From assembly GCA_041904995.1 (NCBI GenBank), contig JAYRMB010000003.1, positions 86,447 through 150,446 of the forward strand: a stretch of 64,000 nucleotides of DNA. The letters are read 5' to 3'. Source of the stretch: Azonexus sp. Its GTDB lineage: Bacteria; Pseudomonadota; Gammaproteobacteria; Burkholderiales; Rhodocyclaceae. The position numbers and the translations under genes are program-made. Of the stretch, positions 1 through 64,000 are shown piece by piece; the stretch's first letter is position 1, and the number at the start of each line of letters is the position of its first letter. The notes under the pieces were generated by a model that saw nothing but the letters and a program-made list of their open reading frames with translations, did no database searches and had not been told where the DNA came from.

Positions 1-163
1 CACCAAGTCGTCGGCGGCGCTGTTGGCCGAGAACCACAGCGAGGTGCCGAGCAGTTGGGCGAGGACGATGGTGACGACGGGCGGCATGGCGAAATCCGAC
101 AGGAGGTCGGCGGATTATCGGAGCGGACAGGGGCGTTTGCCAATGCCCCTCGGGTAATGCCCG

Positions 164-2071
<1,908 letters not shown>

Positions 2072-2291
2072 GAGGCCGCGAATTATAATCCCGGATTGCC
2101 CATTAGACGGCCCGCCGGGCCTTGCACGAGCGCTGGCGGTCGTTCGGCGGCGCCTTGCCGCCGTCGCTTCGCGCCAATGGGAGCCACCATTGGCTTGGCG
2201 CGCCAGCGTCAATTCGCTCGCTAAACGCCGCGCCATCGTCTCGCACCCTAATGAACATCCGGGATAACGGCGGCCTGCTAAAATCCGCCGC

Positions 2292-3497
2292 ATGATCAAG
2301 CAGATTCGCGCCGACCAGCTCAAGCCGGGCATGTATATCCACGACCTGAATTGTGGCTGGATGGATCATCCTTTCATGACCAATGCTTTCCACGTGCGCG
2401 ATCAGTCGACCGTGGAAAAGATCGTCAATCTCGGCATCCGTGAGTTGTACATCGACACGGTCAAAGGGGCGGACGTCTGGGAGGCGCGTACTCAGGGCGA
2501 GGTCAATGCCGAACTCGATGTGCGCATCCGCGAAATCGCCCGCAAGCAGACCGACAAACCAATCGTCACCGAGCTCAAGGAAGAAGCGGTGCGGGCCCAT
2601 CGACTTCATGGCGAAGCCAACAAGATCGTCCGCCACATGATGGAGGATGTCCGCCTCGGCCAGCAAATTCAGGTCGAGCGGGTCGAGCCGCTGGTCGAGG
2701 GCATGGTCGATTCCATCTTCCGCAACCAGGATGCCCTGTTGCCGCTGGCCCGCTTGAAGAACCACGACGACTACACCTTCGAGCATTCGGTCAGCGTCTG
2801 CGCGCTGCTTGTCGCCTTCGGCCGCGGCATGAAGCTCGAGCGCCAGCAGATCAAGGAACTGGCGCTGGGCGGGCTGTTGCACGATGTCGGCAAGGCCAAG
2901 ATACCGGACAGCATCCTGAACAAGCCGGCTAAGCTCTCGGACGAGGAATTCGCCACCATGCAGTCGCACGTGGCGCAAAGCGTGCTGCTGCTGAAGGACG
3001 CGCCGGGCATCAGCCGCATTGCCCTGCAGGTGGCCGGCGAACATCATGAACGTTTCGACGGCACCGGTTATCCGCGCAAGCTGGACGGCGAGCATATCTC
3101 GCTCTATGGCCAGATGGCAGCCATCGTCGACGTTTACGACGCCATCTCTTCGGAGCGCGTCTATCATAAGGGCATGCCGGCCTCGATGGCGTTGAAGAAG
3201 CTGCTCGAATGGAGCGCCCACCACTTCGATCCGCAACTGGTGCAGACTTTCATCCGCGCCATCGGCATCTATCCGACTGGAACGCTGGTGCGTCTGGAAA
3301 GCAATCGCATGGGCGTGGTCGTCGAGCAAAATGAAGGCAATTTGCTCGAACCGGTCGTCCGCGTGTTCTATCATGCGGCCAAACAGCATTATCTGCCGCC
3401 GGAGATCGTCAACCTGGCCAAGACCCAGGACCGCATCGCCAGCTTCGAAAGTTTCGAGAAATGGAAAATCGACCCCTATCAATGGCTCCCCTCCTGA
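2292..3497 (+). CDS. DUF3391/HD-GYP c-di-GMP phosphodiesterase
   Basis: N-term MIKQIRADQLKPGMYI; LLHDVGK and HHERFDGTGYP motifs intact. Confidence 0.92.
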   Translation: MIKQIRADQLKPGMYIHDLNCGWMDHPFMTNAFHVRDQSTVEKIVNLGIRELYIDTVKGADVWEARTQGEVNAELDVRIREIARKQTDKPIVTELKEEAVRAHRLHGEANKIVRHMMEDVRLGQQIQVERVEPLVEGMVDSIFRNQDALLPLARLKNHDDYTFEHSVSVCALLVAFGRGMKLERQQIKELALGGLLHDVGKAKIPDSILNKPAKLSDEEFATMQSHVAQSVLLLKDAPGISRIALQVAGEHHERFDGTGYPRKLDGEHISLYGQMAAIVDVYDAISSERVYHKGMPASMALKKLLEWSAHHFDPQLVQTFIRAIGIYPTGTLVRLESNRMGVVVEQNEGNLLEPVVRVFYHAAKQHYLPPEIVNLAKTQDRIASFESFEKWKIDPYQWLPS

Positions 3498-4063
3498 TTG
3501 CCGCACTGCTGGCCTGGCCGCTGGCTGCAGCAGCGAGCGAGCCGTCGCCGGGCCAGCAGGCCGCGTGGGAGGCTCGTCTCGAGCAGGCCGCCAAATTGCA
3601 GGCCGAAGGCAAGGAAATGCAGGATTCCATCGACAAGACTTTCGACGAGCAGACCAAGGCCTGCTACAAGAAATTCCAGGTCAATTCCTGCTTGAAGGAA
3701 TCCAAGCTCCAGCATTCGAAGTCGTCGCATCAGGCCCAGCGCCTGATTAACGAGGGCAAGGCCATCGAGCGTAGCGTTAAGAAGGAGCAGCTGGCCGACA
3801 AGGATGCCCGTCAGGCGGCCGAAGCGCCGCAACGCGAAGCCGAATTGAAGGCGCGCGAACGCGAGGTCAGCGCCGAGCAGGCCGAGAAGGCCGCGCAAAT
3901 CGAGCAGACCCGCGCCGACAAGGAAAGAAGAGCGGCCGAAGGTGCCAAGCGTAAGGCAGAGCAAGCCGAACGCCAGCGCAAGAAGGTCGAGGAGCACGAA
4001 GCGCGGCTGGCGGCCAAGAAGGCGCAGGCCGAGCGGCGGGCCGCCGAGGCAGAAGCGAAGTAG
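3482..4063 (+). CDS. Exported coiled-coil hypothetical protein
   Basis: Signal peptide MAPLLIAALLAWPLAAAA, C-x8-C pair, long A/E/K/R-rich helical tail; overlaps the upstream stop, operon-like. Confidence 0.7.
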   Translation: MAPLLIAALLAWPLAAAASEPSPGQQAAWEARLEQAAKLQAEGKEMQDSIDKTFDEQTKACYKKFQVNSCLKESKLQHSKSSHQAQRLINEGKAIERSVKKEQLADKDARQAAEAPQREAELKAREREVSAEQAEKAAQIEQTRADKERRAAEGAKRKAEQAERQRKKVEEHEARLAAKKAQAERRAAEAEAK

Positions 4064-4074
4064 CGAGGCCCGGC

Positions 4075-4413
4075 GTGATCCGCAAGATTCCGATCCGCGA
4101 TCTGCAGCCCGGCATGTTTGTCGTCGATCTGCACAAGCACTGGTTGGAACACAATATCTGGCGGAAACGCTTCATGGTGCGCGATGCGGCCCACGTGGCC
4201 CATCTTGTCGACGAAGGCATCCATGAGGTCAGCATCGACACCGAGCGCGGCCTCGACATTCCGCCCTCGCCGATTCAGCGCATCAACGCCGTCGAACAGA
4301 AAATCCGCTCGCTGGCCGACATCAAGGCCGAAATGCCGCGCCTCGTCTCGCTTGGCGAAGAGCGCCGAAGGGCGGCTCGGCTGATCAAGGAAGCCAATGC
4401 GCTGGTCACCGAC
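4075..4413 (+). pseudogene. 5' half (113 codons) of a DUF3391/HD-GYP gene interrupted by the IS21-type element
   Basis: MIRKIPIRDLQPGMFV... is paralogous to 2292-3497; similarity stops at LVTD, exactly at the target duplication. Confidence 0.92.
4409..4413. repeat. Target-site duplication CCGAC (left copy)
   Basis: Identical CCGAC at 28357-28361; removing the element plus one copy restores the reading frame. Confidence 0.92.
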
Positions 4414-4520
4414 TGTGTTTTATCCCCCCGATTGCCCACCCTTACCATTGTCACAGACCACTGTTACCAGAATCGCTGCCCAGTCAGAAGCAACTGACCA
4501 CGTATTACCATTCTGACCAG
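4414..4520 (+). repeat. Left end with tandem transposase-binding-like repeats
   Basis: 19-nt units TTA(T/C)C...G(A/C)CCA at 4420, 4442 and 4464 (22-bp period), plus further GACCA units ending at 4500 and 4519. Confidence 0.75.
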
Positions 4521-4590
4521 TACGTTCCCTGCGCCCAGCAATCTCGCCTGACCACGATCCAGTTGCCCGACCACCTGATCGGCAGTCCAC

Positions 4591-4622
4591 AAAAAACGGA
4601 GGGGGTGTGACGCCCCTCCGTT
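4591..4622 (-). terminator. Intrinsic terminator after istB
   Basis: Minus strand AACGGAGGGG-loop-CCCCTCCGTT followed by a T-run. Confidence 0.7.
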
Positions 4623-4646
4623 GCTATGGTACAGCTCTGCTTGATA

Positions 4647-5405
4647 TCAATTAGTTGTTGCTGGCGTACTCTTGATTCCCCGGCGTTTGCGGATCGATTC
4701 CCCTCGAATTTCAAGACGGTGGGCTGAATGCACGATCCGGTCGAGCAAGGCGTCGGCAACCGTTGGCTCACCGATCCGGTCATGCCATTCGGTTACCGGG
4801 TGCTGGCTCGTCAAGATCAGAGAATTTTTCCCGGCCCGATCATCAACCAGTTCCAGTACCTCGCGAGCCGCGCCGGCATCCAGGGGGGCCATCAACCAAT
4901 CATCCAAAATGATTACCGAGGCTTTCGCCAACTGGGCTCGCAACCTGGACAGCGACCCGTCGCCCTTGGCCACAGTCAGTTCCTCCACCAAACGCGACAA
5001 CCGAAAATATCGAACTGATTTACCTTGCCGGCAAAGCTGGATGCCAAACGCAGATGCCATCCAGGATTTGCCTGCGCCCGTCGCTCCGGTAATGATCACG
5101 TGCTGTCCGGCTTCTACCCAATGCCCTAGCGCAAGCGAATTGATCAATGAGCGGTCCAAACGGCGAGCAGGATCATAGTCGATCCCTTCGATGCAGGCCC
5201 CTGGTTCCTTGAGCTTGGCATCCTTTACTAGCTTTGCCATGCGCTTGGTGTTGCGAGCCGAAACTTCCGCCTCGACCAGCATGCCAATCCGATCCTCGAA
5301 CGGCAGGGACTGAACGTCCGTTTGCCCCAACTGCAATTCCAGCGCACTGACCATCCCTGTAAGTCGCAGCTCGCGCAGCTGGTTGAAAGTTTGTTGAATC
5401 AGCAT
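4647..5405 (-). CDS. istB: IS21-family helper AAA+ ATPase IstB
   Basis: Walker A GATGAGKS, Walker B IILDDW, LILTSQHP, ADALLDRIVH, GESIR. Confidence 0.96.
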   Translation of the reverse strand: MLIQQTFNQLRELRLTGMVSALELQLGQTDVQSLPFEDRIGMLVEAEVSARNTKRMAKLVKDAKLKEPGACIEGIDYDPARRLDRSLINSLALGHWVEAGQHVIITGATGAGKSWMASAFGIQLCRQGKSVRYFRLSRLVEELTVAKGDGSLSRLRAQLAKASVIILDDWLMAPLDAGAAREVLELVDDRAGKNSLILTSQHPVTEWHDRIGEPTVADALLDRIVHSAHRLEIRGESIRKRRGIKSTPATTN

Positions 5406-5414
5406 GAAGACTCC

Positions 5415-6947
5415 TTAATGGTAATACCCGGCACCGCGGATATTGGCGTGCGTCTGAACGAGAGCGGGCTCTGTAGATTCCTGTGGCAAGGCCGCCGGAC
5501 TTTGCTTATCTCGTCCTGTCCGCAGAATCGAGCGAATACTGGATAAAGTCAGTGAGTTGATTTGCAACGCCACACCGGCAGCGGACTCCAGACGTTCCAG
5601 ACCGTGGCGCTTGCCTTCTTCGACTAACGCCACGCATGCCCGAAAACCGGCCTCCGGATGTGGCTTGTTGGCCAACAGGTGCCGAAAGATTTTCTCCGTT
5701 GCTTCGCCTACCGACTGCCCCCAGGCGATCAAGCGTGTCGGCGACCAATCGGAATAATGCTGATGCGATGACGGCATGAAGTCGCGATTGGTCGCCCGCA
5801 AGCCTTCGCCATACAGGCGAACGTGACTCGCAACCCGCCGGTGCTTGAACAGTACCTCCACCGTCTTCGCCGTCGCACGGATATCCACCGACTGATCGAC
5901 CAAACCGTGTGGAACCATATAGAAACAACCGTCGTACTCAACCATGTAATCCAGTCCGACCCGCGTACCCAGTTTCCAGTCGGCGTATTCATAGGGTTCC
6001 GGCGGCAAAGCCTTCAACGCCGGTTGATCAATTTGAGCAAAATGCTCGTTCCTTGAACCTTTCAATTTCTTGAACGGACGAGCGTTGAATTCCTCTAGTA
6101 AGAGCCGGATAGCGGCGTTTGCTTCCTCAATACTAAAAAATACCCGGTTACGCAGCTTGGCCAGAATCCACATTTGCGCGATGCGAACTCCGCCCTCAAC
6201 CTTTGCCTTGTCCTTCGGGTGTTTTGGTCGAGCAGGTATGATCACCGTCCGATAGTGGCGAGCAAAATCGACGAAACGCGGATTGAGCTTGATATTCCCC
6301 TTCCCATTTTTCAGCACCGCCGATTTCAGATTGTCGGGAACGATCATCGACGGCACTCCTCCAAAATAAGTCAGAGCATTGGCATTTGCCAGCAGCCACT
6401 CAGGTTCCTGCTGCGAGCGGCCAGCCTCAACGTAAGCTTTGCTGGAAGCCCCCATCACCGCCACGAAAATTTCCGCCATCGTCACCTCGCCGGTTTCCCG
6501 GTCGGTGATCGGCAGTCGCTTTCCCGAGTAATCGACAAACAGTTTTTCGCCGGCGCGATGGATCTGCCGCATCGTGATGTTGAGCTTGCGCGCCCACCGT
6601 TTATAGAGACGGGAAACGTGGACATAGGAATAGCCGGTTGGGTGATCGGCTCGGTATTCCTGCCAGAGTAGTTCGATTGTTACCCCTCGAATTTTGAGTT
6701 CGCGATGCCACTGCTCAAAATCCGGTAGAGGCCGATCTGCATCGCAAGAGAGGGGACGAGCATTGAAGCTGTTCTCCAATGCTGTATCGTCCATGGCCTC
6801 GATTTGGTCGAGGGTGATGCTTTTCTCGACTCTTAGCCGATCGTAACGACTGACAGTGTTATGACTGATGCCAATAATGCCGCCAATTTCCCGGTAGGTC
6901 ATTCCCCCGGCGAAAAGAACACGCAGTATTTCTCGGATGGTACTCAT
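5415..6947 (-). CDS. istA: IS21-family DDE transposase IstA (IS408-like)
   Basis: N-terminal HTH, GEKLFVDYSG, IVPDNLKS, PKDKAKVEGGV, YMVPH; RBS AAGGAGG before MSTIRE. An ATG at 7079 is an alternative start. Confidence 0.95.
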   Translation of the reverse strand: MSTIREILRVLFAGGMTYREIGGIIGISHNTVSRYDRLRVEKSITLDQIEAMDDTALENSFNARPLSCDADRPLPDFEQWHRELKIRGVTIELLWQEYRADHPTGYSYVHVSRLYKRWARKLNITMRQIHRAGEKLFVDYSGKRLPITDRETGEVTMAEIFVAVMGASSKAYVEAGRSQQEPEWLLANANALTYFGGVPSMIVPDNLKSAVLKNGKGNIKLNPRFVDFARHYRTVIIPARPKHPKDKAKVEGGVRIAQMWILAKLRNRVFFSIEEANAAIRLLLEEFNARPFKKLKGSRNEHFAQIDQPALKALPPEPYEYADWKLGTRVGLDYMVEYDGCFYMVPHGLVDQSVDIRATAKTVEVLFKHRRVASHVRLYGEGLRATNRDFMPSSHQHYSDWSPTRLIAWGQSVGEATEKIFRHLLANKPHPEAGFRACVALVEEGKRHGLERLESAAGVALQINSLTLSSIRSILRTGRDKQSPAALPQESTEPALVQTHANIRGAGYYH

Positions 6948-7219
6948 CCTTGCCTCCTTGAAGCTATTTGGCAAGGGGACGACAAATCGACGTGACGGCC
7001 CCTTGCCATCAAAACGATCCAAGCCCGTCGTCTTGACATGGAATGGAGCAGAAGGCAGAATGAATTCGTAGTGATTCATTAGCGCTTCAGAAAACGGCCG
7101 CGGTTGGCAGACCAAGGCCGTTTTTGCTTTTGTGCTCCCGCTGTTTGATGCAATACGGGTCACTAGATCATTCGACGACCTCCTTTGCGCTACCAAACTT
7201 CGCGAGGAGTATCGACCGA

Positions 7220-7462
7220 TTAGTGCGCGAGAGCGCCATCTTCGATACCTTGCTTGATGCCGAGACGTACGGCAATTCGGTGGGACTGGCCGCGCAAGCA
7301 CTTCTTGCGACCGCCCAGAATGTCGAAGACCAGATTTGCGGAGAAGCCATTCTCCCGAGCCCAGGCGGAGATGCACAAGCCACGAGCAACAAAATCGGCG
7401 CGGACTTCCGCTAGGGTTTTGACGTGCGCTGACCTATCATTACGGTCATTCATGGATCGCAT
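7220..7462 (-). CDS. Ner-like phage DNA-binding protein (BcepMu gp16-type)
   Basis: ISAWARENGFSANLVFDILGGRKKCLRGQSHRIAVRLGIKQG matches the recognisable gp16-family pattern; co-oriented upstream of istA. Confidence 0.8.
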   Translation of the reverse strand: MRSMNDRNDRSAHVKTLAEVRADFVARGLCISAWARENGFSANLVFDILGGRKKCLRGQSHRIAVRLGIKQGIEDGALAH

Positions 7463-7538
7463 CCTTTCCCGAGTGATTGAGAGTTGATGCGAGTGATTTT
7501 CCGCACTTTAGTTACAAACGTCAACACCAAAGAGCGAG

Positions 7539-8012
7539 ATGCGCAAACTCTCCAATACGAACGCCCCGGACGAAGAGGTCGAATCGACCGCCGCCAACCC
7601 CGTGCCAGAAGAAACATTAGCCGATCGTTTGCAGATGATCATCGGCAGCGAGTCCGTCGCCTCGTTTGCGCGACGTAGTGGTGTGGGAGAGAGTTTGCTG
7701 CGCAAGTATCTGAACGGCGCATTACCGAATTCAAACAATCTGGTGCTGCTAGCCGATGCCGCGGGATGCTATGTCGATTGGCTGGCGTGCGGCCGCCCAC
7801 CGATAATGCGCGTAGATCCGGCTGCTGGCACAGAGTGTTCTGACACAGAAGGCGAGTTTCTGCTGCTGAAGCGTTACCGTGCTGCCGATGACGATGAGAA
7901 AGCTGCGGTCCGAGCCTTGCTCGACGCGATAGCGAATCCGGGAGGCGGCGCCTGGTTCCGGGTCGGGCAGGCGATAACCAGCATCGCCAATATCTTTCCG
8001 CGCAAAAAATAG
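7539..8012 (+). CDS. Phage CI-like XRE HTH repressor (no S24 peptidase domain)
   Basis: LADRLQMIIG..SVASFARRSGVGESLLRKYLNG..P...LVLLADAAG..VDWLACGR; divergent from the Ner-like gene. Confidence 0.82.
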   Translation: MRKLSNTNAPDEEVESTAANPVPEETLADRLQMIIGSESVASFARRSGVGESLLRKYLNGALPNSNNLVLLADAAGCYVDWLACGRPPIMRVDPAAGTECSDTEGEFLLLKRYRAADDDEKAAVRALLDAIANPGGGAWFRVGQAITSIANIFPRKK

Positions 8013-8257
8013 CGGCTACTCTAATGAGCAGCACTCCCTGCGAGTCAGGTGTTAGTGCTAATCTGGGAAATCTTGCGCCAGAGACGTCATCTCGAAGGCA
8101 ATATCAGCTCGTGCACCGGCACACGTAGCGCATCCGCCAATTTATCGATATTGTCAATCGGGGTGTTCCGGACACCGCTCTCCACATGCGCAACAAATGT
8201 CCGGTTCAGATTCGCCTCCTGCGCCAGGTCTTCCTGAGACACTATCCATTCAACCCG

Positions 8258-9205
8258 CTAGCTGTGTAAACCCACCAGGTTGTTCAGAGAGGTAATGCGG
8301 GAGACTGGAGGCAGATATTGAAGACTGGCATGAGGGCGATGCCAGTTGTATTGATGCAGCCAGAGGGGGAGATGTTGAGCGCGGTGGTCGGAGGATTCAT
8401 AGGTGCGCGCATAGGCCCATTCCCGCAAGGCAGTCTGGATGAAGCGCTCGGCCTTGCCGTTGGTTTGCGGTGTATAGGGCTTGGTCCGCAGATGGCGCAG
8501 CCCCAGTCGTTGGCAGAGACGGGCGAAGCGCCGGGATTTGTAGCAGGCGCCGTTATCGGTCAGGACCCGCCGGAAGGTGACGCCGAACTGGCGGTAGTAG
8601 CGCAGGGCCGAGAGCAATGCGCGACAAGCGCTCCGGCCGCTCTCGTCGGGCTGGATGTCGGCAAAGGCGACTCTCGAGTTGTCGTCGAGGGCGACATGGA
8701 CGAATTCCCAGCCGGCGCCGGGCGAGGTCTGCGTGTGGTCCGCGGTCACCCGATGCCCCGGGCGGTGGAAGCGCCCGAGCTTCTTGATGTCGAGATGGAG
8801 CATGTCGCCCGGTGCGGGATGCTCATAACGCACGACGGGGGCCGCCGGCTCCAGTGAGGCCAGGCGGTTGAGTCCGGCGCGCTGGAGCCAGCGTGCCACG
8901 GTGCTGTGGCCGACGCCGCATTGCTGACTGATCTGGCGATAGGTCTGGCGGCTACGCCGTTGCTCGATCACCTGAGCCTGGATGGCCGGCGACAAGGCAT
9001 GGGGACAGGTTTGGGGGCGTGATGAGCGATCACTGAGTCCGGCCACGCCTTCGGCGCGGAAACGCTGCAGCCATTTGTAGGCGGTGCGCACACTGACGCC
9101 GCTGGCTTGGGCGGCTTCCTCGGGGCGCAGCCTACCATCGAGCATGCGACGAACCAGAAGGGCTCGACCGTGCGGCGTTAATCGGGCATTTTTATGGATG
9201 TTCAT
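8258..9205 (-). CDS. IS481-family transposase
   Basis: MNIHKNARLT, LHLDIKKLG, VLTDNG, PQTNGKAERFIQT, YNWHRPH; the stop codon comes from the target CTAG. Confidence 0.95.
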   Translation of the reverse strand: MNIHKNARLTPHGRALLVRRMLDGRLRPEEAAQASGVSVRTAYKWLQRFRAEGVAGLSDRSSRPQTCPHALSPAIQAQVIEQRRSRQTYRQISQQCGVGHSTVARWLQRAGLNRLASLEPAAPVVRYEHPAPGDMLHLDIKKLGRFHRPGHRVTADHTQTSPGAGWEFVHVALDDNSRVAFADIQPDESGRSACRALLSALRYYRQFGVTFRRVLTDNGACYKSRRFARLCQRLGLRHLRTKPYTPQTNGKAERFIQTALREWAYARTYESSDHRAQHLPLWLHQYNWHRPHASLQYLPPVSRITSLNNLVGLHS

Positions 9206-9288
9206 TCGGGGCCCCGGCGGCTTGGTTGGTTGGCGCCTCCAATTCTCCGGGGAAACACCCCGAGTGAACAACCTACAGAGAGATCACA
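8263..9288 (-). mobile_element. IS481-family insertion sequence (1026 bp)
   Basis: TGT...ACA ends with imperfect 24-bp IRs (TGTG...AGGTTGTTCA); 6-bp TSD GCTAGC at 8257-8262 and 9289-9294. Confidence 0.93.
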
Positions 9289-9417
9289 GCTAGCGGCGCA
9301 GACCGTTCACCAGCAGTGCACGTGCCGAACAACTAAATTCCACAGTGAAGGTTCCGAAGGCCCGTTCAGACCGTAGGCAGCCGGCGCGGTGGATAACGCG
9401 GATTTCATGCGGCGAGG

Positions 9418-9555
9418 TTTTCCTGCGGCAATCTGGTTCGGATGCACATCGAATTGCTGCGCGAACTCGGCTAGCGTCCTGTCGCCGTTCAAGGCGACGA
9501 TCGCCACCTTGGCCTTGAATTCCGGCGAATGATTCCGCCGCTTTCTTCTTGTCAT
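9418..9555 (-). pseudogene. IS3-family transposase OrfA fragment
   Basis: MTRRKRRNHSPEFKAKVAIVALNGDRTLAEFAQQFDVHPNQI, after which similarity is lost; no OrfB. Confidence 0.75.
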
Positions 9556-10080
9556 GCTCCTGCTCCATTTCTCCGCCACTACGGGGCCTGCGATTGAGCA
9601 AGGCCATTATTTTTCCAACTTTCCGGGGATGGTTATAAGCGGGCGCGTCGTGCAATGCCATTTTTCCGACAGAAGAAGCGCAATTGGGAGCCGAAATCTG
9701 GGACTTAATTTCGACAGTCTGTTAGAGCGAATGAAGTGCATAAAAGATTCTTTCGGCATATGCCGTTAACATTCAGTCATGCTGTTGACATTTTGTGGAA
9801 AATAATAATAATGCCAAGTCAATGCTGACCGGAGTGGCTGAAGGAAGACTAATGATGAAGATGCTTACACAGTTCTTCTACAAAAGAATAGGCATCTCAC
9901 CATCTTGGTTCTGCACCCCACTAAACCAATGATATTTAATAAGAATTAACATCGAGTTGTTCAAAATTTATTAGAAATGTTCTGAACATACACATACATG
10001 CATTCCGCATATCGATCTATGCTCCCGTCCTGTTCATGGGTGCGACGTAGGCATGTGGTGTCACATTTAAGCCAAGAAGA

Positions 10081-10974
10081 ATGATCCAAATAAATTTTAA
10101 GTATTTAATGTTTGTGGCGACGCTATTGCTGGTCGCAATGATGCAGTCAGCATCCTTTGCAGCAGAAGCCCCAAAACAGGAACTTGTGATGGGCTTTGTT
10201 CCCAGTCGCGACGTGAACCAAATCCAGTTTTCTGCGGATCGTATCGCACACTTCCTGTCCGAACAGACCGGCTACAACATCAAGGCTGTTACAGCCCAGA
10301 GTTATGCAGCGGTCGTTGTCGGTATGAGTAACAAGACTATCGATATTGCATTTCTTGGGCCGCTCGATTATGTCGTCGGCCACATCAAGAATGGCGCTTA
10401 TCCAATTACTGCATCAGTCCGTGCAGGCAAGAAGGGATACAACGGCATCGTGATTGTGCGCAAGGACAGCGAGATCACAGATCTGAAAGGTTTGAAAGGC
10501 AAAACGCTTGCCTTGGGTGACCCGCTGTCAGCGTCGTCGAATCTCTATCCAAAATCCGCGATGATCAAAGCCGGTGTCGAGCCGATGAGAGACGTCAGGA
10601 CAATGACGCTAAGCAGCGCCAGCGCGATCGTTATGTCAGTCGCGCAAGGCAAGGTCGATGCAGGCGCGGTATATCTCGATGCGCGCAAAAATCCAGAGGT
10701 AGCTGCGCGCTTCCCGAAAATCATGGATGACACGAGGGTGATTCATTCTACCGAGACGATTCCGGCCGACCCGCAGATTGTGCGAAAGGATCTGAATCCG
10801 GAGCAGGTACAGGCGCTGAAGAGAGCGTTGCTCGTGTTGTCTTCCAACGGCGAAGGCCAGAAATGGCTGAAGGAATTGTTCGGCATCGACCAGTTGGTAG
10901 CAGCGGACGATCGGGACTACGACGGGCTGCGTCACGTAATTCGCGAGGTCAACCCGATGCTGTTGAATCCTTGA
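10081..10974 (+). CDS. phnD: Phosphate/phosphite/phosphonate ABC substrate-binding protein (PhnD-like)
   Basis: Signal peptide, GFVP, DIAFLGPLDY, LKGKTLALGDPLSASSNLYP, IPADP, DRDYD. Substrate not determinable from sequence. Confidence 0.85.
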   Translation: MIQINFKYLMFVATLLLVAMMQSASFAAEAPKQELVMGFVPSRDVNQIQFSADRIAHFLSEQTGYNIKAVTAQSYAAVVVGMSNKTIDIAFLGPLDYVVGHIKNGAYPITASVRAGKKGYNGIVIVRKDSEITDLKGLKGKTLALGDPLSASSNLYPKSAMIKAGVEPMRDVRTMTLSSASAIVMSVAQGKVDAGAVYLDARKNPEVAARFPKIMDDTRVIHSTETIPADPQIVRKDLNPEQVQALKRALLVLSSNGEGQKWLKELFGIDQLVAADDRDYDGLRHVIREVNPMLLNP

Positions 10975-10990
10975 TTGCTCAAGACAGAGC

Positions 10991-11734
10991 ATGGGTGATT
11001 TTCTCAGGACAGCTGGATTGGCGAAGCGTTTCGGTGACGCAGAATTTGCGTTAGCGCCTACGGATCTTGCCTTCGGTCGTGGGCAGTTCGTTGCTGTTAT
11101 CGGCCCATCTGGCGCGGGTAAAACAACGTTCCTGCGCTGCATGAACCGCATGATCGACCCGTCCGAGGGTAAGGTTTTCATCAACGGGCAATGCATCTCA
11201 TCAATGGGAAAGCGTGAGCTGAGGCGGCGCATTGCGATGGTCTTCCAACAACCCAATCTTGTGCAGCGCTTGAGCGCGCTCGATAACGTACTGATCGGAC
11301 GGCTAGGCTTTATGACCGGTATGCGCACATTGCTTCCATGTTTTAGGCGTGAAGACAAGATGAAGGCGCTCTCTGCGCTTGATCGAGTTGGCATGCTCGA
11401 GTACGCCGCTACTAGTTGCGTCAGCCTGTCGGGGGGGCAGCAGCAACGTGTGGCGGTCGCCAGGGCGCTCGCGCAGGAAGCCGATGTACTTCTTGCTGAC
11501 GAGCCCGTGTCCAGCCTGGATCCCGAGAATGCCGCCAAGGTCATGGCGCTCCTGAAGGACATCAATCAACAGGATGGTGTGACTGTGCTTGTAAACTTGC
11601 ATCAGATTGATCTTGCGAGACAGTGCGCCAATACCATCGTGGCATTCAAAGCTGGCCGTGTGGTTTATTTTGGCACTGGCGAGGCTTTCATGGATGAGCA
11701 TTATCAGAAAGTTTTCGTGGCGGCGGCATCGTGA
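10991..11734 (+). CDS. phnC: PhnC-like ABC ATPase
   Basis: GPSGAGKT, VFQQPNLVQRLSALDNVLIGRLG, LSGGQQQRVAVARAL, LADEPVSSLDP, VNLHQ. Confidence 0.88.
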   Translation: MGDFLRTAGLAKRFGDAEFALAPTDLAFGRGQFVAVIGPSGAGKTTFLRCMNRMIDPSEGKVFINGQCISSMGKRELRRRIAMVFQQPNLVQRLSALDNVLIGRLGFMTGMRTLLPCFRREDKMKALSALDRVGMLEYAATSCVSLSGGQQQRVAVARALAQEADVLLADEPVSSLDPENAAKVMALLKDINQQDGVTVLVNLHQIDLARQCANTIVAFKAGRVVYFGTGEAFMDEHYQKVFVAAAS

Positions 11735-12804
11735 AATCCAATCTCTCCGTAGCCCTCAATCTGTTACCCGGTGTTGGATATCTGCATCGCGGCGAATATC
11801 TGCGTGGCGCGCTCGATCTAGCATGCTTCATCATCGTTCTTGGCATCGGGCGGGGACTCCTGTCTGAAGGTGGTGTGTTTCTCTCCCTGCTTGTGATGGT
11901 CAGTTCGGCGTACCGTATGGCCTATGTAGTGCATGTGTCGGCACCGATCGTCCAGCAGGCGGGGCGGACTGCTGGAGGCTCTAAAACCATCGATCCGCTG
12001 GGCATGATTATGATGCTCAAACCGCGCTGGTGGGTGAGTGTGTTCAACTGGCCTTGGCTGTATATCGTAGTGGCTGCCATGTTGGTGGCGTATCTGTCGC
12101 GCGAGACTGAGTTGTCTTGGACGCAGATAGTCATGGGTGCTCCGGGCGCGATGGAGCTGGCGAAGGACTTTTTCTCGCCGGACTGGTCCCTCCTGCCGAA
12201 TGCTTTGGGATATGCGATGCAGACGATTGCGATCGCCGTCCTGGGTACCTTCTACGGCATACTGATCGCCGTACCAATGTCGGTGTTTTGCGCGAAGAAC
12301 CTGATGCGTGCAACGTCATCAACCCACTCGGTGTACTACGTCGCACGTTGGGGGATGGCGGTGATGCGAGCCACACCGACCTTCCTACTTGGATTGATTT
12401 TTGTCGCATGGGTAGGCTTGGGTCCATTTCCTGGCGTGCTGGCTATCACAATCTTTTCCGGCGCCTTAATGACCAAGCTGTTGTCGGAAGCTATCGAGTC
12501 GGTAAACCCGGGGCCAATCGAGGCAGCAACCGCTACGGGCGCTAATCTTTTCCACGTGATTCTCTTCTCGGTTTTTCCACAGCTGCCAACGGTATTTATT
12601 GCAATATCGCTTTACTGCCTCGAGATCAATATCCACAGCGCCACGGTTCTGGGTCTGATCGGTGCACAGGGCATAGGCATGCCCATACATGAATATCTTT
12701 CGTCCCTAGCCTATAGCAGTGCATCGGTCTATATCTTGGTCGTCATTTTCATCACGATCGGGACGGATTATGCGAGTGGTCTGGTTCGCTCGCGCATCAA
12801 ATAG
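11731..12804 (+). CDS. phnE: PhnE-like ABC permease with N-terminal TM extension
   Basis: EAIESVNPGPIEAATATGA, LEINIHSATVLGLIGAQGIG; overlaps the phnC stop. Confidence 0.85.
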   Translation: MKSNLSVALNLLPGVGYLHRGEYLRGALDLACFIIVLGIGRGLLSEGGVFLSLLVMVSSAYRMAYVVHVSAPIVQQAGRTAGGSKTIDPLGMIMMLKPRWWVSVFNWPWLYIVVAAMLVAYLSRETELSWTQIVMGAPGAMELAKDFFSPDWSLLPNALGYAMQTIAIAVLGTFYGILIAVPMSVFCAKNLMRATSSTHSVYYVARWGMAVMRATPTFLLGLIFVAWVGLGPFPGVLAITIFSGALMTKLLSEAIESVNPGPIEAATATGANLFHVILFSVFPQLPTVFIAISLYCLEINIHSATVLGLIGAQGIGMPIHEYLSSLAYSSASVYILVVIFITIGTDYASGLVRSRIK

Positions 12805-12951
12805 CGAATGAAACCACTGTTTGAAAATTGCTATTTTGACTCCGTATCCATTTTCCGGGATGGAACTACACGCACGGTCAGTTACTTGTTGTTTTCAACT
12901 TGGCGAGGATTTATTCATGAATTTGTCCGATTTCTTCATAGGAGAGATAAA

Positions 12952-13473
12952 TTGAAAAATCAGCATTGTCCGTCTACTCAGCGCAAGTCGCTGTTCATCG
13001 TGTCGAGCCCGGATATCGTCGGAGAGAAACTCAACGATAAGCATGTATTCAATGGCTTCGGCTACTCAGGAGGAAATGAGTCGCCAGAACTCAAATGGAG
13101 TGGAGCACCGATTGACACCAAGAGCTTCGCCATCACTCTCTATGACCCGGATGCTCCAACTGGCAGCGGGTGGTGGCATTGGGTCGTATATAACATTCCG
13201 GCAAATGTTACCTCTCTACCTGGGGGGGCCGGAGCGGATGGCGGAAAATCGCTACCCGAAGGGGCGGCAATGGGGCGCAATGATTTTGGTTTGAAGGCCT
13301 ATGGCGGAGCCTGCCCGCCACCTGGCAAGCAGCACCGCTACCTTTTCACAGTGCACGCTTTGATGATCGAGAAGATCGAGGTACCAGAAGACGCATCGCC
13401 CGCCTTAATCGGTTTCAACCTTACTAGTAACTGCATCGACAAGGCGGTGTTGACCACGATCTATGGATCTTAG
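12952..13473 (+). CDS. YbhB/YbcL (PEBP/RKIP-like) protein
   Basis: GGNESPELKW, SFAITLYDPDAPTGSGWWHW, GACPPPG, HRYLFTVHAL; TTG start inferred from RBS AGGAGA. Confidence 0.85.
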   Translation: MKNQHCPSTQRKSLFIVSSPDIVGEKLNDKHVFNGFGYSGGNESPELKWSGAPIDTKSFAITLYDPDAPTGSGWWHWVVYNIPANVTSLPGGAGADGGKSLPEGAAMGRNDFGLKAYGGACPPPGKQHRYLFTVHALMIEKIEVPEDASPALIGFNLTSNCIDKAVLTTIYGS

Positions 13474-13614
13474 ATGAAGGTGTGTAGAGGATGCATTGCA
13501 CCTAAAGACTTGCTAATAGCGAGCCTATATGTGCACATCTTTAAGGCCGCCATGTATCCGCTTTGCTTACCAAAGAGTCAAAGAAAACACTTTTAGAAAA
13601 CGAAAGTTAATCTT

Positions 13615-15357
13615 ATGTCAATAGATAAATTGATCGATGATCTAGTCACCCAGGCTGGAAAAATGCCAGCATCCATTTCGGTTCAACGTGCACTCACGGT
13701 GGATGGGTGTATCCCAGAGGAGGACAAGCTTGCGCCATTAACGTCAGCAGAACGTTACGCAATCGAATGCATCACACGTAAGAATCACAGCTTCGCGAGC
13801 GACGGTCAAATTAGTTTGGCTTTCCGGCCTCACGGGAGATTGCATGTTCTGCCGAGAGAGGATTTTGAAGTTCACTCTGAATTTCTTACATTAATTGGGC
13901 ATGTTGAATTAACAGAAGCTGAGCTAGTAACTTACTTGGCAACAAAGCAGTCTGCACAGTGTGCGTTGGAAGAAGAACGAACTGTCATTCTAAGTTACTT
14001 GTTCAAGCATGGGTTCGAATGCATATGTGGTGAGTTGTCGCGCTTGTCCGAACATATGGCGCCGTTAATTTATTACGTTGGCGAAATCTGTATTTCTAAT
14101 TTCTATGACATTGGAAAGTCTGATTTCAAGTTGGAAAGTACTTTGGAACATGCCTTGAAAGAGGTTCTCGAGCAGCGTGAAAATGCTCCCATAGAGTTTC
14201 TGACCACCATCTATTGTCTGCATCTGCTTTTGCAGTCTGGAAGCTATACGCGCCTCGAAGAATTGAATTCGAGCCAACTGTCTCGATCCGTTCTAGCGGA
14301 TTACTTTGATGCCAAATACGGCGTCTATCAGAAAGCGGGCGGTGTTTACTCTGATGTGGAGAGCTACTCCTTGTTTTCCTCGTCCTCTCTGGAGGATAAA
14401 GCGGTATTGCTCGCGCATATCCGGAGGAGCATAGAAACTACTAGCCGTTTTACTCGCCATATCAATGGCGTGAATCTGCGCAAGAAGGAAAACATTCTTC
14501 CAATTCCTCCTGCCCAAGTAAATGCTTCACTCCCGTCCCTGCATCGCTCTGCGCACACTATGGCCATGCTACAGCGTTGGGTGGGGCCAAACAGATCTGC
14601 TCAACAAACCTTCCTTCCCAGTTCTTTTGGGGATCTGCTCAAAGAAATAGAAATATTGCTTGCACAAAAAGCTTCGTTTCCGTCTCGACTTGAGTCCTTA
14701 ATTGATTATGTGGTCGCAGAGGCAGTGTGCAGCACACGATCTGATTTCGGCATGACTCGCGGTGCACGTGATTTCCTTAAGTTCGCCACGGCCTTGTGCC
14801 AGGGGCAAACTGAAGTTGCCAGTTCGTGGGGACAGGGAGAGTATTTCTGCCACGTAGTGCCAAACGAAGAAATGAAGGCAGCGTATTCACCAAAGACGCT
14901 CTCAATGATTCTCAATGCAATATCCGGACGCATGCGCTACAACTCTTGGCATTACGCGCCAAGCTATTTCGAAATTGCGAGCATTTCTGCTGACCGAGGC
15001 TGGTTCTATGCCCCACGAATGGCCGATATTGCAGACTGGTGCGACCAGCATCACACCGGCCATATACATGCCTCCGTTCGTTACAGCATCAGATCCCCTC
15101 TGCCCATTTGCGTACGAGATTCCGTGTTCCCGGGATTCATTGATTTGAGGTTAATGCGTCAGTCTGGCGATCCGTATAGCCGAGAGGATTTGGTCACAGC
15201 CATTGCCTACACTGAAGCTCTTCAGTTCATCTATCAGAGCTTGATGAATTTTGTATTGAAAGAAAACAAAAGTTTTGTATTTACTTTTGGCGATAAAAAG
15301 TGGATCGAAAAAGTCTGCTTACCACAGACACCAGAGATGGTTGCCGCAATCGCGTAG
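13615..15357 (+). CDS. 580-aa hypothetical protein, probable enzyme
   Basis: Long open frame inside the operon; motif-like blocks RLEELNSSQ, RHINGVNLRKKE, HVVP, RMRYNSWHY, DQHHTGH, DLRLMR; no family recognised. Confidence 0.85.
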   Translation: MSIDKLIDDLVTQAGKMPASISVQRALTVDGCIPEEDKLAPLTSAERYAIECITRKNHSFASDGQISLAFRPHGRLHVLPREDFEVHSEFLTLIGHVELTEAELVTYLATKQSAQCALEEERTVILSYLFKHGFECICGELSRLSEHMAPLIYYVGEICISNFYDIGKSDFKLESTLEHALKEVLEQRENAPIEFLTTIYCLHLLLQSGSYTRLEELNSSQLSRSVLADYFDAKYGVYQKAGGVYSDVESYSLFSSSSLEDKAVLLAHIRRSIETTSRFTRHINGVNLRKKENILPIPPAQVNASLPSLHRSAHTMAMLQRWVGPNRSAQQTFLPSSFGDLLKEIEILLAQKASFPSRLESLIDYVVAEAVCSTRSDFGMTRGARDFLKFATALCQGQTEVASSWGQGEYFCHVVPNEEMKAAYSPKTLSMILNAISGRMRYNSWHYAPSYFEIASISADRGWFYAPRMADIADWCDQHHTGHIHASVRYSIRSPLPICVRDSVFPGFIDLRLMRQSGDPYSREDLVTAIAYTEALQFIYQSLMNFVLKENKSFVFTFGDKKWIEKVCLPQTPEMVAAIA

Positions 15358-15382
15358 CTTGCACAAATAGGAGGAGAGAGAA

Positions 15383-15718
15383 ATGACTTTCGTCGTTACC
15401 GAAAATTGTATTCGCTGCAAATATATGGACTGCGTTGCGCCTTGTCCCGTGGATTGCTTCTATGAAGGTCCGGAGTTTTTGGTTATCAATCCAGATGAAT
15501 GTATCGATTGCAATGTTTGTGCAGTGGAGTGTCCAGTCGATGCAATTTATCAAGATAAAAATCTGCCGGAAAATCAAAAAGAGTTCATCGAGATAAATAA
15601 ACAACTCTCACAAATATGGCCACGTGTGACTGGTGGTACCTCTGCCCCACTGCCAGATGCTGAACATTGGCGAACGGTGAGTAATAAAAAGGGCTTCCTG
15701 GTTCTACCAGAAAACTGA
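15383..15718 (+). CDS. fdxA: 7Fe (3Fe-4S/4Fe-4S) ferredoxin, FdxA type
   Basis: [29 protein letters not shown]...CIDCNVC...CP; RBS AGGAG. Confidence 0.9.
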
Positions 15719-15853
15719 AATCAGTTTGATCGAGTGCGACCGGCTAGCCTTTCTATTTGCAAGCCTACAAAGTAGATCTTAACAACTTAAGGAGTACCCC
15801 CGGCTCTGCCGGAGGATTGTTACCAACAAACCTGTCACGAGGAGTGAGGCAAA

Positions 15854-16756
15854 TTGAGTGATCTGAAGTTGTCAGAAATAGTGCGACGAAAAATTTCGTC
15901 GGTCAAAGGTATCCAGGAGACTTCGATATCCGCAGAGAGCTCCATTAAGGATGATTTGGGAATTTCGTCGATGGAGTTTATTACCATTTTGACCGAAGTT
16001 GCTGAGGTGCTGCGTATTGATCTGATGAAGTTTTCAGAGAAAGAAATTGTCACCGCTCTTACTGTCGGCGACCTGGAGCGAGTAATTGCCTCGAAGCTTC
16101 CCAAGCAAGGAGAAAAAGTGATCAATTTTAGTTCTGACATCGTATTGAAGGGATGGGGGGTTGTACTTAGGCCTTGGATGGAGCAAGACGTTGGGCAGAT
16201 TGTAGAGTCGGCTACAGACCCGCTTGTTTGGAAATATACGACTGAGGCACTTTCGAACAAGGGCGACGTTGTTAAATATGTTGCGCGGGCTATGGCTGAT
16301 CGAGAGGCGGGTAAGCGCTACTCTTTCGCAATTTGTCTGGAAGGTAGCGATGCAATCGTGGGTAGCTCTAGCTTCGGGAATATGTCTGCAAAAGATGGCC
16401 GACTCGAAATCGGTTGGACTTGGTTAGCCCCGGAATATCACGGGCAAGGACTTAACAACGTCGTCAAGTACCTCATGTTGAAATATGGTTTTGAGGAGCT
16501 CGATTCACACCGTATAGAGTTTAAGACGGACAACGCAAACCCTCGATCGTGCGGAGCGCTTGAAAAGATTGGTGCAAAGCGGGATGGCGTTTTGCGTTCG
16601 CACACCTTAATGCATGATGGGCGCTATCGGGATACGGCGTACTACTCGATACTCAACGAAGAATGGGCTCAGGTGAACGCTGCGCTTTGCCATCGGATAG
16701 CGAGCGTGCTTGAGCAAGGGGCTGATTACTCACAAAACGTATCCATTGCTGGATGA
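15854..16756 (+). CDS. Acyl carrier protein fused to a RimJ/RimL-type GNAT acetyltransferase
   Basis: Residues 1-82 ACP-like (DDLGISSMEF, TVGDL); the rest GNAT (EIGWTWL, HRIEFKTDNAN, GVLRSH, RDTAYYSIL). Confidence 0.82.
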   Translation: MSDLKLSEIVRRKISSVKGIQETSISAESSIKDDLGISSMEFITILTEVAEVLRIDLMKFSEKEIVTALTVGDLERVIASKLPKQGEKVINFSSDIVLKGWGVVLRPWMEQDVGQIVESATDPLVWKYTTEALSNKGDVVKYVARAMADREAGKRYSFAICLEGSDAIVGSSSFGNMSAKDGRLEIGWTWLAPEYHGQGLNNVVKYLMLKYGFEELDSHRIEFKTDNANPRSCGALEKIGAKRDGVLRSHTLMHDGRYRDTAYYSILNEEWAQVNAALCHRIASVLEQGADYSQNVSIAG

Positions 16757-16770
16757 TGCAATGAGAGTGA

Positions 16771-16798
16771 GGGGCGCGAGTATGCATACTCGCGCCCC
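16771..16798. repeat. Perfect 28-bp palindrome
   Basis: GGGGCGCGAGTATGCATACTCGCGCCCC equals its own reverse complement; intergenic. Confidence 0.95.
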
Positions 16799-16830
16799 AT
16801 CAGCGATATTCCTCGTGTGAAGGTTCAATA

Positions 16831-17997
16831 ATGCAAATGCCAGAAAATGCTGTGCGGCTATCGGGTGATCCGATAACCCGCGGGGTCCAGCATGGGCGAA
16901 AGCTGGCCCCAGAAATCAAACGCCTTCTTTCTAATGACTGTGCGCGGATTAACTGCCATCTATCACGCCCTGTTCCGGAGGAGCTGATCTACGCTTATGT
17001 GAGGAAATTCGCTTTTGAAATAGAGAGGGAATTACCTTTGATCGCGGCAGAGATTGAAGGGCTCTCCAAGGGCGCGGAGATTTCTTATGAGCAAGCAGTT
17101 CTCCTCCAGGTCCGCCGTGAAATTTTAATGCACCTGCGTAAAGGTGCTAACAGCGACTGCTCTACATTTTCGCTACCGATAAATAAACGGGTTGTTGCTC
17201 AAACTATCGACCTCAATAGTTCCTTTGCAGAATTTGGCACGGTATTCCAAATTGAACCTTGGTGCGGTAGCCCCGAAATCCTGATGTTCTCTTTCGCTGG
17301 TTTGCTGGGGTACATGGGCATGAATTCCAGTGGCCTAGCTATTGCGATCAATATGGTTTCTTCTGATGATTGGCGTCCAGGCGTTCCTCCCTATCTGTTG
17401 GTGCGCCACTTGCTGGAGCTACACACCGTTGAGGAGTGTCTTGAGGCAATAGCAAATATTCGGCGAAGCAGTTCCCGCAGTTTCACTATCTGCGACTCGA
17501 CGCGCAGTGTTACGGTCGAAATGACCGCTACTTCATTCGCCGTTCTGGAAGGGAAGAAGTTGTTGCACACCAATCATTATTTGTCTCCTGATTTGGCCCC
17601 TTACGACACCATCAATTTTCTAGCTCGGCACTCTTCCATGCAGCGGCTTGCGAAGCTTCATACCTTAACGCAAAACCTTCCAGAAACGCCGGCCGTCAGC
17701 GAGCTATTCAATCTCTTCGCTGATCACGAAAACCATCCTGTCGGATTATGTAGTCACGCCGATGGCGATCTGCGCCGGACGGAAACAGTTGCCACGGCAG
17801 TAATGCATCCGGCGACTGGAACGATGTACGTTCGTAAGGGAATGCCGTGCTGCGGCTGTGAAATTGAAAAGTTCACGATGGCCAGCATGGATGTTAAATC
17901 CGACATGCAGGCTATTTCCGCCGCGACTCATCGAGTAAGTGATAGTCGGCCTGACCTGGTGCCGGGCGTTCAATTCGAAAATATCGGGCAGTTATGA
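16831..17997 (+). CDS. C45-family Ntn hydrolase/acyltransferase (isopenicillin-N acyltransferase-like)
   Basis: RGVQHG, EIEGLSKGA, DCST (Cys110 candidate nucleophile), AQTID, GMNSSGLAIAIN, HTNHY. Confidence 0.85.
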   Translation: MQMPENAVRLSGDPITRGVQHGRKLAPEIKRLLSNDCARINCHLSRPVPEELIYAYVRKFAFEIERELPLIAAEIEGLSKGAEISYEQAVLLQVRREILMHLRKGANSDCSTFSLPINKRVVAQTIDLNSSFAEFGTVFQIEPWCGSPEILMFSFAGLLGYMGMNSSGLAIAINMVSSDDWRPGVPPYLLVRHLLELHTVEECLEAIANIRRSSSRSFTICDSTRSVTVEMTATSFAVLEGKKLLHTNHYLSPDLAPYDTINFLARHSSMQRLAKLHTLTQNLPETPAVSELFNLFADHENHPVGLCSHADGDLRRTETVATAVMHPATGTMYVRKGMPCCGCEIEKFTMASMDVKSDMQAISAATHRVSDSRPDLVPGVQFENIGQL

Positions 17998-18839
17998 ATC
18001 ACAGACTCCAATCTTCAAGTTCTGACGCGACAGAACTCTCCCCCAACGCACTGATGGCCACAGCAAAAGAAATTACCGCTTCGGACGGAGAGAAAATTCG
18101 TTGGGTTGAGTTTGGTTGTGGGAGGCCGCTTGTGGTCTCGCCGGCTCTGGGGACCCCCCTTGCATCGTGGCTGCCCGCGTTATTGGTGTTGTCAGCTGAC
18201 TTCAGAATATTTTTTGCCTTAACCCGAGGAGGCTGCGAGGGGGCCACGCCGAAAGGATTGGCTAATTTAACTGTCCAGCGTCGAGGGGAGGATTTGGCCG
18301 AGCTTATCAACTCGTTAGATCACAGAGAGTACTGCATGGTTGCGCACTCGAGCGGCGTTTCTCCCGCAGTTGTTAGCCTGAAGCAACTAAATACGCCGCC
18401 GTCGCACGTCTGTTTAATCTCCGCCAGATACGGTGCGGGCCAGCCTATTGGCGCCGAAGATTTGCTTCAGCGCGCTAGAAAAGACTCTGGATTCATGAAC
18501 GTTGTTCAGTCGATTGTTGTTAATTACTCTCCGCCGTCCGCTGCCGGCGTAATGCGAGAGCTATTGCGTGATTTTGGCCGGCTTGAAGCATTGCTTCGAG
18601 CCTTTGATCTATCACGTACCTTCAGCTACACCGAACCCTTGTGCGCCGGTATCGCGATGACTTTCGTTATGGCCGAGCATGATCCAGACGACGTGCGAAA
18701 GACGACTCGCCAAATAGTCGATGCCCAATTGGGAGAGCCATGGGCATTGGTTGATGTTCCAGATGTAGGTCACTTTTTTGTACAGGACGATGGCGAGGCG
18801 GCGGCAGCACTTATCGCTACACGCCTTTCTTCGCAATAA
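17994..18839 (+). CDS. Alpha/beta hydrolase (thioesterase-like)
   Basis: Nucleophile elbow AHSSG and C-terminal VGHF; ATGA overlap with the C45 gene. Confidence 0.75.
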   Translation: MNHRLQSSSSDATELSPNALMATAKEITASDGEKIRWVEFGCGRPLVVSPALGTPLASWLPALLVLSADFRIFFALTRGGCEGATPKGLANLTVQRRGEDLAELINSLDHREYCMVAHSSGVSPAVVSLKQLNTPPSHVCLISARYGAGQPIGAEDLLQRARKDSGFMNVVQSIVVNYSPPSAAGVMRELLRDFGRLEALLRAFDLSRTFSYTEPLCAGIAMTFVMAEHDPDDVRKTTRQIVDAQLGEPWALVDVPDVGHFFVQDDGEAAAALIATRLSSQ

Positions 18840-18934
18840 GTACGCCAGCAGAATACTTTGCCAAGATGGCTGATTTGCCAGTGCCAAAATCTGCGGGATG
18901 TTGCCGTGATAAATAAAAATGAGGATGAAAACGT

Positions 18935-19588
18935 ATGGCCCACTTTGAGAACGTTGAAACGATAGCCAAAACACAGTGGTACGCCTCTCCGACAGCAGAA
19001 ACAGCGCACAAAGTTGCGCAATGCGTAGATGACGGCGGTGTCGCGATGTTTCCTGCCGATACGGTTTACGGATTTTTCGGCAATGCGCTCGACCCAAAGT
19101 CGTATGAGCGCGTCTACGACATCAAAAGGCGAGAGCGTCGGAAACCCTTTGTTATATACACGGTTGCATCTCGGGTTGAGCAGGTCGCCTACCTCAACCC
19201 AATGGCGCAGCGATTAATTGAGCGCTTCTGGCCGGATGAGGCACTTGCTCTGGTTCTTCCCAAAAAGGACATCATTTCGAACAGTTTTACTGATGGGAAG
19301 GACACGGTTGCAGTGATGTCGGCTAGCGGAGGCTTTATCTCCGAGGTGATGCGTACCTGCAATTCAATCATGTTTGGAACGACTTGCAATATTTCTGGCA
19401 TGCCAGAAATTACTAAGATCGACGATGCACACGAGTTTAATGAGCAAGTAAATATCGCCGTTGGTGGAGACAGCCTTTTGAGACACAGTGTGCCGTCAAC
19501 CATTGTCGACTGTACTGGTGCTGTGCCAAAAATCCTTCGAGAGTCGGCAATTCCGGCTTCAGTTGTATTTGAAGTGTGTCGCGCTTGA
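18935..19588 (+). CDS. Divergent TsaC/YrdC/Sua5-family adenylating enzyme
   Basis: GGVAMFPADTVYG, IKRRERRKP, GTTCNISG, PSTIVD; stand-alone YrdC domain. Confidence 0.85.
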   Translation: MAHFENVETIAKTQWYASPTAETAHKVAQCVDDGGVAMFPADTVYGFFGNALDPKSYERVYDIKRRERRKPFVIYTVASRVEQVAYLNPMAQRLIERFWPDEALALVLPKKDIISNSFTDGKDTVAVMSASGGFISEVMRTCNSIMFGTTCNISGMPEITKIDDAHEFNEQVNIAVGGDSLLRHSVPSTIVDCTGAVPKILRESAIPASVVFEVCRA

Positions 19589-19702
19589 TGTGGTAGCAAA
19601 GAACACATGTTTTCCCGCAAAAATGTGCGTGAAAATTCCGTGCTCATAAGCGCAAATTTTTATTCGCTTACATCTTGAAATCTATATTGTCGACATACTC
19701 CA

Positions 19703-20869
19703 ATGCCTAGACTATTTCTGCTTGTTCTTTTTCTGACGGTAGCAATCAATACTGGTATGGGAATGATTATTCCCGTCATGCCAACCCTTCTCAAAGAGTT
19801 TGGTTTTAGCACGTTAGGACTATCGCTACCCTTCGCCGCCCTGATCATTGCACGGATAGTTTCAAAGCCTTGGGCGGGTGTCGCACTCAATCGTCTGGGT
19901 GGGCGCTACCTTATGTTGATGGTTTTCGCCGTCTACTCACTTGCGTTTTTCTTGTACCCGGTCTGCCATAGCCAATTTGGCTTTATTTTGCTGAGAGTGC
20001 TGGAGGGCTTTGCCGAAGGCGTGGGTGGAGTCGTCATAACGAATTCAGCAATCGTGATGACGACTGGCCTACGAAACCGTGGGGTTCTTATGGGCTACTT
20101 CTCAGCAGCATTCGGCGTGGGCTTCATTGTCGGACCAATAATCGGTTGGCTAGCACTCGAAACCGTGGGTACCACTGGAATGTTCTTTGTAGGTGGATGT
20201 GTCGGCCTGCTCGGATTGGTTGCAAGTGCTATGTTGCCGCGAAGAAATAATGAGTCGTTGCCGCCAAAAACGAGCCTAAGAGAGCTTGCCAATAATTTGG
20301 GATATCTCATTCCATACATCCCCAGCGTACTTCGAAGAGCGTTGTTTTTCTCTTTCATGATTATTGTGCCGTTATTTGCCACGGGTCGATTAGGGGTTTC
20401 TGCAGAAAAGGTCGGCTTACTGTTTACAGCGTCTGGAATAATCTCAACAGTATGTATGTTTTTTACTGGGAAACTCGCGGATTTCTTTGACCCCAAGAAA
20501 TTAGCGGCTTGGTGCCTCGCAGGGATGGGCATTCTGATCGCCATATGCGGATTCACAAATTCGGTTGAGGCATTTTTGGTTTTCTTTCTTGCGGAAACAC
20601 TACTTTTCGCAATTATGTTGCCTGCGGGTACGAAAGTATTTGCAGTCGCGATTGACAATCATCCTTTGCGCGAGCCAATGGTTGGTTCATTCGGTAGCTT
20701 TACCGAAGTATGCACCGTCATTTTGGCCTTTCTGCTTCCGGCTATTTTAGAAATTAGTATCACCGGCGCCTGGGTCTTTATGGGGGGGCTTTGTGTCGTT
20801 GGTGCTGTGCTATTGCTTCAATGGCAGCCCATTTCCGGGGCCAGGCGCGAAGTCGTAAGCACGAGCTGA
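19703..20869 (+). CDS. MFS transporter (probable exporter)
   Basis: About 12 hydrophobic segments, motif-A-like NRLGGR, LRVLEGFAEG, GFIVGPIIG. Confidence 0.88.
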   Translation: MPRLFLLVLFLTVAINTGMGMIIPVMPTLLKEFGFSTLGLSLPFAALIIARIVSKPWAGVALNRLGGRYLMLMVFAVYSLAFFLYPVCHSQFGFILLRVLEGFAEGVGGVVITNSAIVMTTGLRNRGVLMGYFSAAFGVGFIVGPIIGWLALETVGTTGMFFVGGCVGLLGLVASAMLPRRNNESLPPKTSLRELANNLGYLIPYIPSVLRRALFFSFMIIVPLFATGRLGVSAEKVGLLFTASGIISTVCMFFTGKLADFFDPKKLAAWCLAGMGILIAICGFTNSVEAFLVFFLAETLLFAIMLPAGTKVFAVAIDNHPLREPMVGSFGSFTEVCTVILAFLLPAILEISITGAWVFMGGLCVVGAVLLLQWQPISGARREVVSTS

Positions 20870-20969
20870 ACGACAGCATGCCGATGGCTGAGGTCGACCA
20901 TTGATCGACACAAAAGCACGTCGTAGCAACGCTCAATTTGACTGTTAGAAAATGATCTAAGGTGTGCGA

Positions 20970-22121
20970 ATGCAAATATCCAATGGAAGAAAAACCCCAT
21001 TTCACGATGAGCACGTAAAGGCCGGAGGTAGATTGATGTCTATCTCCGGGTGGGTCAGGCCGCTCCACTATGGTTCGCCTGCAATGGAGATTTCTGCTAT
21101 TCGGAATGCGCTTGGACTTTTTGATCTCCACCCCATGAGCAGGCATATTATCGAAGGCCCCGACGCTCTTGCATTTATGCAGCTCGTAGTAACAAGCGAT
21201 GTAAAACGAGCGATATCCAATTCCGCGGCCCAGTACACATGCTTTTGCGATGAACGGGGCGGAATCATTGATGACGTGTTGATCTTCCCGAGGTCTGCCG
21301 ATGAGTTCCTGATCACTTCCAGTGTTGCGGCTGCAGAAACGCTGGGGGGGTGGATGAGGCGGTGGGTCCAGGAGAGTGGTTTGAATGTTCAATTGCGTGA
21401 TATCAGTGCATTCGAAACCCAATTTGCATTACAAGGGCCGCGCAGCCTGGAACTCGTTCGCAAAGAGTTTGGGGCGAAGGTCGCTGCCTTAAAGCACATG
21501 CAATTTGTCGAGACAGCGCTCAACGGCACTCCTGTGTTCTTGGCCCGCACTGGGTATACGGGAGAGTGTGGCTTTGAGTTTCTTGCTGATGCTCATCAAG
21601 CAGCAGATCTATGGCAGTACTTGCTTGAATCTGGCGCGGAATTCGGTATCGCACCGTTCGGAATCATGGCCGCTCAAACGCTACGCATTGAAAAAGGATA
21701 CGTACTGAATGGTGTAGATATGAGTAGCCAAAACAATCCCTATGAGATTGGCCTTGATTGGACGGTTTGTACGGACAAGGAGGGTTTTCTGGGGAAAGAT
21801 GAACTGTTACGCGCGAAGGCTCAAGGCGTTAAGCGACGCTTTCGCAGATTCTATATCGAGGGAACGGACATAGTACCCAGCGGCACAGAGATCTATGCTC
21901 AAGAGAGCGAAGTCGGTCGAGTTACTAGTTGCTGTAATAGCCCCACGTTAGGTCGTGTCATTGGAATGGGCTTGGTTGATACGTCGATTAGCGGAGACTG
22001 TCCATACTACGTGCGAAGAGGTAATCAGCGATGGCAGGTGTCTTTCATCGAAAGGGCGTTTTATGACCCAGAGGGCACCAGGCTAAAAGCGATACTGCCC
22101 GAAGAGAGTTTGTTGGGCTGA
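20970..22121 (+). CDS. GcvT-family folate-binding aminomethyltransferase-like protein
   Basis: RKTPFHDEH, GLFD, GGIIDD, FALQGP, RTGYTGECGFE, LRIEKGY, GRVTS; no gcvH or gcvP nearby. Confidence 0.9.
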   Translation: MQISNGRKTPFHDEHVKAGGRLMSISGWVRPLHYGSPAMEISAIRNALGLFDLHPMSRHIIEGPDALAFMQLVVTSDVKRAISNSAAQYTCFCDERGGIIDDVLIFPRSADEFLITSSVAAAETLGGWMRRWVQESGLNVQLRDISAFETQFALQGPRSLELVRKEFGAKVAALKHMQFVETALNGTPVFLARTGYTGECGFEFLADAHQAADLWQYLLESGAEFGIAPFGIMAAQTLRIEKGYVLNGVDMSSQNNPYEIGLDWTVCTDKEGFLGKDELLRAKAQGVKRRFRRFYIEGTDIVPSGTEIYAQESEVGRVTSCCNSPTLGRVIGMGLVDTSISGDCPYYVRRGNQRWQVSFIERAFYDPEGTRLKAILPEESLLG

Positions 22122-22124
22122 ACG

Positions 22125-22862
22125 ATGTGCGGAGACAATTTTTCTTATTCCGTTAGACACAATATCTGCATAACGACAAGGGCGATCTGTCTACTGATGG
22201 CATGCGTACTGCCATTTGAATCTTTCGCAGCGGAGGATGGATTTTCGATCGCGAACAGCATCACCCGTCTTCAGATACGTAATACGGTCGACACAAATGA
22301 CATTACTAGCGTTACCGCTTCATCTTTTTTGCAAGCAAAAAACAAGACGTACTTCTTGGGAATTGTCGACTATCAAGTGGATCATGAGCGGCACAACATC
22401 AATGGCCGCATCGAGGGAAATCTGGGCGGTCCATTTCCCGGCAGTCCTTTGGGTTGGGTTGCGCGTGGCAGAGTGTATTACCAGCAAAACTCGGTTGCTG
22501 CCGCGGGCGTACAGCTGAGCTTCAATGAGTTGCCCGAATTGGGGCCCGTCCTTAAAAAGTTAGGTATTACAACCTTCGTACAATTGCTCCGCAATACCAA
22601 TGATCCTTATTTCGGCGATTCCGAGGTTCTTCACTACTACAGTGTCGATATTGTCCCTAAACAATTAGCGCTCCGCGGATACAACGTGTTCAACAGCGCG
22701 GGGAAAGATAAGGCTGTTCGCAACTCTTGGGCAGACCTAATTTATTCGTTAAATGACAGGTTCGACGTTTACTACCGGATAAACGATGTGAGCCGGAAAA
22801 ATGGATATCTCGGCCCACCTGGAGCAACGCAATATTTAGGGTTTCGGATCAACTGGTATTAG
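22125..22862 (+). CDS. Putative exported/outer-membrane beta-barrel protein
   Basis: Signal-like ...ACVLPFESFA, alternating beta-strand pattern, aromatic C-terminus YLGFRINWY. Confidence 0.55.
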   Translation: MCGDNFSYSVRHNICITTRAICLLMACVLPFESFAAEDGFSIANSITRLQIRNTVDTNDITSVTASSFLQAKNKTYFLGIVDYQVDHERHNINGRIEGNLGGPFPGSPLGWVARGRVYYQQNSVAAAGVQLSFNELPELGPVLKKLGITTFVQLLRNTNDPYFGDSEVLHYYSVDIVPKQLALRGYNVFNSAGKDKAVRNSWADLIYSLNDRFDVYYRINDVSRKNGYLGPPGATQYLGFRINWY

Positions 22863-22953
22863 TGCCGACCCCGCTTACGCCTTGACGCTAAACAGCGCAT
22901 CTCTAAAGGTTGTCCAATTCATTCCTTTTAACTTTTTATACCAGGCAATTCAG

Positions 22954-24462
22954 ATGCTAGAGCTCCTTAATTCAGTGGTCGCACGCATGCCCCAAAGTAC
23001 CGGGGTTCTGCACACCATCTCGCAGGGTCATAGACGTTGCTATACCTATCCAGAGGTATTTGAGGATGTCCTCCGTGTACGCTCATACCTTGATTGTCTC
23101 GGCCTCAAGTCTGGATGTTCTATAGGTGTTCGTGCGGACAACAGCTACGAGTGGATACTTCTTGACCTGGCATGCCTTTCCTTGGGCGTTGTCCTTGTAC
23201 CTTTCGATCCGAAAGTTCAGGAGTCGCCAGAGATTCTTATCGAACACTACGGACTGAGTGCGCTATTCCATGATCGACCAGAAGGGGTTGCGCATCGCAA
23301 TTCCATCCAAATATGCACCGTCCTCGAACACCCTAAATCCCTCGACGAAAGTGACGCACCCTTCTTCCAATTTGAGGCAGACTCAATCGTATGCATGAAG
23401 TTTACGTCGGGGACAACCAGTCTACCAAAAGGAATTCCGGCTAAGGCCAAAAACATTGCTGATTGCGTACATGTCATTCAAGATGCATTTCACCATACAG
23501 CCGACGACTTGATTCTTTCGTTTCTCCCGCTCTATCTCTTGCAGCAACGGTACTTCATCTACTCGTCCATTTTGTTCGATATTCCTCTTGTCGTTGTACC
23601 GTACATTCAGTCGTTTTCGGCCATCTCAAATCTACATCCAACGGTTGTGATGGCGGTCCCCCATTTTTTAGACACGCTATTTCAGCGCTATCATCAGGCG
23701 AACACTGCGATAGGAGGTGGCCCGGACTTAAACTCGCAAGTGTCCGAGGCTATCTTTGGCAAGCGGTTGCGGTATCTGTGGACAGGTTCTGCTCCAATAT
23801 CAATTGACCTTCTCCGTCGGTATGAAGCACTGGGAATACCCGTCTATCAAGGCTACGGGACTGCGGAAACCGGCATTCTCACTAAGAATGTATCCGGAAA
23901 TAATCGCTACGGCAGCGTCGGCCGAGTGTTGCCGGGACGAGAGATTAAGATTAGCCAATCTGGAGAGATTCAGGCGCGTGTCCATGCTGAGCTCAACACG
24001 CACTACTCTGCAGGAAGCATATCCAAGCTCGGACAGCGCTTTCTTGATGCCGATGGATTCTTCCCGACGGGTGATCTTGGCTATTTCGATGATGATGGCT
24101 TTCTGTACATCACCGGAAGACTAAAGAACATTATCGTTTTATCGAGTGGTCGGAAAATCAATCCGGAGCCAATCGAAACAGCGATTGCATCTGGTGTCGA
24201 CATCGAGGCCTGTGTTCTCTTCGCGTCACGCGCGGGGCGGCTGACAGCCATTGTCGATTCGGCTCTCTCCGAGCAACTTGTCGCTAAGCGATTAGCAGAG
24301 GTAAACAGTACGCTTGCGGCGGAAGATCATATTGCAAAATTCTTGGTTGTTAAACACGCGTTTTCAAACGAGAGTGGGCTGAGAAATGCGCAAGGGAAGA
24401 TTGTCCGCGATCGCGTATACCAAAATTTCAGAGTACGACTCCAAGAATTGGGCGTGGAATAG
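22954..24462 (+). CDS. AMP-dependent acyl-CoA/acyl-ACP ligase (ANL superfamily)
   Basis: FTSGTTSLPKG, YQGYGTAETG, TGDLG, GRLKNIIVLSSGRKINP, terminal Lys motif QGKIVR. The ORF could start at TTG 22882. Confidence 0.92.
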   Translation: MLELLNSVVARMPQSTGVLHTISQGHRRCYTYPEVFEDVLRVRSYLDCLGLKSGCSIGVRADNSYEWILLDLACLSLGVVLVPFDPKVQESPEILIEHYGLSALFHDRPEGVAHRNSIQICTVLEHPKSLDESDAPFFQFEADSIVCMKFTSGTTSLPKGIPAKAKNIADCVHVIQDAFHHTADDLILSFLPLYLLQQRYFIYSSILFDIPLVVVPYIQSFSAISNLHPTVVMAVPHFLDTLFQRYHQANTAIGGGPDLNSQVSEAIFGKRLRYLWTGSAPISIDLLRRYEALGIPVYQGYGTAETGILTKNVSGNNRYGSVGRVLPGREIKISQSGEIQARVHAELNTHYSAGSISKLGQRFLDADGFFPTGDLGYFDDDGFLYITGRLKNIIVLSSGRKINPEPIETAIASGVDIEACVLFASRAGRLTAIVDSALSEQLVAKRLAEVNSTLAAEDHIAKFLVVKHAFSNESGLRNAQGKIVRDRVYQNFRVRLQELGVE

Positions 24463-24470
24463 CAAACTTC

Positions 24471-25310
24471 ATGCTGTTGCATTCTATAAATTGGCCACCG
24501 TTTAATTCGACGGATTCCGTTAGCGCAACCCGGCCTCAAATCGAATCTGCATTACCAGGACTCGAAGGTTCTTGGTCGATGTCCGTTCATAGCACGCAAC
24601 CAGACGAGCCCGTCTTAGAACTCACAGTACATTTCGTTGAGTTCGAGAGTCGGCTCTCTGTGCTGGGCAATGGTAAAACGTTAGCCGGCTCGTCGTGCCC
24701 AACGCAAATAGGGTTCAGCGCATCTTGTCGCAAAGCGGAGTTTTCATCGGGACGACAGGCCGCGCGATGTGCCCTAACGCAACTCTCCCCCGCGCTGGCC
24801 AGCGTGTTAGTACCTATTGGTGGTGATCGAGAGCCACTTTGGCCGCAAGGCGTAGTGGGAAGTATCACGCATGTCTCGGGCTTGGCGGGAGCTGCGGTAG
24901 GTCTGTCAAATTCGTGGCGCTACCTGGGAATTGATCTTGAGCAGACTGCAGGTGGCAAAGCACAGTCGGCGTTACGCGCTTTTGTGCTCGACAGTGCGGA
25001 ACTATCGTTGCTGCAACGACGCTGCGAAGCGATTGGGCAACTTAACCTGGATACTCATGTTACTCACGTCTTCAGCGCGAAGGAGTGCTTGTACAAAGCA
25101 GCCTTCCCGAGTGTGCGCCGCTTCTTCGGTTTTTCCGAAGCCAGGTTGTGCGAATACGATTTTCTTTCTGCCGATCGTGGACCTGAGGTTCGGCTTGCGC
25201 TTGAAATTACGGATGGGCTTGGCGGCGAATTTGTCGCGGGTAGCCGCTGGTGGGTTGAGGTTTGGCGAATAAAAACCCCCTATACATATCTGTCTGTGTT
25301 GGCGTGCTAG
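24471..25310 (+). CDS. 4'-phosphopantetheinyl transferase (EntD/Sfp type)
   Basis: RKAEFSSGRQAAR, PLWPQGVVGSITH, LGIDLE, FSAKECLYKA. Start uncertain. Confidence 0.9.
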   Translation: MLLHSINWPPFNSTDSVSATRPQIESALPGLEGSWSMSVHSTQPDEPVLELTVHFVEFESRLSVLGNGKTLAGSSCPTQIGFSASCRKAEFSSGRQAARCALTQLSPALASVLVPIGGDREPLWPQGVVGSITHVSGLAGAAVGLSNSWRYLGIDLEQTAGGKAQSALRAFVLDSAELSLLQRRCEAIGQLNLDTHVTHVFSAKECLYKAAFPSVRRFFGFSEARLCEYDFLSADRGPEVRLALEITDGLGGEFVAGSRWWVEVWRIKTPYTYLSVLAC

Positions 25311-25377
25311 CGGCGGAGATAAAACACTGACGTACGTTATTAGAAGACTAAATTCAAACTCAAAGAGGAGGGCACGC

Positions 25378-25530
25378 ATGAAAGCGTGGACCTGTATGTG
25401 TATGGCGGTATCTATGACGAAGTGGCGGACATAGGGGAGGGTATCGACCCTAGTGCGCAACAGGGAGAGATATAAAACATTGACAGTGTCTGAGTGGCGC
25501 TTTTACCAAACCTGATTTGGAAATGACAGG
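25378..25530 (+). pseudogene. Decayed rubredoxin-like gene
   Basis: Strong RBS GAGGAGG, then MKAWTC / frameshift / GIYDE..EGIDP / stop / KPDLEM; resembles the rubredoxin consensus with lost Cys residues. Confidence 0.5.
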
Positions 25531-25599
25531 CGTTTTGACGTGGCTGTTGCAAAGCGCAAGTTCCCACAGTTTTATCTTCAATTGCTTTAAAGGCTAGCT

Positions 25600-26412
25600 A
25601 TGACTTATATCGTACCTTCAGAATTTGCCAAGAAAATGGTGGATGCAGGCGAATCAAAAATCTGCATGTCCACTCGAGATACGTTGATCCGTGCGTACAT
25701 GGCTGGCGCGGTCTTGGCACTATCTGCCGCATTTGCCATATTTCTTAGCGTGCAAACTCAACAACCGTTAATAGGAGCATTGTTCTTTCCAGTCGGTTTC
25801 TCGATGCTCTATTTAATGGGGTTTGATTTACTGACTGGCGTGTTCGTCCTAGCCCCGTTGGCATTGATTGATAGACGGCCCGGTGCAACGATAAAAGGTG
25901 TCCTTCGAAATTGGAGTTTGGTCTTTTTCGGCAATTTTGTGGGCGCCCTCACCGTAGCAATGATGATGGCAGTCGTGTTTACTTATGGCTTCTCCACGTC
26001 TCCTGGTCCAGTTGGAGAAAGAATTGCCAGTATCGCTGAAGGACGGACCCTAGGGTATGCACAGTACGGTTTGGCGGGCTGGATTACCATCTTCTTTCGC
26101 GGCGTGCTGTGCAATTGGATGGTCTCGATGGGAGTCGTAGGGGCCATGATCTCAACAACTGTGGGCGGCATGGTCATCGCAATGTGGATGCCAATTATGT
26201 TGTTCTTCGCAATGGGATTCGAACACTCAGTGGTCAACATGTTCTTATTCCCTTCGGCGATGATTATGGGTGGCAATTTTACAATTGCTGACTATTTTAT
26301 TTGGAACGAAATTCCGACCGTTCTCGGCAATATGCTCGGCGGCTTGGTGTTTACAGGCATGGCACTTTATAGCACCCATGTGAGAACGGGTGCAAAACGC
26401 AGCGTTACCTAA
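25600..26412 (+). CDS. Formate/nitrite transporter (FNT) family channel
   Basis: LLTG, FFGNFVG, GVLCNWMV, GFEHSVVNMF, LGNMLGG. Confidence 0.93.
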   Translation: MTYIVPSEFAKKMVDAGESKICMSTRDTLIRAYMAGAVLALSAAFAIFLSVQTQQPLIGALFFPVGFSMLYLMGFDLLTGVFVLAPLALIDRRPGATIKGVLRNWSLVFFGNFVGALTVAMMMAVVFTYGFSTSPGPVGERIASIAEGRTLGYAQYGLAGWITIFFRGVLCNWMVSMGVVGAMISTTVGGMVIAMWMPIMLFFAMGFEHSVVNMFLFPSAMIMGGNFTIADYFIWNEIPTVLGNMLGGLVFTGMALYSTHVRTGAKRSVT

Positions 26413-26768
26413 TCTCAAAGCCATCAAGGCATGGAGCATGGCTCATTTTTAGTAACTATTCACGCACGACAGGTTGATCGAAATCGAGGCCAAGCTACTA
26501 CCTATAGTAGCTCGAAAATGAACCAATCCTCGAAATTTGTCGTATTTAGCACGGCGTCATGGTGGCGCTGAATGCATTGTTCTACAAGTGGTTGTTTTTC
26601 ACGGTTTTCGGAAAAGCCCCGCTGAATGGATACCATTTTTATATCTGCCAGCCCGGCTTGTTATCAAAGCGGCCGTATCTTTCTGGCGCTTCGTTGCACA
26701 TCCGAATCTAAGTAATACATCACTTTTCTTCTTCACTGCCGCACATGGCACAACCCCAAGGAACCCAC

Positions 26769-27989
26769 ATGACTAACCGAATTTACTCCGCGCTCTTCGC
26801 CACAGTGGAAATGGCGCCCCGTGATCCAATTCTTGGTCTGACTGAAGCCTTCAACGCCGATATCCGCAGCAACAAGGTCAACCTCGGCGTCGGCATGTTC
26901 TTTGATGACGATGGCCAAATCACGCTACTCTCTGCGGTCAAGGCAGCCGAAAAGGCGCGCCTCGAAGCCATGCCAGCACGCGCCTACCAGCCAATCGACG
27001 GCCTTGTCGCCTATAACCAGGCCGTACAGGAACTGCTATTCGGCGAGGACTCTGAAGTGGTTGCTGATGGCCGCGTGCTGACCATCGAGGCGCTCGGCGG
27101 CACCGGAGCGCTGAAAGTCGGCGCCGATTACCTCAAGCGCCTTTTGCCCGATACAAGAGTATACGTTAGTGATCCGAGTTGGGAGAACCACCGCGCCTTG
27201 TTCGAATCGGCAGGCTTCCCGGTCGAAACCTACCCATACTACGACCCAGCTACGCACGGGGTGAATTTCTCAGGCCTTAAGAGAAAGCTCGGTGAACTGC
27301 CCGCCGGTTCGGTCGTCGTTATGCATGCCTGCTGCCACAACCCGACCGGAGCCGACCTGAATAAAGCTCAGTGGCGTGAACTCGTTGAGATCTGCGGTAC
27401 ACGTCAACTAGTACCATTCATCGACATGGCCTACCAGGGCTTCGCTGACGGCGTCGAGATGGATGCTTTCGCGCCGCGCCTTTTCGCCAGCTCGGGCATG
27501 TCGTTCTTCGTTTCTAGCTCATTTTCGAAGTCGTTTTCACTATATGGCGAACGCGTCGGCGCGTTATCCATCGTCACCGCCACCAATGATGAGCGCTTTC
27601 GCGTCCTGAGCCAAGTGAAGAGCGTCATTCGCACCAACTACTCGAACCCGCCGACTCACGGTGGCGCAGTCGTTGCATCCGTGCTTTCAAACCCCTCTCT
27701 GCGCGGGTTGTGGCTCGACGAGCTGGCAGGCATGCGTGAGCGCATCCGTGCCATGCGTACCAGCCTTGTCGCCAAGCTCAGCGAACGCGGCGTCAATCAG
27801 GACTTTTCTTTTGTCACTAACCAACGCGGTATGTTCTCCTATACCGGTCTCACTGCTGAGCAGGTCGAGCGCCTGAAGAATGAGTACGCCATCTACGCTG
27901 TCAGCACCGGCCGCATTTGCTTGGCTGCATTGAATTCGCGCAACATTGACTACGTCGCAGACTCGATCGCCGCAGTTCTGACAGACTGA
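26769..27989 (+). CDS. tyrB: Aromatic/aspartate aminotransferase (class I PLP)
   Basis: APRDPILGL, KVNLGVG, LGGTGAL, HACCHNPTG, DMAYQGF, SFSKSFSLYGERVG, QRGMFS. Confidence 0.92.
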   Translation: MTNRIYSALFATVEMAPRDPILGLTEAFNADIRSNKVNLGVGMFFDDDGQITLLSAVKAAEKARLEAMPARAYQPIDGLVAYNQAVQELLFGEDSEVVADGRVLTIEALGGTGALKVGADYLKRLLPDTRVYVSDPSWENHRALFESAGFPVETYPYYDPATHGVNFSGLKRKLGELPAGSVVVMHACCHNPTGADLNKAQWRELVEICGTRQLVPFIDMAYQGFADGVEMDAFAPRLFASSGMSFFVSSSFSKSFSLYGERVGALSIVTATNDERFRVLSQVKSVIRTNYSNPPTHGGAVVASVLSNPSLRGLWLDELAGMRERIRAMRTSLVAKLSERGVNQDFSFVTNQRGMFSYTGLTAEQVERLKNEYAIYAVSTGRICLAALNSRNIDYVADSIAAVLTD

Positions 27990-28249
27990 GTATCGGTAAG
28001 GGATACTAGCCGATGGCGCCTTGGGATTGGCGAAAGGGAAGACGCTAGCACTCTTCTTTGCCTCGATTAGCCTTGAATAGCTCGCCTAATCTTTGAGAAA
28101 GTTCTGATGCTGTTCTGGTGTCATCGGCCCATCGGGGGGGGGGCAGTTCCTGATTATCTAGAGTTCCCAAGCTTGGCGTGGTATCTGCCGGAATTTTCAA
28201 GAGTACGGGCTGCCAGCGGTCAATAGAAATCTGTTGGACAACAGGCAAC

Positions 28250-28356
28250 CGCTGGTCGGCTTGTTGCTTTACTGGTCAGTATGAGAACTCTGGGTACTAT
28301 GAAGTGTGATGGGCTATGCTGTTGAAAGTGTCTGGTCTTCTGAGTGGTAATACGCA
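28250..28356 (-). repeat. Right end of the element with subterminal repeats
   Basis: TGG(T/G)(C/T) cores at 28253, 28273, 28291, 28310 and 28333; terminus rc TGCGTATTACCACTCAGAAGACCA resembles left-end unit CGTATTACCATTCTGACCA (4501-4519). Confidence 0.75.
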
Positions 28357-28361
28357 CCGAC
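28357..28361. repeat. Target-site duplication CCGAC (right copy)
   Basis: Matches 4409-4413. Confidence 0.92.
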
Positions 28362-29234
28362 ATGATGCTGGCGGCGCGTGCCGGGCGTGATGTCGATGCC
28401 GGTCGCCTCGAACCCGTCGTCGCCAAGATGCTCGAATCGGTGACGCGTAACCCGGATGCCCTGGTGCCGCTGGCCTGCTTCAAGCAATCGGCCGATTACA
28501 CGCACGAACACGCGGTGGCCACGGCGGCGCTGATCATTGCCTTTGGCCGCCATCGCGGCATGCCCGAGCCGGAAATCGAGAAGCTCGCCATCGGCACCAT
28601 GCTCAAGGACATCGGCGAGGCCGCCATCGACGCCCGCCTGATCGAAAAGCCCGGCATGCTGTCGCAGGCCGAGTATTCCACGGTACAGAGCCACGTCGAG
28701 GCCGGTCTGTCAGTGCTGCAGGCGACCACGCGCCTGCCCGACACCTCGGTTGCCGTCGTGCTTGAACACCATGAGCGCTACAACGGCTGTGGCTACCCTT
28801 ACCGCATGGCCGGCGACGAAATCACCGAAGCCGGCCGCATGGCCGCCATCGTCGATACCTACGACGCGATGACCTCTGACCGCCCCTACCGCGCTGCCTT
28901 GTCGCCCTCGCATGCGTTACGCCAGGTCTTCGAGCAGGGCGGCAGCCAGTTCGACCCCAATCTGGTTTCCGCCTTCGTGCGTACTGTCGGCATCTATCCG
29001 GTCGGTACGCTGGTCCTGCTACAGAGCGGCCACCTTGCCGTGGTCGAGGAACTGCATGCCGACAACCTGCTCAGCCCCATCGTTCGCGTCATCTTTCACG
29101 CCGGGCGCAAGCAGTATGTGACGCCGGTCGACGTCGACCTGTCGCGCAAGGTCGGCAACCACTATGGCCAGATCGTGCGTGCCGAAACCTTCGAGGCCTG
29201 GGGCCTCAGTCCGGAGCGCTGGCTACCAGCCTGA
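28362..29234 (+). pseudogene. 3' half of the interrupted HD-GYP gene
   Basis: MMLAARAG..LEPVV..PDALVPL..DYTHEH..HHERYNGCGYP continues the 4075 frame and aligns with the paralog at 2292. Confidence 0.92.
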
Positions 29235-30243
29235 GCAGCTTGCGGATCGGTGTCGGCACACCGGCATCGGGCGCGCTGGCCAGATCCACCCATTGCAACC
29301 CCGGCTCACCGAGCACGGCGCCCGGGCTGACCCGGCACAGGATCGGCTGCAGGGTCAGGCGGAAATGCGTGAACGTATGTTTCAGCGGCGGCAGGGCGCG
29401 CATTGTTTCGGCGTGCAGACCAAGTCTGGCGAGCACCGCGGATGCCTCGCCCTCCGGTGGCACCAGCAAGCCACCCCACAACCCGCTGCCGGGTCGGCGT
29501 TCGAGCAGAATGCGCTGGCCGTCAGTGATCAGCGCGTAGTCGGCGCTGCGTTCGGGCAAGGCCGGGCGCGGCCGGGCGGCAGGCAACTCGCCTTGGCGTC
29601 CATCGCGTTTGGCGACGCAATCTTCCGCCATCGGGCATTCGCCGCAGCGCGGCTTGCCGCGGGTGCATAGCGTTGCGCCGAGATCCATGATGCCCTGCGT
29701 GTAGACCTCGATATCGGTGTCCGGCAACAACTCTTCAGCTAACGTCCACAGCCGCTGCTCGACCGGCGCCGAACCGGGAAAGCCGTCGATGCCGAATTGC
29801 CGGCACAGTACGCGTTTGACGTTGCCGTCTAGAATCGCCCCGCGCTGCCCGAAGGCGAAGGCGGCGATGGCCGCTGCGGTCGAGCGGCCGATGCCGGGCA
29901 ACTCGGCGAGCTGCGCCGCGGTTTTTGGGAAATTTCCGCCGTGCACCGCAGCAATGGCCTGAGCGCAGCGATGCAGGTTGCGCGCCCGGGCGTAGTAGCC
30001 CAGCCCGGCCCACAAGGCCAGCACGTCATCGGTCGGCGCCGCAGCGAGGGCGACAACGTCCGGATAAGCCTCGAGGAAACGCAGGTAATAGGGGATCACC
30101 GTCGCCACCTGCGTCTGCTGCAGCATGATCTCCGAGAGCCAGATGCGGTACGGGTCGCGCGTGTTTTGCCAGGGCAGGTCGTGGCGGCCGGAAAGCTTCT
30201 GCCAGCGGATCAAACGGTCGGTGAAAGGGTGTAAAGCGGACAA
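29206..30243 (-). CDS. mutY: A/G-specific adenine glycosylase
   Basis: WLSEIMLQQTQV, GLGYYARARNL, LPGIGRSTA, DGNVKRV, Fe-S motif C-x6-C-x2-C-x5-C. Confidence 0.96.
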   Translation of the reverse strand: MSALHPFTDRLIRWQKLSGRHDLPWQNTRDPYRIWLSEIMLQQTQVATVIPYYLRFLEAYPDVVALAAAPTDDVLALWAGLGYYARARNLHRCAQAIAAVHGGNFPKTAAQLAELPGIGRSTAAAIAAFAFGQRGAILDGNVKRVLCRQFGIDGFPGSAPVEQRLWTLAEELLPDTDIEVYTQGIMDLGATLCTRGKPRCGECPMAEDCVAKRDGRQGELPAARPRPALPERSADYALITDGQRILLERRPGSGLWGGLLVPPEGEASAVLARLGLHAETMRALPPLKHTFTHFRLTLQPILCRVSPGAVLGEPGLQWVDLASAPDAGVPTPIRKLLRLVASAPD

Positions 30244-30307
30244 AACAGCCTCGACGCGGGGGGCGGGAGCACGGATAATACGGCCTTTTGACGCAAATCA
30301 AAGTCCG

Positions 30308-30802
30308 ATGTCCCAAGCCCCGACCGACAGCCGCGCCCTGCGCAATGCCCTTGGCCGTTTCGCCACCGGTGTCGCCATCGTCACGGCGATCGATCCCGAT
30401 GGCCAGCCCATCGGCCTGACCGTCAACTCCTTCAGCGCCGTCTCGCTCGACCCGGCGCTCGTGCTCTGGTGCCTCGACAACGGCTCGCACAGCCTCGAAG
30501 CCTTCCGCCGCGCCAGCCACCACGCCATCAACATCCTGGCGCTCGATCAGGAAGAACTGTCCACCCGTTTCGCCACCTGGCCGGTCGACCGCTTCGCCGG
30601 CCTCGCCTGGCAAGCCGGTGCCGGCGGCGCTCCGGTCTTCCCCGGCTGCTGCGCCCGTTTCGAAGTCGCCAACGAAAGCGCCGTGGCCGGTGGCGACCAC
30701 ACCATTTTCATCGGCCGCGTCGAAAATTTCAGCGATGATGCCAGCAAGGCACCGCTCCTCTTCCACGCCGGCCGCTACGCCAAATTGGCCGCTACCGACT
30801 GA
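30308..30802 (+). CDS. Flavin reductase-like protein
   Basis: LRNALGRFATGVAIVT, NSFSAVSLDP, GGDHTIFIG. Confidence 0.9.
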   Translation: MSQAPTDSRALRNALGRFATGVAIVTAIDPDGQPIGLTVNSFSAVSLDPALVLWCLDNGSHSLEAFRRASHHAINILALDQEELSTRFATWPVDRFAGLAWQAGAGGAPVFPGCCARFEVANESAVAGGDHTIFIGRVENFSDDASKAPLLFHAGRYAKLAATD

Positions 30803-30855
30803 GAACCGTTGAAGCACCGGCCGACAGCGTCTAGAATGCAGCCTCGGCCCACCGA

Positions 30856-30929
30856 GCGGGCGTCGTATAATGGTAATACCTCAGCTTCCCAAGCTGATGC
30901 CGTGGGTTCGATTCCCATCGCCCGCTCCA
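30856..30929 (+). tRNA. tRNA-Gly (CCC)
   Basis: Cloverleaf: GCGGGCG/CGCCCGC acceptor stem, anticodon arm TCAGC-TTCCCAA-GCTGA, GGTTCGATTC, 3' CCA. Confidence 0.97.
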
Positions 30930-30958
30930 CATCGAATTCAGGCAGGTCGTTGATCTGC
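30924..30958 (+). repeat. att-like direct repeat, copy 1 (tRNA 3' end plus trailer)
   Basis: 33/35 identical to 33304-33338. Confidence 0.85.
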
Positions 30959-30964
30959 AAAAGA

Positions 30965-30999
30965 AAAAGCCAACCGATTCTGGTTGGCTTTTTCTTTTT
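30965..30999 (+). terminator. Intrinsic terminator after the tRNA (bidirectional-type)
   Basis: AAAAGCCAACC-loop-GGTTGGCTTTT followed by a T-run. Confidence 0.8.
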
Positions 31000-31043
31000 A
31001 ACCTTTGATCTATTGAATTGCGCAATCGCTATTGCTGACCCAA

Positions 31044-31673
31044 TTAGCTAGCCTGTTGTTCAATTATCGGCGTAAGTTTAGTGACAAATGTCTTTTCAAA
31101 TTCCCTAAAACTGGCCAAAAGACGAAGAGGGGAAAAATCTTCGATGAGTTCTGCAACCCTGTGCCTACGCTGATCTACTCGGAATTTAGTAAGGCGACGG
31201 CCAGATAACTCTGATGCAACTCTAAGCGCATTGAATAACATTTCCTTGGGGTCCGGGATACTTTCAATGCGACTAATTTCAGGAAGATTCAAGGGGCTTT
31301 CCCCATTTGGGTTATCAGCCGCGGTCCGTATAGCTGCTTCACTACATAGCAACCATGATTCGAGCATCCGAACGGGAATCGCTGGTACGATGGGTACGTT
31401 AATTCCGGTGGAGGCATTAGCAATTTCATCTAGACGTCTATTGGGTGCTTCACGCTCTGCGTCACGATGAACAACCATAACATCACACGGGTAGCAATGA
31501 AACGCAACTCCAATTCTTGATCCAAGGCCATCTCGATGAGGTGGTAGATTTTTCGCAAACTCGACTCGAAACGATGCATTTGGGAATCTGATGGACATTA
31601 TCCAGTGAATTAACGGCACTAAACATGCATCAGAAGACCCATCACCAACTAAGGTGAGTTTCAAGAAATTCAT
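31044..31673 (-). CDS. DUF4276-like / TOPRIM-like protein
   Basis: LVGDGSSD, VVHRDAE, PVRMLESWLL, DPKE; directly downstream of the ATPase. Family call is from motif recall. Confidence 0.65.
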   Translation of the reverse strand: MNFLKLTLVGDGSSDACLVPLIHWIMSIRFPNASFRVEFAKNLPPHRDGLGSRIGVAFHCYPCDVMVVHRDAEREAPNRRLDEIANASTGINVPIVPAIPVRMLESWLLCSEAAIRTAADNPNGESPLNLPEISRIESIPDPKEMLFNALRVASELSGRRLTKFRVDQRRHRVAELIEDFSPLRLLASFREFEKTFVTKLTPIIEQQAS

Positions 31674-31681
31674 TTACTCGG

Positions 31682-33091
31682 TCACTCACTAAATAGCGAC
31701 AGTTGGCCACGAACAAAGTCATGAACAGTTGTTTTTTCCGGGTTTGATACCAGAAAACTATCTTTTTTGTCGTCGTCACTTAAATAGCTAAGTAGCGTAC
31801 CCAACGGTACGGTAGGAATTTTGGCTCCCTCAGAAACACGCCACGTAGCCTCAATTGGAGCGAATATAGTAGTTGATACGCCGCCTGTCTTGATTGGCAG
31901 CGAGACCAATAAATCGTCTTTGCAAAGTTTTTGAACTACAAGTGGGGAGTGGGTGTTTATTATTATCTGGCGCAGCGGATTATCTGGCCCGACGGCTAAG
32001 TCGGGATTAGACGCGATATCTCCAAGGAGTTCCATCATCGCTCTAACGCGGGATGGATGGATTCCGTTCTCTGGTTCCTCTAGGCAGATGAGGCCCCCGG
32101 ATGAAGCATCGGCACTTATAATTGCTAGAGCAAGAAAGCGTAGCGTCCCATCCGATAAACTTCTTGCTGTGTGACTGCTGCCGTCCCGCTGCGTTACAAC
32201 CAATGTCTTTAATCTGCGACCCTCATCAATATCAACTTCTACCGTACGTACTTCGGGAAGTAGATCACTGAGTCTATTTGCAACCTCCGAGTATTTAGCC
32301 AAACGTGCCAAGGTCGCTGGCATATGCGCACCTTCAGATGACACCCTGCTCTCATCTGAAAAATCATCGGGCAAACGCAATTTAGATGGTTCTAGCTGGA
32401 GTAGCCTCCAGGACTGCATTTCGCGGCGAGCAGCAAGCGCTGTTGGCTTGTCATCTGTGTTAATTGTGCTGAGTATCGTTCTAGGAGAGTTGGGGGCTGG
32501 TATATCTAAAGGGCGTCCCTGATGGCCATCCTGTCTTAAACGAATAACTGGTACTCCACCATTTATTTCTGTAGAAATGAAATCTGCTCTGCGGGCACCA
32601 CCAATTACTGAGTTCCAAAACTCAGTGCTAGTTTTAAAACCAAGACGCTTCCGAGATTCAGTTTTTAGGACATAAGTAAGCGATTCATGAATGAGTTCGA
32701 TGCGTTCAGGAGTTTGTCCTAAAGATCGAACGTATCTAAGCGTGACCTTATACCTAAGATGGGTCGCGGAAGGTTGAGCTTCTCTACCAAAGTCATCTAG
32801 TACTACCTTTTGAACTAGAAACTCTGCCTCTAGGTCAATGTCGTGAATGTCGCCATTAGGAAGAGCCGTGAATAGAGATTTCAAATCTGTGGCTCTTCGG
32901 CCAGAGTTATCGCGCACGCGAGATGCGGCCTCGACGATTGAATAATCAGCCAAGTCCCGCAAAAACATAATTGCATCAAATAGATTCGATTTTCCAGATG
33001 CATTTGTACCAGCAACACAGGTAAATGGGCCGAACGCGATCTCGCAATCGAATAAATTCTTGAAACCCTTGATTTTTAGTCTAGTAAGCAT
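31682..33091 (-). CDS. ABC-type AAA_21/AAA_15 ATPase
   Basis: MLTRLKIKGFKN, GTNASGKSNLFDA, LSDGTLRFLAL, LEEPENGIHP, NTHSP; no TM segments. Confidence 0.9.
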   Translation of the reverse strand: MLTRLKIKGFKNLFDCEIAFGPFTCVAGTNASGKSNLFDAIMFLRDLADYSIVEAASRVRDNSGRRATDLKSLFTALPNGDIHDIDLEAEFLVQKVVLDDFGREAQPSATHLRYKVTLRYVRSLGQTPERIELIHESLTYVLKTESRKRLGFKTSTEFWNSVIGGARRADFISTEINGGVPVIRLRQDGHQGRPLDIPAPNSPRTILSTINTDDKPTALAARREMQSWRLLQLEPSKLRLPDDFSDESRVSSEGAHMPATLARLAKYSEVANRLSDLLPEVRTVEVDIDEGRRLKTLVVTQRDGSSHTARSLSDGTLRFLALAIISADASSGGLICLEEPENGIHPSRVRAMMELLGDIASNPDLAVGPDNPLRQIIINTHSPLVVQKLCKDDLLVSLPIKTGGVSTTIFAPIEATWRVSEGAKIPTVPLGTLLSYLSDDDKKDSFLVSNPEKTTVHDFVRGQLSLFSE

Positions 33092-33303
33092 TGGCCGAAT
33101 TTTCCCAAGGTATCAGCTGTATTTGATCAAGTTCGCCCGCAATGATCCCGAAAAATGCTAAGCGAATTTTCTCACAATACGACGGATCAAAGTTGCTACT
33201 CTCGTATGAACAAGTTCTTAGGCAATCATATCCGGCACTATTCGCAGACGTTAGCGACAAACTATATTTCTTATAGATGGTGAAGAGTATTGAGTGCAGC
33301 GCT

Positions 33304-33338
33304 GCTCCAAATCGAATTAAGGCAGGTCGTTGATCTGC
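33304..33338 (+). repeat. att-like direct repeat, copy 2
   Basis: GCTCCAAATCGAATTAAGGCAGGTCGTTGATCTGC. Confidence 0.85.
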
Positions 33339-33344
33339 CGCGCC

Positions 33345-33373
33345 AAAGCCAACTGAACCCGGTTGGCTTTTTT
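33345..33373 (+). terminator. Terminator hairpin related to the one at 30965
   Basis: AAAGCCAAC-loop-GTTGGCTTT followed by T residues. Confidence 0.7.
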
Positions 33374-33421
33374 GTTGTCTGCTCGGTAGTGTTCACTTGT
33401 CTGTCGTCCAGCCGAGCCATC

Positions 33422-34039
33422 ATGTTTGCCATCCATAGTCTTTCCGGTTTCAGTCTGCGTGCGCCCTTGGAGCAGTTGGCGAAGAGTGCCGAGGTGCGCG
33501 CCATTCGACGGGATGGCGTGGAGTACGAACCGACGCTGGTTGGTGGGGATGATGGGGTCGCGCCGTCGCCGACGGCGGCGCAGGCTTATCGGGCCATTCT
33601 GCCCAAGGCGCTGGAGCGCGGGCCGGTGAAGCATGCCTGGCAGGTGATGAACAAGCAGGTGATCAGGGTACGGCTGGAGGATTCGGTCGAGCTGGCTTGG
33701 CGGGTGCTGGTCAAGTCGCGGGTGCGTCAGGCGGTGGTGGTCAACGATGAGGGCACCATCGTTGGCCTGGTCTCGGAGCGGGATCTGCTCACTTCGGTGA
33801 ATCTGGAGGATGGGGTTCTGCGCGATGTGCTGGGGCGGCGGGTGGCGGATGTGATGCAGACGCCCATCGTCAGTGCCGACCCGGTGACCGATATCCGGCG
33901 CATTGCGCAGGCCATGGTGGAATACGGCCTGTCCGGGGTGCCCATCGTCGAGGAGAGCGGGCGGGCCGTCGGCTTCGTGTCGCGTGGCGACATTCTGCGC
34001 TCGGTGGTCAATGACCCGCCCTTGAGCCTTTGGGTCTGA
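33422..34039 (+). CDS. CBS-domain pair protein
   Basis: Two CBS repeats (VGLVSERDLL; GFVSRGDIL); start set at MFAIHS. Confidence 0.85.
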   Translation: MFAIHSLSGFSLRAPLEQLAKSAEVRAIRRDGVEYEPTLVGGDDGVAPSPTAAQAYRAILPKALERGPVKHAWQVMNKQVIRVRLEDSVELAWRVLVKSRVRQAVVVNDEGTIVGLVSERDLLTSVNLEDGVLRDVLGRRVADVMQTPIVSADPVTDIRRIAQAMVEYGLSGVPIVEESGRAVGFVSRGDILRSVVNDPPLSLWV

Positions 34040-34084
34040 GCCGGGCAGGTCTGCTCAGACTCCGGTCGCGAGTCGGACGCCACG

Positions 34085-34118
34085 GTTTTTGCCCAAAATG
34101 GGCAGTGCACCGCAGCAG
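34085..34118 (+). repeat. Dispersed repeat with core GTGCACCGCAGCAG (first of six copies)
   Basis: Cores at 34105, 38337, 42978, 43400 (minus), 54245 and 59932 (13/14), most preceded by TTTTTGCC-N-GGC. Confidence 0.75.
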
Positions 34119-34142
34119 TGAGCTGAAGCCGGCCTGCCGGCC

Positions 34143-36959
34143 TCAATCGTTGGTTCGATGCGTCGCTTCGAAGTCGGCGAGGGGGATGGGGCGGCCGAAC
34201 AGGTAGCCTTGGTAGTAGGTGCAGCCGTTGCGGCGGAGGAATTCGAGTTGTTCCTCGGTTTCGACGCCTTCGGCAATGGCTTCCAGCCCTAGGTTTTCCG
34301 CCATGCCGAGAATGGTCTGGACGATGACCTCGTCGGCCCCGGTGACGCCGATGTTGCGCACGAAGGATTGGTCGATCTTGACCTGATCGAGCGGCAGGCG
34401 CGATAGGTAGGCGAGCGAAGAGTAGCCGGTGCCGAAGTCGTCGAGCGAGAAACTGACGCCGGCGGCCTTGAGTGCCTGCATCTTGCCGATGGTGTCGTCG
34501 ACGTTGTCGAGCACCAGGCTTTCGGTCAGCTCGAGCTTGAGCAGGCTGGGGTCGATGCCGCTTCGTTCGACGACGGCAAGTACCTTTTCGACGAAATCAT
34601 CCTGGCGGAACTGATGGGCGCTGACGTTGACGGCGAGCGACCAGTAGCGGGAAACGGGGTCGTTCTCCCAGGCTTTGAGTTGTCGGCAGGCGGTTTCGAG
34701 TACCCATTGGCCGATAGGTACGATCAGCCCGGTATCTTCGGCCAAGGAAATGAAGGTGAGCGGCGAGACCATGCCCTGCTTGGGGTGTTGCCAGCGGAGA
34801 AGGGCTTCGGCGCCCTGAACGCGGCCGCTGCCTTCGATTTGCGGTTGGAAGTAGAGCAGCAACTGGTCTTCGGGCAGGGCGCGGCGCAGGTCGGTGTCGA
34901 GCGCGATGCGCGCTTCCATGGCGGCGTGGGTGGCCGGATCGAAGAAGCGGATGGTGTTGCGGCCCGAGCGCTTGGCTTGGTACATGGCGGTGTCGGCCCG
35001 TTTGAGCAGCTCGTCGATGCTGATTTCCTGGTTGCCGAAGAGGCAGATGCCGATGCTGGGCGAGGTGTGGTACTCGCTGCTTTGCAGATTGAACGAGCGG
35101 TTGATCGCCGAGCGCATCTTTTCGGCGATGACTTCGGCTTGCGCGGCGGCCTGGCGCGGGTTGGGGCCGAGGTCGACGAGGATGACGACGAATTCGTCGC
35201 CGCCCAGGCGGGCGACGGTGTCGTCGGCACGGACGCATTCCTGCAGGCGGTTGGCGACTTCGATCAGCAGCAGGTCGCCGATGTTGTGGCCCTTGGTGTC
35301 GTTCAGTTCCTTGAAGCGGTCGAGGTCGAGGATCAGCACGGCGCCGTGGCGCTTGTTGCGGGCGCTGCTGGCCATGGTGTGCTCGAGGCGGTCGAGCAGC
35401 AGGCGGCGGTTGGGCAGCGCGGTCAGCGGGTCGTAGAAGGCGAGGGTGTGGATTTCGGCTTCGGCCTTCTTGTGCAGCGAAATATCGGAGAAGGCGGCGA
35501 CGTAGTTGCAGATGCGCCCGGCGGGATCGGTCACCGCCGTGATGTTCAGCCATTCCGGGTAGATGTCGCCATTCTTGCGGCGGTTCCAGACTTCGCCCTG
35601 CCAGTGCTTTTCGTAGGTCAGGGCACGCCACATTTCGGCGTAGAACATCGGGTCGTGCCGTCCGGACTTGAGCAGTTGCCCCGGCGTCTTGCCCAGGGCT
35701 TCCTCGGCGCTGTAGCCGGTGATGCGGCAGAACGAGCGGTTGACCTTGATGATGCGCTCTTCGGCGTCGGTGATGGCGATGGCCTCGAGCGATTCGAAGG
35801 CGATGGCGGCGATGCGCAGCTCGACTTCGGCGCGGATGATGTCGGTGATGTCGCGACCGAAGGCCAGGGCGCCGACGACGCCCGATTCGTCGCGCTCGGC
35901 GGCCATGCGGACGTGGTGGATACGGTGTTCGCCTAGGCGGTCGCGTACCTGGATTTCGATTTCCTGCGCTTCGCCGGTGGCGATGACCTGCTTGAGCGCC
36001 GCTTCGTAGTGCAGCAGGTCGTTGGCTCCCTCGAACGAGCTGCCGGTCGGTGTGCGGCCGAGCAGCATTTGCGGCTCGAGGTTGGTGCTCTCGGCCAGCA
36101 TGCGATTGACGTAAACGGCCCGGCAATCGCTGTCGTAACGGATGATGTTGTCCGGCGAGCTCTCGACCAGCGAGCGGAAAGCCAGTTCGCTCTGCTTGAG
36201 TTGATGTTCGGCGGCGCGCCGTTGCGTGATGTCGGTGAAGGTGAAGACGCGGCCGATGATGCGCTCTTCGAGGTATTGCGGCTGCGAGCGTTGTTCCAGC
36301 ACCTGGCCGCTGTCGAGTTCGAGCGTGTCGAGGGTGTGTTCCTCATGCAGGCGGATGATATCGGCGAAGCGTGCCAGGTAGCCTTCGGCATCGTCCTGGC
36401 GGCCGGCCATGAAGGCGATCACCTCGCCATCGTCGCCGCGGGCCAGGATGTCTTCCGGCAGCTGCCAGAGCGCGGCGAAGCGCTGGTTCATGTTGACCAG
36501 ATGGCCGCGCTCGTCGCAGACCAGGATGCCGTCGGCGGTCGATTCCAGCGTGGCGCGCAGCAGCGAGGTCAGGCTTTCGAGGTGGGCTTTCTCGTCGCGT
36601 TGATGCGTGATGTCGTGCGCCCGGATCAGCAACCAGTGGCGCTTGTCGTGCTCGACACGTGAGATGCGTTCGTCGACCGGAAACAGGCTGCCGTCGGCAC
36701 AGCGATAGAGCCCTTCGGAGGATTCGACCTCCTGGATGTTGCCGGCGGCGACTTCCTCCCAGTAGAAGATGTCGGCCAGCGAGCGGCCGATGTCGGTGAT
36801 CGGGCGCTCGAGCAGTTGTTCATGCTCGTAGCCCAGGCGCGTGCAGGTGGCGCGGTTGGCGGCGCAGATGCGCTGTGTTTGCGGATCGACCAGCAGCAAC
36901 AGATCGTCGGCGTGCTCAAGGAGCAGGGAGTCGAATGAGGTCGGGGACGTCGAGTTCAT
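34143..36959 (-). CDS. Multi-PAS GGDEF-EAL protein
   Basis: Several PAS repeats; RADD I-site, RLGGDEF, AEALLRW, DDFGTGYSSL, EGVET. Confidence 0.95.
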   Translation of the reverse strand: MNSTSPTSFDSLLLEHADDLLLLVDPQTQRICAANRATCTRLGYEHEQLLERPITDIGRSLADIFYWEEVAAGNIQEVESSEGLYRCADGSLFPVDERISRVEHDKRHWLLIRAHDITHQRDEKAHLESLTSLLRATLESTADGILVCDERGHLVNMNQRFAALWQLPEDILARGDDGEVIAFMAGRQDDAEGYLARFADIIRLHEEHTLDTLELDSGQVLEQRSQPQYLEERIIGRVFTFTDITQRRAAEHQLKQSELAFRSLVESSPDNIIRYDSDCRAVYVNRMLAESTNLEPQMLLGRTPTGSSFEGANDLLHYEAALKQVIATGEAQEIEIQVRDRLGEHRIHHVRMAAERDESGVVGALAFGRDITDIIRAEVELRIAAIAFESLEAIAITDAEERIIKVNRSFCRITGYSAEEALGKTPGQLLKSGRHDPMFYAEMWRALTYEKHWQGEVWNRRKNGDIYPEWLNITAVTDPAGRICNYVAAFSDISLHKKAEAEIHTLAFYDPLTALPNRRLLLDRLEHTMASSARNKRHGAVLILDLDRFKELNDTKGHNIGDLLLIEVANRLQECVRADDTVARLGGDEFVVILVDLGPNPRQAAAQAEVIAEKMRSAINRSFNLQSSEYHTSPSIGICLFGNQEISIDELLKRADTAMYQAKRSGRNTIRFFDPATHAAMEARIALDTDLRRALPEDQLLLYFQPQIEGSGRVQGAEALLRWQHPKQGMVSPLTFISLAEDTGLIVPIGQWVLETACRQLKAWENDPVSRYWSLAVNVSAHQFRQDDFVEKVLAVVERSGIDPSLLKLELTESLVLDNVDDTIGKMQALKAAGVSFSLDDFGTGYSSLAYLSRLPLDQVKIDQSFVRNIGVTGADEVIVQTILGMAENLGLEAIAEGVETEEQLEFLRRNGCTYYQGYLFGRPIPLADFEATHRTND

Positions 36960-38212
36960 GCGTTGCCTGGGCTGCCTTCGCCGAAATAGTAGGAAACATG
37001 CTTGCGCATGCAAAGGTAGTCGTAAATGCTGCGCGGCAACTGGTTCGGATTCAGTGCGTGGGCGATCTGGACATCGGGTTCCTGGTCGAGGTCGATGATG
37101 ATGGCCTCGTCGCGCGGCACGCTGGGTTCGTACACGATGAGCACCGGTTTCAACGGGCGGGTCGGGTTGACCGAGGTGACCAGCGCGGTGGCGCCATTGG
37201 ACAGGTGCACCAGCGTGCCGGGCGGATAGACGCCGAGACTGCGGATCAGCTGGCGCATCATCTGCGGGTCGTGCTTGCTCGCCTGCTGGGCGAACATGTA
37301 GGACAAGGCCTCATGCGGCGTTTTGGCCTTGCTCGGCGTGGTCGGGTTGCACAGGCTGTCGTAGCGGTTGGCCACTTCGACCAGACGGGCCAGCAGCGCG
37401 ATCTGCTCGCCGCGCAATTGCTGCGGATAGCCGCTGCCGTCCATCAGTTCGTGGTGCTGGGCGATGATGTCGAGCACGCCTTGTGGGAAGCCGAGCTTCC
37501 TGCCGAGTTCGACGCCTTGTTCGCAGTGCGTCTGGCGCAGCTTGACCTCTCCGGCCGTCAGCGGATCGACCTTGCGCAGCAGCGTGCTCGGGATGGCGTG
37601 CAGGCCGATGTCGTGGAAGAGTGCGCCGAGGCCGAGGGTGCGAATCTGCTCGGTCGGCAGGTCCAGGCCGCGAGCCATGATCAGCGACAGCACGGTGACG
37701 TTGAGCCCGTGGTGGTAGAGCGAATCCTGATGCCCCTTGTCGCCCATGGCATGGATGAGGGCATCGGGGTGGCCGAAGTAGTCGCCGGCAATGTCGTCGA
37801 CCAGTCGGGTGGCATCGTCGAGGGCGCTTTGCGGGTCGGTCGTGCACCGTCCGATGATGCGCCGTACTTCCTGCACGGCTTGGTGCAATGCCTGTTCGGC
37901 CTGGGCCACCGAGGTGCGGTAGTTGGCCAGATGGGCGCCGCGCGCCTGCTTGGCCAGCAACAACGGGTCATCCGGCGGCAGGAGGGGCGGCGGCGGGTGG
38001 GCATCGCCGGTTTCCTGCAAGGGGAGCGGCAGCGTCGAGCTGCGCCGAGGATCGTAGCGGACCTTGTCGAGGCCGAGCTGGCGCAACTGGCGGATCTGCT
38101 CGTCGCTCTTGATCTTGAAGCTGCTGAAACTGAACGGGTGCTTCATCCATGGCAAATCGAGCTCGACATAGAGCCCGACCCGCAACTGATCGATGAAGAC
38201 GAACGAAGACAT
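36956..38212 (-). CDS. DUF3391/HD-GYP phosphodiesterase
   Basis: IDQLRVGLYV, LFHDIG, HHELMDGSGYP. Confidence 0.92.
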   Translation of the reverse strand: MSSFVFIDQLRVGLYVELDLPWMKHPFSFSSFKIKSDEQIRQLRQLGLDKVRYDPRRSSTLPLPLQETGDAHPPPPLLPPDDPLLLAKQARGAHLANYRTSVAQAEQALHQAVQEVRRIIGRCTTDPQSALDDATRLVDDIAGDYFGHPDALIHAMGDKGHQDSLYHHGLNVTVLSLIMARGLDLPTEQIRTLGLGALFHDIGLHAIPSTLLRKVDPLTAGEVKLRQTHCEQGVELGRKLGFPQGVLDIIAQHHELMDGSGYPQQLRGEQIALLARLVEVANRYDSLCNPTTPSKAKTPHEALSYMFAQQASKHDPQMMRQLIRSLGVYPPGTLVHLSNGATALVTSVNPTRPLKPVLIVYEPSVPRDEAIIIDLDQEPDVQIAHALNPNQLPRSIYDYLCMRKHVSYYFGEGSPGNA

Positions 38213-38367
38213 CCCGGCAGACCCCCTGATTCTTTTGGATTAATTATTTTTGGCTATTCTAAACAGCCTGTTAGCGGAGGCGTTGATGAAATTGTCAAAT
38301 TTCCGGTGCCGCGATGAAAAATTGCCGAAATGGGCAGTGCACCGCAGCAGTCCGGAGTCGGATGAGG

Positions 38368-39000
38368 CTAGCCGAGCAATTTGCGCTGATCGAGGAATTT
38401 TTCCAGGATTTCGAGGCGGGCGATCGGGTCTTCCAGTTCGAGCAGCTTCTGCTTGGCCAGGTTCTGGATGGGCAGCACCTCGGTGATGCGGTAGCCGACC
38501 CAGGCCGCATCGTCATAGCGATGCGGCTCGGGAATGCGGGCGCTGCCGAGATCGGCGACGATGCGCTGGAGCAGCGGGAGCAGCCGTTCGCGTTCCTGCG
38601 GCAGCGGCTCCGTGTCGCCCTCGCTGAGCAGTTCGACGTGGCCGCGCAGCAGGTTGCCGGGGCCGACCTCGCTGTCGATGATGCGGAAACGCCGGCCACC
38701 CAGGGCGGTGATCTGCAGGATGCCGAGCTGCTCCATCTCCCAGTCGCCGATGCGGGCCAGGGTGCCGACCGGATGCGGCTGGGCCGCAGCACCGACTTCC
38801 GAACCGCTGTCGATCAGGCAGATGCCGAAAGGTGTTTCGTCCTTCATGCAGGCGGCGGCCATGTCGAGGTAGCGTTGCTCGAAAATCTTCAGCGGCTGCA
38901 CGCCGCCGGGGAAGAGCACGGTATTGAGCGGAAAGAGCGGAATTTCCAGCGTTTCGACGCTGCGCCCGCTCGGCGAACGGATGAAGTCGAACCAGCCCAT
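38368..39000 (-). CDS. Lon substrate-binding-domain protein
   Basis: IPLFPLNTVLFPGG..LKIFEQRYLDM; no protease domain. Confidence 0.9.
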   Translation of the reverse strand: MGWFDFIRSPSGRSVETLEIPLFPLNTVLFPGGVQPLKIFEQRYLDMAAACMKDETPFGICLIDSGSEVGAAAQPHPVGTLARIGDWEMEQLGILQITALGGRRFRIIDSEVGPGNLLRGHVELLSEGDTEPLPQERERLLPLLQRIVADLGSARIPEPHRYDDAAWVGYRITEVLPIQNLAKQKLLELEDPIARLEILEKFLDQRKLLG

Positions 39001-39605
39001 CAGTTCCCCCAGCGCTGCATCAGCGTATGCGTCACGCCGACCTGGTCCATGACGCGGGCGACGACAAAATCGACGATGTCCTGCACGCTTTCCGGATGGT
39101 GATAGAAGCCGGGCGAGGGCGGCAGGATGACGGCGCCGGCCCGGCTCAAACGCAACATGTTTTCCAGATGGATGGCCGAGAACGGCGTCTCGCGCGGCAC
39201 CAGCACCAGCTTGCGGCCTTCCTTGAGCACCACGTCGGCGGCGCGTTCGATCAGGTTATCGGCCAGGCCCTGGGCAATGGCGGCCAGCGTGCCCATCGAG
39301 CACGGGCAGACGACCATGGCGTCGGGCGGGTTGGAGCCGGAGGCGACCGGAGCGAACCATTCCTCGCGGCCATAGACGGCGAGCAGCTCGGGATCGACGC
39401 CGGGGTGGCGCTCGAGCAGCGCGGCGCGGGCATCGGCCGGGCGCGAGGGCAGCTCGAAATTCATTTCCTGGCGGGCGACGACCTGGGCGGCCTGCGAGTA
39501 AAGCAGCTGTACCTTGCAGCCGGCCGCCAGCAGGCAATCGAGCAGGCGCAGCCCGTAGGGCATGCCGGAGGCACCGGTCAGGGCGAGGCAGATGGTCTTA
39601 GGCAT
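39000..39605 (-). CDS. ubiX: Flavin prenyltransferase
   Basis: [33 protein letters not shown]. Confidence 0.95.
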
Positions 39606-40134
39606 CGGAAGGTTCCGGGGCGGACGATTCAGCCAGCAGTTTAGCCGCGATCAGGCCGTTGATGGTGCCGAATACCAGCGCGGCCCCGGCGAAGACCGGC
39701 GTCAGCAGGAAAACGCCGTCGTGCGGAATGAGCCAGGCGCGGGCGAGCAGAAGTTGCCCGCCGATGTGGGCAAAGGCGGCGAAGATGGACAGGCTGACCG
39801 GGCCGAACCAGCGTTGTGGCAGGCGATGGGCCAGGCCAAGGGTGAGCAGGCTGAGCGTGGTGCCGGTCAGCGACAGGAAGAAACCGGGGGCGAGGAAATA
39901 GCCGAGCAGCAGGCTGCCGGCCAGCACGCGCAGGCCGCTGACCCAGACCGCCGTGGCCCAGCCGTAGCGCAGCAGCACGACCAGGGTGACGATGTTGGCC
40001 AGCCCCGGCTTGACGCCGGGCAGCGGGGACGGAATGGCCGCATCGACCAGCGACAGGGCGACGGCAGCGGTGGCCAGCCAGGCGACCCGGCGGTCTTCCT
40101 CGGTGACCTGGAGTTCAATAACTGATCGAGTCAT
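39598..40134 (-). CDS. Gx transporter / heptaprenyl-PP synthase component I family membrane protein
   Basis: [25 protein letters not shown]; paired with a NusG domain II gene. Confidence 0.85.
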
Positions 40135-40492
40135 AGACCTTGGTCCGGCCGGTAATTTGCAGGCTGACGCGGTTGGGGGCGCAGATGGCGATTTCGCCGG
40201 GGCGCATCAGCCAGCCCTGCTTGACGCAATACTGGCGCGGCCCGGGATCGGCCACGACGCGGGCCCGGCCGGGCTCAACAGCAATCACCGTGGTGCCCAG
40301 CGGCCCCGGCACTTCGAGTTGGCGCTTGGCTTTCAGGTCCACTTCGGCGAAGACCTTGCCCTCTTGGCGCACGATGGCGCGGTCAGCCAGTCCACCCTGC
40401 CAAAATAAGGGCACGCTGCCGGCGACCAGGGCGGCACCGAGCAGGACGACCAGCCAGTCGCCCGGCCGGATCAGGGAAAGCCACGGCTTCAA
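40115..40492 (-). CDS. NusG domain II-containing protein
   Basis: N-terminal TM, CVKQGW, ICAPNRV; TTG start overlapping the rapZ stop. Confidence 0.82.
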
Positions 40493-41334
40493 TTGCCGGC
40501 CAGCGAACGGTGCCGGACGAGGACGCGGGCGTCGCCGTTGAATTGCTTGGCCAGCCATTCCGCCATGCATACCGAGCGATGCTGGCCGCCGGTGCAGCCG
40601 ATGGCCACCGTCAGGTAATTGCGGTTATCGCGGATGTAGGACGGCAGCCAGGTGGCGACGAAATTGCGGATGTCCTCGCGCATGCGGCGGAATTCGGCTT
40701 CCTTTTCCAGGAAGTCGATGACCGGCTGGTCGCGCCCGGTCAGCGGGCGCAGCGCCGGGTCGTAGTGCGGGTTGGGCAGGCAGCGCACGTCGAAAACGAG
40801 GTCGGCGTCGAGTGGGATGCCGTGCTTGAAGCCGAAGGATTCGAACATCAGGGTCAGGCCCTGGCCAGGTTCGGCTTCGATGAACTGGCGCACCCATTCG
40901 CGCAGGGCGTTGGCCTTCAGGTCGCTGGTGTCGATGCGGTTGCCCAACTGGCTGATCGGCTCCATCAGCACGCGTTCGGCGCGGATCGCCTCTTCCAGCG
41001 TCTGGCCGGCGGTGGCCAGCGGGTGGCGGCGGCGCGATTCCGAGTAGCGCTTGAGCAGGGTTTCCTCGTCGGCCTGCAGAAACAGGAAGTTGTGGCGTAC
41101 GCCTTCCTTGGACAAATTCTCCAGTTTGTCGGGCAGCAACTCGATGCCGCCGCCGGAGCGGGCATCGACCGCCACGGCGATCTTGCGGATGCCTTCTTCC
41201 TTCAGCATGCGGACGAGCACGGTCAGCATCACGACCGGCAGGTTGTCGACGCAGTAATAACCGGAGTCTTCCAGCAGATTGAGAGCGACCGACTTGCCCG
41301 AGCCGGACAGGCCGCTGATGAGAACGAGTTCCAT
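40489..41334 (-). CDS. rapZ: RNase adapter RapZ
   Basis: [42 protein letters not shown]. Confidence 0.95.
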
Positions 41335-41449
41335 GCGGTGCACAATAATCAAGCCGGCACGTCGCCGCAAGGCGCGGCATAATATTCGTCTGTGGCGGCG
41401 AGCCGGTCGGCTGTCGGCCGCCGCAGGCAAAGACAAGAAGGAGACGATC

Positions 41450-42622
41450 ATGGCCCCGACGATTCCCCAACTCCAGCTGCCTTTCCTGGCCGAACTGACG
41501 GCACTGCGCCGCGACATCCACGCTCATCCCGAACTGGCTTTCAACGAGACACGCACGTCCGACATCGTCGCCCGCGAATTGCAGCGCTATGGCTTGGAAG
41601 TCCATCGCGGCATCGCCAAGACCGGTGTGGTCGGCGTGCTGCGCGCTGGCACCTCGCAGCGCATGATCGGCCTGCGCGCCGACATGGATGCGCTGCCGCT
41701 GTGCGAAATGAACGAATTTCCGCATCACTCCAGATACCAAGGGAAGATGCACGCCTGCGGCCACGACGGACATACCGCCATGCTGCTCGGTGCCGCCCGC
41801 TACCTGGCCGAGAACCCCGATTTCGACGGCATCGCCGTCTTCATCTTCCAGCCGGCCGAGGAATCGGAAGGCGGCGCCGCGGTGATGATCGAGGACGGAT
41901 TGTTCGAGCGTTTCCCGGTCGAGGCCGTGTTCGGCCTGCACAACTGGCCCGGCATCCCGGTCGGCCAGATGATGGCCATGCCCGGCCCGGTCATGGCTGG
42001 CACCTGCGCCTTCGAGATCAGCGTGCGCGGCCACGGCTGCCACGCCGCCATGCCGCACCAGGGCGTCGATTCCATCGTTACCGGCGCGCAACTGGTGCAG
42101 GCCCTGCAGACCGTGGTCAGTCGCACGCTGCACCCTTGCGAATCGGCCGTGGTCAGCGTCACCCAGTTCCACGGCGGCGAAGCCTGGAACATCATCCCGG
42201 AAGAAGTGATCCTGCGCGGCACCATCCGCACCTTCAAGCCGGAAATCCAGGAAACCGTCGAGCGTGCCATCGAACGCCTGTGCAGTGGCATCGCCGCGGC
42301 CAACGGGGCGCAGATCAACGTCAATTTCGACCACCGCTACCCGCCGACCGTGAACAGCGTCGCCGAAGCCCGCTTCTGCCAGGAAGTGGCCAAGGAAGTC
42401 TTCGGCGAGGAACACGTGCTGACCGACATCCTGCCGTCGATGGGAGCGGAGGACTTCGCCTACATGCTCAACGAAAAGCCCGGCTGCTACGTCTGGCTCG
42501 GCAACGGCCCGGGCACGGGCGGCTGCACGCTGCACAACCCGCACTACGACTTCAATGACGAGTTGCTCACCCTGGGGGCGAGTTATTGGGTGCATTTGGT
42601 GCGGAGGTGGTTGGGGTCGTAG
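41450..42622 (+). CDS. M20D amidohydrolase (hippurate hydrolase-like)
   Basis: [44 protein letters not shown]. Confidence 0.93.
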
Positions 42623-42679
42623 GGGTTTTAGGCGCCGAGCGCGAGTTTTTTTTGCTCTGGCGCCTGCTTCAACTGCTGT

Positions 42680-42922
42680 GTTCCGCCTTTACGGCGGGCG
42701 TACTTTCTTCTTGCTTCGCCAAGAAGAAAGTAGCCAAAGAAGAAGGCGACCCGGGGTCGGCGCCCGCTGCGCGGGTACCCTGCGCTACTCGACGGTCGGG
42801 GCACCCCAAGAGTACTTCTTCGCGATGCTCAGGGCGCGGCTGGCTAAACTCGCCTTCGGCTCAAACAACGCCAGCCGACGGCTCCCCGCCCGCCTGCGTT
42901 GCTCGGCGCCTCCCACGGGGGT
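42680..42922 (+). repeat. ~240-bp intergenic repeat element, copy 1
   Basis: Blocks TTCCGCC..GGCGGGC.TACTTT..CTTGCTT.GCCAAGAA..AAGTAGCCAAA and GGCTGGCTAAACTCGCC..ACAACGCCAGCCGAC recur inverted at 43121-43333. Confidence 0.8.
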
Positions 42923-43005
42923 TGAAAACCGAACGTATGCTGACAGGAGGGCGTTTGGTTTTTTGCCTTTTTAGGCAGTGCACCGCAGCAGTCACTATTT
43001 CTAAG

Positions 43006-43087
43006 GTCATTCCCGCGTAGGCGGGAATCCAGAAATGACGCCAAAGCCTTTCACTCAGCACTGGATTCCCGCCTACGCGGGAATGAC
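43006..43087. repeat. REP/dRS3-like inverted pair
   Basis: GTCATTCCCGCGTAGGCGGGAATCCAG and its exact reverse complement, 28 bp apart; ATTCCC-N8-GGGAAT core. Confidence 0.9.
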
Positions 43088-43120
43088 GCAGAAGGCGCAT
43101 CAGCAGCATGCGGTTTTCTG

Positions 43121-43333
43121 GGCCCCTTGAGAGGCGCTGAGCAACGCAGGTTGGCCGGGGGCAGTCGGCTGGCGTTGTCTGAGCCGCGCAGCGGCGAGTT
43201 TAGCCAGCCGCCCGGCCGGCCGAGTAGCGGAAGGGATTGGGCGTAGCCCAACGCCGACCCAGGGGTGGCCTTCTTTTTGGCTACTTTTTCTTGGCCAAGC
43301 AAGAAAAAGTAAGCCCGCCGTCAGGGCGGAAAG
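43121..43333 (-). repeat. Intergenic repeat element, copy 2 (inverted)
   Basis: Diverged inverted copy of 42680-42922. Confidence 0.8.
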
Positions 43334-43434
43334 CAGAGGTCGATCTTTTTAAAAAGTCCCCAACAGTTGGTAAAGCGACCTTTAATCAGCCCGAAGCCAC
43401 TGCTGCGGTGCACAGCCAAAAAAGGCAAAAAACC

Positions 43435-43746
43435 TCAGGCCGCCGGCCGTCCCACCACCGCCAATGCCGGCTTATCCGCCACGCCCTTGCGCAAGGTCAG
43501 ATAACGCAAACAACTCACCCGCAAAAACGACGCGAAGTTGTCGATCTCCCCGCGATATTCGAGCAGCTCGTCGTACAGCTTGGCGATCAACTGATTGGTT
43601 GTATAGCCGTCACTCGCGGCGATTTCCGCGAGGATGTCCCAGAAGTGGTTTTCCAGCCGTATCTTGGTGACGCACCCGTGTATGCGCAGCGAACGCGAGC
43701 GCGATTCGTAGAGCATGGGGTCGGCCTTGACGTAGATTTCGCACAT
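43435..43746 (-). CDS. Ribbon-helix-helix domain protein
   Basis: SRSLRIHGCVTKIRLENHFWDILAEIA, NFASFLRVSCL. Confidence 0.88.
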   Translation of the reverse strand: MCEIYVKADPMLYESRSRSLRIHGCVTKIRLENHFWDILAEIAASDGYTTNQLIAKLYDELLEYRGEIDNFASFLRVSCLRYLTLRKGVADKPALAVVGRPAA

Positions 43747-43769
43747 GGGACACCTCGCGGGTGGATGGA

Positions 43770-44351
43770 TCAGGCTTCGATGCGGCTACCGAGAACCTGC
43801 AGGAACTTGGCCAGCCAGTCCGGGTGGGCCGGCCAGGCGGGGGCGGTGACCAGATTGCCGTCGACGATGGCCTGGTCGACCGGAATGGTGGCGTATTTGC
43901 CGCCGGCTGCCGTGACTTCCGGGCCGCAGGCCGGGTAGGCGCTGCACGAACGGCCGCTCAGCACGCCGGCAGCGGTGAGCAGCTGGGCGCCGTGGCAGAT
44001 GGCGGCGATCGGCTTGCCGGCATCGGCGAAGTGCTTCACGGCGGCGAGCACTTCCGGGTTCAGGCGCAGGTATTCCGGGGCGCGGCCACCGGGAATGACC
44101 AAAGCATCGTAATCAGCCGCCTTGACGTCAGCGAAGCTGGCGTTGAGGGTGAAGTTGTGGCCGGGCTTCTCGCTGTAGGTCTGATCGCCCTCGAAGTCGT
44201 GCACGGCGGTCTTGACCTGCTCGCCGGCCTGCTTGCCGGGGCAGACCGCATGCACGGTGTGGCCGACCATCAGCAGGGCCTGGAAAGGCACCATGGTTTC
44301 GTAGTCTTCGGTGAAATCACCGGTGATCATCAGGATTTTCTTGGCTGCCAT
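43770..44351 (-). CDS. DJ-1/PfpI family protein
   Basis: [31 protein letters not shown]. Confidence 0.93.
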
Positions 44352-44432
44352 CGTTGTCTCCTCTAGGTGTAGTTGGCGAAACGATTGTGCGCGCCTTCCA
44401 TGTCAGGCGGGTAGCAATCCCATGCTACAAGA

Positions 44433-45350
44433 CTACGTATTGGCGATCAGGTTCCCGTCTTCGAGTTGCAGCGCGCCGACCAGCAGCAATTCGCGCTCGA
44501 TGCGCTCGATCAGCCGGTCTTCGGCCAGGCCGAGGATGCGTTGATTGACGTCGGCGGCGAAGGGCAGGCCGAGGATGAAGGCGGCGAAATCCTTCTGGGG
44601 AATGCTGCGCCGCTCCAGCATGGCGAAGGAGACGATGACCTTGATGCCGTGCCAGGCCAGTTTGTCGAGCTGCTGCTCGAACATCTCCAGGCGGCGGAAG
44701 GCGCGGTCGAGCGCCACGTCGACTTCGCCGAAAGGGCGGCCGTGGCCGGGAATAACGGTGTCGATGGCGAGCCGGCCGAGCATTTCCAGCGTCGCCCGTG
44801 TGCAGGCGATGCCGTCGCCCTCGCCGAGCAGCTCGGGAAAGATGACGCCGAAGCCGTTTTCCCACAGGGCATCGCCCGAGATTAGCAGGCGCTGTTCCGG
44901 GTTGTAGTAGGCCAGCGCTTCCATGTCGTGGCCGGGCACGGCCAGCGCCTGCCAGTTGAGGCCGCCGAGTTCGAGTTCGTCGCCGGCCATGATCACACCA
45001 TCGTGCTGGAAGCGGGCGCCCTGCTGGCCGAGTGGTGAAAGGAGCAGGGCGTTTTCGTCCCAGTCGGCGATGGTCGCGTGCAGGCCAGCCGGCACCAGGA
45101 TGTCGCAGGCGAAGGCGGCCTTCAGCGCCGCGTTGCCGCCGATGTGGTCGGAGTGCGAGTGAGTGTTGATCAGGCGCGTGAGTTGTCGGCCTGCCAAGGC
45201 GTGCCGGACCAGCTCGACCGTTTGTGCGGCGTGCGTGACGTAGCCGCTGTCGATCAGCGTGGCCCGCTCGCCTTCGAGAAACAGGATGTTGTTGGCCGAC
45301 AGCCAGCCGCGCTCAAGGACGCGCAGTGTGTCGGGCAGCGCCGGACTCAT
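44433..45350 (-). CDS. Metallo-beta-lactamase-fold hydrolase
   Basis: THSHSDHIGG, PGHD, SGDAL, PGHG. Confidence 0.9.
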   Translation of the reverse strand: MSPALPDTLRVLERGWLSANNILFLEGERATLIDSGYVTHAAQTVELVRHALAGRQLTRLINTHSHSDHIGGNAALKAAFACDILVPAGLHATIADWDENALLLSPLGQQGARFQHDGVIMAGDELELGGLNWQALAVPGHDMEALAYYNPEQRLLISGDALWENGFGVIFPELLGEGDGIACTRATLEMLGRLAIDTVIPGHGRPFGEVDVALDRAFRRLEMFEQQLDKLAWHGIKVIVSFAMLERRSIPQKDFAAFILGLPFAADVNQRILGLAEDRLIERIERELLLVGALQLEDGNLIANT

Positions 45351-45520
45351 TCGGCCTCGTCGTTGCTGGCTTGGGTCTTGGCCGGAGCCGGTGGAGCGAC
45401 CTCGATGGCAACTTCCGGCGAGCCTAGCGGCGGACGGCCGCAGCCCATGCAAACGCCGGTTTCCGGGTCGGACATGCAGACGCCGACGCAGGGGTAGAGG
45501 TCTTCGTTGTCGTCGCTCAT
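45347..45520 (-). CDS. Small Cys-rich DUF1289-like protein
   Basis: PCVGVC..DPETGVCMGCGR. Confidence 0.7.
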   Translation of the reverse strand: MSDDNEDLYPCVGVCMSDPETGVCMGCGRPPLGSPEVAIEVAPPAPAKTQASNDEAE

Positions 45521-45708
45521 GCGTGGGCTTTCGCGGGGCTGGCCGGAGCGCTTTGGCGGCGCTCGGCGATCTTGTCGAGGATGAGCTGGCGCGCCGTGTC
45601 GTCGAGGCGGGACCAGGCGCTGATTTCGTCGATGGTGCGGTGGCAGCCGAGGCAAAGCCCGCTGTGGCTGTCCATCTTGCAGATGTTGATGCAGGGGGAG
45701 GGAATCAT
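45517..45708 (-). CDS. DUF1289 family protein
   Basis: SPCINICKMD..GLCLGCHRTIDEISAW. Confidence 0.85.
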   Translation of the reverse strand: MIPSPCINICKMDSHSGLCLGCHRTIDEISAWSRLDDTARQLILDKIAERRQSAPASPAKAHA

Positions 45709-45876
45709 GGAGCGTCAGAGCCGGTGAATTTTTCGGGCGCGCCCGAGGAACGCGTTCAAGTGCGCCCGATCAAGGCGCAAAGCGGAGTCATAGCTCGGGC
45801 TATGGCGAGCATTTGCAACGCGGAGCGGGTGCGCTTGGGCAGGGGCAGCGGGGGCGAACGAGAATTTCACAGGCTC

Positions 45877-46866
45877 TCAGATAATCATGAAGCGGTGTTG
45901 CTCGTCGCGCACCATTTCGACGGCCTCGAGGGCTTCGTCGCGGCTGATGCGGGCGAGCATGGCCAGATGAAGACGCCGGTCGCGGGCAGTTAGTTCCGGA
46001 AAAGTGATGGTATGCACGCTGGCATCGTCGGCCGGCACACTCTGGATGACACCGAGGCGATCCACGGTCAGGCTGACCGGCGTCAGGCGCAGGGCCGGTT
46101 CCGGACTCATCAGGTAGTCGGCCAGCGTATCGATCAGGTGCTCCGGCATCAGCGATTCGGCCTTGGCACGCAACTGGGCGTCGAGTTCGGCCAGATGGCG
46201 GGTCGCGCAATCGTAAGCCTGCTTGCTGCTGTGACCGTTCAGGACGGTGATGTGATTGCGCTCTTCGGTGACGTCGGCGCGCAGTCCGTCGCGCTCGCCG
46301 CGCAGCGCTTCGACGTGCGAACGGAAGGTGTGCAGCAGGCTTTCGAAGGTCTTGCAGCGTAGTCCGTGCAGCGTGGCTTCGAGCTGGCAGTTGGGCTCGA
46401 TCAGGGTCTGACCGGAGAAATAGAGCACCGTCTGCGGCACGTCGTTGCGGATGACGTCGCCCTGCTGTGCCATGCCGAGCTGTTTCTTTTCCTGGCGGCG
46501 GGCAGCGAGCATGGCGTAGAAATAATCGTCTTCCCACGAGCAGGGTTCGGCCAGATAGTCGCGGATGGCCTGGCTGCGGCCGAGCATCTGGTCGATGTCG
46601 GTGGCGGTAGCGAACAGCGAATGGATCAGCGGGTCGTTGGAGAACGCCGGGCGACTGATCTCGACCGGGCCGGGCAGGCTGGCGACCAGGCCGTCGCAAT
46701 AACCCAGGGCATAGTGCACCGGGCCGCTCAGTTTCTTTTCGAAACTGCCGACCGTGCGCAACAGGGGATCGACCAGCTCGCACACGCGGTCGAGCGCGCG
46801 CCGCACGTTTTCGTCCGGCGCTGGGGCGGGGTGCAGTAGTTCGGAAACGGCGGAGAAGAAGCTCAC
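45877..46866 (-). CDS. Hypothetical protein
   Basis: Long ORF with backbone codon style; GTG start overlaps the HMG-CoA lyase stop. Confidence 0.75.
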
Positions 46867-47795
46867 TCGGTGCTGGCGCAAATGGCCCGGCCGGCCTTGG
46901 CGCCGTTCGGGCGGTTGATGGCACTGGAAATCCAGTTGCCGACAACCGCCAGTTTAGCCAGATCGATGCCGGTTTCAATGCCCAGGCCGTGCAGCAGATA
47001 AACCACGTCTTCCGTCGCCACGTTGCCGGAGGCCCCCTTGGCGTACGGGCAGCCGCCCAGGCCGGCAACCGAGGCGTCGAAGGTGGCCATGCCCATCTGC
47101 AGCGAGGCGTAGATGTTGGCGATGGCCATGCCGTAGGTGTCATGGTAGTGGCCGGCCAGCTTGGCGATGGGCACGACGCGGGCGCAAGCCTCGATCATGC
47201 GCTGGATGCTGGCCGGGTTGCCGACGCCGACCGTGTCGCCCAGCGACACCTCGTAGCAGCCCATGTCGTACAGCGTCTTGGCCACTTCGGCGGCCTTCTC
47301 CGGTGCGACGGCACCCTCGTAGGGGCAGCCGACGACACACGAGACATAGCCGCGGACCTTGATTTCCAGCGCCGAGGCGGCCGAGACGACCGGCTCGAAG
47401 CGCTTCAGGCTTTCGGCGATGGAGCAGTTGATGTTCTTCTTGGAGAAGGCTTCGGAAGCGGCGCCGAAAATGGCTACTTCCGTTGCGCCGGCCTGCACGG
47501 CTGAATCGAAGCCCTGCAAATTTGGCGTTAACACGGGGTACACCGCGCCCCGCAGGAAGTCACCTTGGGTGGCAGCAGGGTGCTTTTTGATGCCCTGCAT
47601 GACCGCGCTGTTGTCGCCCATCTGCGGCACCCACTTCGGCGAGACGAAGGAGGTGGCCTCGATGACGCGCAGCCCGGCCTCGGCCAGGCGCTCGATCAAT
47701 TCGATCTTGGTCTCGGTCGGGACGACCTGTTTCTCATTCTGCAGCCCGTCGCGCGGGCCGACTTCGACGATTTTGACGCGGGTGGGGAGGGGCAT
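46863..47795 (-). CDS. liuE: Hydroxymethylglutaryl-CoA lyase
   Basis: [40 protein letters not shown]. Confidence 0.95.
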
Positions 47796-47811
47796 GGTGA
47801 ATGCTCTGAGA

Positions 47812-48459
47812 CTAATGGTGGGAAGAGGCGGCAACGCCGACCATGACGATAAGCAGCAAGGGGATCGCCGCAATAATCAGCACGCCATCCGCGGCCAGGG
47901 TTATCGGGGTCAGCAAGACCTTCCCAGCCGTTGATGCCGCTTTGGCTCCGGCAGATTTTTCGACCGAAACGCTGATCGTGTATTCCTTACGCAGCTTTTG
48001 CGAGGCGGCGGTGGCTTCGATCCCATTGGCCGCATAGCGCGTGCCGGCGAGCGTGCCATTGAGGCTCAGATCGCCACTGGGGTTGGCTTTGAAGCCGGCC
48101 GCGAGCGCCTTGTCCTTTTGGCCCGGACTGGCGTTCTTGCCAATGCGCAATACGTATCCGCCGGCAATGCGCTGGTTCGCATCGACCTTGAAGGTGAAGA
48201 AACTGACCTCGACGACTTCGCGGAGTTCCGGCTGCAAGACGGTCTTGATCGCTTCGGGGGCGTCGAACAGGTAATGAAACTCCTTGCCGATAACTGCCAG
48301 TGTCTTTCCGTCGGCGGAAATCAGCACAGACCCAACCTTTTCAGTGTAGGTGTCGTAATTGCTGCCACCTCCGACGACGGCCGAGGTGATACATCCCATC
48401 GACATGGGAATGGCCGCCATGCCGCCGACGAAGAGCAGTTTTCTGCGCAGTGAGTTCAT
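47812..48459 (-). CDS. Putative lipoprotein
   Basis: MNSLRRK plus hydrophobic stretch and lipobox SMG-C23; hydrophobic C-terminal tail. Confidence 0.7.
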
Positions 48460-48492
48460 ACCGGGCAAACGATCAGGTGAATGATCGAGTCA

Positions 48493-50493
48493 TTATGCCT
48501 CGTTCTCGAACTCGACCAGCGCCGCGCCGTCGCTGACCTGCTCGCCGGCCGCATAGCAGAAGGCTTTCAGCGTGCCGGCGGCGGGGGCGGTGATGGTGTG
48601 CTCCATCTTCATGGCTTCGAGGATCAGCAGCGGCGTGCCTTTCTCCACCTTCTGGCCGGGCTGGGCGAGCAGGGCGACGACCTTGCCGGGCATCGGCGCG
48701 GTCAGGCCGCCGCCGTGGCTGTCGCCGGCATCGACGCGGTGCAGCGGATCGTCGCGCAGCAGCGTGTAGGTGCTGCCCTGCAGGAAGATGCTGCGCTTGT
48801 CGTCCACCGCCACCACCGAGGCGATTAGCCGGCGGTCGTCGAGTTCGACGGCAAAGCGGTCGCCGTCGAGCTTCTTTCCGCGTGCTGCGGTGCACTCGCC
48901 ATTCAGGGTGATTTTCCAACTGTCGCGGCCGTAGCGGACCTGCACGTCGACCAGCGTTTCGCCATCCTTGAAGCTGATGGTGCGCGCGGCTGACAGGTTC
49001 ATGCGCCAGCCGTCGCGGGCGTGCCAGGGCGAGAATGGATCGCCGCTCGCCTTGGCGGCCTGCTTGGCTTCATGTTGTTCCCACAGCAGTTCGCCGACCG
49101 TGGCGACGAGCAGCGCATCGCGCGGCACGGGCTGGGCGGCGGGGAAGAGGAAATCCTTCTGCCGTTCGATCAGGCCGGTGTCGAGATCGGCGCCGGCGAA
49201 GGCCGGGCAGGCGACGAGGCGGGACAGGAAGTCGATATTGGTCGTCAGACCGGCTACCTGATAGTCGGCCAGTGCCTTGCGCATGCGGGCCAGCGCGCCG
49301 TCGCGCGTTTCGTCCCAGACGATCAGCTTGGCGATCATCGGATCGTAGTAAGGCGTGATCTCATCGCCCTCCTCGACGCCCGTATCGACGCGCACGTTGA
49401 TCGATTCGGCCGGCGGCAGCAGGCGGATGAGCTGGCCGGTGGCGGGCAGGAAGCCCTTGTTGGCATCTTCGGCGTAGATGCGCGCTTCCAGCGCATGGCC
49501 GCGGATTTCCAGTTGTTCCTGCTTGAGCGGCAGCGGCTGGCCGGCGGCCACACGCAACTGCCATTCGACCAGATCCTGGCCGGTGATCATCTCGGTGACC
49601 GGATGCTCGACCTGCAGGCGGGTGTTCATCTCCATGAAGTAGAAGGTGCCGTCCTGGTTGGCGATGAACTCGACCGTGCCGGCGCCGACGTATCCGACCG
49701 CCTTGGCCGCGGCGACGGCCGCTTCGCCCATCTGGCGGCGGCGCTCCTCGCTCATGCCGGGGGCCGGCGCCTCTTCCAGCACCTTCTGGTGGCGGCGCTG
49801 CACCGAGCAGTCGCGCTCGAACAGGTAAACGCAGTTGCCGAGCTTGTCGGCGAACACCTGGATTTCGATGTGGCGCGGCTTGGTGATGTATTTCTCGATC
49901 AGCACGTGGTCGTCGCCGAAGCTGGACAGCGCCTCGCGCTTGCAGGAAGCCAGGGCGTCCGGGAAGTCCTCGGAACGCTCGACCAGGCGCATGCCCTTGC
50001 CGCCACCCCCAGCCGCTGCCTTGATCAGCACCGGGTAGCCGATCTTCTCGGCTTCATCATGAAGCAACGTCGGGCGCTGGTCGTCGCCGTGGTAGCCCGG
50101 CGTCAGCGGCACATTGGCCGTGCCCATCAGCTTCTTGGCTTCCGACTTCGAGCCCATGGCGCGGATGGCCGAAGCCGGCGGGCCGATGAAGACGAGGCCG
50201 GCCTGGGCCAGGGCTTCGGCGAATTCCTCGTTTTCCGAGAGGAAACCGTAGCCCGGATGCACCGCCTGCGCGCCGGTGCGCTTGCAGGCTTCGATGATCT
50301 TGTCGGCGACCAGATAGGACTCGCGCGCCGCGGCTGGGCCGAGCAGCACGGCCTCGTCGGCCAGGCGAACGTGACGGGCGTTGGCGTCGGCTTCGGAATA
50401 GACGGCGACGGTGCGAATGCCCATGCGGCGGGCCGTTTTGATGACGCGGCAGGCGATTTCTCCGCGGTTGGCGATCAGAATCTTGGTGAACAT
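48493..50493 (-). CDS. liuD: 3-methylcrotonyl-CoA carboxylase alpha (biotin) subunit
   Basis: LIANRGEIA, HPGYGFLSEN, EMNTRLQVEHP, EAMKME. Confidence 0.93.
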   Translation of the reverse strand: MFTKILIANRGEIACRVIKTARRMGIRTVAVYSEADANARHVRLADEAVLLGPAAARESYLVADKIIEACKRTGAQAVHPGYGFLSENEEFAEALAQAGLVFIGPPASAIRAMGSKSEAKKLMGTANVPLTPGYHGDDQRPTLLHDEAEKIGYPVLIKAAAGGGGKGMRLVERSEDFPDALASCKREALSSFGDDHVLIEKYITKPRHIEIQVFADKLGNCVYLFERDCSVQRRHQKVLEEAPAPGMSEERRRQMGEAAVAAAKAVGYVGAGTVEFIANQDGTFYFMEMNTRLQVEHPVTEMITGQDLVEWQLRVAAGQPLPLKQEQLEIRGHALEARIYAEDANKGFLPATGQLIRLLPPAESINVRVDTGVEEGDEITPYYDPMIAKLIVWDETRDGALARMRKALADYQVAGLTTNIDFLSRLVACPAFAGADLDTGLIERQKDFLFPAAQPVPRDALLVATVGELLWEQHEAKQAAKASGDPFSPWHARDGWRMNLSAARTISFKDGETLVDVQVRYGRDSWKITLNGECTAARGKKLDGDRFAVELDDRRLIASVVAVDDKRSIFLQGSTYTLLRDDPLHRVDAGDSHGGGLTAPMPGKVVALLAQPGQKVEKGTPLLILEAMKMEHTITAPAAGTLKAFCYAAGEQVSDGAALVEFENEA

Positions 50494-50497
50494 GTAT

Positions 50498-51283
50498 TTA
50501 TTCCCCCATCCAGCTGGGCTGTCGTTTGTCGAGGAAAGCGCCAATGCCTTCGCGGGCTTCCGGTGTCGCGCGCAGGTGGGCGATGCGGTGAGCGGTCTCT
50601 TCCACCAGGGTGTCGTTGACCTGCTGGCCGTCCACTGCGCGGATCAGGTCCTTGGCGGCGGCTTGGGCGCAGGGGCCGCCTTGTAGCAGGGCGGTGACGA
50701 TTTCCTGAACCTTGGCGTCGAGTTGTTCGGGTTCGACCGTTTCATGTACCAGCCCGATTTCGCGGGCGCGGGCGGCGTCGATGCGCTCGGCGCTCTGGAA
50801 ATAGCGGGTGGCCTGACGCGCGCCGATGGCGCGCAGCACGTAGGGCGAGATAGCCGAGGGAATGATGCCGAACTTGACCTCGGAGGTTGCGAACACTGCC
50901 TTGGTCGAGGCGACGGCGACGTCGCAGGCCGAAGCTAGGCCCATGCCGCCGCCGAGGGCGGCACCTTGCACGCGGGCGATGGTCGGTTTCTTCATTTCGG
51001 CCAGGGTGCGCAGCATGCGGGCCAGGGCGCGGGCATCGTTGAGGTTGTCGTCGATGCCGTTGTTGGCGGCGCGCTTCATCCAGTTGAGGTCGGCGCCAGC
51101 GGAGAAGCTCTTGCCGCGTCCGGCAAGGACAACGACGCGCACATCCGGGTCGTCGTCGAGCGCGACGCAGGCAGCGGTCAGTTCGGCGATCAGTGTTTCG
51201 TCGAAGGCATTGTGCAGGTCCGGGCGGTTCATCCAGATCGTCGCGACCGGGCCGTTCAGTTCAATTTCGAGGGCGGTAAACAT
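50498..51283 (-). CDS. liuC: Methylglutaconyl-CoA hydratase (crotonase)
   Basis: FSAGADL, ALGGGMGL, SEVKFGIIP; operon context. Confidence 0.88.
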   Translation of the reverse strand: MFTALEIELNGPVATIWMNRPDLHNAFDETLIAELTAACVALDDDPDVRVVVLAGRGKSFSAGADLNWMKRAANNGIDDNLNDARALARMLRTLAEMKKPTIARVQGAALGGGMGLASACDVAVASTKAVFATSEVKFGIIPSAISPYVLRAIGARQATRYFQSAERIDAARAREIGLVHETVEPEQLDAKVQEIVTALLQGGPCAQAAAKDLIRAVDGQQVNDTLVEETAHRIAHLRATPEAREGIGAFLDKRQPSWMGE

Positions 51284-51293
51284 GGTCTGCTCC

Positions 51294-52901
51294 TTACATC
51301 CGGAAGACGCCGAATTTGGTTTCTTCGGCCGGGGCGTTCATCGCGGCCGACAGGCCGAGGCCGAGTACCCTCCGGGTATCAGCCGGGTCGATGATGCCGT
51401 CGTCCCAGAGGCGGGCCGAGGCGTAGTAGGGGTGGCCCTGGTTTTCGTACTGCTCGCGGATTGGCGCCTTGAAGGCGGCCTCTTCCTCGGCCGACCAGGT
51501 CTTGCCGGCGGCTTCGATGCCATCGCGCTTGACCGTGGCCAGCACGCCGGCGGCCTGCTCGCCGCCCATCACCGAGATACGCGAGTTCGGCCACATCCAC
51601 AGGAAGCGGGGCGAATAGGCGCGGCCGCACATGCCGTAGTTACCGGCGCCGAAGCTGCCACCGATGACGACGGTGAATTTCGGCACCTTGGCGGTAGCCA
51701 CGGCGGTGACCATCTTGGCCCCATCGCGGGCGATGCCGCCGTTTTCGTATTTCTTGCCGACCATGAAGCCGGTGATGTTCTGCAGGAAAACGAGCGGGAT
51801 GCCGCGCTGGGCGCAGAGTTCGATGAAATGGGCGCCTTTCTGGGCGGACTCCGAGAACAAGATACCGTTATTGGCGACGATGCCCACCGGATAGCCGTAG
51901 ATACGGGCGAAGCCGCAGACCAGCGTGTTGCCGTAGCGAGCCTTGAATTCGTCGAAATCGGAACCATCGACCAGGCGGGCGATGATTTCGCGCACGTCGA
52001 AGGGCTTCTTCGAGTCGGTCGGGATCACGCCGTAGAGTTCTTCGGCGGCGTAGAGCGGCTCGGCCGGCGCGGCGAGGCTGACCGGCGGCTGCTTCTGCCA
52101 GTTCAGGTCCTTGACGATGCGGCGGGCGATGGCCAGCGCGTGCGCGTCGTTCTCGGCCAGATGGTCGGCGACGCCGGAAATGCGGGTATGCACGTCGGCC
52201 CCGCCGAGGTCTTCGGCCGAAACGACTTCACCGGTCGCCGCCTTCACCAGCGGCGGGCCGCCAAGGAAGATGGTGCCCTGGTTCTTGACGATGATCGACT
52301 CGTCGCACATGGCCGGTACATAGGCGCCGCCCGCCGTGCACGAGCCCATCACCGCCGCAATCTGCGGGATGCCCCTGGCCGACAGGTTGGCCTGGTTGAA
52401 GAAAATGCGGCCGAAATGTTCCTTGTCCGGGAAAACCTCGTCCTGCATGGGCAGGAAGGCACCGCCGGAATCGACCAGATAGACGCAGGGCAGGCGGTTT
52501 TCCAGGGCGATTTCCTGGGCGCGCAGGTGCTTCTTGACGGTCAGCGGGTAGTAGGTGCCGCCTTTGACCGTCGCATCGTTGGCCACCACCATGCATTCGA
52601 CACCATGGACGCGGCCGATGCCGGCGATCACCGAGGCGGCCGGCACGTCGCCGCCATACATGCCGTAGGCGGCGAACTGGCCGATTTCGAGGAAGGGCGT
52701 GCCGGGGTCGAGCAGGCCGTTGACCCGCTCGCGCGGCAGCAACTTGCCGCGGGCCAGGTGTTTCTGGCGCGCCGCTTCCGGGCCGCCGAGGGCGATCTTG
52801 TCGACCTTCTCGTGCAGGTCGTCGACCAGCGTGCGCATGGCCGATGCGTTGGCCTGGAAGTCCGCGCCGCGCGGGTTGAGTTGGGATTTCAGGATGGTCA
52901 T
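51294..52901 (-). CDS. liuB: 3-methylcrotonyl-CoA carboxylase beta subunit
   Basis: [33 protein letters not shown]. Confidence 0.94.
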
Positions 52902-52957
52902 GTCTCCTCGCTTCTTTTCTGTGTGCGTTGCCTGAAAAATCGGGTGAATAAATACCG

Positions 52958-53557
52958 CTACAACTGTTTTTCCTCTTTCAGCCACTTGCTGACCGGCTCG
53001 GCCCGATAGGCCTCCATCTGCGCCAGCAGGCTTTCGATTTCGGTGTCGGCCAGGGCCATTGCCCGGTTCTGCGCGCGCAGGAAGCCGTCCGCCACGGCGC
53101 GGTCGAACATGGCCAGCAGCGGGTCGTAGAAACCATTGACGTTGAGCAGGCCCATCGGCTTCTGGTGAAAGCCGAGTTGCCCCCAGGTCAGGATTTCGCA
53201 GAACTCCTCGAAGGTGCCGAAGCCGCCGGGCAGGGCAATAAAGCCGTCGGACAGCTCGGCCATGCGCGCCTTGCGCGTGTGCATCGAATCGACCACCTCG
53301 ATGCGGGTCAGCGCCCGGTGATCGACGGCGCGGCCGGCCACTTCCTTGCCCATCAGCGCTTCCGGGATGACGCCGATGACGGTGCCGCCGGCTTCCAGGC
53401 AGGCATCGGCCACCGCGCCCATCAGCCCGATGTTGCCGGCGCCGTAGACCAGTTCGATGCCGCGTTCGGCGAGCAGGCGGCCGACTCGCTCGGCCGCTTC
53501 CCGGTAGATCGGATTGGTTCCGGCATTCGAGCCGCAGAAGACGCAGATTCGTTTCAT
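52958..53557 (-). CDS. LOG family nucleotide phosphoribohydrolase
   Basis: [24 protein letters not shown]. Confidence 0.92.
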
Positions 53558-53576
53558 GGTGTGTTGGAACAATCGC

Positions 53577-54188
53577 TCAAAAGCCGCCGGTTTCCAGCCA
53601 GCGCTCGATTTGCGGCAGGCGGTCGGCGCCGAAGAAGGGCTGGCCGTCGATAACTACATAGGGGGCGCCGAAGACGCCGAGGCTTAACGCGGTATCGACT
53701 TCCTGCTTCAGGCGGTCCTTCATTTCCTGGCTTTGCAGGCCGGTTTCGAGTTCGGCGCGGTCAACGCCGAGGCCGGCGGCCAGTTCGAGCACGGTTTCCG
53801 GGGCCGACACGTCGCGGTTATCGACGAACAACGCGCGGAAGACGGCGCGGGCAAAGCGGCGGGCCAGTGCGCAGTCGCGGCCGTGCAGCCAGTAGTAGGC
53901 GCGGGCGGCGCTCTGCGTGGCGAGCGGGAACTTGTCCGGGTGGCGGTAAGGCAGGCCCATGAAGCGGGCCGAGCGGGCGAAGTCGAGGGTCGAGTATTCG
54001 GCCTTGGGCGGGAATTGCAGGGTCAGCGGCGCGCTGCCGGTGGCCTTGAAGACGATGCCGAGCAGGATCGGATGCCAGCGCACCTTGCGTCCGTGACGGG
54101 CGGCGAGTTCGTCGATCTTCTCGCTCAGCAGGTAGCTGTACGGGCTGGAAAAATCGAACCAGAAGTCGATGGGTGCGGCGTCGGTCAT
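53577..54188 (-). CDS. 2-hydroxychromene-2-carboxylate isomerase / DsbA-like protein
   Basis: FWFDFSSPYSYL, GVFGAP, FFGADRL. Confidence 0.9.
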   Translation of the reverse strand: MTDAAPIDFWFDFSSPYSYLLSEKIDELAARHGRKVRWHPILLGIVFKATGSAPLTLQFPPKAEYSTLDFARSARFMGLPYRHPDKFPLATQSAARAYYWLHGRDCALARRFARAVFRALFVDNRDVSAPETVLELAAGLGVDRAELETGLQSQEMKDRLKQEVDTALSLGVFGAPYVVIDGQPFFGADRLPQIERWLETGGF

Positions 54189-54320
54189 GGTTTGTCTCCT
54201 CGTTATCGTCTGCGGGGCCGGTCGGTTTTTTGCCTTTTTTGCCGGTGCACCGCAGCAGTCGTCATTCGTTGGCGTTGGCGGGCTGCGCAGCGCGGATGGT
54301 CATGAATTTTTGGCTCAGGA

Positions 54321-55232
54321 TCATTTCCGCATCTCCACAGAAGGTTTTTGCAGCGTGGTCAGCCACACGCCGGCGATGACCAGCAGGCCGCCAAAGAGCA
54401 CCGGCAGGCCAAGGCGTTCGTCGAGCAGGACGGCGGCCTGCAGCACGGCGAAGACCGGCACCAAGTTGATGAATACGGAGGCGTGCCCGGCGCCGAGCTT
54501 GTGTACCGCGTCGGTGAACCAGGTGTAGGCGATGGCCGTGCCGAACAGGGCGAGGAAGAGCATGCTGGCCCAGACGCGCCACGACCAGGCGGTCGGGTCG
54601 ATGCCGCCCTGAATGAAGGCGGCGATGCCGAGCAGCAGCGCGCCGGCCAGGCTGGCGTGCAGGGTCGTGGCCAGCGGCGAGAGCAGTTGCGTCGCCCGCC
54701 GGCCGATGAAGGTGTAGGCCGTCCACGTAATCACGCAGCCGACGATCAGCCATTCGCCGAGGCCGACAGTGCCGTGCAGCAGGGCGAAAGGGTCGCCGTT
54801 GCCGATCACGGTCAGGCAGCCGGCCAGCGCAATGGTGCTGCCGATGGCCTTGCGCGGATTCATCCGTTCCTGGCCGAGCAGCCAGGCGGCGATGACGATC
54901 ACCACCGGGTTGAGCGCGACGACCAGCGCGCCGCGCCCGGCCGGGATGCGTTGCAGGCCGAAGAAGAAACACAGGCCATAGAGAAAGATGCCGAAGAAGC
55001 CCAAGCCCCAGATCGCCGCCCAGGCGCGGCCGGAAGGCGGCATCGGGATGGCGCCCTCGGTGAGGAGCGCGACCATGGCCAGCGCCAGTCCGGCGACGAC
55101 AAAGCGAATCGAGGCGATGGCCAGCGGCGCGCTGAGCTCCTGCGCGATGATGCGCCCGGCGATCCAGGTGCCTCCCCACATGGCCATGGCTGCGACGAGT
55201 TTGCCGTAAGTGAGCGAACGGGCTTCGGACAA
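54321..55232 (-). CDS. EamA/DMT transporter
   Basis: Ten TM segments in two EamA repeats (WGGTW; INLVPV). Confidence 0.92.
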   Translation of the reverse strand: MSEARSLTYGKLVAAMAMWGGTWIAGRIIAQELSAPLAIASIRFVVAGLALAMVALLTEGAIPMPPSGRAWAAIWGLGFFGIFLYGLCFFFGLQRIPAGRGALVVALNPVVIVIAAWLLGQERMNPRKAIGSTIALAGCLTVIGNGDPFALLHGTVGLGEWLIVGCVITWTAYTFIGRRATQLLSPLATTLHASLAGALLLGIAAFIQGGIDPTAWSWRVWASMLFLALFGTAIAYTWFTDAVHKLGAGHASVFINLVPVFAVLQAAVLLDERLGLPVLFGGLLVIAGVWLTTLQKPSVEMRK

Positions 55233-55400
55233 TTACGGCCGTTCCGCAGCGAGGAGGGCGGCTGCGCAGTGAGCGATGGGGGCGGAGACCGTCAGCAAGG
55301 AGAACCCGTTTGGGAGCGACCCGGCAGCAGTGCCGGTGGCGGAAACGATAAGGGTCGGGGCGGACATGAGGGTTCTCCTGTTCGGTTACTGGTCAGGCAT

Positions 55401-56558
55401 TCAGCAATCCCGACACTCCAGCGCCTTGAGGGCGGCGTCGTAGCGGGTGGTCAAGTCTTCCGGGCAGTCCACGGTGATGCCGAGGTCGTGCACCAGGCCA
55501 TCCTTGAGGCCGTAGACCCAGCCGTGGATGGTCAGCTTCTGGCCGCGTTTCCAGGCGTCCTTGACGACCGGGGTATGGCACAGGTTGGTCACCTGTTCGA
55601 GCACATTCAGCTCGCACAGGCGGTCATGGCGTTCGGATTCGGGCAGGTTGTCGACCATGGCCGCATGCTTGGTGTGCACTTCCTGCACGTTGTGCAGCCA
55701 GAAATCGACGATGCCGACCCGTGTCTTGTGCAGCGCGGCCTGCACACCGCCGCAGCCGTAGTGGCCGACGACCATGATGTGCTTCACCTTGAGCACATCG
55801 ACGGCGTACTGGATGACCGACAAGCAGTTCATGTCGGTGTGCAGTACGAGGTTGGCGACGTTGCGATGGACGAAGACCTCGCCCGGCAGCAGGCCGACGA
55901 TCTGGTTGGCCGGCACGCGTGAGTCGGAGCAGCCGATCCACAGGAATTCCGGCGTTTGCAGCTTGGCCAGGCGGTCGAAGTAGGTCGGGTCGACCTCCTG
56001 CATCTGGCGCGCCCAGGCGCGGTTGAAGTCGAAGAGGTGCGACAGGTTTTCGTTGCGCACTTCCTCTTCCGACCAGTTGTCGAGGTCGAGCGCCATGAAC
56101 ATGGTGCCTTCGACCGGCGTCTGGTAGTAGTTCGGCGCCTCGGTGAAGCCCAGTTCGCGGTAGAGCTTCACCGCCATGCGCATGTTGGGCAGCGTGTCGA
56201 GCATCAGCTTGCGGTAGCCGATTTCCTTGGCGGCCTTGATTGCCGCCAGGGCCAGGGTGGCACCGACACCGTGGCCACGTTCTTCCGGCGTCACATAGAG
56301 ACGTTTCATTTCACAGACGCCGTCGCTGTCCGGCAGGGGGCGCACGCCGACGCAGCCGGCCGGGCGCCCATCAACCTCGGCGAAGAACAGCCGGCCTTGA
56401 GGCGTCGCGTAGGCGCCGGGCAGGGAGGCCATTTCCTGGTCGAAGTTCTGGTACGACAGGTCGACGCCGAGCCAGCCCGCGTAATTGCGGAAGTACTGGC
56501 GGACCTGCTCCAGGGCTTCGGTGTCGGCGGAGGTGAGGGTGCGTAGCGTGACGTTCAT
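55401..56558 (-). CDS. GNAT acetyltransferase fused to beta-carbonic anhydrase
   Basis: N-term CEMKRLYV..RGHGVG; C-term WIGCSDSR, FVHRNVAN, GHYGCGGV; one uninterrupted frame. Confidence 0.9.
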   Translation of the reverse strand: MNVTLRTLTSADTEALEQVRQYFRNYAGWLGVDLSYQNFDQEMASLPGAYATPQGRLFFAEVDGRPAGCVGVRPLPDSDGVCEMKRLYVTPEERGHGVGATLALAAIKAAKEIGYRKLMLDTLPNMRMAVKLYRELGFTEAPNYYQTPVEGTMFMALDLDNWSEEEVRNENLSHLFDFNRAWARQMQEVDPTYFDRLAKLQTPEFLWIGCSDSRVPANQIVGLLPGEVFVHRNVANLVLHTDMNCLSVIQYAVDVLKVKHIMVVGHYGCGGVQAALHKTRVGIVDFWLHNVQEVHTKHAAMVDNLPESERHDRLCELNVLEQVTNLCHTPVVKDAWKRGQKLTIHGWVYGLKDGLVHDLGITVDCPEDLTTRYDAALKALECRDC

Positions 56559-56673
56559 GCTGTGAAACTCCTTGGCGGTACTCCTGTCCGGAGTACCGGC
56601 AGGAGCGTTCTATTCGGGAGCCGTATCGAGAAGACGGCAGACCGTCATTTTACCCATGCTGCGGCGCATCATC

Positions 56674-57846
56674 TCAGCGCGTCTCCGCCATCAGTTCGCG
56701 ACCGATCAGCATGCGGCGGATTTCGCTGGTGCCGGCGCCGATCTCGTACAGCTTGGCATCGCGCCACAGGCGGCCGGTCGGGTATTCGTTGGTATAGCCA
56801 ACGCCGCCCAGCGTCTGGATTGCCTCGCCGGCCATCCAGGTCGCCTTCTCGGCGGAGTAGAGGATGGCGCCAGCGGCGTCCTTGCGCAGGGTGCGCGCAT
56901 GGTCGGCGCTATCGCAGGCGCGGCCGACGGCATAGACGTAGGCGCGGGTGGCCTGCCAGGTTGAATACATGTCGGCGACCTTGCCCTGCATCAGTTGGAA
57001 GTCGCCGATCGCCTGGCCAAACTGCTTGCGCTCGTGCAGATAGGGCACGACCACGTCCATGCACGCCGCCATGATGCCGAGCGGGCCGCCGCAGAGCACG
57101 GCGCGTTCGTAATCGAGGCCGGACATCAGTACCTTGGTGCCGTTGCCGACGCCGCCCAGCACGTTTTCTTCCGGAATTTCGCAGTCGTCGAAGAACAGCG
57201 GGAAGGTGTTGGAGCCGCGCATGCCCAGCTTGTCGAGGTGGGTGCCGTGCGTGAAGCCCTTGAAGCCCTTTTCGACGATGAAGGCGGTCATGCCCTTGGC
57301 GCCGGCTTCCATGTCGGTCTTGGCATAGACGACCAGCGTATCGGCATCGCCGCCGTTGGTGATCCACATCTTCGAACCGTTCAGCACGTAGCGGTCGCCC
57401 TTCTTGTCGGCGCGCAGCTTCATCGAGACGACGTCGGAACCGGCGTTCGGCTCGGACATGGCCAGCGCCCCGACGTGTTCGCCGGAAATCAGCTTGGGCA
57501 GGTACTTCTGCTTCTGTGCCTCGGTGCCGTTGCGGCGGATCTGGTTTACGCACAAATTCGAGTGTGCACCGTAGGACAGGCCGACCGAGGCCGAGGCGCG
57601 CGAGATTTCCTCCAGCGCGACGATGTGGGCGAGGTAGCCCATGTTGGTGCCGCCGTATTCCTCGCCGGCGGTCATGCCGAGCAGGCCCATGTCGCCGAAT
57701 TTCTTCCACAGGTCGGCCGGGAATTCATTGACGCGGTCGATCTCGGCGGCGCGCGGGGCGATTTCGGCGTCGGCAAAAGCCTTCACCGCGTCGCGCAGCA
57801 TGTTGATGTCTTCGCCGAGGCCAAAGTCGAGGCTGGGAATGTTCAT
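56674..57846 (-). CDS. liuA: Isovaleryl-CoA dehydrogenase
   Basis: [40 protein letters not shown]. Confidence 0.95.
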
Positions 57847-57901
57847 GGGTTTGTCTCCGTGTTTTTAATTGAGGGTTCTCTGTTCGGGTCGGGGTACGCC
57901 C

Positions 57902-58345
57902 TTATTTTTCTTCCTTGCCGTGCATCACCATGATCGTCTGCTGCATCAGGGCGCACAGCGTTTCCTTGCCGTTCTTGACGGCGAAGACTTCGCCTTGGGT
58001 AACGATCAAGGTACGGCCTGGCCGGACCACCTTGCCGCGGGCGATTAACATCTCGCCATCGGCCGGGGCAACCAGGTTCATCTTGTATTCGACGGTCAGC
58101 ACCGAGGCGCTGGCCGGCACCATGGTCATCGCCGCATAGCCGGCTGCCGAATCGGCAATCATGCCGACCACGCCGCCATGCACGAAGCCGTGCTGCTGCT
58201 CGACACCAGACCAATGCGGCAGATGGATTTCGGTCCGGCCATGCTCGACGACGGGCAGCGTGGCGCGAATCAAATCCATGGCCTGCTGCTTGGCGAAGCT
58301 GGCACGGACGCGTTCGGCGAAGTGGGGGTCGGAAATGCGATTCAT
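57902..58345 (-). CDS. PaaI-family hotdog thioesterase
   Basis: QQHGFVHGG..ADSAAGYA, TVEYKMN. Confidence 0.9.
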   Translation of the reverse strand: MNRISDPHFAERVRASFAKQQAMDLIRATLPVVEHGRTEIHLPHWSGVEQQHGFVHGGVVGMIADSAAGYAAMTMVPASASVLTVEYKMNLVAPADGEMLIARGKVVRPGRTLIVTQGEVFAVKNGKETLCALMQQTIMVMHGKEEK

Positions 58346-58359
58346 GAAACGTGATTGTA

Positions 58360-58381
58360 TTGACGTTTACGTTAACGTCAA
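58360..58381. promoter_or_regulatory. Probable LiuR operator
   Basis: TTGACGTT-TACGTT-AACGTCAA dyad just upstream of the paaI-liuA operon, with a MerR-type liuR nearby. Confidence 0.75.
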
Positions 58382-58497
58382 CATGTGGCAGCCGAGAGTT
58401 TTCTGGCATCGCTTGTCAATTTATGGTCAGGCTTCTGGAATAGACTGCGCTGGCGGTGTCCTGCCGCACTTCTTCAACGCCTTAGGGGAGAAATAAA

Positions 58498-58524
58498 ATG
58501 GCCAAGCGCAAGAAAAAGAAGTAA
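58498..58524 (+). CDS. Candidate micro-ORF MAKRKKKK
   Basis: RBS GGGGAG, ATG, seven codons, TAA, then a terminator; translation unproven. Confidence 0.4.
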   Translation: MAKRKKKK

Positions 58525-58545
58525 TCATCAACCCAACCGAATACG

Positions 58546-58573
58546 AAAAAAGCAGGCGTGAGTCTGCTTTTTT
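58546..58573 (+). terminator. Intrinsic terminator between the micro-ORF and the ABC gene
   Basis: AGCAGGC-GTGA-GTCTGCT stem-loop with A-run before and T-run after. Confidence 0.75.
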
Positions 58574-58588
58574 ATTTTGTTCTTCCTC

Positions 58589-60073
58589 ATGAGCCAAGCA
58601 GCCTTTACGCGTAGGGATTTCCTGCGCTTCCTCGTCGGTGCCGCCTTCCTGGCCATGCTCGGCCTCGTCGTGCTGCAGGAGTTGTTCGCTGCTGCCACGA
58701 CCTGGCTGGTCATCCACTTGGCCCGCGACATTACCGGCGGACAAGTCGCGGCGAGCGATTTTGTCTGGATCGTCGTCACTCAGACCCTGTCCTACGTCGC
58801 CGGTGCGGTGAGCTGGATCTACGCCGAGCGGGCCGGCTTTGCCGCCTTCGGCAAATACCTGCTGAACTTCGCTCGCCTCAATCGTTTTGAAACGGGCTTG
58901 CTGGCCGACAGCGAAGCCCGCGAGCGGACCGAGCCTTTCCTGACCAATGAGACGTTCCGGGTCTGCTTCGATCTGATGTACGACCTGCAGTTCTATTCGC
59001 GGCTGTTCTTCAATCTGGTGTTCAACGCCCTCGTGTTCGGGCTGGAAATCGATGCCGGTCTGCCGCTGGCCTACGCATTCGCCTTCGCGTTGCTGGTCGG
59101 TCTGCAGTGGGGCTTGCGCAAGCCGCTGGCGGCCGCCTACATGCACAACCAGCGCATGACCAACCGGATGATGGCGCGGATCTACAACGCCTGGGACAAC
59201 ATTTTCGCCGGCAATCGCTACAACTTCGGCCTGTGGCATGCCGATTTCCGCCAGCGCCTGGGCACGGCGCTGACTGCCCAGGTACGGGCCATCATGGCGC
59301 GCGAAGGCTGGAGCGCCTTGAGCGGCATCATCGCCCTGGTCATCGTACTCGCTGCTACCGCCTGGGTCGCGGTACAGGGTGCGGGCGATACCGCCTTGCT
59401 GATCGCCCTGGCCGCGACGATGCCCCGCCAGATCGAAATGACCCTCGACATGCATCAACTGACGGCCGGCATGACTGACCTGTTAGCCATCTGGACGAGG
59501 ATCAAGGGCGTTTGCGAGCACATGCGGCCCGAGCCAAGCGGGCAGCCGGAGGAACGGGTCGGCTTCGGTCGCCTGAGTCTGCGCAGCGAGGCGGTGGCCG
59601 TCGTCTGTGCCTCATTGGCCGATGCCGTGCAGGCCGTGTTGGCGCAATCGACAGGCATCGTCGCCGTGCGCGGCGACAACGGCGCAGGGAAATCCAGTTT
59701 GCTGACGGCGCTCAAATGCCAGTTCCGCGGACAGGCGTACTACCTGCCGGCTCATGACCGAATGAACTACCGTTTCAATACCGATCTCGGGCCAACTGAG
59801 CAGGACGACGTCGAGGATCCGGACGAAGAGGCGGAAGAGCCCGAGGAAATCAGCGCCGAAGAAGCGGCACGGGAGAAATCCGGTTACTCGTCAGGCGAGC
59901 GCCAGTTGGCGATTTTGGCCGAAATTGCCCGGTGCACCGCAGCACCGATCTATTTGCTCGACGAATGGGATGCCAACCTCGATCCGGCCAACCGACTGCG
60001 GGCCATGGCACTGGTCGAGCAGATCGCCGAGCGGGCACGGGTGGTGGAAATCTCCCACCGGGACCAGAATTAA
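58589..60073 (+). CDS. ABC exporter-like TMD-NBD fusion with a reduced NBD
   Basis: About 6 TM segments; GDNGAGKS, YSSGERQ, IYLLDEWDANLD, EISH; acidic insert between Walker A and the signature. Confidence 0.75.
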   Translation: MSQAAFTRRDFLRFLVGAAFLAMLGLVVLQELFAAATTWLVIHLARDITGGQVAASDFVWIVVTQTLSYVAGAVSWIYAERAGFAAFGKYLLNFARLNRFETGLLADSEARERTEPFLTNETFRVCFDLMYDLQFYSRLFFNLVFNALVFGLEIDAGLPLAYAFAFALLVGLQWGLRKPLAAAYMHNQRMTNRMMARIYNAWDNIFAGNRYNFGLWHADFRQRLGTALTAQVRAIMAREGWSALSGIIALVIVLAATAWVAVQGAGDTALLIALAATMPRQIEMTLDMHQLTAGMTDLLAIWTRIKGVCEHMRPEPSGQPEERVGFGRLSLRSEAVAVVCASLADAVQAVLAQSTGIVAVRGDNGAGKSSLLTALKCQFRGQAYYLPAHDRMNYRFNTDLGPTEQDDVEDPDEEAEEPEEISAEEAAREKSGYSSGERQLAILAEIARCTAAPIYLLDEWDANLDPANRLRAMALVEQIAERARVVEISHRDQN

Positions 60074-60087
60074 CGTTGGAGAAAGAC

Positions 60088-60480
60088 TCAGGCGGCGCCG
60101 CGGCGGGCCAGTTCCTGCTGGCAGAGCGCCTGGAATTGCGCGATTTCAGCCAGCATGGTCTCGATATCCTCGCGCTGCTGCTGCAGGGCGGTGCGCCGTT
60201 TTTCCATGACGCGCAGACATTCGAGCAACTGCGGCGTTTCGTCCTCGGTCGAGCTGTACATGCCGATCAGGTCCTTGATCTCGGCCAGGCTCAAACCGAG
60301 CCGCTTGCCGCGCAGGGCCATCTTCAGCCGGGCGCGGTCGCGCCGGGTGAATATCCGCTTGGTCCCCTCGCGCTGCGGCGCCACGATGCCCTGGTCTTCC
60401 CAGAAGCGGATGGTGCGCGGGGTGATGCCGAATTCGCGGGCGAGATCGGATATGGCGAAGGTGGCAGCCGTCTGGCTCAA
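60088..60480 (-). CDS. liuR: MerR-family regulator LiuR
   Basis: FAISDLAREFGITPRTIRFWED.G, LRGKRLGLSLAEI; next to the liu genes and operator. Confidence 0.85.
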   Translation of the reverse strand: MSQTAATFAISDLAREFGITPRTIRFWEDQGIVAPQREGTKRIFTRRDRARLKMALRGKRLGLSLAEIKDLIGMYSSTEDETPQLLECLRVMEKRRTALQQQREDIETMLAEIAQFQALCQQELARRGAA

Positions 60481-60580
60481 TGTCGTCTCCTCAAAGTGCG
60501 GCGAAGTTAAGCAGATGCGGGGGGTTTTTTCAATCCGTCGCCGTATGGTAAGTTGCAAACTTAGAAAAGTGATAATCAAC

Positions 60581-61606
60581 ATGTCCCTGCATTACCCCTT
60601 TCCCCAACATCCCGCGCCCGGCGAGCTAAACGAGGTTGCGCCCGGCATTTTCTGGCTGCGCATGCCGCTGCCGTTTCAGCTCGACCATATCAATCTCTGG
60701 TTGCTGCGCGACGGGCCGGGCTGGTGCATTGTCGACACCGGCTTCCCCGATGACGGCGTGCGCGAGCTCTGGTCGCAGATTATCGATCGGCTCGATGCCC
60801 CGGTAACTCGCCTGATCGTGACCCACTTCCATCCCGATCACCTCGGGCTGGCGACCTGGCTGATGGAAAAGACTGGTGCACCGCTGTGGATGACCACCGG
60901 CGAATTCCTGACGGCTCACGTGGTTTGGAACGAGGTCGGCGGCCATGGCGCACGTTTCATGGTCGAGCAGTTCCGCCAGCATGGCCTGGATGCCGAACAT
61001 CTGGCCAAGTTCGAGAAGCGTGGGTCCGGCTATCGCAAGGCGGTTCCTGCATTGCCTGAGCATTACCAACGGGTGAAGGCGGGCGATGCACTAAGCATCG
61101 ATGGGCATTCTTGGCAGGTCATGATCGGTCATGGTCATGCACCGGAGCATATGGCGCTTTACTGTGCAGAAGCCGGCGTGTTAATTTCCGGAGACATGCT
61201 TTTACCGAGAATTTCCACCAATATCAGCGTTTTTGCTGCGACCCCCGAGGCCGATGCTCTGCGCTGGTATCTCGACTCGCTCGACGAGCTGGCGGCGGAC
61301 ATTCCGGAAAAGACCCTGGTACTGCCGTCGCACGGTTTGCCCTTCATCGGGGTACAGCCGCGCGTCGCAGATTTGCATGCGCACCACGAAGAACGATTGC
61401 ATGCATTGGAGAAGAGCTGTGAACAAGCGCCACAGAGCGCAGCCGAGTTGCTCGATGTCCTGTTCAACCGGCAACTGGATACGCACCAAACCATGTTCGC
61501 GATGGGGGAGGCGATTGCCCATCTGAACTACCTTGAACAAGCTGGTCGGTTGTCACGCAGCATCGGCACCGACGGGGTGATTCGTTTTTCGCGGTTGCAG
61601 CACTGA
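60581..61606 (+). CDS. MBL-fold metallo-hydrolase
   Basis: LDHINLWL, THFHPDHLG, GHGHAPEH, LPSHG. Confidence 0.92.
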   Translation: MSLHYPFPQHPAPGELNEVAPGIFWLRMPLPFQLDHINLWLLRDGPGWCIVDTGFPDDGVRELWSQIIDRLDAPVTRLIVTHFHPDHLGLATWLMEKTGAPLWMTTGEFLTAHVVWNEVGGHGARFMVEQFRQHGLDAEHLAKFEKRGSGYRKAVPALPEHYQRVKAGDALSIDGHSWQVMIGHGHAPEHMALYCAEAGVLISGDMLLPRISTNISVFAATPEADALRWYLDSLDELAADIPEKTLVLPSHGLPFIGVQPRVADLHAHHEERLHALEKSCEQAPQSAAELLDVLFNRQLDTHQTMFAMGEAIAHLNYLEQAGRLSRSIGTDGVIRFSRLQH

Positions 61607-61637
61607 CCCGCCGCGCACTGACAGAGGGAGTTTGAGT

Positions 61638-63470
61638 ATGTCGCAGCAAACCGAAGACCAGGGCGTTAACCTGCCCAACCCGGCCGAAATGGCCAAGACC
61701 TATGCCGAGGTTGCACAGCGCGCCTCGCGCATCATCACCCAGTTCATGGAAAAGAAGGCCAAGGAAGGGGTCGAGGCACCGAGCGATGAAATGGGCGTGG
61801 CCCGTGCCTTCATGGATCTGTCGGCCCGCCTGATGGCCAATCCGTACAAGCTGGCCCAGGCCCAGATGAACATGATGTGGGACTACTTCTCGCTGTGGCA
61901 GGGTTCCATGATGAAGATGATGGGCATGCCGGGCGCTGCACCGGTCGCCGCGCCGCAGAAGGGTGACAAGCGCTTCAAGGACGAGGACTGGGAGCAGCAC
62001 TTCCTGTTTGACTTCGTCAAGCAGTCCTATCTGATCGCCGCCCGCCATATTCACGACACCGTGGCCGGTACCGAAGGCCTGGACGATTCGACCCAGCAGA
62101 AGGTCAATTTCTTTACCCGCCAGTACATCGACGCCCTGTCGCCGTCTAACTTCGCCCTGACCAACCCGGAAGTCTTCCGTGAAACGGTCAAGAGCCACGG
62201 CCAGAACCTGATCAAGGGTCTGAACAATTTACTCAACGACATGACCGACGACGGTCAACTGCGCATCCGCATGACCGACACCTCTGCCTTCGAGATGGGC
62301 AAGAACGTCGCGACTACGCCGGGCAAGGTGGTCTACCAGAACGAACTGTTCCAGTTGATCCAGTACAACCCGGGTACGACCGATCAGTACAAGAAGCCCT
62401 TCCTGATCGTGCCGCCGTGGATCAACAAGTACTACATCCTTGATCTGCGTGACAAGAATTCGCTGGTCAAGTGGGCGACCGACCAAGGCCACACCACCTT
62501 CATCATTTCCTGGGTCAACCCGGACGAGAAGATGGCCGAAGTCAGCTTCGAAGACTACATGCTGAAGGGCACGCTCGAAGCCATCACCCAGGTTTGCGAG
62601 CAAACCGGCGAGGATTCGGTCAATCTGGCGGCTTACTGCATCGGCGGCACGCTGACCATGTCGACGCTGGCCTACATGGCTGCCAAGAAGGACAAGCGCG
62701 CCAATTCTGCGACCTTCTTCACCACCATGCTCGACTTCTCCGAGCCGGGCGAACTCTCCGTCTTCCTGGATGAAGGCACCATCGAGGGCCTCGAGAAGAA
62801 GATGGAAAAGCGCGGCTTCCTGGAAGGCTCGGAAATGGCCGGCACTTTCAACATGTTGCGCGCCAACGACCTGATCTGGTCCTTCGTGGTGAACAACTAC
62901 CTGATGGGCAAGGATCCGTTCCCGTTCGACCTGCTCTACTGGAACTCCGACTCGACGCGCATGCCGAAGGCCATGCACAGCTTCTACCTGCGCAACATGT
63001 ATCTCGGCAACAAGCTGAAAGATCCGGGCGGCATCACGCTGGGCGGCGTCAAGATCGATATCCGCAAGGTCAAGACGCCGTGCTACTTCATCTCGACCAT
63101 CGAAGACCACATCGCACCGTGGAAGAGCACCTACATGGGCGCCCGCCTGCCGTCCGGCCCGACCAAGTTCGTGCTTGGCGGTTCCGGTCACATCGCCGGC
63201 ATCGTCAATCCGCCGGCCGCCAACAAGTACGGCTACTGGACCAACGATGCGACTGACGGCAATCTGCCGGAAAGCCCGGAAGACTTCCTGGCCGGCGCTA
63301 CTCAGAACGCCGGTTCGTGGTGGACGCATTGGCACGAGTGGGTGACCAGCCTGCCCGGCGGTTCCGCCAAGGTCAAGGCACGCAATCCTGCAGCCGGCAA
63401 GCTGAAGGCGCTGGAGGATGCACCGGGCAGCTACGTCAAGTTCCGTCTGGATGCCCAGAAGCAGGGCTAA
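61638..63470 (+). CDS. phaC: Class I polyhydroxyalkanoate synthase
   Basis: VPPWINKYYILDL, lipase-box variant AYCIGG, EDHIAPW, SGHIAG. Confidence 0.96.
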   Translation: MSQQTEDQGVNLPNPAEMAKTYAEVAQRASRIITQFMEKKAKEGVEAPSDEMGVARAFMDLSARLMANPYKLAQAQMNMMWDYFSLWQGSMMKMMGMPGAAPVAAPQKGDKRFKDEDWEQHFLFDFVKQSYLIAARHIHDTVAGTEGLDDSTQQKVNFFTRQYIDALSPSNFALTNPEVFRETVKSHGQNLIKGLNNLLNDMTDDGQLRIRMTDTSAFEMGKNVATTPGKVVYQNELFQLIQYNPGTTDQYKKPFLIVPPWINKYYILDLRDKNSLVKWATDQGHTTFIISWVNPDEKMAEVSFEDYMLKGTLEAITQVCEQTGEDSVNLAAYCIGGTLTMSTLAYMAAKKDKRANSATFFTTMLDFSEPGELSVFLDEGTIEGLEKKMEKRGFLEGSEMAGTFNMLRANDLIWSFVVNNYLMGKDPFPFDLLYWNSDSTRMPKAMHSFYLRNMYLGNKLKDPGGITLGGVKIDIRKVKTPCYFISTIEDHIAPWKSTYMGARLPSGPTKFVLGGSGHIAGIVNPPAANKYGYWTNDATDGNLPESPEDFLAGATQNAGSWWTHWHEWVTSLPGGSAKVKARNPAAGKLKALEDAPGSYVKFRLDAQKQG

Positions 63471-63495
63471 TCCACGCGATTTCTGAAAGTTTGGC

Positions 63496-63523
63496 AACGG
63501 GAGACTTCGGTCTCCCGTTTTTT
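63496..63523 (+). terminator. Intrinsic terminator after phaC
   Basis: AACGGGAGAC-TTCG-GTCTCCCGTT followed by T residues. Confidence 0.9.
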
Positions 63524-63678
63524 ATTGTCTTTCGCTTCCAGTGATGACCCCAAATCCGGACGGTCTCGACGACCTTTCCATGAATAATGGCGCAAAATGT
63601 TATTTACGCCATTATTGGCGTCCATGGCGATTCGGGTATTATGCGTAAAAACTAATATGCATACGAAGGGGGAGGGAG

Positions 63679-64000
63679 ATGACGGATGAGGCCGTAGACA
63701 AGATTCGGTTGGCTCTGGAAGCGCCGGAGCAGCATCTGTCTTTTGCCATTACCTTGATGGAGCACCTGGTGGTACCCACCTTCGTGCTCGATGCGGATCA
63801 CAAGGTGCTGATCTGGAATCGCGCCTGCGAACGTCTGACCCACGTTCCAGCGGCAGAAATCATCGGCACGCGCGACCACTGGAAAGCTTTCTACGAATCC
63901 GAGCGTCCCTGTCTGGCCGATCTGGTGGCGAACGGTCACTACGAAGAGATCGCCGATCTCTACTCGGTTCATGACGAACCCGATCAGCCGACTTTTGGCG
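63679..64000 (+). CDS. PAS-domain signalling protein, runs off the window end
   Basis: RBS GGAGG; MTDEAVD..PTFVLDADHKVLIWNRACERLT; frame open to 64000. Not in the supplied ORF track. Confidence 0.75.
   Translation, partial: MTDEAVDKIRLALEAPEQHLSFAITLMEHLVVPTFVLDADHKVLIWNRACERLTHVPAAEIIGTRDHWKAFYESERPCLADLVANGHYEEIADLYSVHDEPDQPTFG

Follow-up and report, generated by a model that had tools for sequence, protein, structure and literature searches.

A carrier domain fused to a GNAT acyltransferase in an Azonexus cassette related to hydrazino-acid biosynthesis

The window analyzed here, a 64,000-nucleotide stretch of one contig from Azonexus sp., contains a reading frame in which a putative acyl carrier region is followed, without a stop codon, by a GNAT-type acyltransferase. 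Carriers and acyltransferases of this kind are usually separate proteins, and the locus raises the questions of whether both domains are what they appear to be, how they came to be joined, and what an acyltransferase would do on the same polypeptide as a carrier.

The fused reading frame and its two domains

The following features, all on the + strand, were assigned to the fused gene.

15854 to 16756, + strand: fused carrier-GNAT ORF of 300 aa, with a TTG start and AGGAG 9 nt upstream
15854 to 16108, + strand: carrier (ACP-type) domain, residues 1-85, four helices, from the profile against PDB ACPs, AF2, Foldseek and dN/dS
15968 to 15970, + strand: Ser39 codon, predicted phosphopantetheine attachment site, in the motif DDLGISS39MEF
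16106 to 16120, + strand: fusion junction from Gln85 (CAA) to Val89 (GTG), with CAA facing a TAA stop in locus L015 and with AGGAG and GTG retained
16136 to 16708, + strand: GNAT domain, Acetyltransf_3 / RimJ-RimL type, residues ~95-285, from Pfam, Foldseek and identity to cassette relatives

The ORF, first reported in the original prediction, was confirmed by its reading frame, motif, Pfam match, AF2 model and Foldseek matches, and the AF2 model of the full-length 300-aa fused protein had a pLDDT of 80.6. An artefactual start was considered and rejected, since no in-frame start other than the TTG at 15854 retains the complete carrier; this TTG is preceded by a good Shine-Dalgarno sequence and opens a carrier part with a dN/dS of 0.07-0.22. 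A promoter and terminator scan found no promoters around the fused gene above chance.

Against the PP-binding profile the whole protein scored 16.7 bits and residues 1-90 scored 20.3 bits, just below the Pfam cut-off of 20.8. An exhaustive HMMER search with residues 1-90 recovered 36 relatives, most of them proteins 75-100 aa long, together with carrier domains within large synthases; Ser39 was the sole invariant column in an alignment of 26 relatives, and the PP-binding cut-off was passed by 22 of the 26 family members. The sub-threshold score is compensated by the family as a whole, since a profile built from the 25 nearest relatives matched solved ACPs in the PDB with an E value of 7e-16 and placed Ser39 on their attachment Ser. 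In the AF2 model of the carrier domain (pLDDT 88), helices span residues 3-18, 39-52, 62-67 and 71-79, with Ser39 starting helix 2, and the full-length model agrees in placing Ser39 at the helix 2 N-terminus. The best 50 Foldseek matches of the domain in the PDB are ACPs throughout, with TM scores up to 0.91 and an rmsd of 1.2 Å. The original prediction had been made to depend on an ACP four-helix bundle, and AF2 and Foldseek give that bundle, whose second helix opens with the Ser of a (D/E)LGxxS motif; only the Pfam gathering score falls short. Residues 1-85 are an acyl-carrier fold with Ser39 at the attachment position, and phosphopantetheinylation of Ser39 is predicted.

This domain had been proposed as the only carrier in the cluster, which was borne out: a scan of the window in all six frames with the family HMM brought up no second carrier, and a PF00550 search of the whole genome gave no match on this contig. 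Because the carrier domain lies just under the Pfam threshold, such cassettes are easily read during annotation as being without a carrier. The motif LGISS39MEF had been read correctly, and its description as non-canonical holds only in a relative sense, Ser being the commonest residue at -1 in this carrier clade. Of the 26 relatives, 13 carry S, 9 carry D, 3 carry T and 1 carries F immediately before the attachment Ser, and the carriers of the Streptomyces lavendulae and Burkholderia cassettes described below read GLTSL and GLASL, placing T or A at -1. On these sequences S, T or A at -1 is normal for this carrier clade.

The identity of the second domain, and hence the fusion of a carrier to a RimJ/RimL-type GNAT, likewise held up by Pfam, AF2, Foldseek and profile comparison. 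Pfam Acetyltransf_3 (PF13302) matches residues 104-242 with an E value of 9.7e-24 and 85.1 bits, above its cut-off of 25.4, and Foldseek finds a GNAT fold, with 8gxk and 1yre matching at TM scores of 0.87-0.92 and an E value of 2.5e-18. In the region of the acyl-CoA binding loop (GxG after strand 4), the window protein aligns HGQGLN with HGSGLN of CoA-bound PA3270. Complex prediction with the GNAT domain and the carrier domain returned a score of 0.00, which was weighed neither way.

A conserved cassette around the fused gene

Neighboring genes of the cluster that bear on the fused gene are as follows.

13615 to 15357, + strand: 580-aa protein, candidate member of the KinJ/FzmP heme hydrazine-synthase family, from Burkholderia and kin-cassette matches
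15383 to 15718, + strand: 7Fe ferredoxin of FdxA type, which probably supplies electrons to the KinJ-like enzyme (NCBIfam FdxA_Protbact, E 6e-45; 57% identity to the Burkholderia cluster ferredoxin)
16831 to 17997, + strand: C45 autoproteolytic acyltransferase/hydrolase, predicted deacylase of a carrier-bound intermediate (Pfam AAT; NCBIfam C45_proenzyme, E 7e-66)
22882 to 24462, + strand: AMP-binding ligase, predicted loader of an N-acylated acid onto Ser39-Ppant (Pfam; 33-35% identity to cassette relatives, E 1e-90)
24471 to 25310, + strand: Sfp/EntD-type PPTase, positional counterpart of Tri15/AzsU (Pfam 4PPT_N and ACPS; NCBIfam PptT/Npt/EntD)

In tblastn against plasmid records, the carrier and GNAT parts align as a single match to neighboring genes of Burkholderia and Streptomyces, which carry the annotations hypothetical protein or acyl carrier protein, GNAT and C45 peptidase. 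S. lavendulae pSA3239 has, in order, genes for ATP-grasp, MFS, SidA-type monooxygenase, FAD oxidoreductase, class I tRNA-ligase-like, NRPS, AMP-binding, small protein, GNAT, C45 peptidase and PPTase, in agreement with the azaserine cluster table from azsJ to azsU. On the Burkholderia plasmid a 623-aa hypothetical protein is followed by AMP-binding, small protein, GNAT, C45 and ferredoxin genes. Homology was measured by blastp between the window proteins and these two clusters, the azs-like one on pSA3239 and the one on the Burkholderia plasmid. Identity to the cassette relatives is 40-45% for the GNAT and 37-39% for the C45 enzyme, the carrier matches with an E value of 8e-9, and the 580-aa protein aligns from end to end, at 25% identity (E 6e-33), with the Burkholderia protein encoded upstream of the cassette.

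Since the GNAT identity of 40-45% is only moderate, and little higher than the 34-37% to GNAT toxins of the PacT family, assignment to the cassette is made mainly by synteny; many stand-alone GNATs at 45-50% identity occur in unrelated genomes. A single-protein scan of the genome contigs returned distant GNATs only, at 28-39% identity. In the window the carrier, the PF13302 GNAT and the PF03417 C45 enzyme are adjacent and a PF00501 ligase lies in the cluster. The order carrier, GNAT, C45 recurs in loci L015, L016, L099 and L100. Three further partner genes of the window cluster encode YrdC-like, GcvT-like and alpha/beta hydrolase proteins, and two of the three are kept in L015 and L016. Judged from sequence and gene order, the fused gene, as carrier and GNAT, makes up a conserved cassette with the genes for the AMP-ligase, C45 peptidase and Sfp-type PPTase, and this cassette appears homologous to Tri29/30/31/14/15 (triacsin), AzsP/Q/S/T/U (azaserine) and DobC/Q/B/A. 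An ANL ligase had been put forward as the loader of the carrier, and this is likely, since the ligases of the Tri29/AzsP type in the S. lavendulae and Burkholderia cassettes are 33-35% identical to it (E 1e-90).

The 580-aa protein has no match in Pfam or NCBIfam. By tblastn (E 2e-29) it matches a protein encoded on a Streptomyces coelicoflavus plasmid, in a kinamycin-type cassette where that protein occupies the KinJ position and where genes for a 4Fe-4S ferredoxin, a hypothetical protein, an amidase, a glutamine synthetase, an adenylosuccinate lyase and a GNAT lie beside a type II PKS. KinJ and the ferredoxin KinI reduce nitrite, building a hydrazine on an amino acid; C468, R497, M498, N501, H504, H541, R551 and R570 are key residues of KinJ, 7Fe ferredoxins are used in Burkholderia-type clusters, and clusters pairing KinJ homologues with Tri31 and Tri29 homologues have been described (Kenney et al. 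2025, bioRxiv 10.1101/2025.05.27.656397). The motifs FCHVV, RMRYNSWH, HHTGH, RYSIRSP and DLR of the 580-aa protein align with the S. coelicoflavus and Burkholderia proteins at the KinJ spacing, so that the Cys, the Arg-Met-x-x-Asn-x-x-His stretch, the axial His and the two Arg residues of the KinJ/FzmP family are all conserved. The 580-aa protein and the 7Fe ferredoxin are thereby candidates for the KinJ/KinI family of nitrite-dependent hydrazine synthases, and the KinJ-like protein, with its adjoining ferredoxin, would be the hydrazine-forming enzyme of the cluster.

The cassette also bears on the PPTase, whose presence had been attributed to the SS motif. This attribution is not supported: S, T or A at -1 is normal in the clade, E. 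coli BAP1, which served for Ppant loading, yielded Tri30 in its holo form, and an Sfp-type PPTase is a regular part of the cassette. Tri30, AzsQ and DobQ were all obtained as holo-proteins, AzsU is the PPTase of the azaserine cluster, and Tri15/AzsU are regular cassette members. A PPTase stands at the same place in the S. lavendulae cassette, and the island PPTase has no blastp similarity to it. The genome holds two PPTase-family matches, the Sfp/EntD-type enzyme of the island and an AcpS-sized one on contig C6 near acpP. Given its regular membership, the holo-Tri30 obtained in BAP1 and a host otherwise without an Sfp-type enzyme, the dedicated PPTase is better explained as equipment of a mobile cassette than by the SS motif.

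The surroundings have the character of an island. The cluster, at 10081-27989, has a GC content of ~50% within a genome of 65% GC and adjoins IS21-type and IS481 elements; a formate/nitrite-family (FNT) channel belongs to the island and could supply nitrite. No FAD acyl-carrier dehydrogenase of the Tri22/AzsF/DobM type (PF02770), the enzyme that forms the hydrazone and completes the known module, was found by Pfam among island ORFs of at least 100 aa; the strongest ACAD matches in the genome, 25-32% identical, fall outside the island. Genome searches found no homologues of the lysine N-hydroxylase or the DAO-type oxidase and no hydrazine-forming enzyme of the AzaE/Tri28 type, and the only match to the cupin/MetRS-like enzyme is 24% identical and lies elsewhere in the genome (C3). 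Since the dehydrogenase, lysine N-hydroxylase and DAO-type oxidase were not found, the substrate and later chemistry may differ from those of the hydrazinoacetate pathways, and with the usual dehydrogenase and hydrazinoacetate genes missing the cluster probably makes a product that has yet to be described.

Origin and distribution of the fusion

At the metagenome loci of the nearest GNATs, a carrier gene lies directly upstream wherever upstream DNA is present. Four of these, L015, L016, L017 and L018, correspond to the 'stand-alone' GNAT protein clusters P0008, P0013, P0010 and P0022, respectively, and in all four the carrier and the GNAT have a gene each. The L015 carrier gene closes with ...KLPK-TAA, and its GNAT gene begins 9 nt further on without a change of frame; L016 and L017 have a GNAT start that overlaps the carrier stop in a different frame, and in L018 a gap of 2 nt separates the two genes. 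The window junction reads AAG CAA GGA GAA AAA GTG, with CAA at the position of the L015 TAA, followed by the old Shine-Dalgarno sequence AGGAG and GTG. Comparison with L015 indicates that the fusion arose through loss of the stop codon of the carrier gene, TAA to CAA, and the linker is a translated intergenic region, since the old AGGAG and GTG are kept behind the changed codon. Because the old ribosome-binding site and GNAT start survive as linker, free GNAT may also be made from the internal start at 16118.

An assembly artefact as the source of the fusion was rejected, as the open junction is also found in L013, L014 and protein clusters P0001-P0005 (dozens of contigs), and L013 and L014 share it yet differ in neighboring bases. 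This count of fused forms is a lower bound, since gene callers may have taken the internal start in some 'stand-alone' GNATs. Seven fused rows fall in one supported clade of the GNAT tree (98/97), and an eighth, from a Sideroxyarcus MAG, sits beside that clade with unsupported placement, so that the fusion may have had a single origin. Purifying selection on the carrier part is indicated by dN/dS values of 0.18-0.22 among members of the fused clade and of 0.07 in comparison with L015. The fused gene was not found in 40 close relatives, and in a search of 401 genomes from the same taxonomic order, that of the host included, the only orthologue was the window's own.

The role of the acyltransferase and comparison with known systems

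The biochemistry of the related cassettes suggests what the fused protein may do. In triacsin biosynthesis Tri31 transfers succinyl from succinyl-CoA to the distal nitrogen of free hydrazinoacetic acid, and Tri29 then loads only the succinylated acid onto holo-Tri30, unprotected hydrazinoacetate not being loaded. The azaserine enzymes AzsS, AzsP and AzsQ carry out the same steps, and the C45 peptidase AzsT strips succinyl from the carrier-bound intermediate. DobB, DobC, DobQ and DobA behave alike, with succinylation, loading of the succinylated acid only, and deacylation by DobA, also of the C45 family. Cassette homology and this published biochemistry of Tri, Azs and Dob enzymes together point to the fused gene as Tri30 and Tri31 in one polypeptide: we consider it probable that two adjacent, translationally coupled genes of a hydrazino-acid 'protect, load, deprotect' cassette have been joined, the carrier (Tri30/AzsQ/DobQ) and the N-acyl (succinyl) transferase (Tri31/AzsS/DobB). 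In the proposed pathway, the KinJ-like heme enzyme and the 7Fe ferredoxin would convert nitrite and an amino acid, possibly glycine, to a hydrazino acid, and the GNAT domain would use an acyl-CoA, probably succinyl-CoA, to acylate the free acid on its distal nitrogen. The Sfp-type PPTase of the cassette would install the pantetheine arm on Ser39, the AMP-ligase would adenylate the protected acid and load it onto this arm of the fused carrier domain, and the C45 enzyme would later strip the protecting acyl group from the tethered intermediate.

A covalent fusion with a short linker of ~10 residues would favor intramolecular delivery, and the original prediction was that the GNAT could acylate from or onto its own arm. 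It would then either N-acylate a hydrazino- or aminoacyl thioester tethered to Ser39 or take an acyl group from the arm. GNATs related to the RimL type act on alpha-amino groups of activated aminoacyl species, PacT having been reported to acetylate aminoacyl-tRNA, and DobA has been suggested to proof-read stalled carrier species, which would mean that acyl states on the carrier matter in the module. The characterized transferases nevertheless argue by analogy for action on the free acid, since Tri31, AzsS and DobB succinylate the free hydrazino acid before loading and Tri29 refuses the unprotected acid; moreover, the carrier and GNAT are separate proteins in most relatives, and a fusion that needs one base change and keeps the internal start does not require a new mechanism. 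Catalysis in cis is unlikely on these grounds.

The GNAT had also been considered a self-resistance enzyme, which would inactivate a toxic product or an aminoacyl-nucleotide-like intermediate in the manner of MccE or Ttr, the carrier fusion then being incidental. It matches MccE weakly (E 0.0098), as it does the GNAT insert of an IleRS variant (NF040702, E 2.5e-17), and a YrdC/Sua5-like enzyme in the cluster could make an acyl-adenylate. The conserved neighbors, however, are a carrier and a C45 deacylase rather than a transporter or a target copy, the three reconstituted homologues are biosynthetic, and the GNAT always travels with the C45 deacylase, which suggests that the two are a protect/deprotect pair; by this analogy a resistance function seems very improbable. 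Direct priming of the carrier thiol from acyl-CoA, as in a loading didomain like the GNAT-ACP loading modules of some polyketide synthases, CurA among them, is scarcely credible, since the presence of a GNAT and an ACP side by side on a single chain and the binding of CoA by PA3270-type GNATs (1yre) are set against a reversed order (ACP then GNAT), a different GNAT subfamily, an island with no ketosynthase or other extension enzyme, and a separate ligase homologous to the carrier-loading Tri29.

Beyond the preferred reading of a joined Tri30 and Tri31, the locus could represent a new Gram-negative, transposon-borne pathway to an N-N metabolite from imported nitrite (by the KinJ-like enzyme, 7Fe ferredoxin and FNT channel), in which the hydrazine is kept on the carrier without a hydrazone-forming dehydrogenase and elaborated by the YrdC-like and GcvT-like enzymes, the GNAT acting on or handing over to its own arm; this whole scheme we regard as doubtful. 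With the fused gene as a joined carrier and transferase, an unannotated island cluster of a Gram-negative bacterium is now placed within recently described hydrazine chemistry, that of the KinJ-type N-N bond and the succinyl module, and the carrier and acyltransferase of that module can evidently be one protein. The locus also offers a compact testable system, with the protecting enzyme and carrier in one polypeptide and the PPTase, ligase and deacylase nearby.

Of the known systems with which the fused protein can be compared, the AcpP-type ACPs of fatty-acid synthesis share the four-helix fold and the position of the attachment Ser. The window carrier differs from them in sequence (~20-27% identity, with Ser for Asp before the attachment Ser), in its score below the Pfam gathering threshold and in being fused to an enzyme. 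For the GNAT domain the best solved-structure matches are PacT (PA3270) and its relatives, toxins of GNAT-Xre pairs (PDB 1yre, 8gxj, 8gxk) that were crystallized with CoA and match at TM scores of 0.87-0.92. Their identity to the window GNAT is 34-37%, as against 40-45% for the cassette GNATs, and their bit scores are lower too. A PacT-like toxin-antitoxin reading was rejected, as the window GNAT, unlike the PacT family, has no Xre antitoxin neighbor and lies in a biosynthetic operon.

The clusters of KinJ/KinI (FzmP, NegJ), and in particular 'cluster E', provide a further parallel, in that the fused gene directly follows the genes for a KinJ-like protein and a 7Fe ferredoxin; the homologues in that study are more than 55% identical, whereas the window GNAT and ligase reach 40-45% and 33-35%, values measured to the cassette relatives rather than to Tri31 and Tri29, and a carrier-GNAT fusion is not mentioned there (Kenney et al. 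2025, bioRxiv 10.1101/2025.05.27.656397). With the Tri, Azs and Dob cassettes the window shares the order carrier, GNAT, C45 and the Pfam set (a PF00550-like carrier, PF13302, PF03417, PF00501 and an Sfp-type PPTase), the homology having been measured on the syntenic S. lavendulae and Burkholderia cassettes and not on the Tri, Azs and Dob sequences themselves. The window differs from them in its YrdC-like, GcvT-like and alpha/beta hydrolase partner genes, in its Gram-negative host and in the placement of the cluster in a low-GC, IS-flanked island. Tri30 and Tri31, AzsQ and AzsS, and DobQ and DobB (Nocardia diazo metabolites) are each a separate carrier and hydrazinoacetate N-succinyltransferase, whereas the window has one polypeptide. 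Having come about by the loss of a single stop codon, the fusion is a modest new architectural variant of a known module and not a new kind of enzyme.

Island borders and mobile elements

The cluster rides as cargo in a low-GC island, at about 50% GC (GC profile of window 6000-28000), in a genome of 65% GC. Insertion-sequence genes adjoin this island, and a shortened gene abuts its right side.

4647-5405 and 5415-7376: IS21-type pair (IstB and transposase)
8258-9271: IS481 copy
28344-29234: shortened HD-domain gene

A candidate hydrazine synthase and its possible nitrite supply

Two genes lie immediately upstream of the gene encoding the fused carrier domain and GNAT, and a channel gene lies further along the island.

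13615-15718: 580-aa protein, without a Pfam match, and FdxA-type 7Fe ferredoxin
25600-26412: formate/nitrite-family channel

The 580-aa protein and the ferredoxin look like a candidate KinJ/KinI-type pair, that is, a nitrite-dependent heme hydrazine synthase with its ferredoxin; the proposed KinJ active-site residues are kept in the 580-aa protein. The island lacks CreD/CreE-type nitrite-generating genes. Nitrite could be imported for the KinJ-like enzyme by the island's own channel, which scores under every NCBIfam equivalog cut-off.

Downstream genes

16771-16798: perfect, GC-rich 28-bp palindrome (GGGGCGCGAGTATG/CATACTCGCGCCCC) in the stretch that separates the fused gene from the C45 gene
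17994-19588: alpha/beta hydrolase and YrdC/Sua5-like protein
20964-22121: full-length GcvT-like aminomethyltransferase

The palindrome is not accompanied by a T-tract. The alpha/beta hydrolase and YrdC/Sua5-like protein also accompany the carrier, GNAT and C45 genes in related metagenome loci (L015, 3105-4683; L016, 1365-2009), and are probably core parts of this proteobacterial pathway. The GcvT-like protein falls short of the equivalog cut-offs for GcvT, and it has matches to demethylase families (TMAO, DMSP) as well; H and P proteins to partner it are absent from the island.

A possible further fusion and a hybrid cassette in other genomes

In two genomes from the same taxonomic order as the window's host and from another family, a GNAT 37% identical to that of the fused gene is contained in an open reading frame of 470-500 aa (G099:C158:15286-15879; G041:C559:766-1365), which may represent a fusion of a different kind.

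8462-15403 of L106, a Streptomyces sp. NBC_01244 plasmid: hybrid cassette

This cassette encodes, in order, a ferredoxin, a KinJ-like protein, glutamine synthetase, adenylosuccinate lyase, a GNAT resembling Tri31 (the triacsin hydrazinoacetate N-succinyltransferase) and a C45 peptidase, with no ligase or carrier within 9 kb. It combines kinamycin-type with triacsin-type parts.

Follow-up and report, generated by a model that had tools for sequence, protein, structure and literature searches.

TsaC/Sua5 is among the few truly universal enzymes, and, to our knowledge, any protein with a PF01300 domain receives the name 'L-threonylcarbamoyladenylate synthase' in automatic annotation. In TsaC and Sua5 (TsaC2), the L-threonylcarbamoyl-AMP synthases (EC 2.7.7.87), ATP is bound by a KxR/SxN tetrad, L-threonine is hydrogen-bonded by residues that in P. 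abyssi Sua5 are Thr35, His67, Arg121, Ser181, and Arg195, and bicarbonate is held by Arg195 together with the backbone of Ser143 (PMC10321239, PMC6004061). A beta-hydroxy amino acid is required by the canonical TsaC/TsaC2 enzymes (PMC7430679), and the tetrad serves in the literature as an inclusion filter for TsaC/Sua5. The same fold is found in HypF and the class III carbamoyltransferases TobZ, GdmN, and NovN, whose YrdC-like domain uses carbamoyl phosphate and forms an acyl-adenylate of a carbamate, and in TobZ and GdmN it has been put to use in secondary metabolism. The PF01300 paralog YciO, a stand-alone protein of about 200 aa, does not take over the role of TsaC and is linked to RNase AM and rRNA. 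The pandoravirus fusion protein TsaN (TsaD-TsaC-SUA5-TcdA) contains a TsaC-type domain that works outside tRNA modification and yields t6ADP/t6ATP independently of tRNA. Nothing relevant was found in the literature on TsaC/YrdC-like enzymes in natural-product clusters or on GcvT in clusters, and the reviews and papers on N-N bond formation made no mention of YrdC/Sua5 or GcvT-like genes.

The gene studied here lies in a 64-kb window, the whole stretch of DNA that was analysed, at exactly the coordinates given by the original prediction, which had assigned it to the TsaC/YrdC family. The ORF begins with ATG, with a GAGGA Shine-Dalgarno sequence 9 nt upstream, and its product is far above chance in its match to the PF01300 Sua5_yciO_yrdC profile (E 4.7e-33; residues 31-204, profile positions 3-178 of 178). 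A six-frame hmmsearch of the window returned this PF01300 ORF only. The features of the window around the gene are as follows.

4647-7376, minus strand: IS21-type element, farther left (IstB 4647-5405; IstA-like 5415-7376)
8258-9271, minus strand: IS481-family transposase, at the left edge of the island
10081-12804, plus strand: PhnD/PhnC/PhnE-type ABC importer (substrate-binding protein, SBP, 10081-10974; ATPase 10991-11734; permease 11731-12804)
12808-13473, plus strand: PEBP/YbhB-YbcL family protein with an N-terminal extension
13615-15357, plus strand: unk580, a 580-aa protein with a conserved His-rich motif (H479/H480/H483/H485) and many invariant Arg residues
15383-15718, plus strand: ferredoxin (Fer4 and DUF3470), 111 aa, with homologs in locus L008 (78%) and the distant locus L040 (51%)
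15854-16756, plus strand: acyl carrier protein (ACP) fused to a GNAT (Acetyltransf_3) acyltransferase, carrier motif DLGISSMEF
16831-17997, plus strand: C45-family autoproteolytic acyltransferase/hydrolase (PF03417; NF040521 222.8 bits, cutoff 85)
17994-18839, plus strand: alpha/beta-hydrolase
18935-19588, plus strand: divergent stand-alone YrdC/TsaC-like (PF01300) enzyme, 217 aa, the protein studied here
19703-20869, plus strand: MFS transporter, conserved beside the YrdC-like/GcvT-like pair
20964-22121, plus strand: GcvT-like folate-binding aminomethyltransferase homolog (PF01571, E 3.9e-72), the most constant partner
22125-22862, plus strand: 245-aa protein whose N-terminus resembles a signal peptide and whose C-terminus is aromatic; it may be an outer-membrane beta-barrel and is conserved in loci L001 and L008
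22882-24462, plus strand: AMP-binding acyl ligase, a probable acyl-ACP/CoA ligase
24471-25310, plus strand: Sfp-type 4'-phosphopantetheinyl transferase (PPTase)
25600-26412, plus strand: formate/nitrite transporter family protein, present in island copies only
26745-27989, plus strand: TyrB/AspC-type aminotransferase (PRK09257, 569.7 bits), last gene of the island

The AF2 model of the YrdC-like protein (pLDDT 90.6) matched the Sua5/TsaC2 structures of P. abyssi, S. tokodaii, and T. maritima at the top of the PDB search (E about 1e-17, TM 0.80-0.84, rmsd 1.9-2.6 A), and the best match was P. abyssi Sua5, with a TM of 0.82, an rmsd of 1.9 A, and 29% identity. Further structural matches were obtained with YciO (TM 0.76), HypF (0.71), E. 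coli TsaC (0.66), and TobZ/GdmN (0.52). Like TsaC, the protein is single-domain and has no SUA5 domain. Its homologs are publicly annotated as 'L-threonylcarbamoyladenylate synthase', but the protein scored below the cutoffs of both TsaC equivalog models, TIGR00057 (110.3, cutoff 123.2) and NF007919 for type 1 TsaC (47, cutoff 175), and for this subfamily the label is probably wrong.

The motifs FPADTVYG, K64xR66, FWPDEAL, GTTCN, PSTIVD, and RESAI were read in the protein; all of the departures from the family consensus listed in the original prediction are present, as are the KxR and PSTIVD that it had described as kept. One of these departures proved undiagnostic. Ala41, the Ala of PADTVYG, was ruled out as a marker of the subfamily, since about 70 otherwise canonical metagenomic proteins share it. 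These proteins (L049-L117) have canonical residues elsewhere (T105, R128, S-A-N, and G204), and many of them adjoin an SHMT gene.

The residues of 23 subfamily sequences were compared with those of 98 generic TsaC/Sua5 sequences. At positions invariant in the generic set, the subfamily carried Ala for Thr (41), a variable residue for Gly (101), Ala or Ser for Thr (105), Met or Leu for Arg (128), Thr for Ser (150), Cys or Val for Ala (151), and Ser or Thr for Gly (204), whereas K64, R66, N152, S188, T189, and R202 were retained. K64, R66, and N152 were invariant within the subfamily, and the Ser of SxN was Thr150 in 21 of the 23 sequences and Ser in two. Strictly, the catalytic tetrad of the protein is K-R-T-N, in which the exchange of Ser for Thr is conservative. 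The protein shares with TsaC/Sua5 the PF01300 fold, the K-x-R and x-N residues, the Arg that holds bicarbonate, and two or three of the contacts to the amino acid. It differs in the segment PGPLT, which has become P-x-(E)-A-L-A/S in the subfamily, in having Phe at Gly/Ala48, and in an additional basic loop, K-R-R-E-R-R-K, which is subfamily-specific and may bind ATP or PPi instead of the substrate. Other pocket replacements were Ala for T105, Cys for A151, and Ser for G204. The active-site residues are invariant across members that are only 40% identical to one another, which indicates selection on catalysis.

With respect to L-threonine, three of the five contacts of P. abyssi Sua5 are retained (T43, S188, and R202) and two are replaced, Arg121 by Met128 and His67 by Tyr75; Thr33 of P. 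abyssi Sua5 corresponds to Ala41, a residue also found in canonical enzymes. The most telling change, absent from the original prediction, is the loss of the threonine-contacting Arg (VAVM for VAVR). Every one of the 98 generic sequences has Arg at this position, as do TsaC and YciO of E. coli, and the subfamily has Met, Leu, or Val. Because both the hydroxyl-contacting His and Arg121 are lost, and canonical enzymes require a beta-hydroxy amino acid, the pattern argues for a substrate other than threonine.

In a phylogeny, a kind of check that the original prediction had suggested, the subfamily formed a separate clade; bootstrap support was 99% for the close and 71% for the mid clade. In an NJ point tree, Arg128-less PF01300 proteins nested around this core; one well-supported origin of all of them was not established, as the wider shells had bootstrap values of 56% or less. 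The distribution of the subfamily was rare and patchy. A pattern scan of 185,579 species genomes found seven loci, which is a lower bound, and only three representatives at the 50% identity level scored above 338 bits among 24,699 PF01300 hits. Carriers were found among marine, groundwater, soil, and wastewater bacteria.

The synteny of the YrdC-like module spanned Proteobacteria, Firmicutes, and Chloroflexi. The GcvT-like gene was located within two genes downstream of the YrdC-like gene in 17 of the 19 informative loci, from several phyla, with an MFS transporter gene adjoining, and the unk580 gene was upstream in most loci. A ferredoxin, a PhnCDE-type importer, and aminotransferases also recurred; homologs of the island's TyrB/AspC-type aminotransferase, 36-39% identical, adjoin the YrdC-like gene in loci L010 and L040. 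Other companions in related loci were folate and PLP enzymes (SHMT, an MTHFR-like gene, SerC, and AspAT/TyrB-like aminotransferases) and biosynthetic proteins (a P450, an adenylation-PCP protein, and an NRPS condensation domain). In locus L010, unk580 was replaced by a cupin/MetRS hydrazine synthetase (PF07883 and PF09334) accompanied by a Lys N-hydroxylase (PF13434, E 1.5e-102), a combination known from N-N bond pathways (PMC12376268). This pair was absent from the window and, among the related loci, was found in L010 only. The accessory genes vary by lineage, and the final products are therefore probably not identical everywhere.

In the window, the gene is part of a mobile island with a GC content of 0.50 against 0.64, a sharp right border at 28356-28358, and IS elements at its edge. 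The flanks resemble an ordinary high-GC proteobacterial chromosome. Copies of the island that were 99-100% identical were present in other contexts, nearly unchanged in metagenomes from activated sludge, wastewater, and groundwater; no annotated plasmid copies were found. Contig L020 lacks window positions 8278-9287, and the IS481-family transposase at the left edge is a later insertion.

All neighbours of the YrdC-like gene in the window are transport or small-molecule genes. As the original prediction had stated for the element, no tsaB, tsaD, or tsaE homolog was detected, and this held for the entire 64-kb window (tblastn with E. coli queries, best E = 0.28); the usual tsaC neighbours were not beside the gene either. 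In summary, both equivalog cutoffs were missed, the counterparts of Arg121 and His67 were lost, and the subfamily forms a separate and rare clade with conserved synteny, carried here on a mobile island. The proposal that the protein has been repurposed away from the t6A role of TsaC is well supported by these results.

The partner proteins were characterized in the same way. unk580 gave no match in Pfam, NCBIfam, or PDB sequences by sequence and profile searches, and every one of its 61 homologs is annotated 'hypothetical'. Its model (pLDDT 89) had no significant PDB fold match. The possibility that unk580 is a diverged Kae1/TsaD-like transferase was rejected, because the best Foldseek E value was 0.07, with a weak GAF-like resemblance and no ASKHA-like fold, and because tblastn of the window with TsaD was negative. 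The GcvT-like protein scored slightly below the cutoffs for true GcvT (288.5 against 300, and 226.5 against 235.85). No lipoyl-carrier (GcvH-type) or P-protein (GcvP-type) gene was found in the clusters, and a search of the small ORFs for a lipoyl/H-protein-like carrier gave a weak PP-binding match only.

The retention of the ATP tetrad as K-R-T-N, together with R202, the counterpart of the bicarbonate-holding Arg, makes it plausible that the protein forms the carbamoyl-adenylate of a non-threonine amine. The broader reading that we prefer, to which we give roughly an even chance, is that it is a catalytically competent enzyme with the Sua5/TsaC fold that no longer serves tRNA modification and instead activates another amine, as part of a small-molecule pathway not yet described. 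This chemistry was deduced wholly from conserved residues and neighbouring genes. The enzyme would N-carboxylate the amine with CO2 or bicarbonate, as TsaC does, and then adenylate the carbamate with ATP to give a reactive carbamoyl-adenylate. The amine would not be L-threonine but a small non-proteinogenic one that the aminotransferase and folate enzymes encoded nearby produce or process. It could be an amine derived from Gly or Ser, one bearing a phosphorus oxyanion, or, where the locus encodes a hydrazine synthetase, a hydrazine. A nucleophile of the same metabolite might then capture the activated carbamoyl group, or a partner enzyme might assist, to form a carbamate or urea linkage, and the MFS and ABC transporters would carry the small-molecule product across the membrane. 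In the version found in Proteobacteria, that of the window included, the acyl ligase, the PPTase-primed ACP-GNAT protein, the C45 acyltransferase, and the hydrolase could add and process an acyl group. No Kae1/TsaD-like acceptor for the carbamoyl-adenylate is present, so the downstream step would be without precedent.

Whether the module builds or degrades its small molecule bears on the strongest of the competing explanations, a catabolic or salvage module with the same or similar chemistry, which we regard as unlikely. The importer and the outer-membrane protein would take up an amine, for instance an N-methylated compound or an aminophosphonate of natural or synthetic origin, for degradation by unk580 with the ferredoxin, the GcvT-like protein, the aminotransferase, and the YrdC-like enzyme. 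The SBP and the permease scored above the cutoffs for phosphonate/phosphite transporters (TIGR01098, 170.5 against 112; TIGR01097 PhnE, 233.9 against 216.7), the ATPase was 46% identical to E. coli PhnC, and the importer was found in L001, L008, and even the very distant lineage L040. The NCBIfam matches of the GcvT-like protein included DmdA, TMAO demethylase, and sarcosine oxidase, and GcvT-family enzymes that stand alone typically act as catabolic demethylases. The mobility of the island and its near-identity across activated sludge, wastewater, and groundwater also follow a pattern typical of catabolic islands. The importer itself fits uptake for catabolism as well as re-uptake of a product. 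However, neither C-P lyase (PhnG-M) nor PhnO was present in the window or in any of 25 related loci, and in Firmicutes and Chloroflexi the module has no PhnCDE-type importer and only the MFS transporter. Biosynthesis is favoured over catabolism or salvage because of the PPTase, ACP, and acyl ligase within the cluster and the NRPS-type parts, P450, and hydrazine-synthetase genes in related loci.

Among readings that alter the reaction itself, we consider it unlikely that the enzyme resembles HypF and TobZ in making unsubstituted carbamoyl-AMP from ATP and either carbamoyl phosphate or carbamate, for a partner that transfers the plain carbamoyl group to an intermediate. Carbamoyl phosphate is adenylated by the YrdC-like domains of class III carbamoyltransferases (PMC9633730), and HypF is a clear structural neighbour. 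Where the protein departs from TsaC it agrees with the YrdC-like domain of E. coli HypF, in Met128 (VGVM in HypF, VAVM here), Ser204, and a small residue at 41, and K64, R66, N152, and R202 are common to both, although this comparison with a single aligned sequence denotes resemblance and not membership. In contrast, the stand-alone protein is far closer to Sua5 than to HypF or TobZ in structure and sequence, and T43 and S188, the amino-acid contacts of Sua5, are invariant in the subfamily but not in HypF. A Kae1-like transferase domain is always part of the HypF, TobZ, and GdmN proteins, fused to the YrdC-like domain, whereas no Peptidase_M22/Kae1-like gene was found in any locus examined. 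It is improbable that the protein is still a Thr- or Ser-dependent TC-AMP synthase, either as a spare or horizontally acquired TsaC or as a supplier of TC-AMP to a non-tRNA acceptor in the manner of TsaN. The Sua5-type fold, the nearly intact tetrad, the three retained threonine contacts, and the public annotation are in line with such a role; the amino-acid choice of canonical TsaC is somewhat relaxed (PMC7430679), and TsaN demonstrates that tRNA-independent use of TC-AMP exists (PMC10484737). However, the equivalog scores and the loss of Arg121 and His67 speak against it, a rare and patchy distribution is unlike that of an essential universal function, and the constant synteny is with non-tRNA genes, with no TsaD-like acceptor enzyme nearby; TsaN, by comparison, is threonine-specific with a canonical tetrad and its own TsaD-like transferase. 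Least probable, with hardly any weight in our view, is a loss of catalysis that would leave a protein with a binding or regulatory function. Such a function has been suggested for YciO, the RNA-related paralog, a PF01300 protein with a non-t6A role and only traces of TC-AMP activity (PMC12506659). In E. coli YciO the K, R, and N of the tetrad are gone (R-x-L and S-L-M at these sites) and T41 and R128 are kept, whereas the present protein shows the opposite combination (K-x-R, T-C-N, A41, M128). The invariance of the active site among distant members, and the lack of an rnm (RNase AM) gene near the target in the window, also disagree with this role.

If the preferred reading of a carbamoyl-adenylate-forming enzyme is correct, it would be the first stand-alone TsaC-type enzyme shown to provide small-molecule metabolism with a carbamoyl-adenylate where no Kae1-type transferase takes part. 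It would also add to the known routes to carbamate and urea linkages and provide a handle on an unstudied gene module. A much bolder proposal, to which we assign only a slight chance, is that the unk580/YrdC-like/GcvT-like/MFS module constitutes an undescribed pathway in which the carbamoyl-adenylate would be formed on an aminophosphonate (e.g. aminomethylphosphonate) or on a hydrazine or hydroxylamine nitrogen. The T-protein homolog would move the aminomethyl carbon to or from tetrahydrofolate, and unk580 would be a new-fold, ferredoxin-linked metalloprotein performing the step of the Lys N-hydroxylase and hydrazine synthetase of L010. In its boldest form, this would imply a folate enzyme that makes or breaks an N-CH2-P unit, with neither PEP mutase nor C-P lyase involved. 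The conserved partner set, made up of the T-protein homolog and of unk580, which has no structural relative, is testable, and Marinobacter sp. LM1 (CP114373.1), a cultured carrier with a complete genome, makes experiments practical.

Short contigs from the operon, including the YrdC-like gene, were present in RNA-type libraries; carry-over of DNA is possible, one run had a flat, DNA-like depth, and operon transcription is only suggested by them. Scans for promoters and terminators gave no excess over shuffled sequence, and the only notable site was a promoter-like match (11/12) at 9785-9812, 5' of the SBP gene.

The predicted reading frame was recovered at its exact coordinates (window 18935-19588, + strand), with an ATG start, a GAGGA ribosome-binding site 9 nt upstream, and a product of 217 aa. 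This target covered the whole Pfam PF01300 (Sua5/YciO/YrdC) profile with an E value of 4.7e-33 and was the only PF01300 ORF in the 64-kb window. AlphaFold2, run with 21 subfamily sequences, gave a confident model (pLDDT 90.6). The best Foldseek neighbors of the model were the catalytic domains of P. abyssi Sua5, S. tokodaii Sua5, and T. maritima TsaC2 (E ~1e-17, TM 0.80-0.84, rmsd 1.9-2.6 A, 23-29% identity), followed by YciO (TM 0.76), HypF (0.71), E. coli TsaC (0.66), and TobZ and GdmN (~0.52). The target is a real object with a Sua5-type domain. It reached neither of the curated cutoffs for the TsaC equivalog (110.3 vs 123.2 and 47 vs 175), and tblastn with E. coli TsaC as the query did not recover it at E <= 10.

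In P. abyssi Sua5, K56xR58 and S143xN145 form the ATP/adenylation tetrad, bicarbonate is held by Arg195 and the Ser143 backbone, and L-threonine is hydrogen-bonded by Thr35, His67, Arg121, Ser181, and Arg195, with T33 also counted among the threonine-site residues (PMC10321239, PMC6004061). Two alignments were used to map these residues, one from HMMER and one from MAFFT; the latter comprised 23 subfamily members, 98 generic TsaC/Sua5 sequences, and E. coli TsaC and YciO. The adenylation and bicarbonate residues were retained except at Ser143, which was replaced by Thr150 (T in 21/23, S in 2/23). K64, R66, and N152 were invariant among the 23 members in the MAFFT alignment, as were T43, S188, and R202. 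The rest of the threonine pocket was remodelled. Position 128 is Arg in E. coli TsaC, E. coli YciO, and all 98 generic sequences but Met in the target (Arg121 to Met128; M in 20 and L in 3 of 23); His67 was replaced by Tyr75 (23/23), and T33 by Ala41. Further generic-invariant positions were replaced (G by x101, T by A/S105, A by C/V151, G by S/T204), in addition to G/A to F48 and G to D179, and a basic loop (K-R-R-E-R-R-K, residues 64-70) was specific to the subfamily.

Every motif quoted in the original prediction was found in the target, including the four said to depart from the family consensus; PADTVYG, one of these four, proved non-discriminating. The metagenome scan returned about 70 proteins (L049-L117) with PADTVY that were otherwise canonical (T105, R128, S-A-N, G204), so Thr33, described as invariant, is not universally required in the family. 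Many of these canonical genes adjoin an SHMT gene, a context that resembles the housekeeping sua5-glyA neighborhood of Gram-positive bacteria. The discriminating positions are 48, 75, 105, 128, and 150/151, with 204 also for the core subfamily. Because canonical TsaC and TsaC2 take no amino acids other than beta-hydroxy ones (PMC7430679), the missing Arg121 and hydroxyl-contacting His speak for another substrate in the target.

The word-indexed search returned three tiers: about 12 clusters at 65-94% identity (Marinobacter sp. LM1 among them), some 10 clusters at 43-49%, and generic enzymes at <=34%. When 1.84 billion representatives were searched exhaustively with an HMM, 24,699 matched PF01300, and only three representatives (50% identity level) exceeded 338 bits. 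Below this core lay a graded tail of about 20 further representatives (253 to ~140 bits), likewise lacking Arg128 and mostly carrying T-C-N. In a simple distance tree (neighbor-joining), bootstrap values were 99% for the close clade and 71% for the mid clade; the point tree placed the Arg-less proteins in nested positions around the core, with support of <=56%. Locus counts from the pattern-based scans are lower bounds; in 185,579 species genomes such a scan detected at least 7 subfamily loci, in Sideroxyarcus, Hydrogenophilus thiooxidans, a gammaproteobacterial MAG, Paenibacillus, a Paenibacillaceae MAG, a Chloroflexia MAG, and Ca. Thiomargarita.

The island that carries the target has a GC content of 0.50, against 0.64 in the DNA around it, and all its genes are on the + strand.

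Genes of the island in order (window coordinates, strand, product)
10081-12804, +, PhnD-, PhnC-, and PhnE-type importer
+, PEBP-family protein
13615-15357, +, 580-aa protein (unk580)
+, ferredoxin
15854-16756, +, in-frame ACP-GNAT (Acetyltransf_3) fusion
+, C45 acyltransferase/hydrolase
+, alpha/beta-hydrolase
18935-19588, +, target YrdC-like gene
+, MFS transporter
+, GcvT-like gene
+, probable outer-membrane protein
+, AMP-binding ligase
+, Sfp-type PPTase
+, formate/nitrite transporter
+, TyrB-type aminotransferase

The substrate-binding protein and permease of the importer scored above the TIGR01098 (170.5 vs 112) and TIGR01097 PhnE (233.9 vs 216.7) cutoffs, and its ATPase was 46% identical to E. 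coli PhnC. The Marinobacter counterpart of the ACP-GNAT fusion was split by gene callers into an 84-aa carrier and a 198-aa GNAT. As stated in the original prediction, the element contains no tsaD, tsaB, or tsaE; none of these t6A genes was found anywhere in the window.

Several studies' metagenomes, from activated sludge, wastewater, groundwater, and freshwater sediment, contained the whole 19-kb island (window 9300-28360) at 99-100% identity. At the right border, independent metagenome contigs were 99-100% identical to the window until 28356-28358 and divergent beyond. On the left lie an IS481-family transposase (8258-9271, - strand), whose absence from one otherwise identical metagenome contig indicates a recent insertion, and further left an IS21-type istA/istB pair (4647-7376, - strand). 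These wide near-identical copies with differing right flanks, together with the IS elements, show that the region is horizontally mobile. Short contigs from several island genes, the target included, occurred in RNA-type libraries, which is only suggestive of transcription. A second low-GC islet (31044-33091, - strand) holds two genes matching the candidate anti-phage defence system HEC-01, namely HEC-01A (469-aa AAA_21/AAA_15 ATPase, E 5.9e-100) and HEC-01B (209 aa, E 1.6e-15).

The partners are conserved in related loci outside the window, which were compared in Marinobacter (L001-3), Sideroxyarcus (L008), Paenibacillaceae (L004, L011, L025/26, L036), Chloroflexia (L007), Hydrogenophilus-type bacteria (L009, L041, L042), a 36%-GC organism (L040), and several others. 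Among 19 non-redundant loci with >=37% identity and enough sequence, 17 had a GcvT-like gene no more than two genes downstream of the YrdC-like gene and beside an MFS gene. An unk580 homolog lay upstream in about 14 of them, a count that includes a 496-aa version detected by profile comparison alone (99.8% probability). The ferredoxin recurred in Sideroxyarcus and the very distant L040, and the PhnCDE-type importer in Marinobacter, Sideroxyarcus, and L040 (L040:8964-11625); despite this phosphonate/phosphite importer, no C-P lyase or PhnO gene was found at any locus examined. TyrB/AspAT-type aminotransferases were widely recurrent, Firmicute loci carried a true SerC (phosphoserine/phosphohydroxythreonine transaminase; 478.7 vs cutoff 253), and yet other loci had an SHMT or MTHFR-like gene. 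The ACP, GNAT, C45, acyl-ligase, and PPTase set was confined to the proteobacterial close clade, and other lineages had a P450 with an adenylation-PCP protein, or an NRPS condensation domain. At L021/22, a heme-oxygenase-like di-iron family member (DUF3050, 9.7e-73) was immediately upstream of the YrdC-like gene, and unk580 may lie further upstream, beyond the contig end.

The outer Arg-less relatives were located in small-molecule clusters, with aminotransferases for example, or with MFS, 2-hydroxyacid dehydrogenase, and SDR genes. A third context was a conserved operon around another Arg128-less PF01300 gene (L047:2531-16189; also L037 and L032), encoding a GH3 amido-synthetase, hydrolase, enolase-superfamily protein, two SDRs, aconitase-like large and small subunits, the YrdC-like protein, FAA-hydrolase, two 2-hydroxyacid dehydrogenases, HlyD, and MFS. 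None of the outer Arg-less relatives examined had a tsaC-type housekeeping context.

No relatives of unk580 were found in Pfam, NCBIfam, or PDB sequences; its 61 homologs, widespread in metagenomes, are all labelled hypothetical. Its confident AF2 model (pLDDT 89, pTM 0.89) gave no Foldseek match below E 0.07, only weak GAF-like similarity, and a Kae1/TsaD-like transferase was rejected since the model had no such structural match. Many Arg positions of the protein are invariant, and its His residues H479, H480, H483, and H485 form a conserved cluster. A ferredoxin gene beside it in two distant lineages points to a possible redox metalloenzyme. The GcvT-like protein scored just below true T-protein cutoffs, and no H- or P-protein gene was found beside its gene. 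In the open literature, no description was found of unk580 or of a TsaC/YrdC-like protein paired with a GcvT-like enzyme. We rated the target as a neofunctionalised PF01300 subfamily within an undescribed conserved module. Notable are the unusual set of partners, the existence of a cultured carrier that can be used in experiments, and the routine mis-annotation of this universal enzyme family.

Judged from sequence, the target probably works most like TsaC/Sua5, from which it differs in threonine contacts, equivalog score, and partner enzymes; the active-site pattern of YciO is absent. A residual threonine-dependent TsaC is quite improbable, as the patchy spread of the subfamily does not fit the essential, universal t6A function. 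From that universality, a canonical tsaC is assumed in the same genome. A non-catalytic protein is more improbable still. Formation of plain carbamoyl-AMP, as by HypF, is doubtful: M128, S204, and a small residue at 41 are common to the target and the one HypF sequence compared (E. coli), but the Kae1-like domain that always accompanies HypF and TobZ (PMC9633730), and hence their defining fusion, is absent here. Slightly less unlikely is a catabolic rather than biosynthetic role.

In the favored biosynthetic reading, close to the small-molecule synthesis originally predicted, the target would N-carboxylate a non-threonine amine and adenylate the resulting carbamate. Trapping of this carbamoyl-adenylate would then form a carbamate or urea linkage in a small molecule, which the MFS and ABC systems would handle. 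According to Lauhon 2012, as cited in PMC6004061, TC-AMP spontaneously gives the cyclic carbamate 5-methyl-2-oxazolidinone-4-carboxylate, which makes transferase-free intramolecular capture chemically reasonable. As leads to candidate substrates, the neighbors point to Gly/Ser/one-carbon and transamination chemistry, and an amine bearing a phosphorus oxyanion would suit the PhnCDE-type importer, SerC, and the basic loop.

Hydrazines are hinted at by L010, where the 10 kb on each flank contained no unk580. The genes found instead, directly upstream of the YrdC-like gene, were a Lys/Orn N-monooxygenase and a cupin/MetRS-like fusion, the architecture that defines bacterial hydrazine synthetases (PMC12376268). 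A saccharopine-dehydrogenase-like gene downstream may replace the usual hydrazino-acid-releasing FAD oxidase. L010:5494-14250 (Gammaproteobacteria MAG JAHFRQ010000001.1), which also includes aminotransferase, YrdC-like, GcvT-like, and MFS genes, is an uncharacterised hydrazine-synthetase cluster.

Follow-up and report, generated by a model that had tools for sequence, protein, structure and literature searches.

A Stand-Alone Copy of the Candidate Defense Module HEC-01 on a Small Strain-Variable Islet beside tRNA-Gly(CCC) in Azonexus sp.

Results

Two Genes Lie Alone between Direct Repeats of a tRNA Trailer

The window analyzed here, i.e., the whole stretch of DNA under study, comprises 64,000 nucleotides of an Azonexus sp. 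contig (JAYRMB010000003.1). The features of interest, numbered from the first nucleotide of the window, are as follows:

30856..30929, plus strand: tRNA-Gly(CCC) gene (ARAGORN; Rfam tRNA model, 62.9 bits)
30924..30993, plus strand: left direct repeat, made up of the last 6 nt of the tRNA, the trailer and the terminator (repeats D1, D2)
30959..30998, no strand assigned: perfect palindromic hairpin with 17-nt arms, with A and T runs alongside (inverted repeat I2)
31044..31673, minus strand: gene for a small Toprim-like (DUF4276-related) putative nuclease, HEC-01B-type (209-aa ORF)
31682..33091, minus strand: ABC ATPase gene, HEC-01A-type (469-aa ORF)
33092..33303, minus strand: non-coding leader, the probable promoter region of the operon (sequence and alignment with relatives)
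33304..33372, plus strand: right direct repeat, with two blocks that match the left copy at 94% and 86% identity; native flank comes next

The initial annotation had described an AT-rich operon of two genes, and both minus-strand ORFs were found exactly at the coordinates that it gave. The ATPase gene comes first and the gene for the small protein (termed the effector below) second, and they are separated by 8 nt (TGA CCGAGTAA ATG). The GC content was 0.436–0.506 across 31000–33499, compared with 0.618–0.674 in both flanks. The further description of the pair as alone in a tRNA islet also held, i.e., these are the only two genes between the direct repeats, and the flanks are ordinary high-GC genes (encoding MutY, a flavin reductase, a CBS-domain protein, a PAS-GGDEF-EAL protein and HD-GYP proteins). 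The islet contains no integrase or other mobility gene and no methyltransferase or other partner gene, and no helicase gene was found in either the islet or the window.

Exact metatranscriptome contigs mapped to the islet, one of them crossing the junction between the ATPase and effector genes. The operon promoter probably lies within the leader (33092..33303), where we have placed it by inference rather than by locating it: a simple sigma-70 scan upstream of the ATPase gene gave no promoter on the operon strand, and the approximately 100 nt closest to the ATPase ATG were similar to the same region in three relatives (L095, L096 and L006). The hairpin at 30959..30998 is likely to be a bidirectional terminator, serving the tRNA on the plus strand and the operon on the minus strand, and a similar hairpin is found 3′ of the effector gene in L095 and L096. 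An Rfam search returned the tRNA and a sub-threshold hairpin match, and nothing further.

Occurrence of the Islet Varies between Strains

The islet is 2.4 kb in length and is bounded by a repeat of roughly 70 bp of the tRNA trailer, the left copy matching the trailers of tRNA-Gly in two related genomes at 91.5%–94.6% identity. It is strain-variable. Other wastewater samples contained a population that shares the flanks at about 99% identity but almost entirely lacks the islet; in run X6, flanks of at least 99% identity were present at 40–60× and the islet at no more than 3.5×. In a run almost devoid of the islet, a contig at flank depth started inside the right repeat and continued into the right flank. 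No single contig captured the exact empty-site junction of the islet-less strains, the evidence for an empty site being one pattern scan of genome contigs together with read layouts. The pair was also absent from close relatives, and relatives bear other cargo at the same tRNA, i.e., the site is a cargo hotspot.

The many contigs of about 2.4 kb were considered as possible circular elements; this was rejected, as they had no terminal overlap, and one of them (L001) is the islet cut at the repeats. Adjacency to a tRNA gene as a trait of the whole family was likewise rejected, with any tRNA occurring in the flanks of only 3 of 80 loci.

The First Gene Encodes an Intact ABC ATPase of the HEC-01A Type

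The ATPase matched the Pfam families AAA_21 (9.2e-27) and AAA_15 (2.6e-19). It also matched the PADLOC HEC-01A model PDLC04184 (5.9e-100, 333 bits), with residues 1–392 aligned to positions 1–397 of the 464 in the model. All of the ABC ATPase motifs are intact in the window protein and invariant across 28 homologues, i.e., Walker A (G28–S35, with K34), Q187, the signature LSDGT (312–316), Walker B (EEPE, 338–341) and the H-loop (H381).

Other models matched less well or over part of the protein. The score against the NCBIfam MAD3 equivalog NF047739 was 142.2 bits and did not reach the cut-off of 420, and the match to the PADLOC mad3 model (5.4e-24) was far weaker than that to HEC-01A. AriA models covered just the C-terminal part (1.2e-27, residues 304–386), and the PADLOC PtuA model only the N-terminal P-loop region. 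The N terminus also gave weak matches to RecF, SMC and SbcC models, that to recF (9.4e-8) being confined to the Walker A region. The AlphaFold2 model (pLDDT 86.7) had its best PDB matches in PtuA, SMC heads, Rad50 and OLD (E from 1e-12 to 1e-10). ATPases of the solitary sub-clade, of which this 469-residue protein is a member, carry a large, conserved, β-rich insert.

The Second Gene Encodes a Putative Nuclease Related to DUF4276

Residues 1–200 of the effector aligned with positions 1–209 of the 217 in the PADLOC HEC-01B model PDLC04210 (1.6e-15). Six more HEC-01B models matched more weakly, and no other PADLOC model did so at E ≤ 0.1. The window protein itself did not reach the gathering threshold of Pfam DUF4276 (PF14103; 14.2 bits, E = 0.054, threshold 30.2 bits). 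However, because 30 of its 41 aligned relatives matched DUF4276 at E ≤ 0.01 (best 1.2e-7), the effector family as a whole is a divergent branch of DUF4276. There was no NCBIfam family match at E ≤ 0.1, and searches of Pfam and PADLOC yielded no match to a DUF4435 or AriB model and none to an HNH model.

The acidic motifs read in the initial annotation are DGSSD (residues 11–15) and HRDAE (residues 69–73), of which D11, G12, D15, H69, R70, D71 and E73 are invariant in the 41 sequences. The other invariant residues in this alignment are R80, E105, W107 and K143. The AlphaFold2 model (pLDDT 96.7) has a β1-α1-β2-α2-β3-α3-β4 core (strand 4–9, helix 13–29, strand 35–39, helix 50–60, strand 65–69, helix 77–87, strand 95–98) with a Toprim-type arrangement of acidic residues, i.e., D11 after β1 and D71-A-E73 after β3.

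Membership of the Toprim superfamily was sought separately by fold searching and was not confirmed in this way. Foldseek gave no match in the PDB at E ≤ 1e-3, to Toprim or any other fold, the top entries being the ExoVII catalytic domain (best E = 0.018), lumazine synthases and CheY-like folds. Nothing significant was found in BFVD, where the highest full-length TM-score was 0.39, for an RloB-like protein. A profile search of solved structures gave just a marginal match to YacP/NYN (E = 0.14).

The Pairing Is Conserved and Both Genes Are under Purifying Selection

An ATPase homologue lay directly before the effector gene in every one of the 49 metagenome loci whose upstream sequence was long enough to show it. 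Five other solitary copies, with saturated synonymous sites, showed both genes to be under strong purifying selection. For the ATPase, pN was 0.04–0.06 and pS about 0.7; for the effector, pN was 0.12–0.16 and pS 0.7–0.8. By this measure the ATPase is the more conserved partner.

A conserved third gene was looked for and rejected: the neighbors of the relatives are heterogeneous, and no partner gene recurred among 138 neighboring ORFs of 30 sub-clade loci. Some relatives adjoin Wadjet, RM, Zorya, Dpd, HipA or AbiEii genes, and many lie among housekeeping genes with no defense neighbor. None was found in GenBank phages or IMG/VR viral contigs, and relatives occurred on only 2 of 72,556 plasmids, both of them very large replicons.

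Discussion

The Pair Belongs to a Catalogued Candidate Family

The initial annotation proposed a candidate anti-phage system in the broad group that includes PARIS, Septu and AbiL/RloAB, and the architecture, i.e., an AAA_15/21 ATPase with a Toprim-like, DUF4276-type partner, agrees with this. Its suggestion that this was a related but new system did not survive, as the pair matches the PADLOC HEC-01 A and B models over almost their full length. HEC-01 (Hma-embedded candidate 01), an ABC ATPase with a TOPRIM protein, was first found inside Hma systems (Payne et al., 2024, bioRxiv 10.1101/2024.01.29.577857). Pairs of AAA15/21 and DUF4276 proteins are already present in the phylogeny of the PARIS paper, and DUF4276, of which MAD4 is a homologue, has been assigned to the Toprim superfamily. 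For MAD3-MAD4 itself, both structures and biochemistry are by now available. Because HEC-01, these AAA15/21-DUF4276 pairs and MAD3-MAD4 have all been described, a further undescribed system is not supported. The annotation had itself conceded that the novelty would go if a validated system were matched, and that is largely the outcome. Judged by its model matches, the locus is a stand-alone copy of the catalogued candidate module HEC-01, related to MAD3-MAD4.

A Proposed Mechanism

The homologues characterized best are MAD3-MAD4 from the MADS system of P. aeruginosa, which form a 2:2 heterotetramer with ATPase activity and Mg-dependent DNA cleavage that both nicks and cleaves DNA (Zhang et al., NAR 2026, PMC13662399). 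MAD3 and MAD4 are toxic only when co-expressed, and they constitute one of two required modules in the eight-gene MADS operon (Zhang et al., NAR 2026, PMC13662399). In the same study, the MAD4 pocket was assigned to D12, D55, D81, E83, E119, E121 and K164, and the Walker A lysine of MAD3 to K34 (PMC13662399). By analogy, the mechanism of MAD3-MAD4 may carry over to the window pair, although across a large distance, since the ATPase scores 142 bits against the MAD3 cut-off of 420.

We think it likely, with good but not overwhelming confidence, that the pair is a stand-alone module of the HEC-01 type in which an ATPase gates a Toprim-like nuclease, its role most likely being anti-phage. Its ABC ATPase, which resembles SMC, Rad50 and PtuA, would be transcribed together with, and tightly coupled to, a small metal-dependent nuclease that is Toprim-like and related to DUF4276. 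By homology with MAD3-MAD4, the two proteins would form a hetero-oligomer, probably 2:2, within which the ATPase dimer may stabilize and gate the nuclease. The acidic pocket of D11, D15, D71, E73 and E105, together with K143, is predicted by the same analogy to bind Mg2+ and cut nucleic acid. The target could be DNA, as with MAD3-MAD4, or alternatively RNA or tRNA, as with PARIS. Defense would most likely be triggered by an infection cue, perhaps sensed by the large insert of the ATPase, and the module appears to travel on the integrase-less 2.4-kb islet at the trailer of tRNA-Gly(CCC).

More speculatively, the solitary sub-clade, with its insert-bearing ATPase and its DGSSD...HRDAE effector, may need nothing beyond these two genes for immunity and may carry a sensor of its own, perhaps spreading as an integrase-less passenger flanked by att-like sites; we consider this a real possibility, but rather doubtful. 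Such a passenger would be a cis-mobilizable element of the CIME type, making use of integrases specific for tRNA-Gly, or of homologous recombination at the conserved trailer. Spread of this kind would explain why the same cassette is found behind the same trailer in lineages where its synonymous divergence is saturated.

Alternative Explanations

The pair might instead be the orphaned effector module of a larger methylation-based system (MADS, Hma, BREX or type I R-M), now a decaying passenger that is defenseless by itself. The discovery of HEC-01 within Hma would fit this, as would the requirement for a second module in MADS and the lack of a methyltransferase or other partner in the islet; moreover, the discoverers of HEC-01 assayed a single example in E. 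coli and saw no protection against any phage (Payne et al., 2024, 10.1101/2024.01.29.577857). Yet in another study a HEC-01 pair from a cold-seep metagenome, on its own, conferred protection on E. coli B against one or more of T4, T5 and T7. Decay is also at odds with two intact genes whose catalytic motifs are all invariant, and with the strong purifying selection acting on five further solitary copies, whose synonymous sites are saturated. The 138 neighboring ORFs of the 30 sub-clade loci offer no recurring partner. We regard this explanation as unlikely. Slightly less probable still is that the pair serves mainly as a selfish toxin-regulator (addiction) cassette, stabilizing the islet or excluding competing mobile elements at the tRNA site, and not as a phage defense. 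The toxicity of MAD3 plus MAD4 speaks for it, but that toxicity requires both proteins, unlike the logic of toxin plus antidote. A tiny, self-contained unit that occurs in many unrelated contexts, at a cargo hotspot, and is kept without an integrase could be of this kind; however, the ATPase is the more conserved partner, which would be unexpected of a labile antidote but fits a sensor or motor, and the related two-gene ATPase-nuclease systems PARIS, Septu and Gabija are phage defenses.

A housekeeping role in DNA repair, with the pair acting analogously to RecF (an ABC ATPase) and RecR (a Toprim protein), seems very improbable. Its base composition marks the pair as foreign, close relatives and strains at least 99% identical lack it, and it is patchy in distribution and found in varied genomic contexts. 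The ATPase fold does resemble SMC and Rad50 heads, but the weak N-terminal matches to RecF, SMC and SbcC are limited to the P-loop region and fall far below the family cut-offs.

Significance

With this locus, a contested candidate defense family gains a further natural copy that is solitary and evidently under selection. Phage tests of HEC-01 have so far given one negative and one positive result, and the only biochemistry of the family is that of a distant homologue embedded in MADS. That solitary copies are under strong purifying selection argues that the pair works by itself. The locus is also a small, clean example of a defense cassette at a tRNA-side cargo hotspot, and its presence and absence inside one wastewater population could provide a natural test bed for the movement of integrase-less defense islets. 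The picture held by the field is not changed by this locus.

Comparison with Known Systems

The window pair has the same two components as HEC-01 in the same order, i.e., the ABC ATPase gene precedes that of a small TOPRIM-like protein, and the predicted metal-binding acidic site is conserved in its effector. Within HEC-01 it corresponds to one pair of sub-models (PDLC04184 and PDLC04210). It differs in lying alone on a 2.4-kb tRNA-side islet rather than within Hma or another multi-gene system.

With MAD3-MAD4 it shares the division into an ABC ATPase and a separate DUF4276-type, Toprim-like nuclease, a Walker A lysine at K34 in both ATPases, and the same structural neighbors of the ATPase (SMC, Rad50 and PtuA). 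Both effectors appear to have the acidic pattern D...DxE with a later E and K (D12, D81, E83 and K164 in MAD4; D11, D71, E73 and K143 here), and the invariant D11, D15, D71, E73, E105 and K143 occur at positions similar to the MAD4 pocket, a correspondence of position rather than of structural superposition or direct alignment with MAD4. In contrast to MADS, the window ATPase is not a MAD3 equivalog and the effector matched no NCBIfam family at E ≤ 0.1, and of the mad1-mad8 operon the other six genes, and the methyltransferase, are absent from the islet.

PARIS (AriA-AriB) is likewise a two-gene system, its AAA_15/21 ABC ATPase, the likely sensor and scaffold, being encoded separately from a Toprim nuclease. 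However, AriB belongs to DUF4435, whereas the window effector is of the DUF4276 type, and PARIS is often carried by phages and satellites, whereas the window family was not found in the phage and viral collections searched. PARIS cleaves tRNA; by analogy, the window pair might possibly do so. In Septu (PtuA-PtuB), PtuB is an HNH nuclease, in contrast to the Toprim-like partner here, although PtuA chains are the best structural matches of the ATPase model. OLD is also among those matches, but OLD and GajA each carry their Toprim domain on the same polypeptide as the ATPase, whereas the window pair consists of two separate ORFs, and Gabija adds a UvrD-type helicase (GajB) of which the window holds no counterpart. 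What the window pair would have in common with Septu and with OLD/Gabija is their logic, i.e., an ATPase that gates a nuclease.

A Low-GC tRNA Islet Carries a HEC-01 Gene Pair

The two minus-strand ORFs that the initial annotation had proposed as an anti-phage system were recovered with exactly the same boundaries. The effector start codon follows the ATPase stop codon after 8 nt (TGA CCGAGTAA ATG). The features of the locus are as follows:

30856-30929, tRNA-Gly(CCC)
30924-30993, left copy of a direct repeat of ~70 bp, made up of the final 6 nt of the tRNA plus the trailer with its terminator hairpin
31044..31673, minus strand, effector gene, 209-aa ORF
31682..33091, minus strand, ATPase gene, 469-aa ORF
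33304-33372, right copy of the repeat (~70 bp)

GC content is 0.44-0.51 between 31000 and 33499 and 0.62-0.67 in both flanks. The low-GC segment adjoins tRNA-Gly(CCC), and the description of the pair as standing alone in a tRNA islet proved correct, because its neighbors are ordinary high-GC genes, i.e., those for MutY, a flavin reductase, a CBS-domain protein, a PAS-GGDEF-EAL protein and HD-GYP proteins. A 59-aa ORF overlapping the ATPase start (33081-33260, minus strand) matched no known family and is likely to be spurious.

In Pfam the ATPase matched AAA_21 (9.2e-27) and AAA_15 (2.6e-19), while the effector matched DUF4276 at 0.054, which is below threshold. In PADLOC the ATPase matched HEC-01A model PDLC04184 over residues 1-392 (5.9e-100) and the effector, encoded by the adjacent gene, matched HEC-01B model PDLC04210 over residues 1-200 (1.6e-15); the next matches were several more HEC-01A and HEC-01B models. 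The AriA, PtuA, GajA, Old and AbiLi models of PADLOC matched the ATPase in its P-loop or C-terminal ABC parts only. The NCBIfam MAD3 equivalog matched it end to end but reached just 142 bits where the cut-off is 420, and the effector had no family matches in NCBIfam. Judged by sequence, the pair belongs to HEC-01, and the PADLOC picture is unambiguous.

The proposed architecture, an AAA_15/21 ATPase with a Toprim-like partner, is upheld, but the idea of a separate, undescribed system is not supported, both proteins matching HEC-01. The pair is a further copy of an already catalogued kind. HEC-01, found embedded in Hma systems, has been described as pairing a TOPRIM-domain protein with an ABC ATPase; in the same study it protected against none of the phages tried (Payne et al., bioRxiv 10.1101/2024.01.29.577857). 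In other work, a HEC-01 of cold-seep metagenomic origin gave E. coli B protection from one or more of the phages T4, T5 and T7 (PMC12881386). AAA15/21 + DUF4276 pairs are already included in the tree of the PARIS paper (PMC11464382).

Conserved Residues and Predicted Structures of the Two Proteins

The effector family comprised 495 word-indexed relatives. When 1.84 billion representatives were searched exhaustively with a profile, 2489 clusters passed E <= 1e-3 and 874 passed E <= 1e-30. Across 41 aligned members, D11, G12, D15, H69, R70, D71, E73, R80, E105, W107 and K143 were invariant, and the motifs picked out by eye are real (DGSSD, residues 11-15; HRDAE, residues 69-73). DUF4276 was matched by 30 of the 41 aligned members (best 1.2e-7), and the family is therefore a divergent DUF4276 branch. 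AlphaFold2 modeled the effector with very high confidence (pLDDT 96.7) as a b1-a1-b2-a2-b3-a3-b4 core with a helical domain after it; strand 1 leads to D11 and strand 3 to D71-A-E73, which is the Toprim arrangement. Because Foldseek gave no significant match to this model among solved and viral predicted structures, the putative Toprim assignment is based on the topology, on where the motifs lie and on the literature on DUF4276 and MAD4, in which DUF4276 is placed in the Toprim superfamily and MAD4 is given as a homolog (PMC12065111).

The ABC motifs of the ATPase, i.e., Walker A GxxGxGKS (K34), Q187, LSDGT, Walker B EEPE and H381, were all invariant in 28 homologs. Its model (pLDDT 86.7) matched PtuA of Septu and retron complexes, SMC heads, Rad50 and OLD nuclease (E 1e-12 to 1e-10), the same structural neighbors as those reported for MAD3. 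Between Walker A and the signature motif (residues ~60-300) lies a large, well-conserved beta-rich insert with many invariant positions, e.g., PTxLAARREMQxW at ~216-228; the insert might be a sensor or a surface for interactions. Identity among close relatives was 87-90% for the ATPase and 73-80% for the effector.

A Putative ATPase-Gated Nuclease

The only biochemistry on ATPase-nuclease pairs of this kind concerns MAD3-MAD4 of the P. aeruginosa MADS, which forms a stable 2:2 heterotetramer (PMC13662399). MAD3 by itself has no ATPase activity and MAD4 by itself is insoluble, whereas the complex hydrolyzes ATP, binds dsDNA and nicks and linearizes plasmid in a Mg2+-dependent manner; co-expression of the two is toxic, and expression of either singly is not (PMC13662399). 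Invariant residues of our effector appear to occupy positions corresponding to the MAD4 pocket (D12, D55, D81, E83, E119, E121 and K164; PMC13662399), and MAD3 and our ATPase share K34 as their Walker A lysine. From that biochemistry and these correspondences we infer, by carrying the mechanism over a large sequence distance, that the pair would be an assembly-dependent, ATPase-gated, metal-dependent nuclease. It would probably act as a phage-triggered effector, its possible substrates being DNA, which MAD3-MAD4 cleaves, or tRNA, which PARIS cleaves.

The Pair Is Conserved in Varied Neighborhoods

A metagenome scan with the effector profile yielded 80 loci. In all 49 that had at least 1300 nt of upstream sequence, an ATPase homolog lay directly upstream on the same strand; on shorter contigs its C-terminal end was visible upstream of the effector. 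Compared with five close relatives, the ATPase showed 0.04-0.06 non-synonymous differences per site and the effector 0.12-0.16. Synonymous sites were saturated (0.70-0.83); both genes have therefore been kept functional over long divergence, in solitary contexts.

Neighborhoods among relatives were heterogeneous, many consisting of housekeeping genes, and contained no third conserved gene. Interspersed with these were genes for Wadjet, type IIG and type III R-M, ZorD, DpdE, SoFic, PIN, Fic and nucleotidyltransferase proteins, and a second HEC-01 pair; one close relative has a NERD-UvrD helicase on one side and HipA and AbiEii genes on the other. The family was very rare on plasmids, and searches of phage genomes and viral contigs yielded no member.

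A UvrD-type helicase lay just upstream on the same strand in 2 of 5 close relatives examined, a layout that recalls split Gabija and was absent among 138 neighbor ORFs of more distant relatives. Helicases in relatives' contigs were:

L002, 4706-6436, NERD+UvrD helicase upstream of the pair
L089, 3909-5570, and L090, 116-1759, UvrD_C_2 helicase, then GGACT protein, upstream of the pair

The Islet Is a Strain-Variable Element at a Cargo Hotspot

Two related betaproteobacterial MAGs (L007; L008, 1-2860) carry tRNA-Gly(CCC) and its trailer without the pair. In one, the trailer is followed directly by a GFA-family gene; in the other come a NotI-like restriction enzyme and C5 methylase, then a 46-nt tRNA 3' half plus trailer. 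In this betaproteobacterial group, the 3' flank of this tRNA is a hotspot for cargo. In public run X5, a 1339-nt contig (110x) follows the tRNA trailer to 30993 and then departs from our islet, which suggests that a co-occurring relative has other cargo at this site.

Islet and flank depths were compared from contig layouts of public runs. They were equal in 2024 activated-sludge runs. In a wastewater run from 2018, the islet stood at 3.5x at most beside flanks of at least 99% identity at 40-60x; in a second run from 2018, it stood at 3-5x beside flanks of ~97% identity at ~280x. These contrasts, with the varied cargo, thus mark the islet as an accessory, strain-variable element.

In the Logan contig L095 (1-8842), a cassette 78.8% nt-identical to ours is followed, after the effector, by a similar hairpin and trailer, a 17-nt tRNA 3' remnant and a 6.4-kb island (HTH protein, resolvase, NYN protein, DUF6538/phage integrase), beyond which the contig ends with a full tRNA-Gly. 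The arrangement resembles tandem accretion in which the HEC-01 cassette is a passenger that has no integrase. In L006, from a close relative, a different direct repeat flanks the cassette (1-60 and 2320-2384), composed of a gene's 3' end (ending ...RKLLG*) and CGGTCAACCGGAAAAAA; insertion of this cassette between repeats is therefore not confined to the tRNA site. Our islet resembles an integrase-less, att-flanked (CIME-type) passenger, a route of movement that we infer; no empty-site junction was captured within one contig of the public-run layouts.

Three sludge metatranscriptome runs each held one contig identical to the islet (30950-31202, 31610-31860 and 31946-32084), one of them spanning the ATPase/effector junction. 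These contigs hint at transcription, with DNA carry-over possible.

Comparison with Known ATPase-Nuclease Systems

The locus differs from MADS in that the MAD3 match was sub-threshold, the effector matched HEC-01B models only and the other mad genes are absent. It has neither the DUF4435 of PARIS nor the HNH partner of Septu and, unlike OLD/Gabija, its Toprim domain is unfused and a helicase is absent. The pair would work like the ATPase-nuclease systems MADS, PARIS, Septu and OLD/Gabija, yet it belongs to HEC-01.
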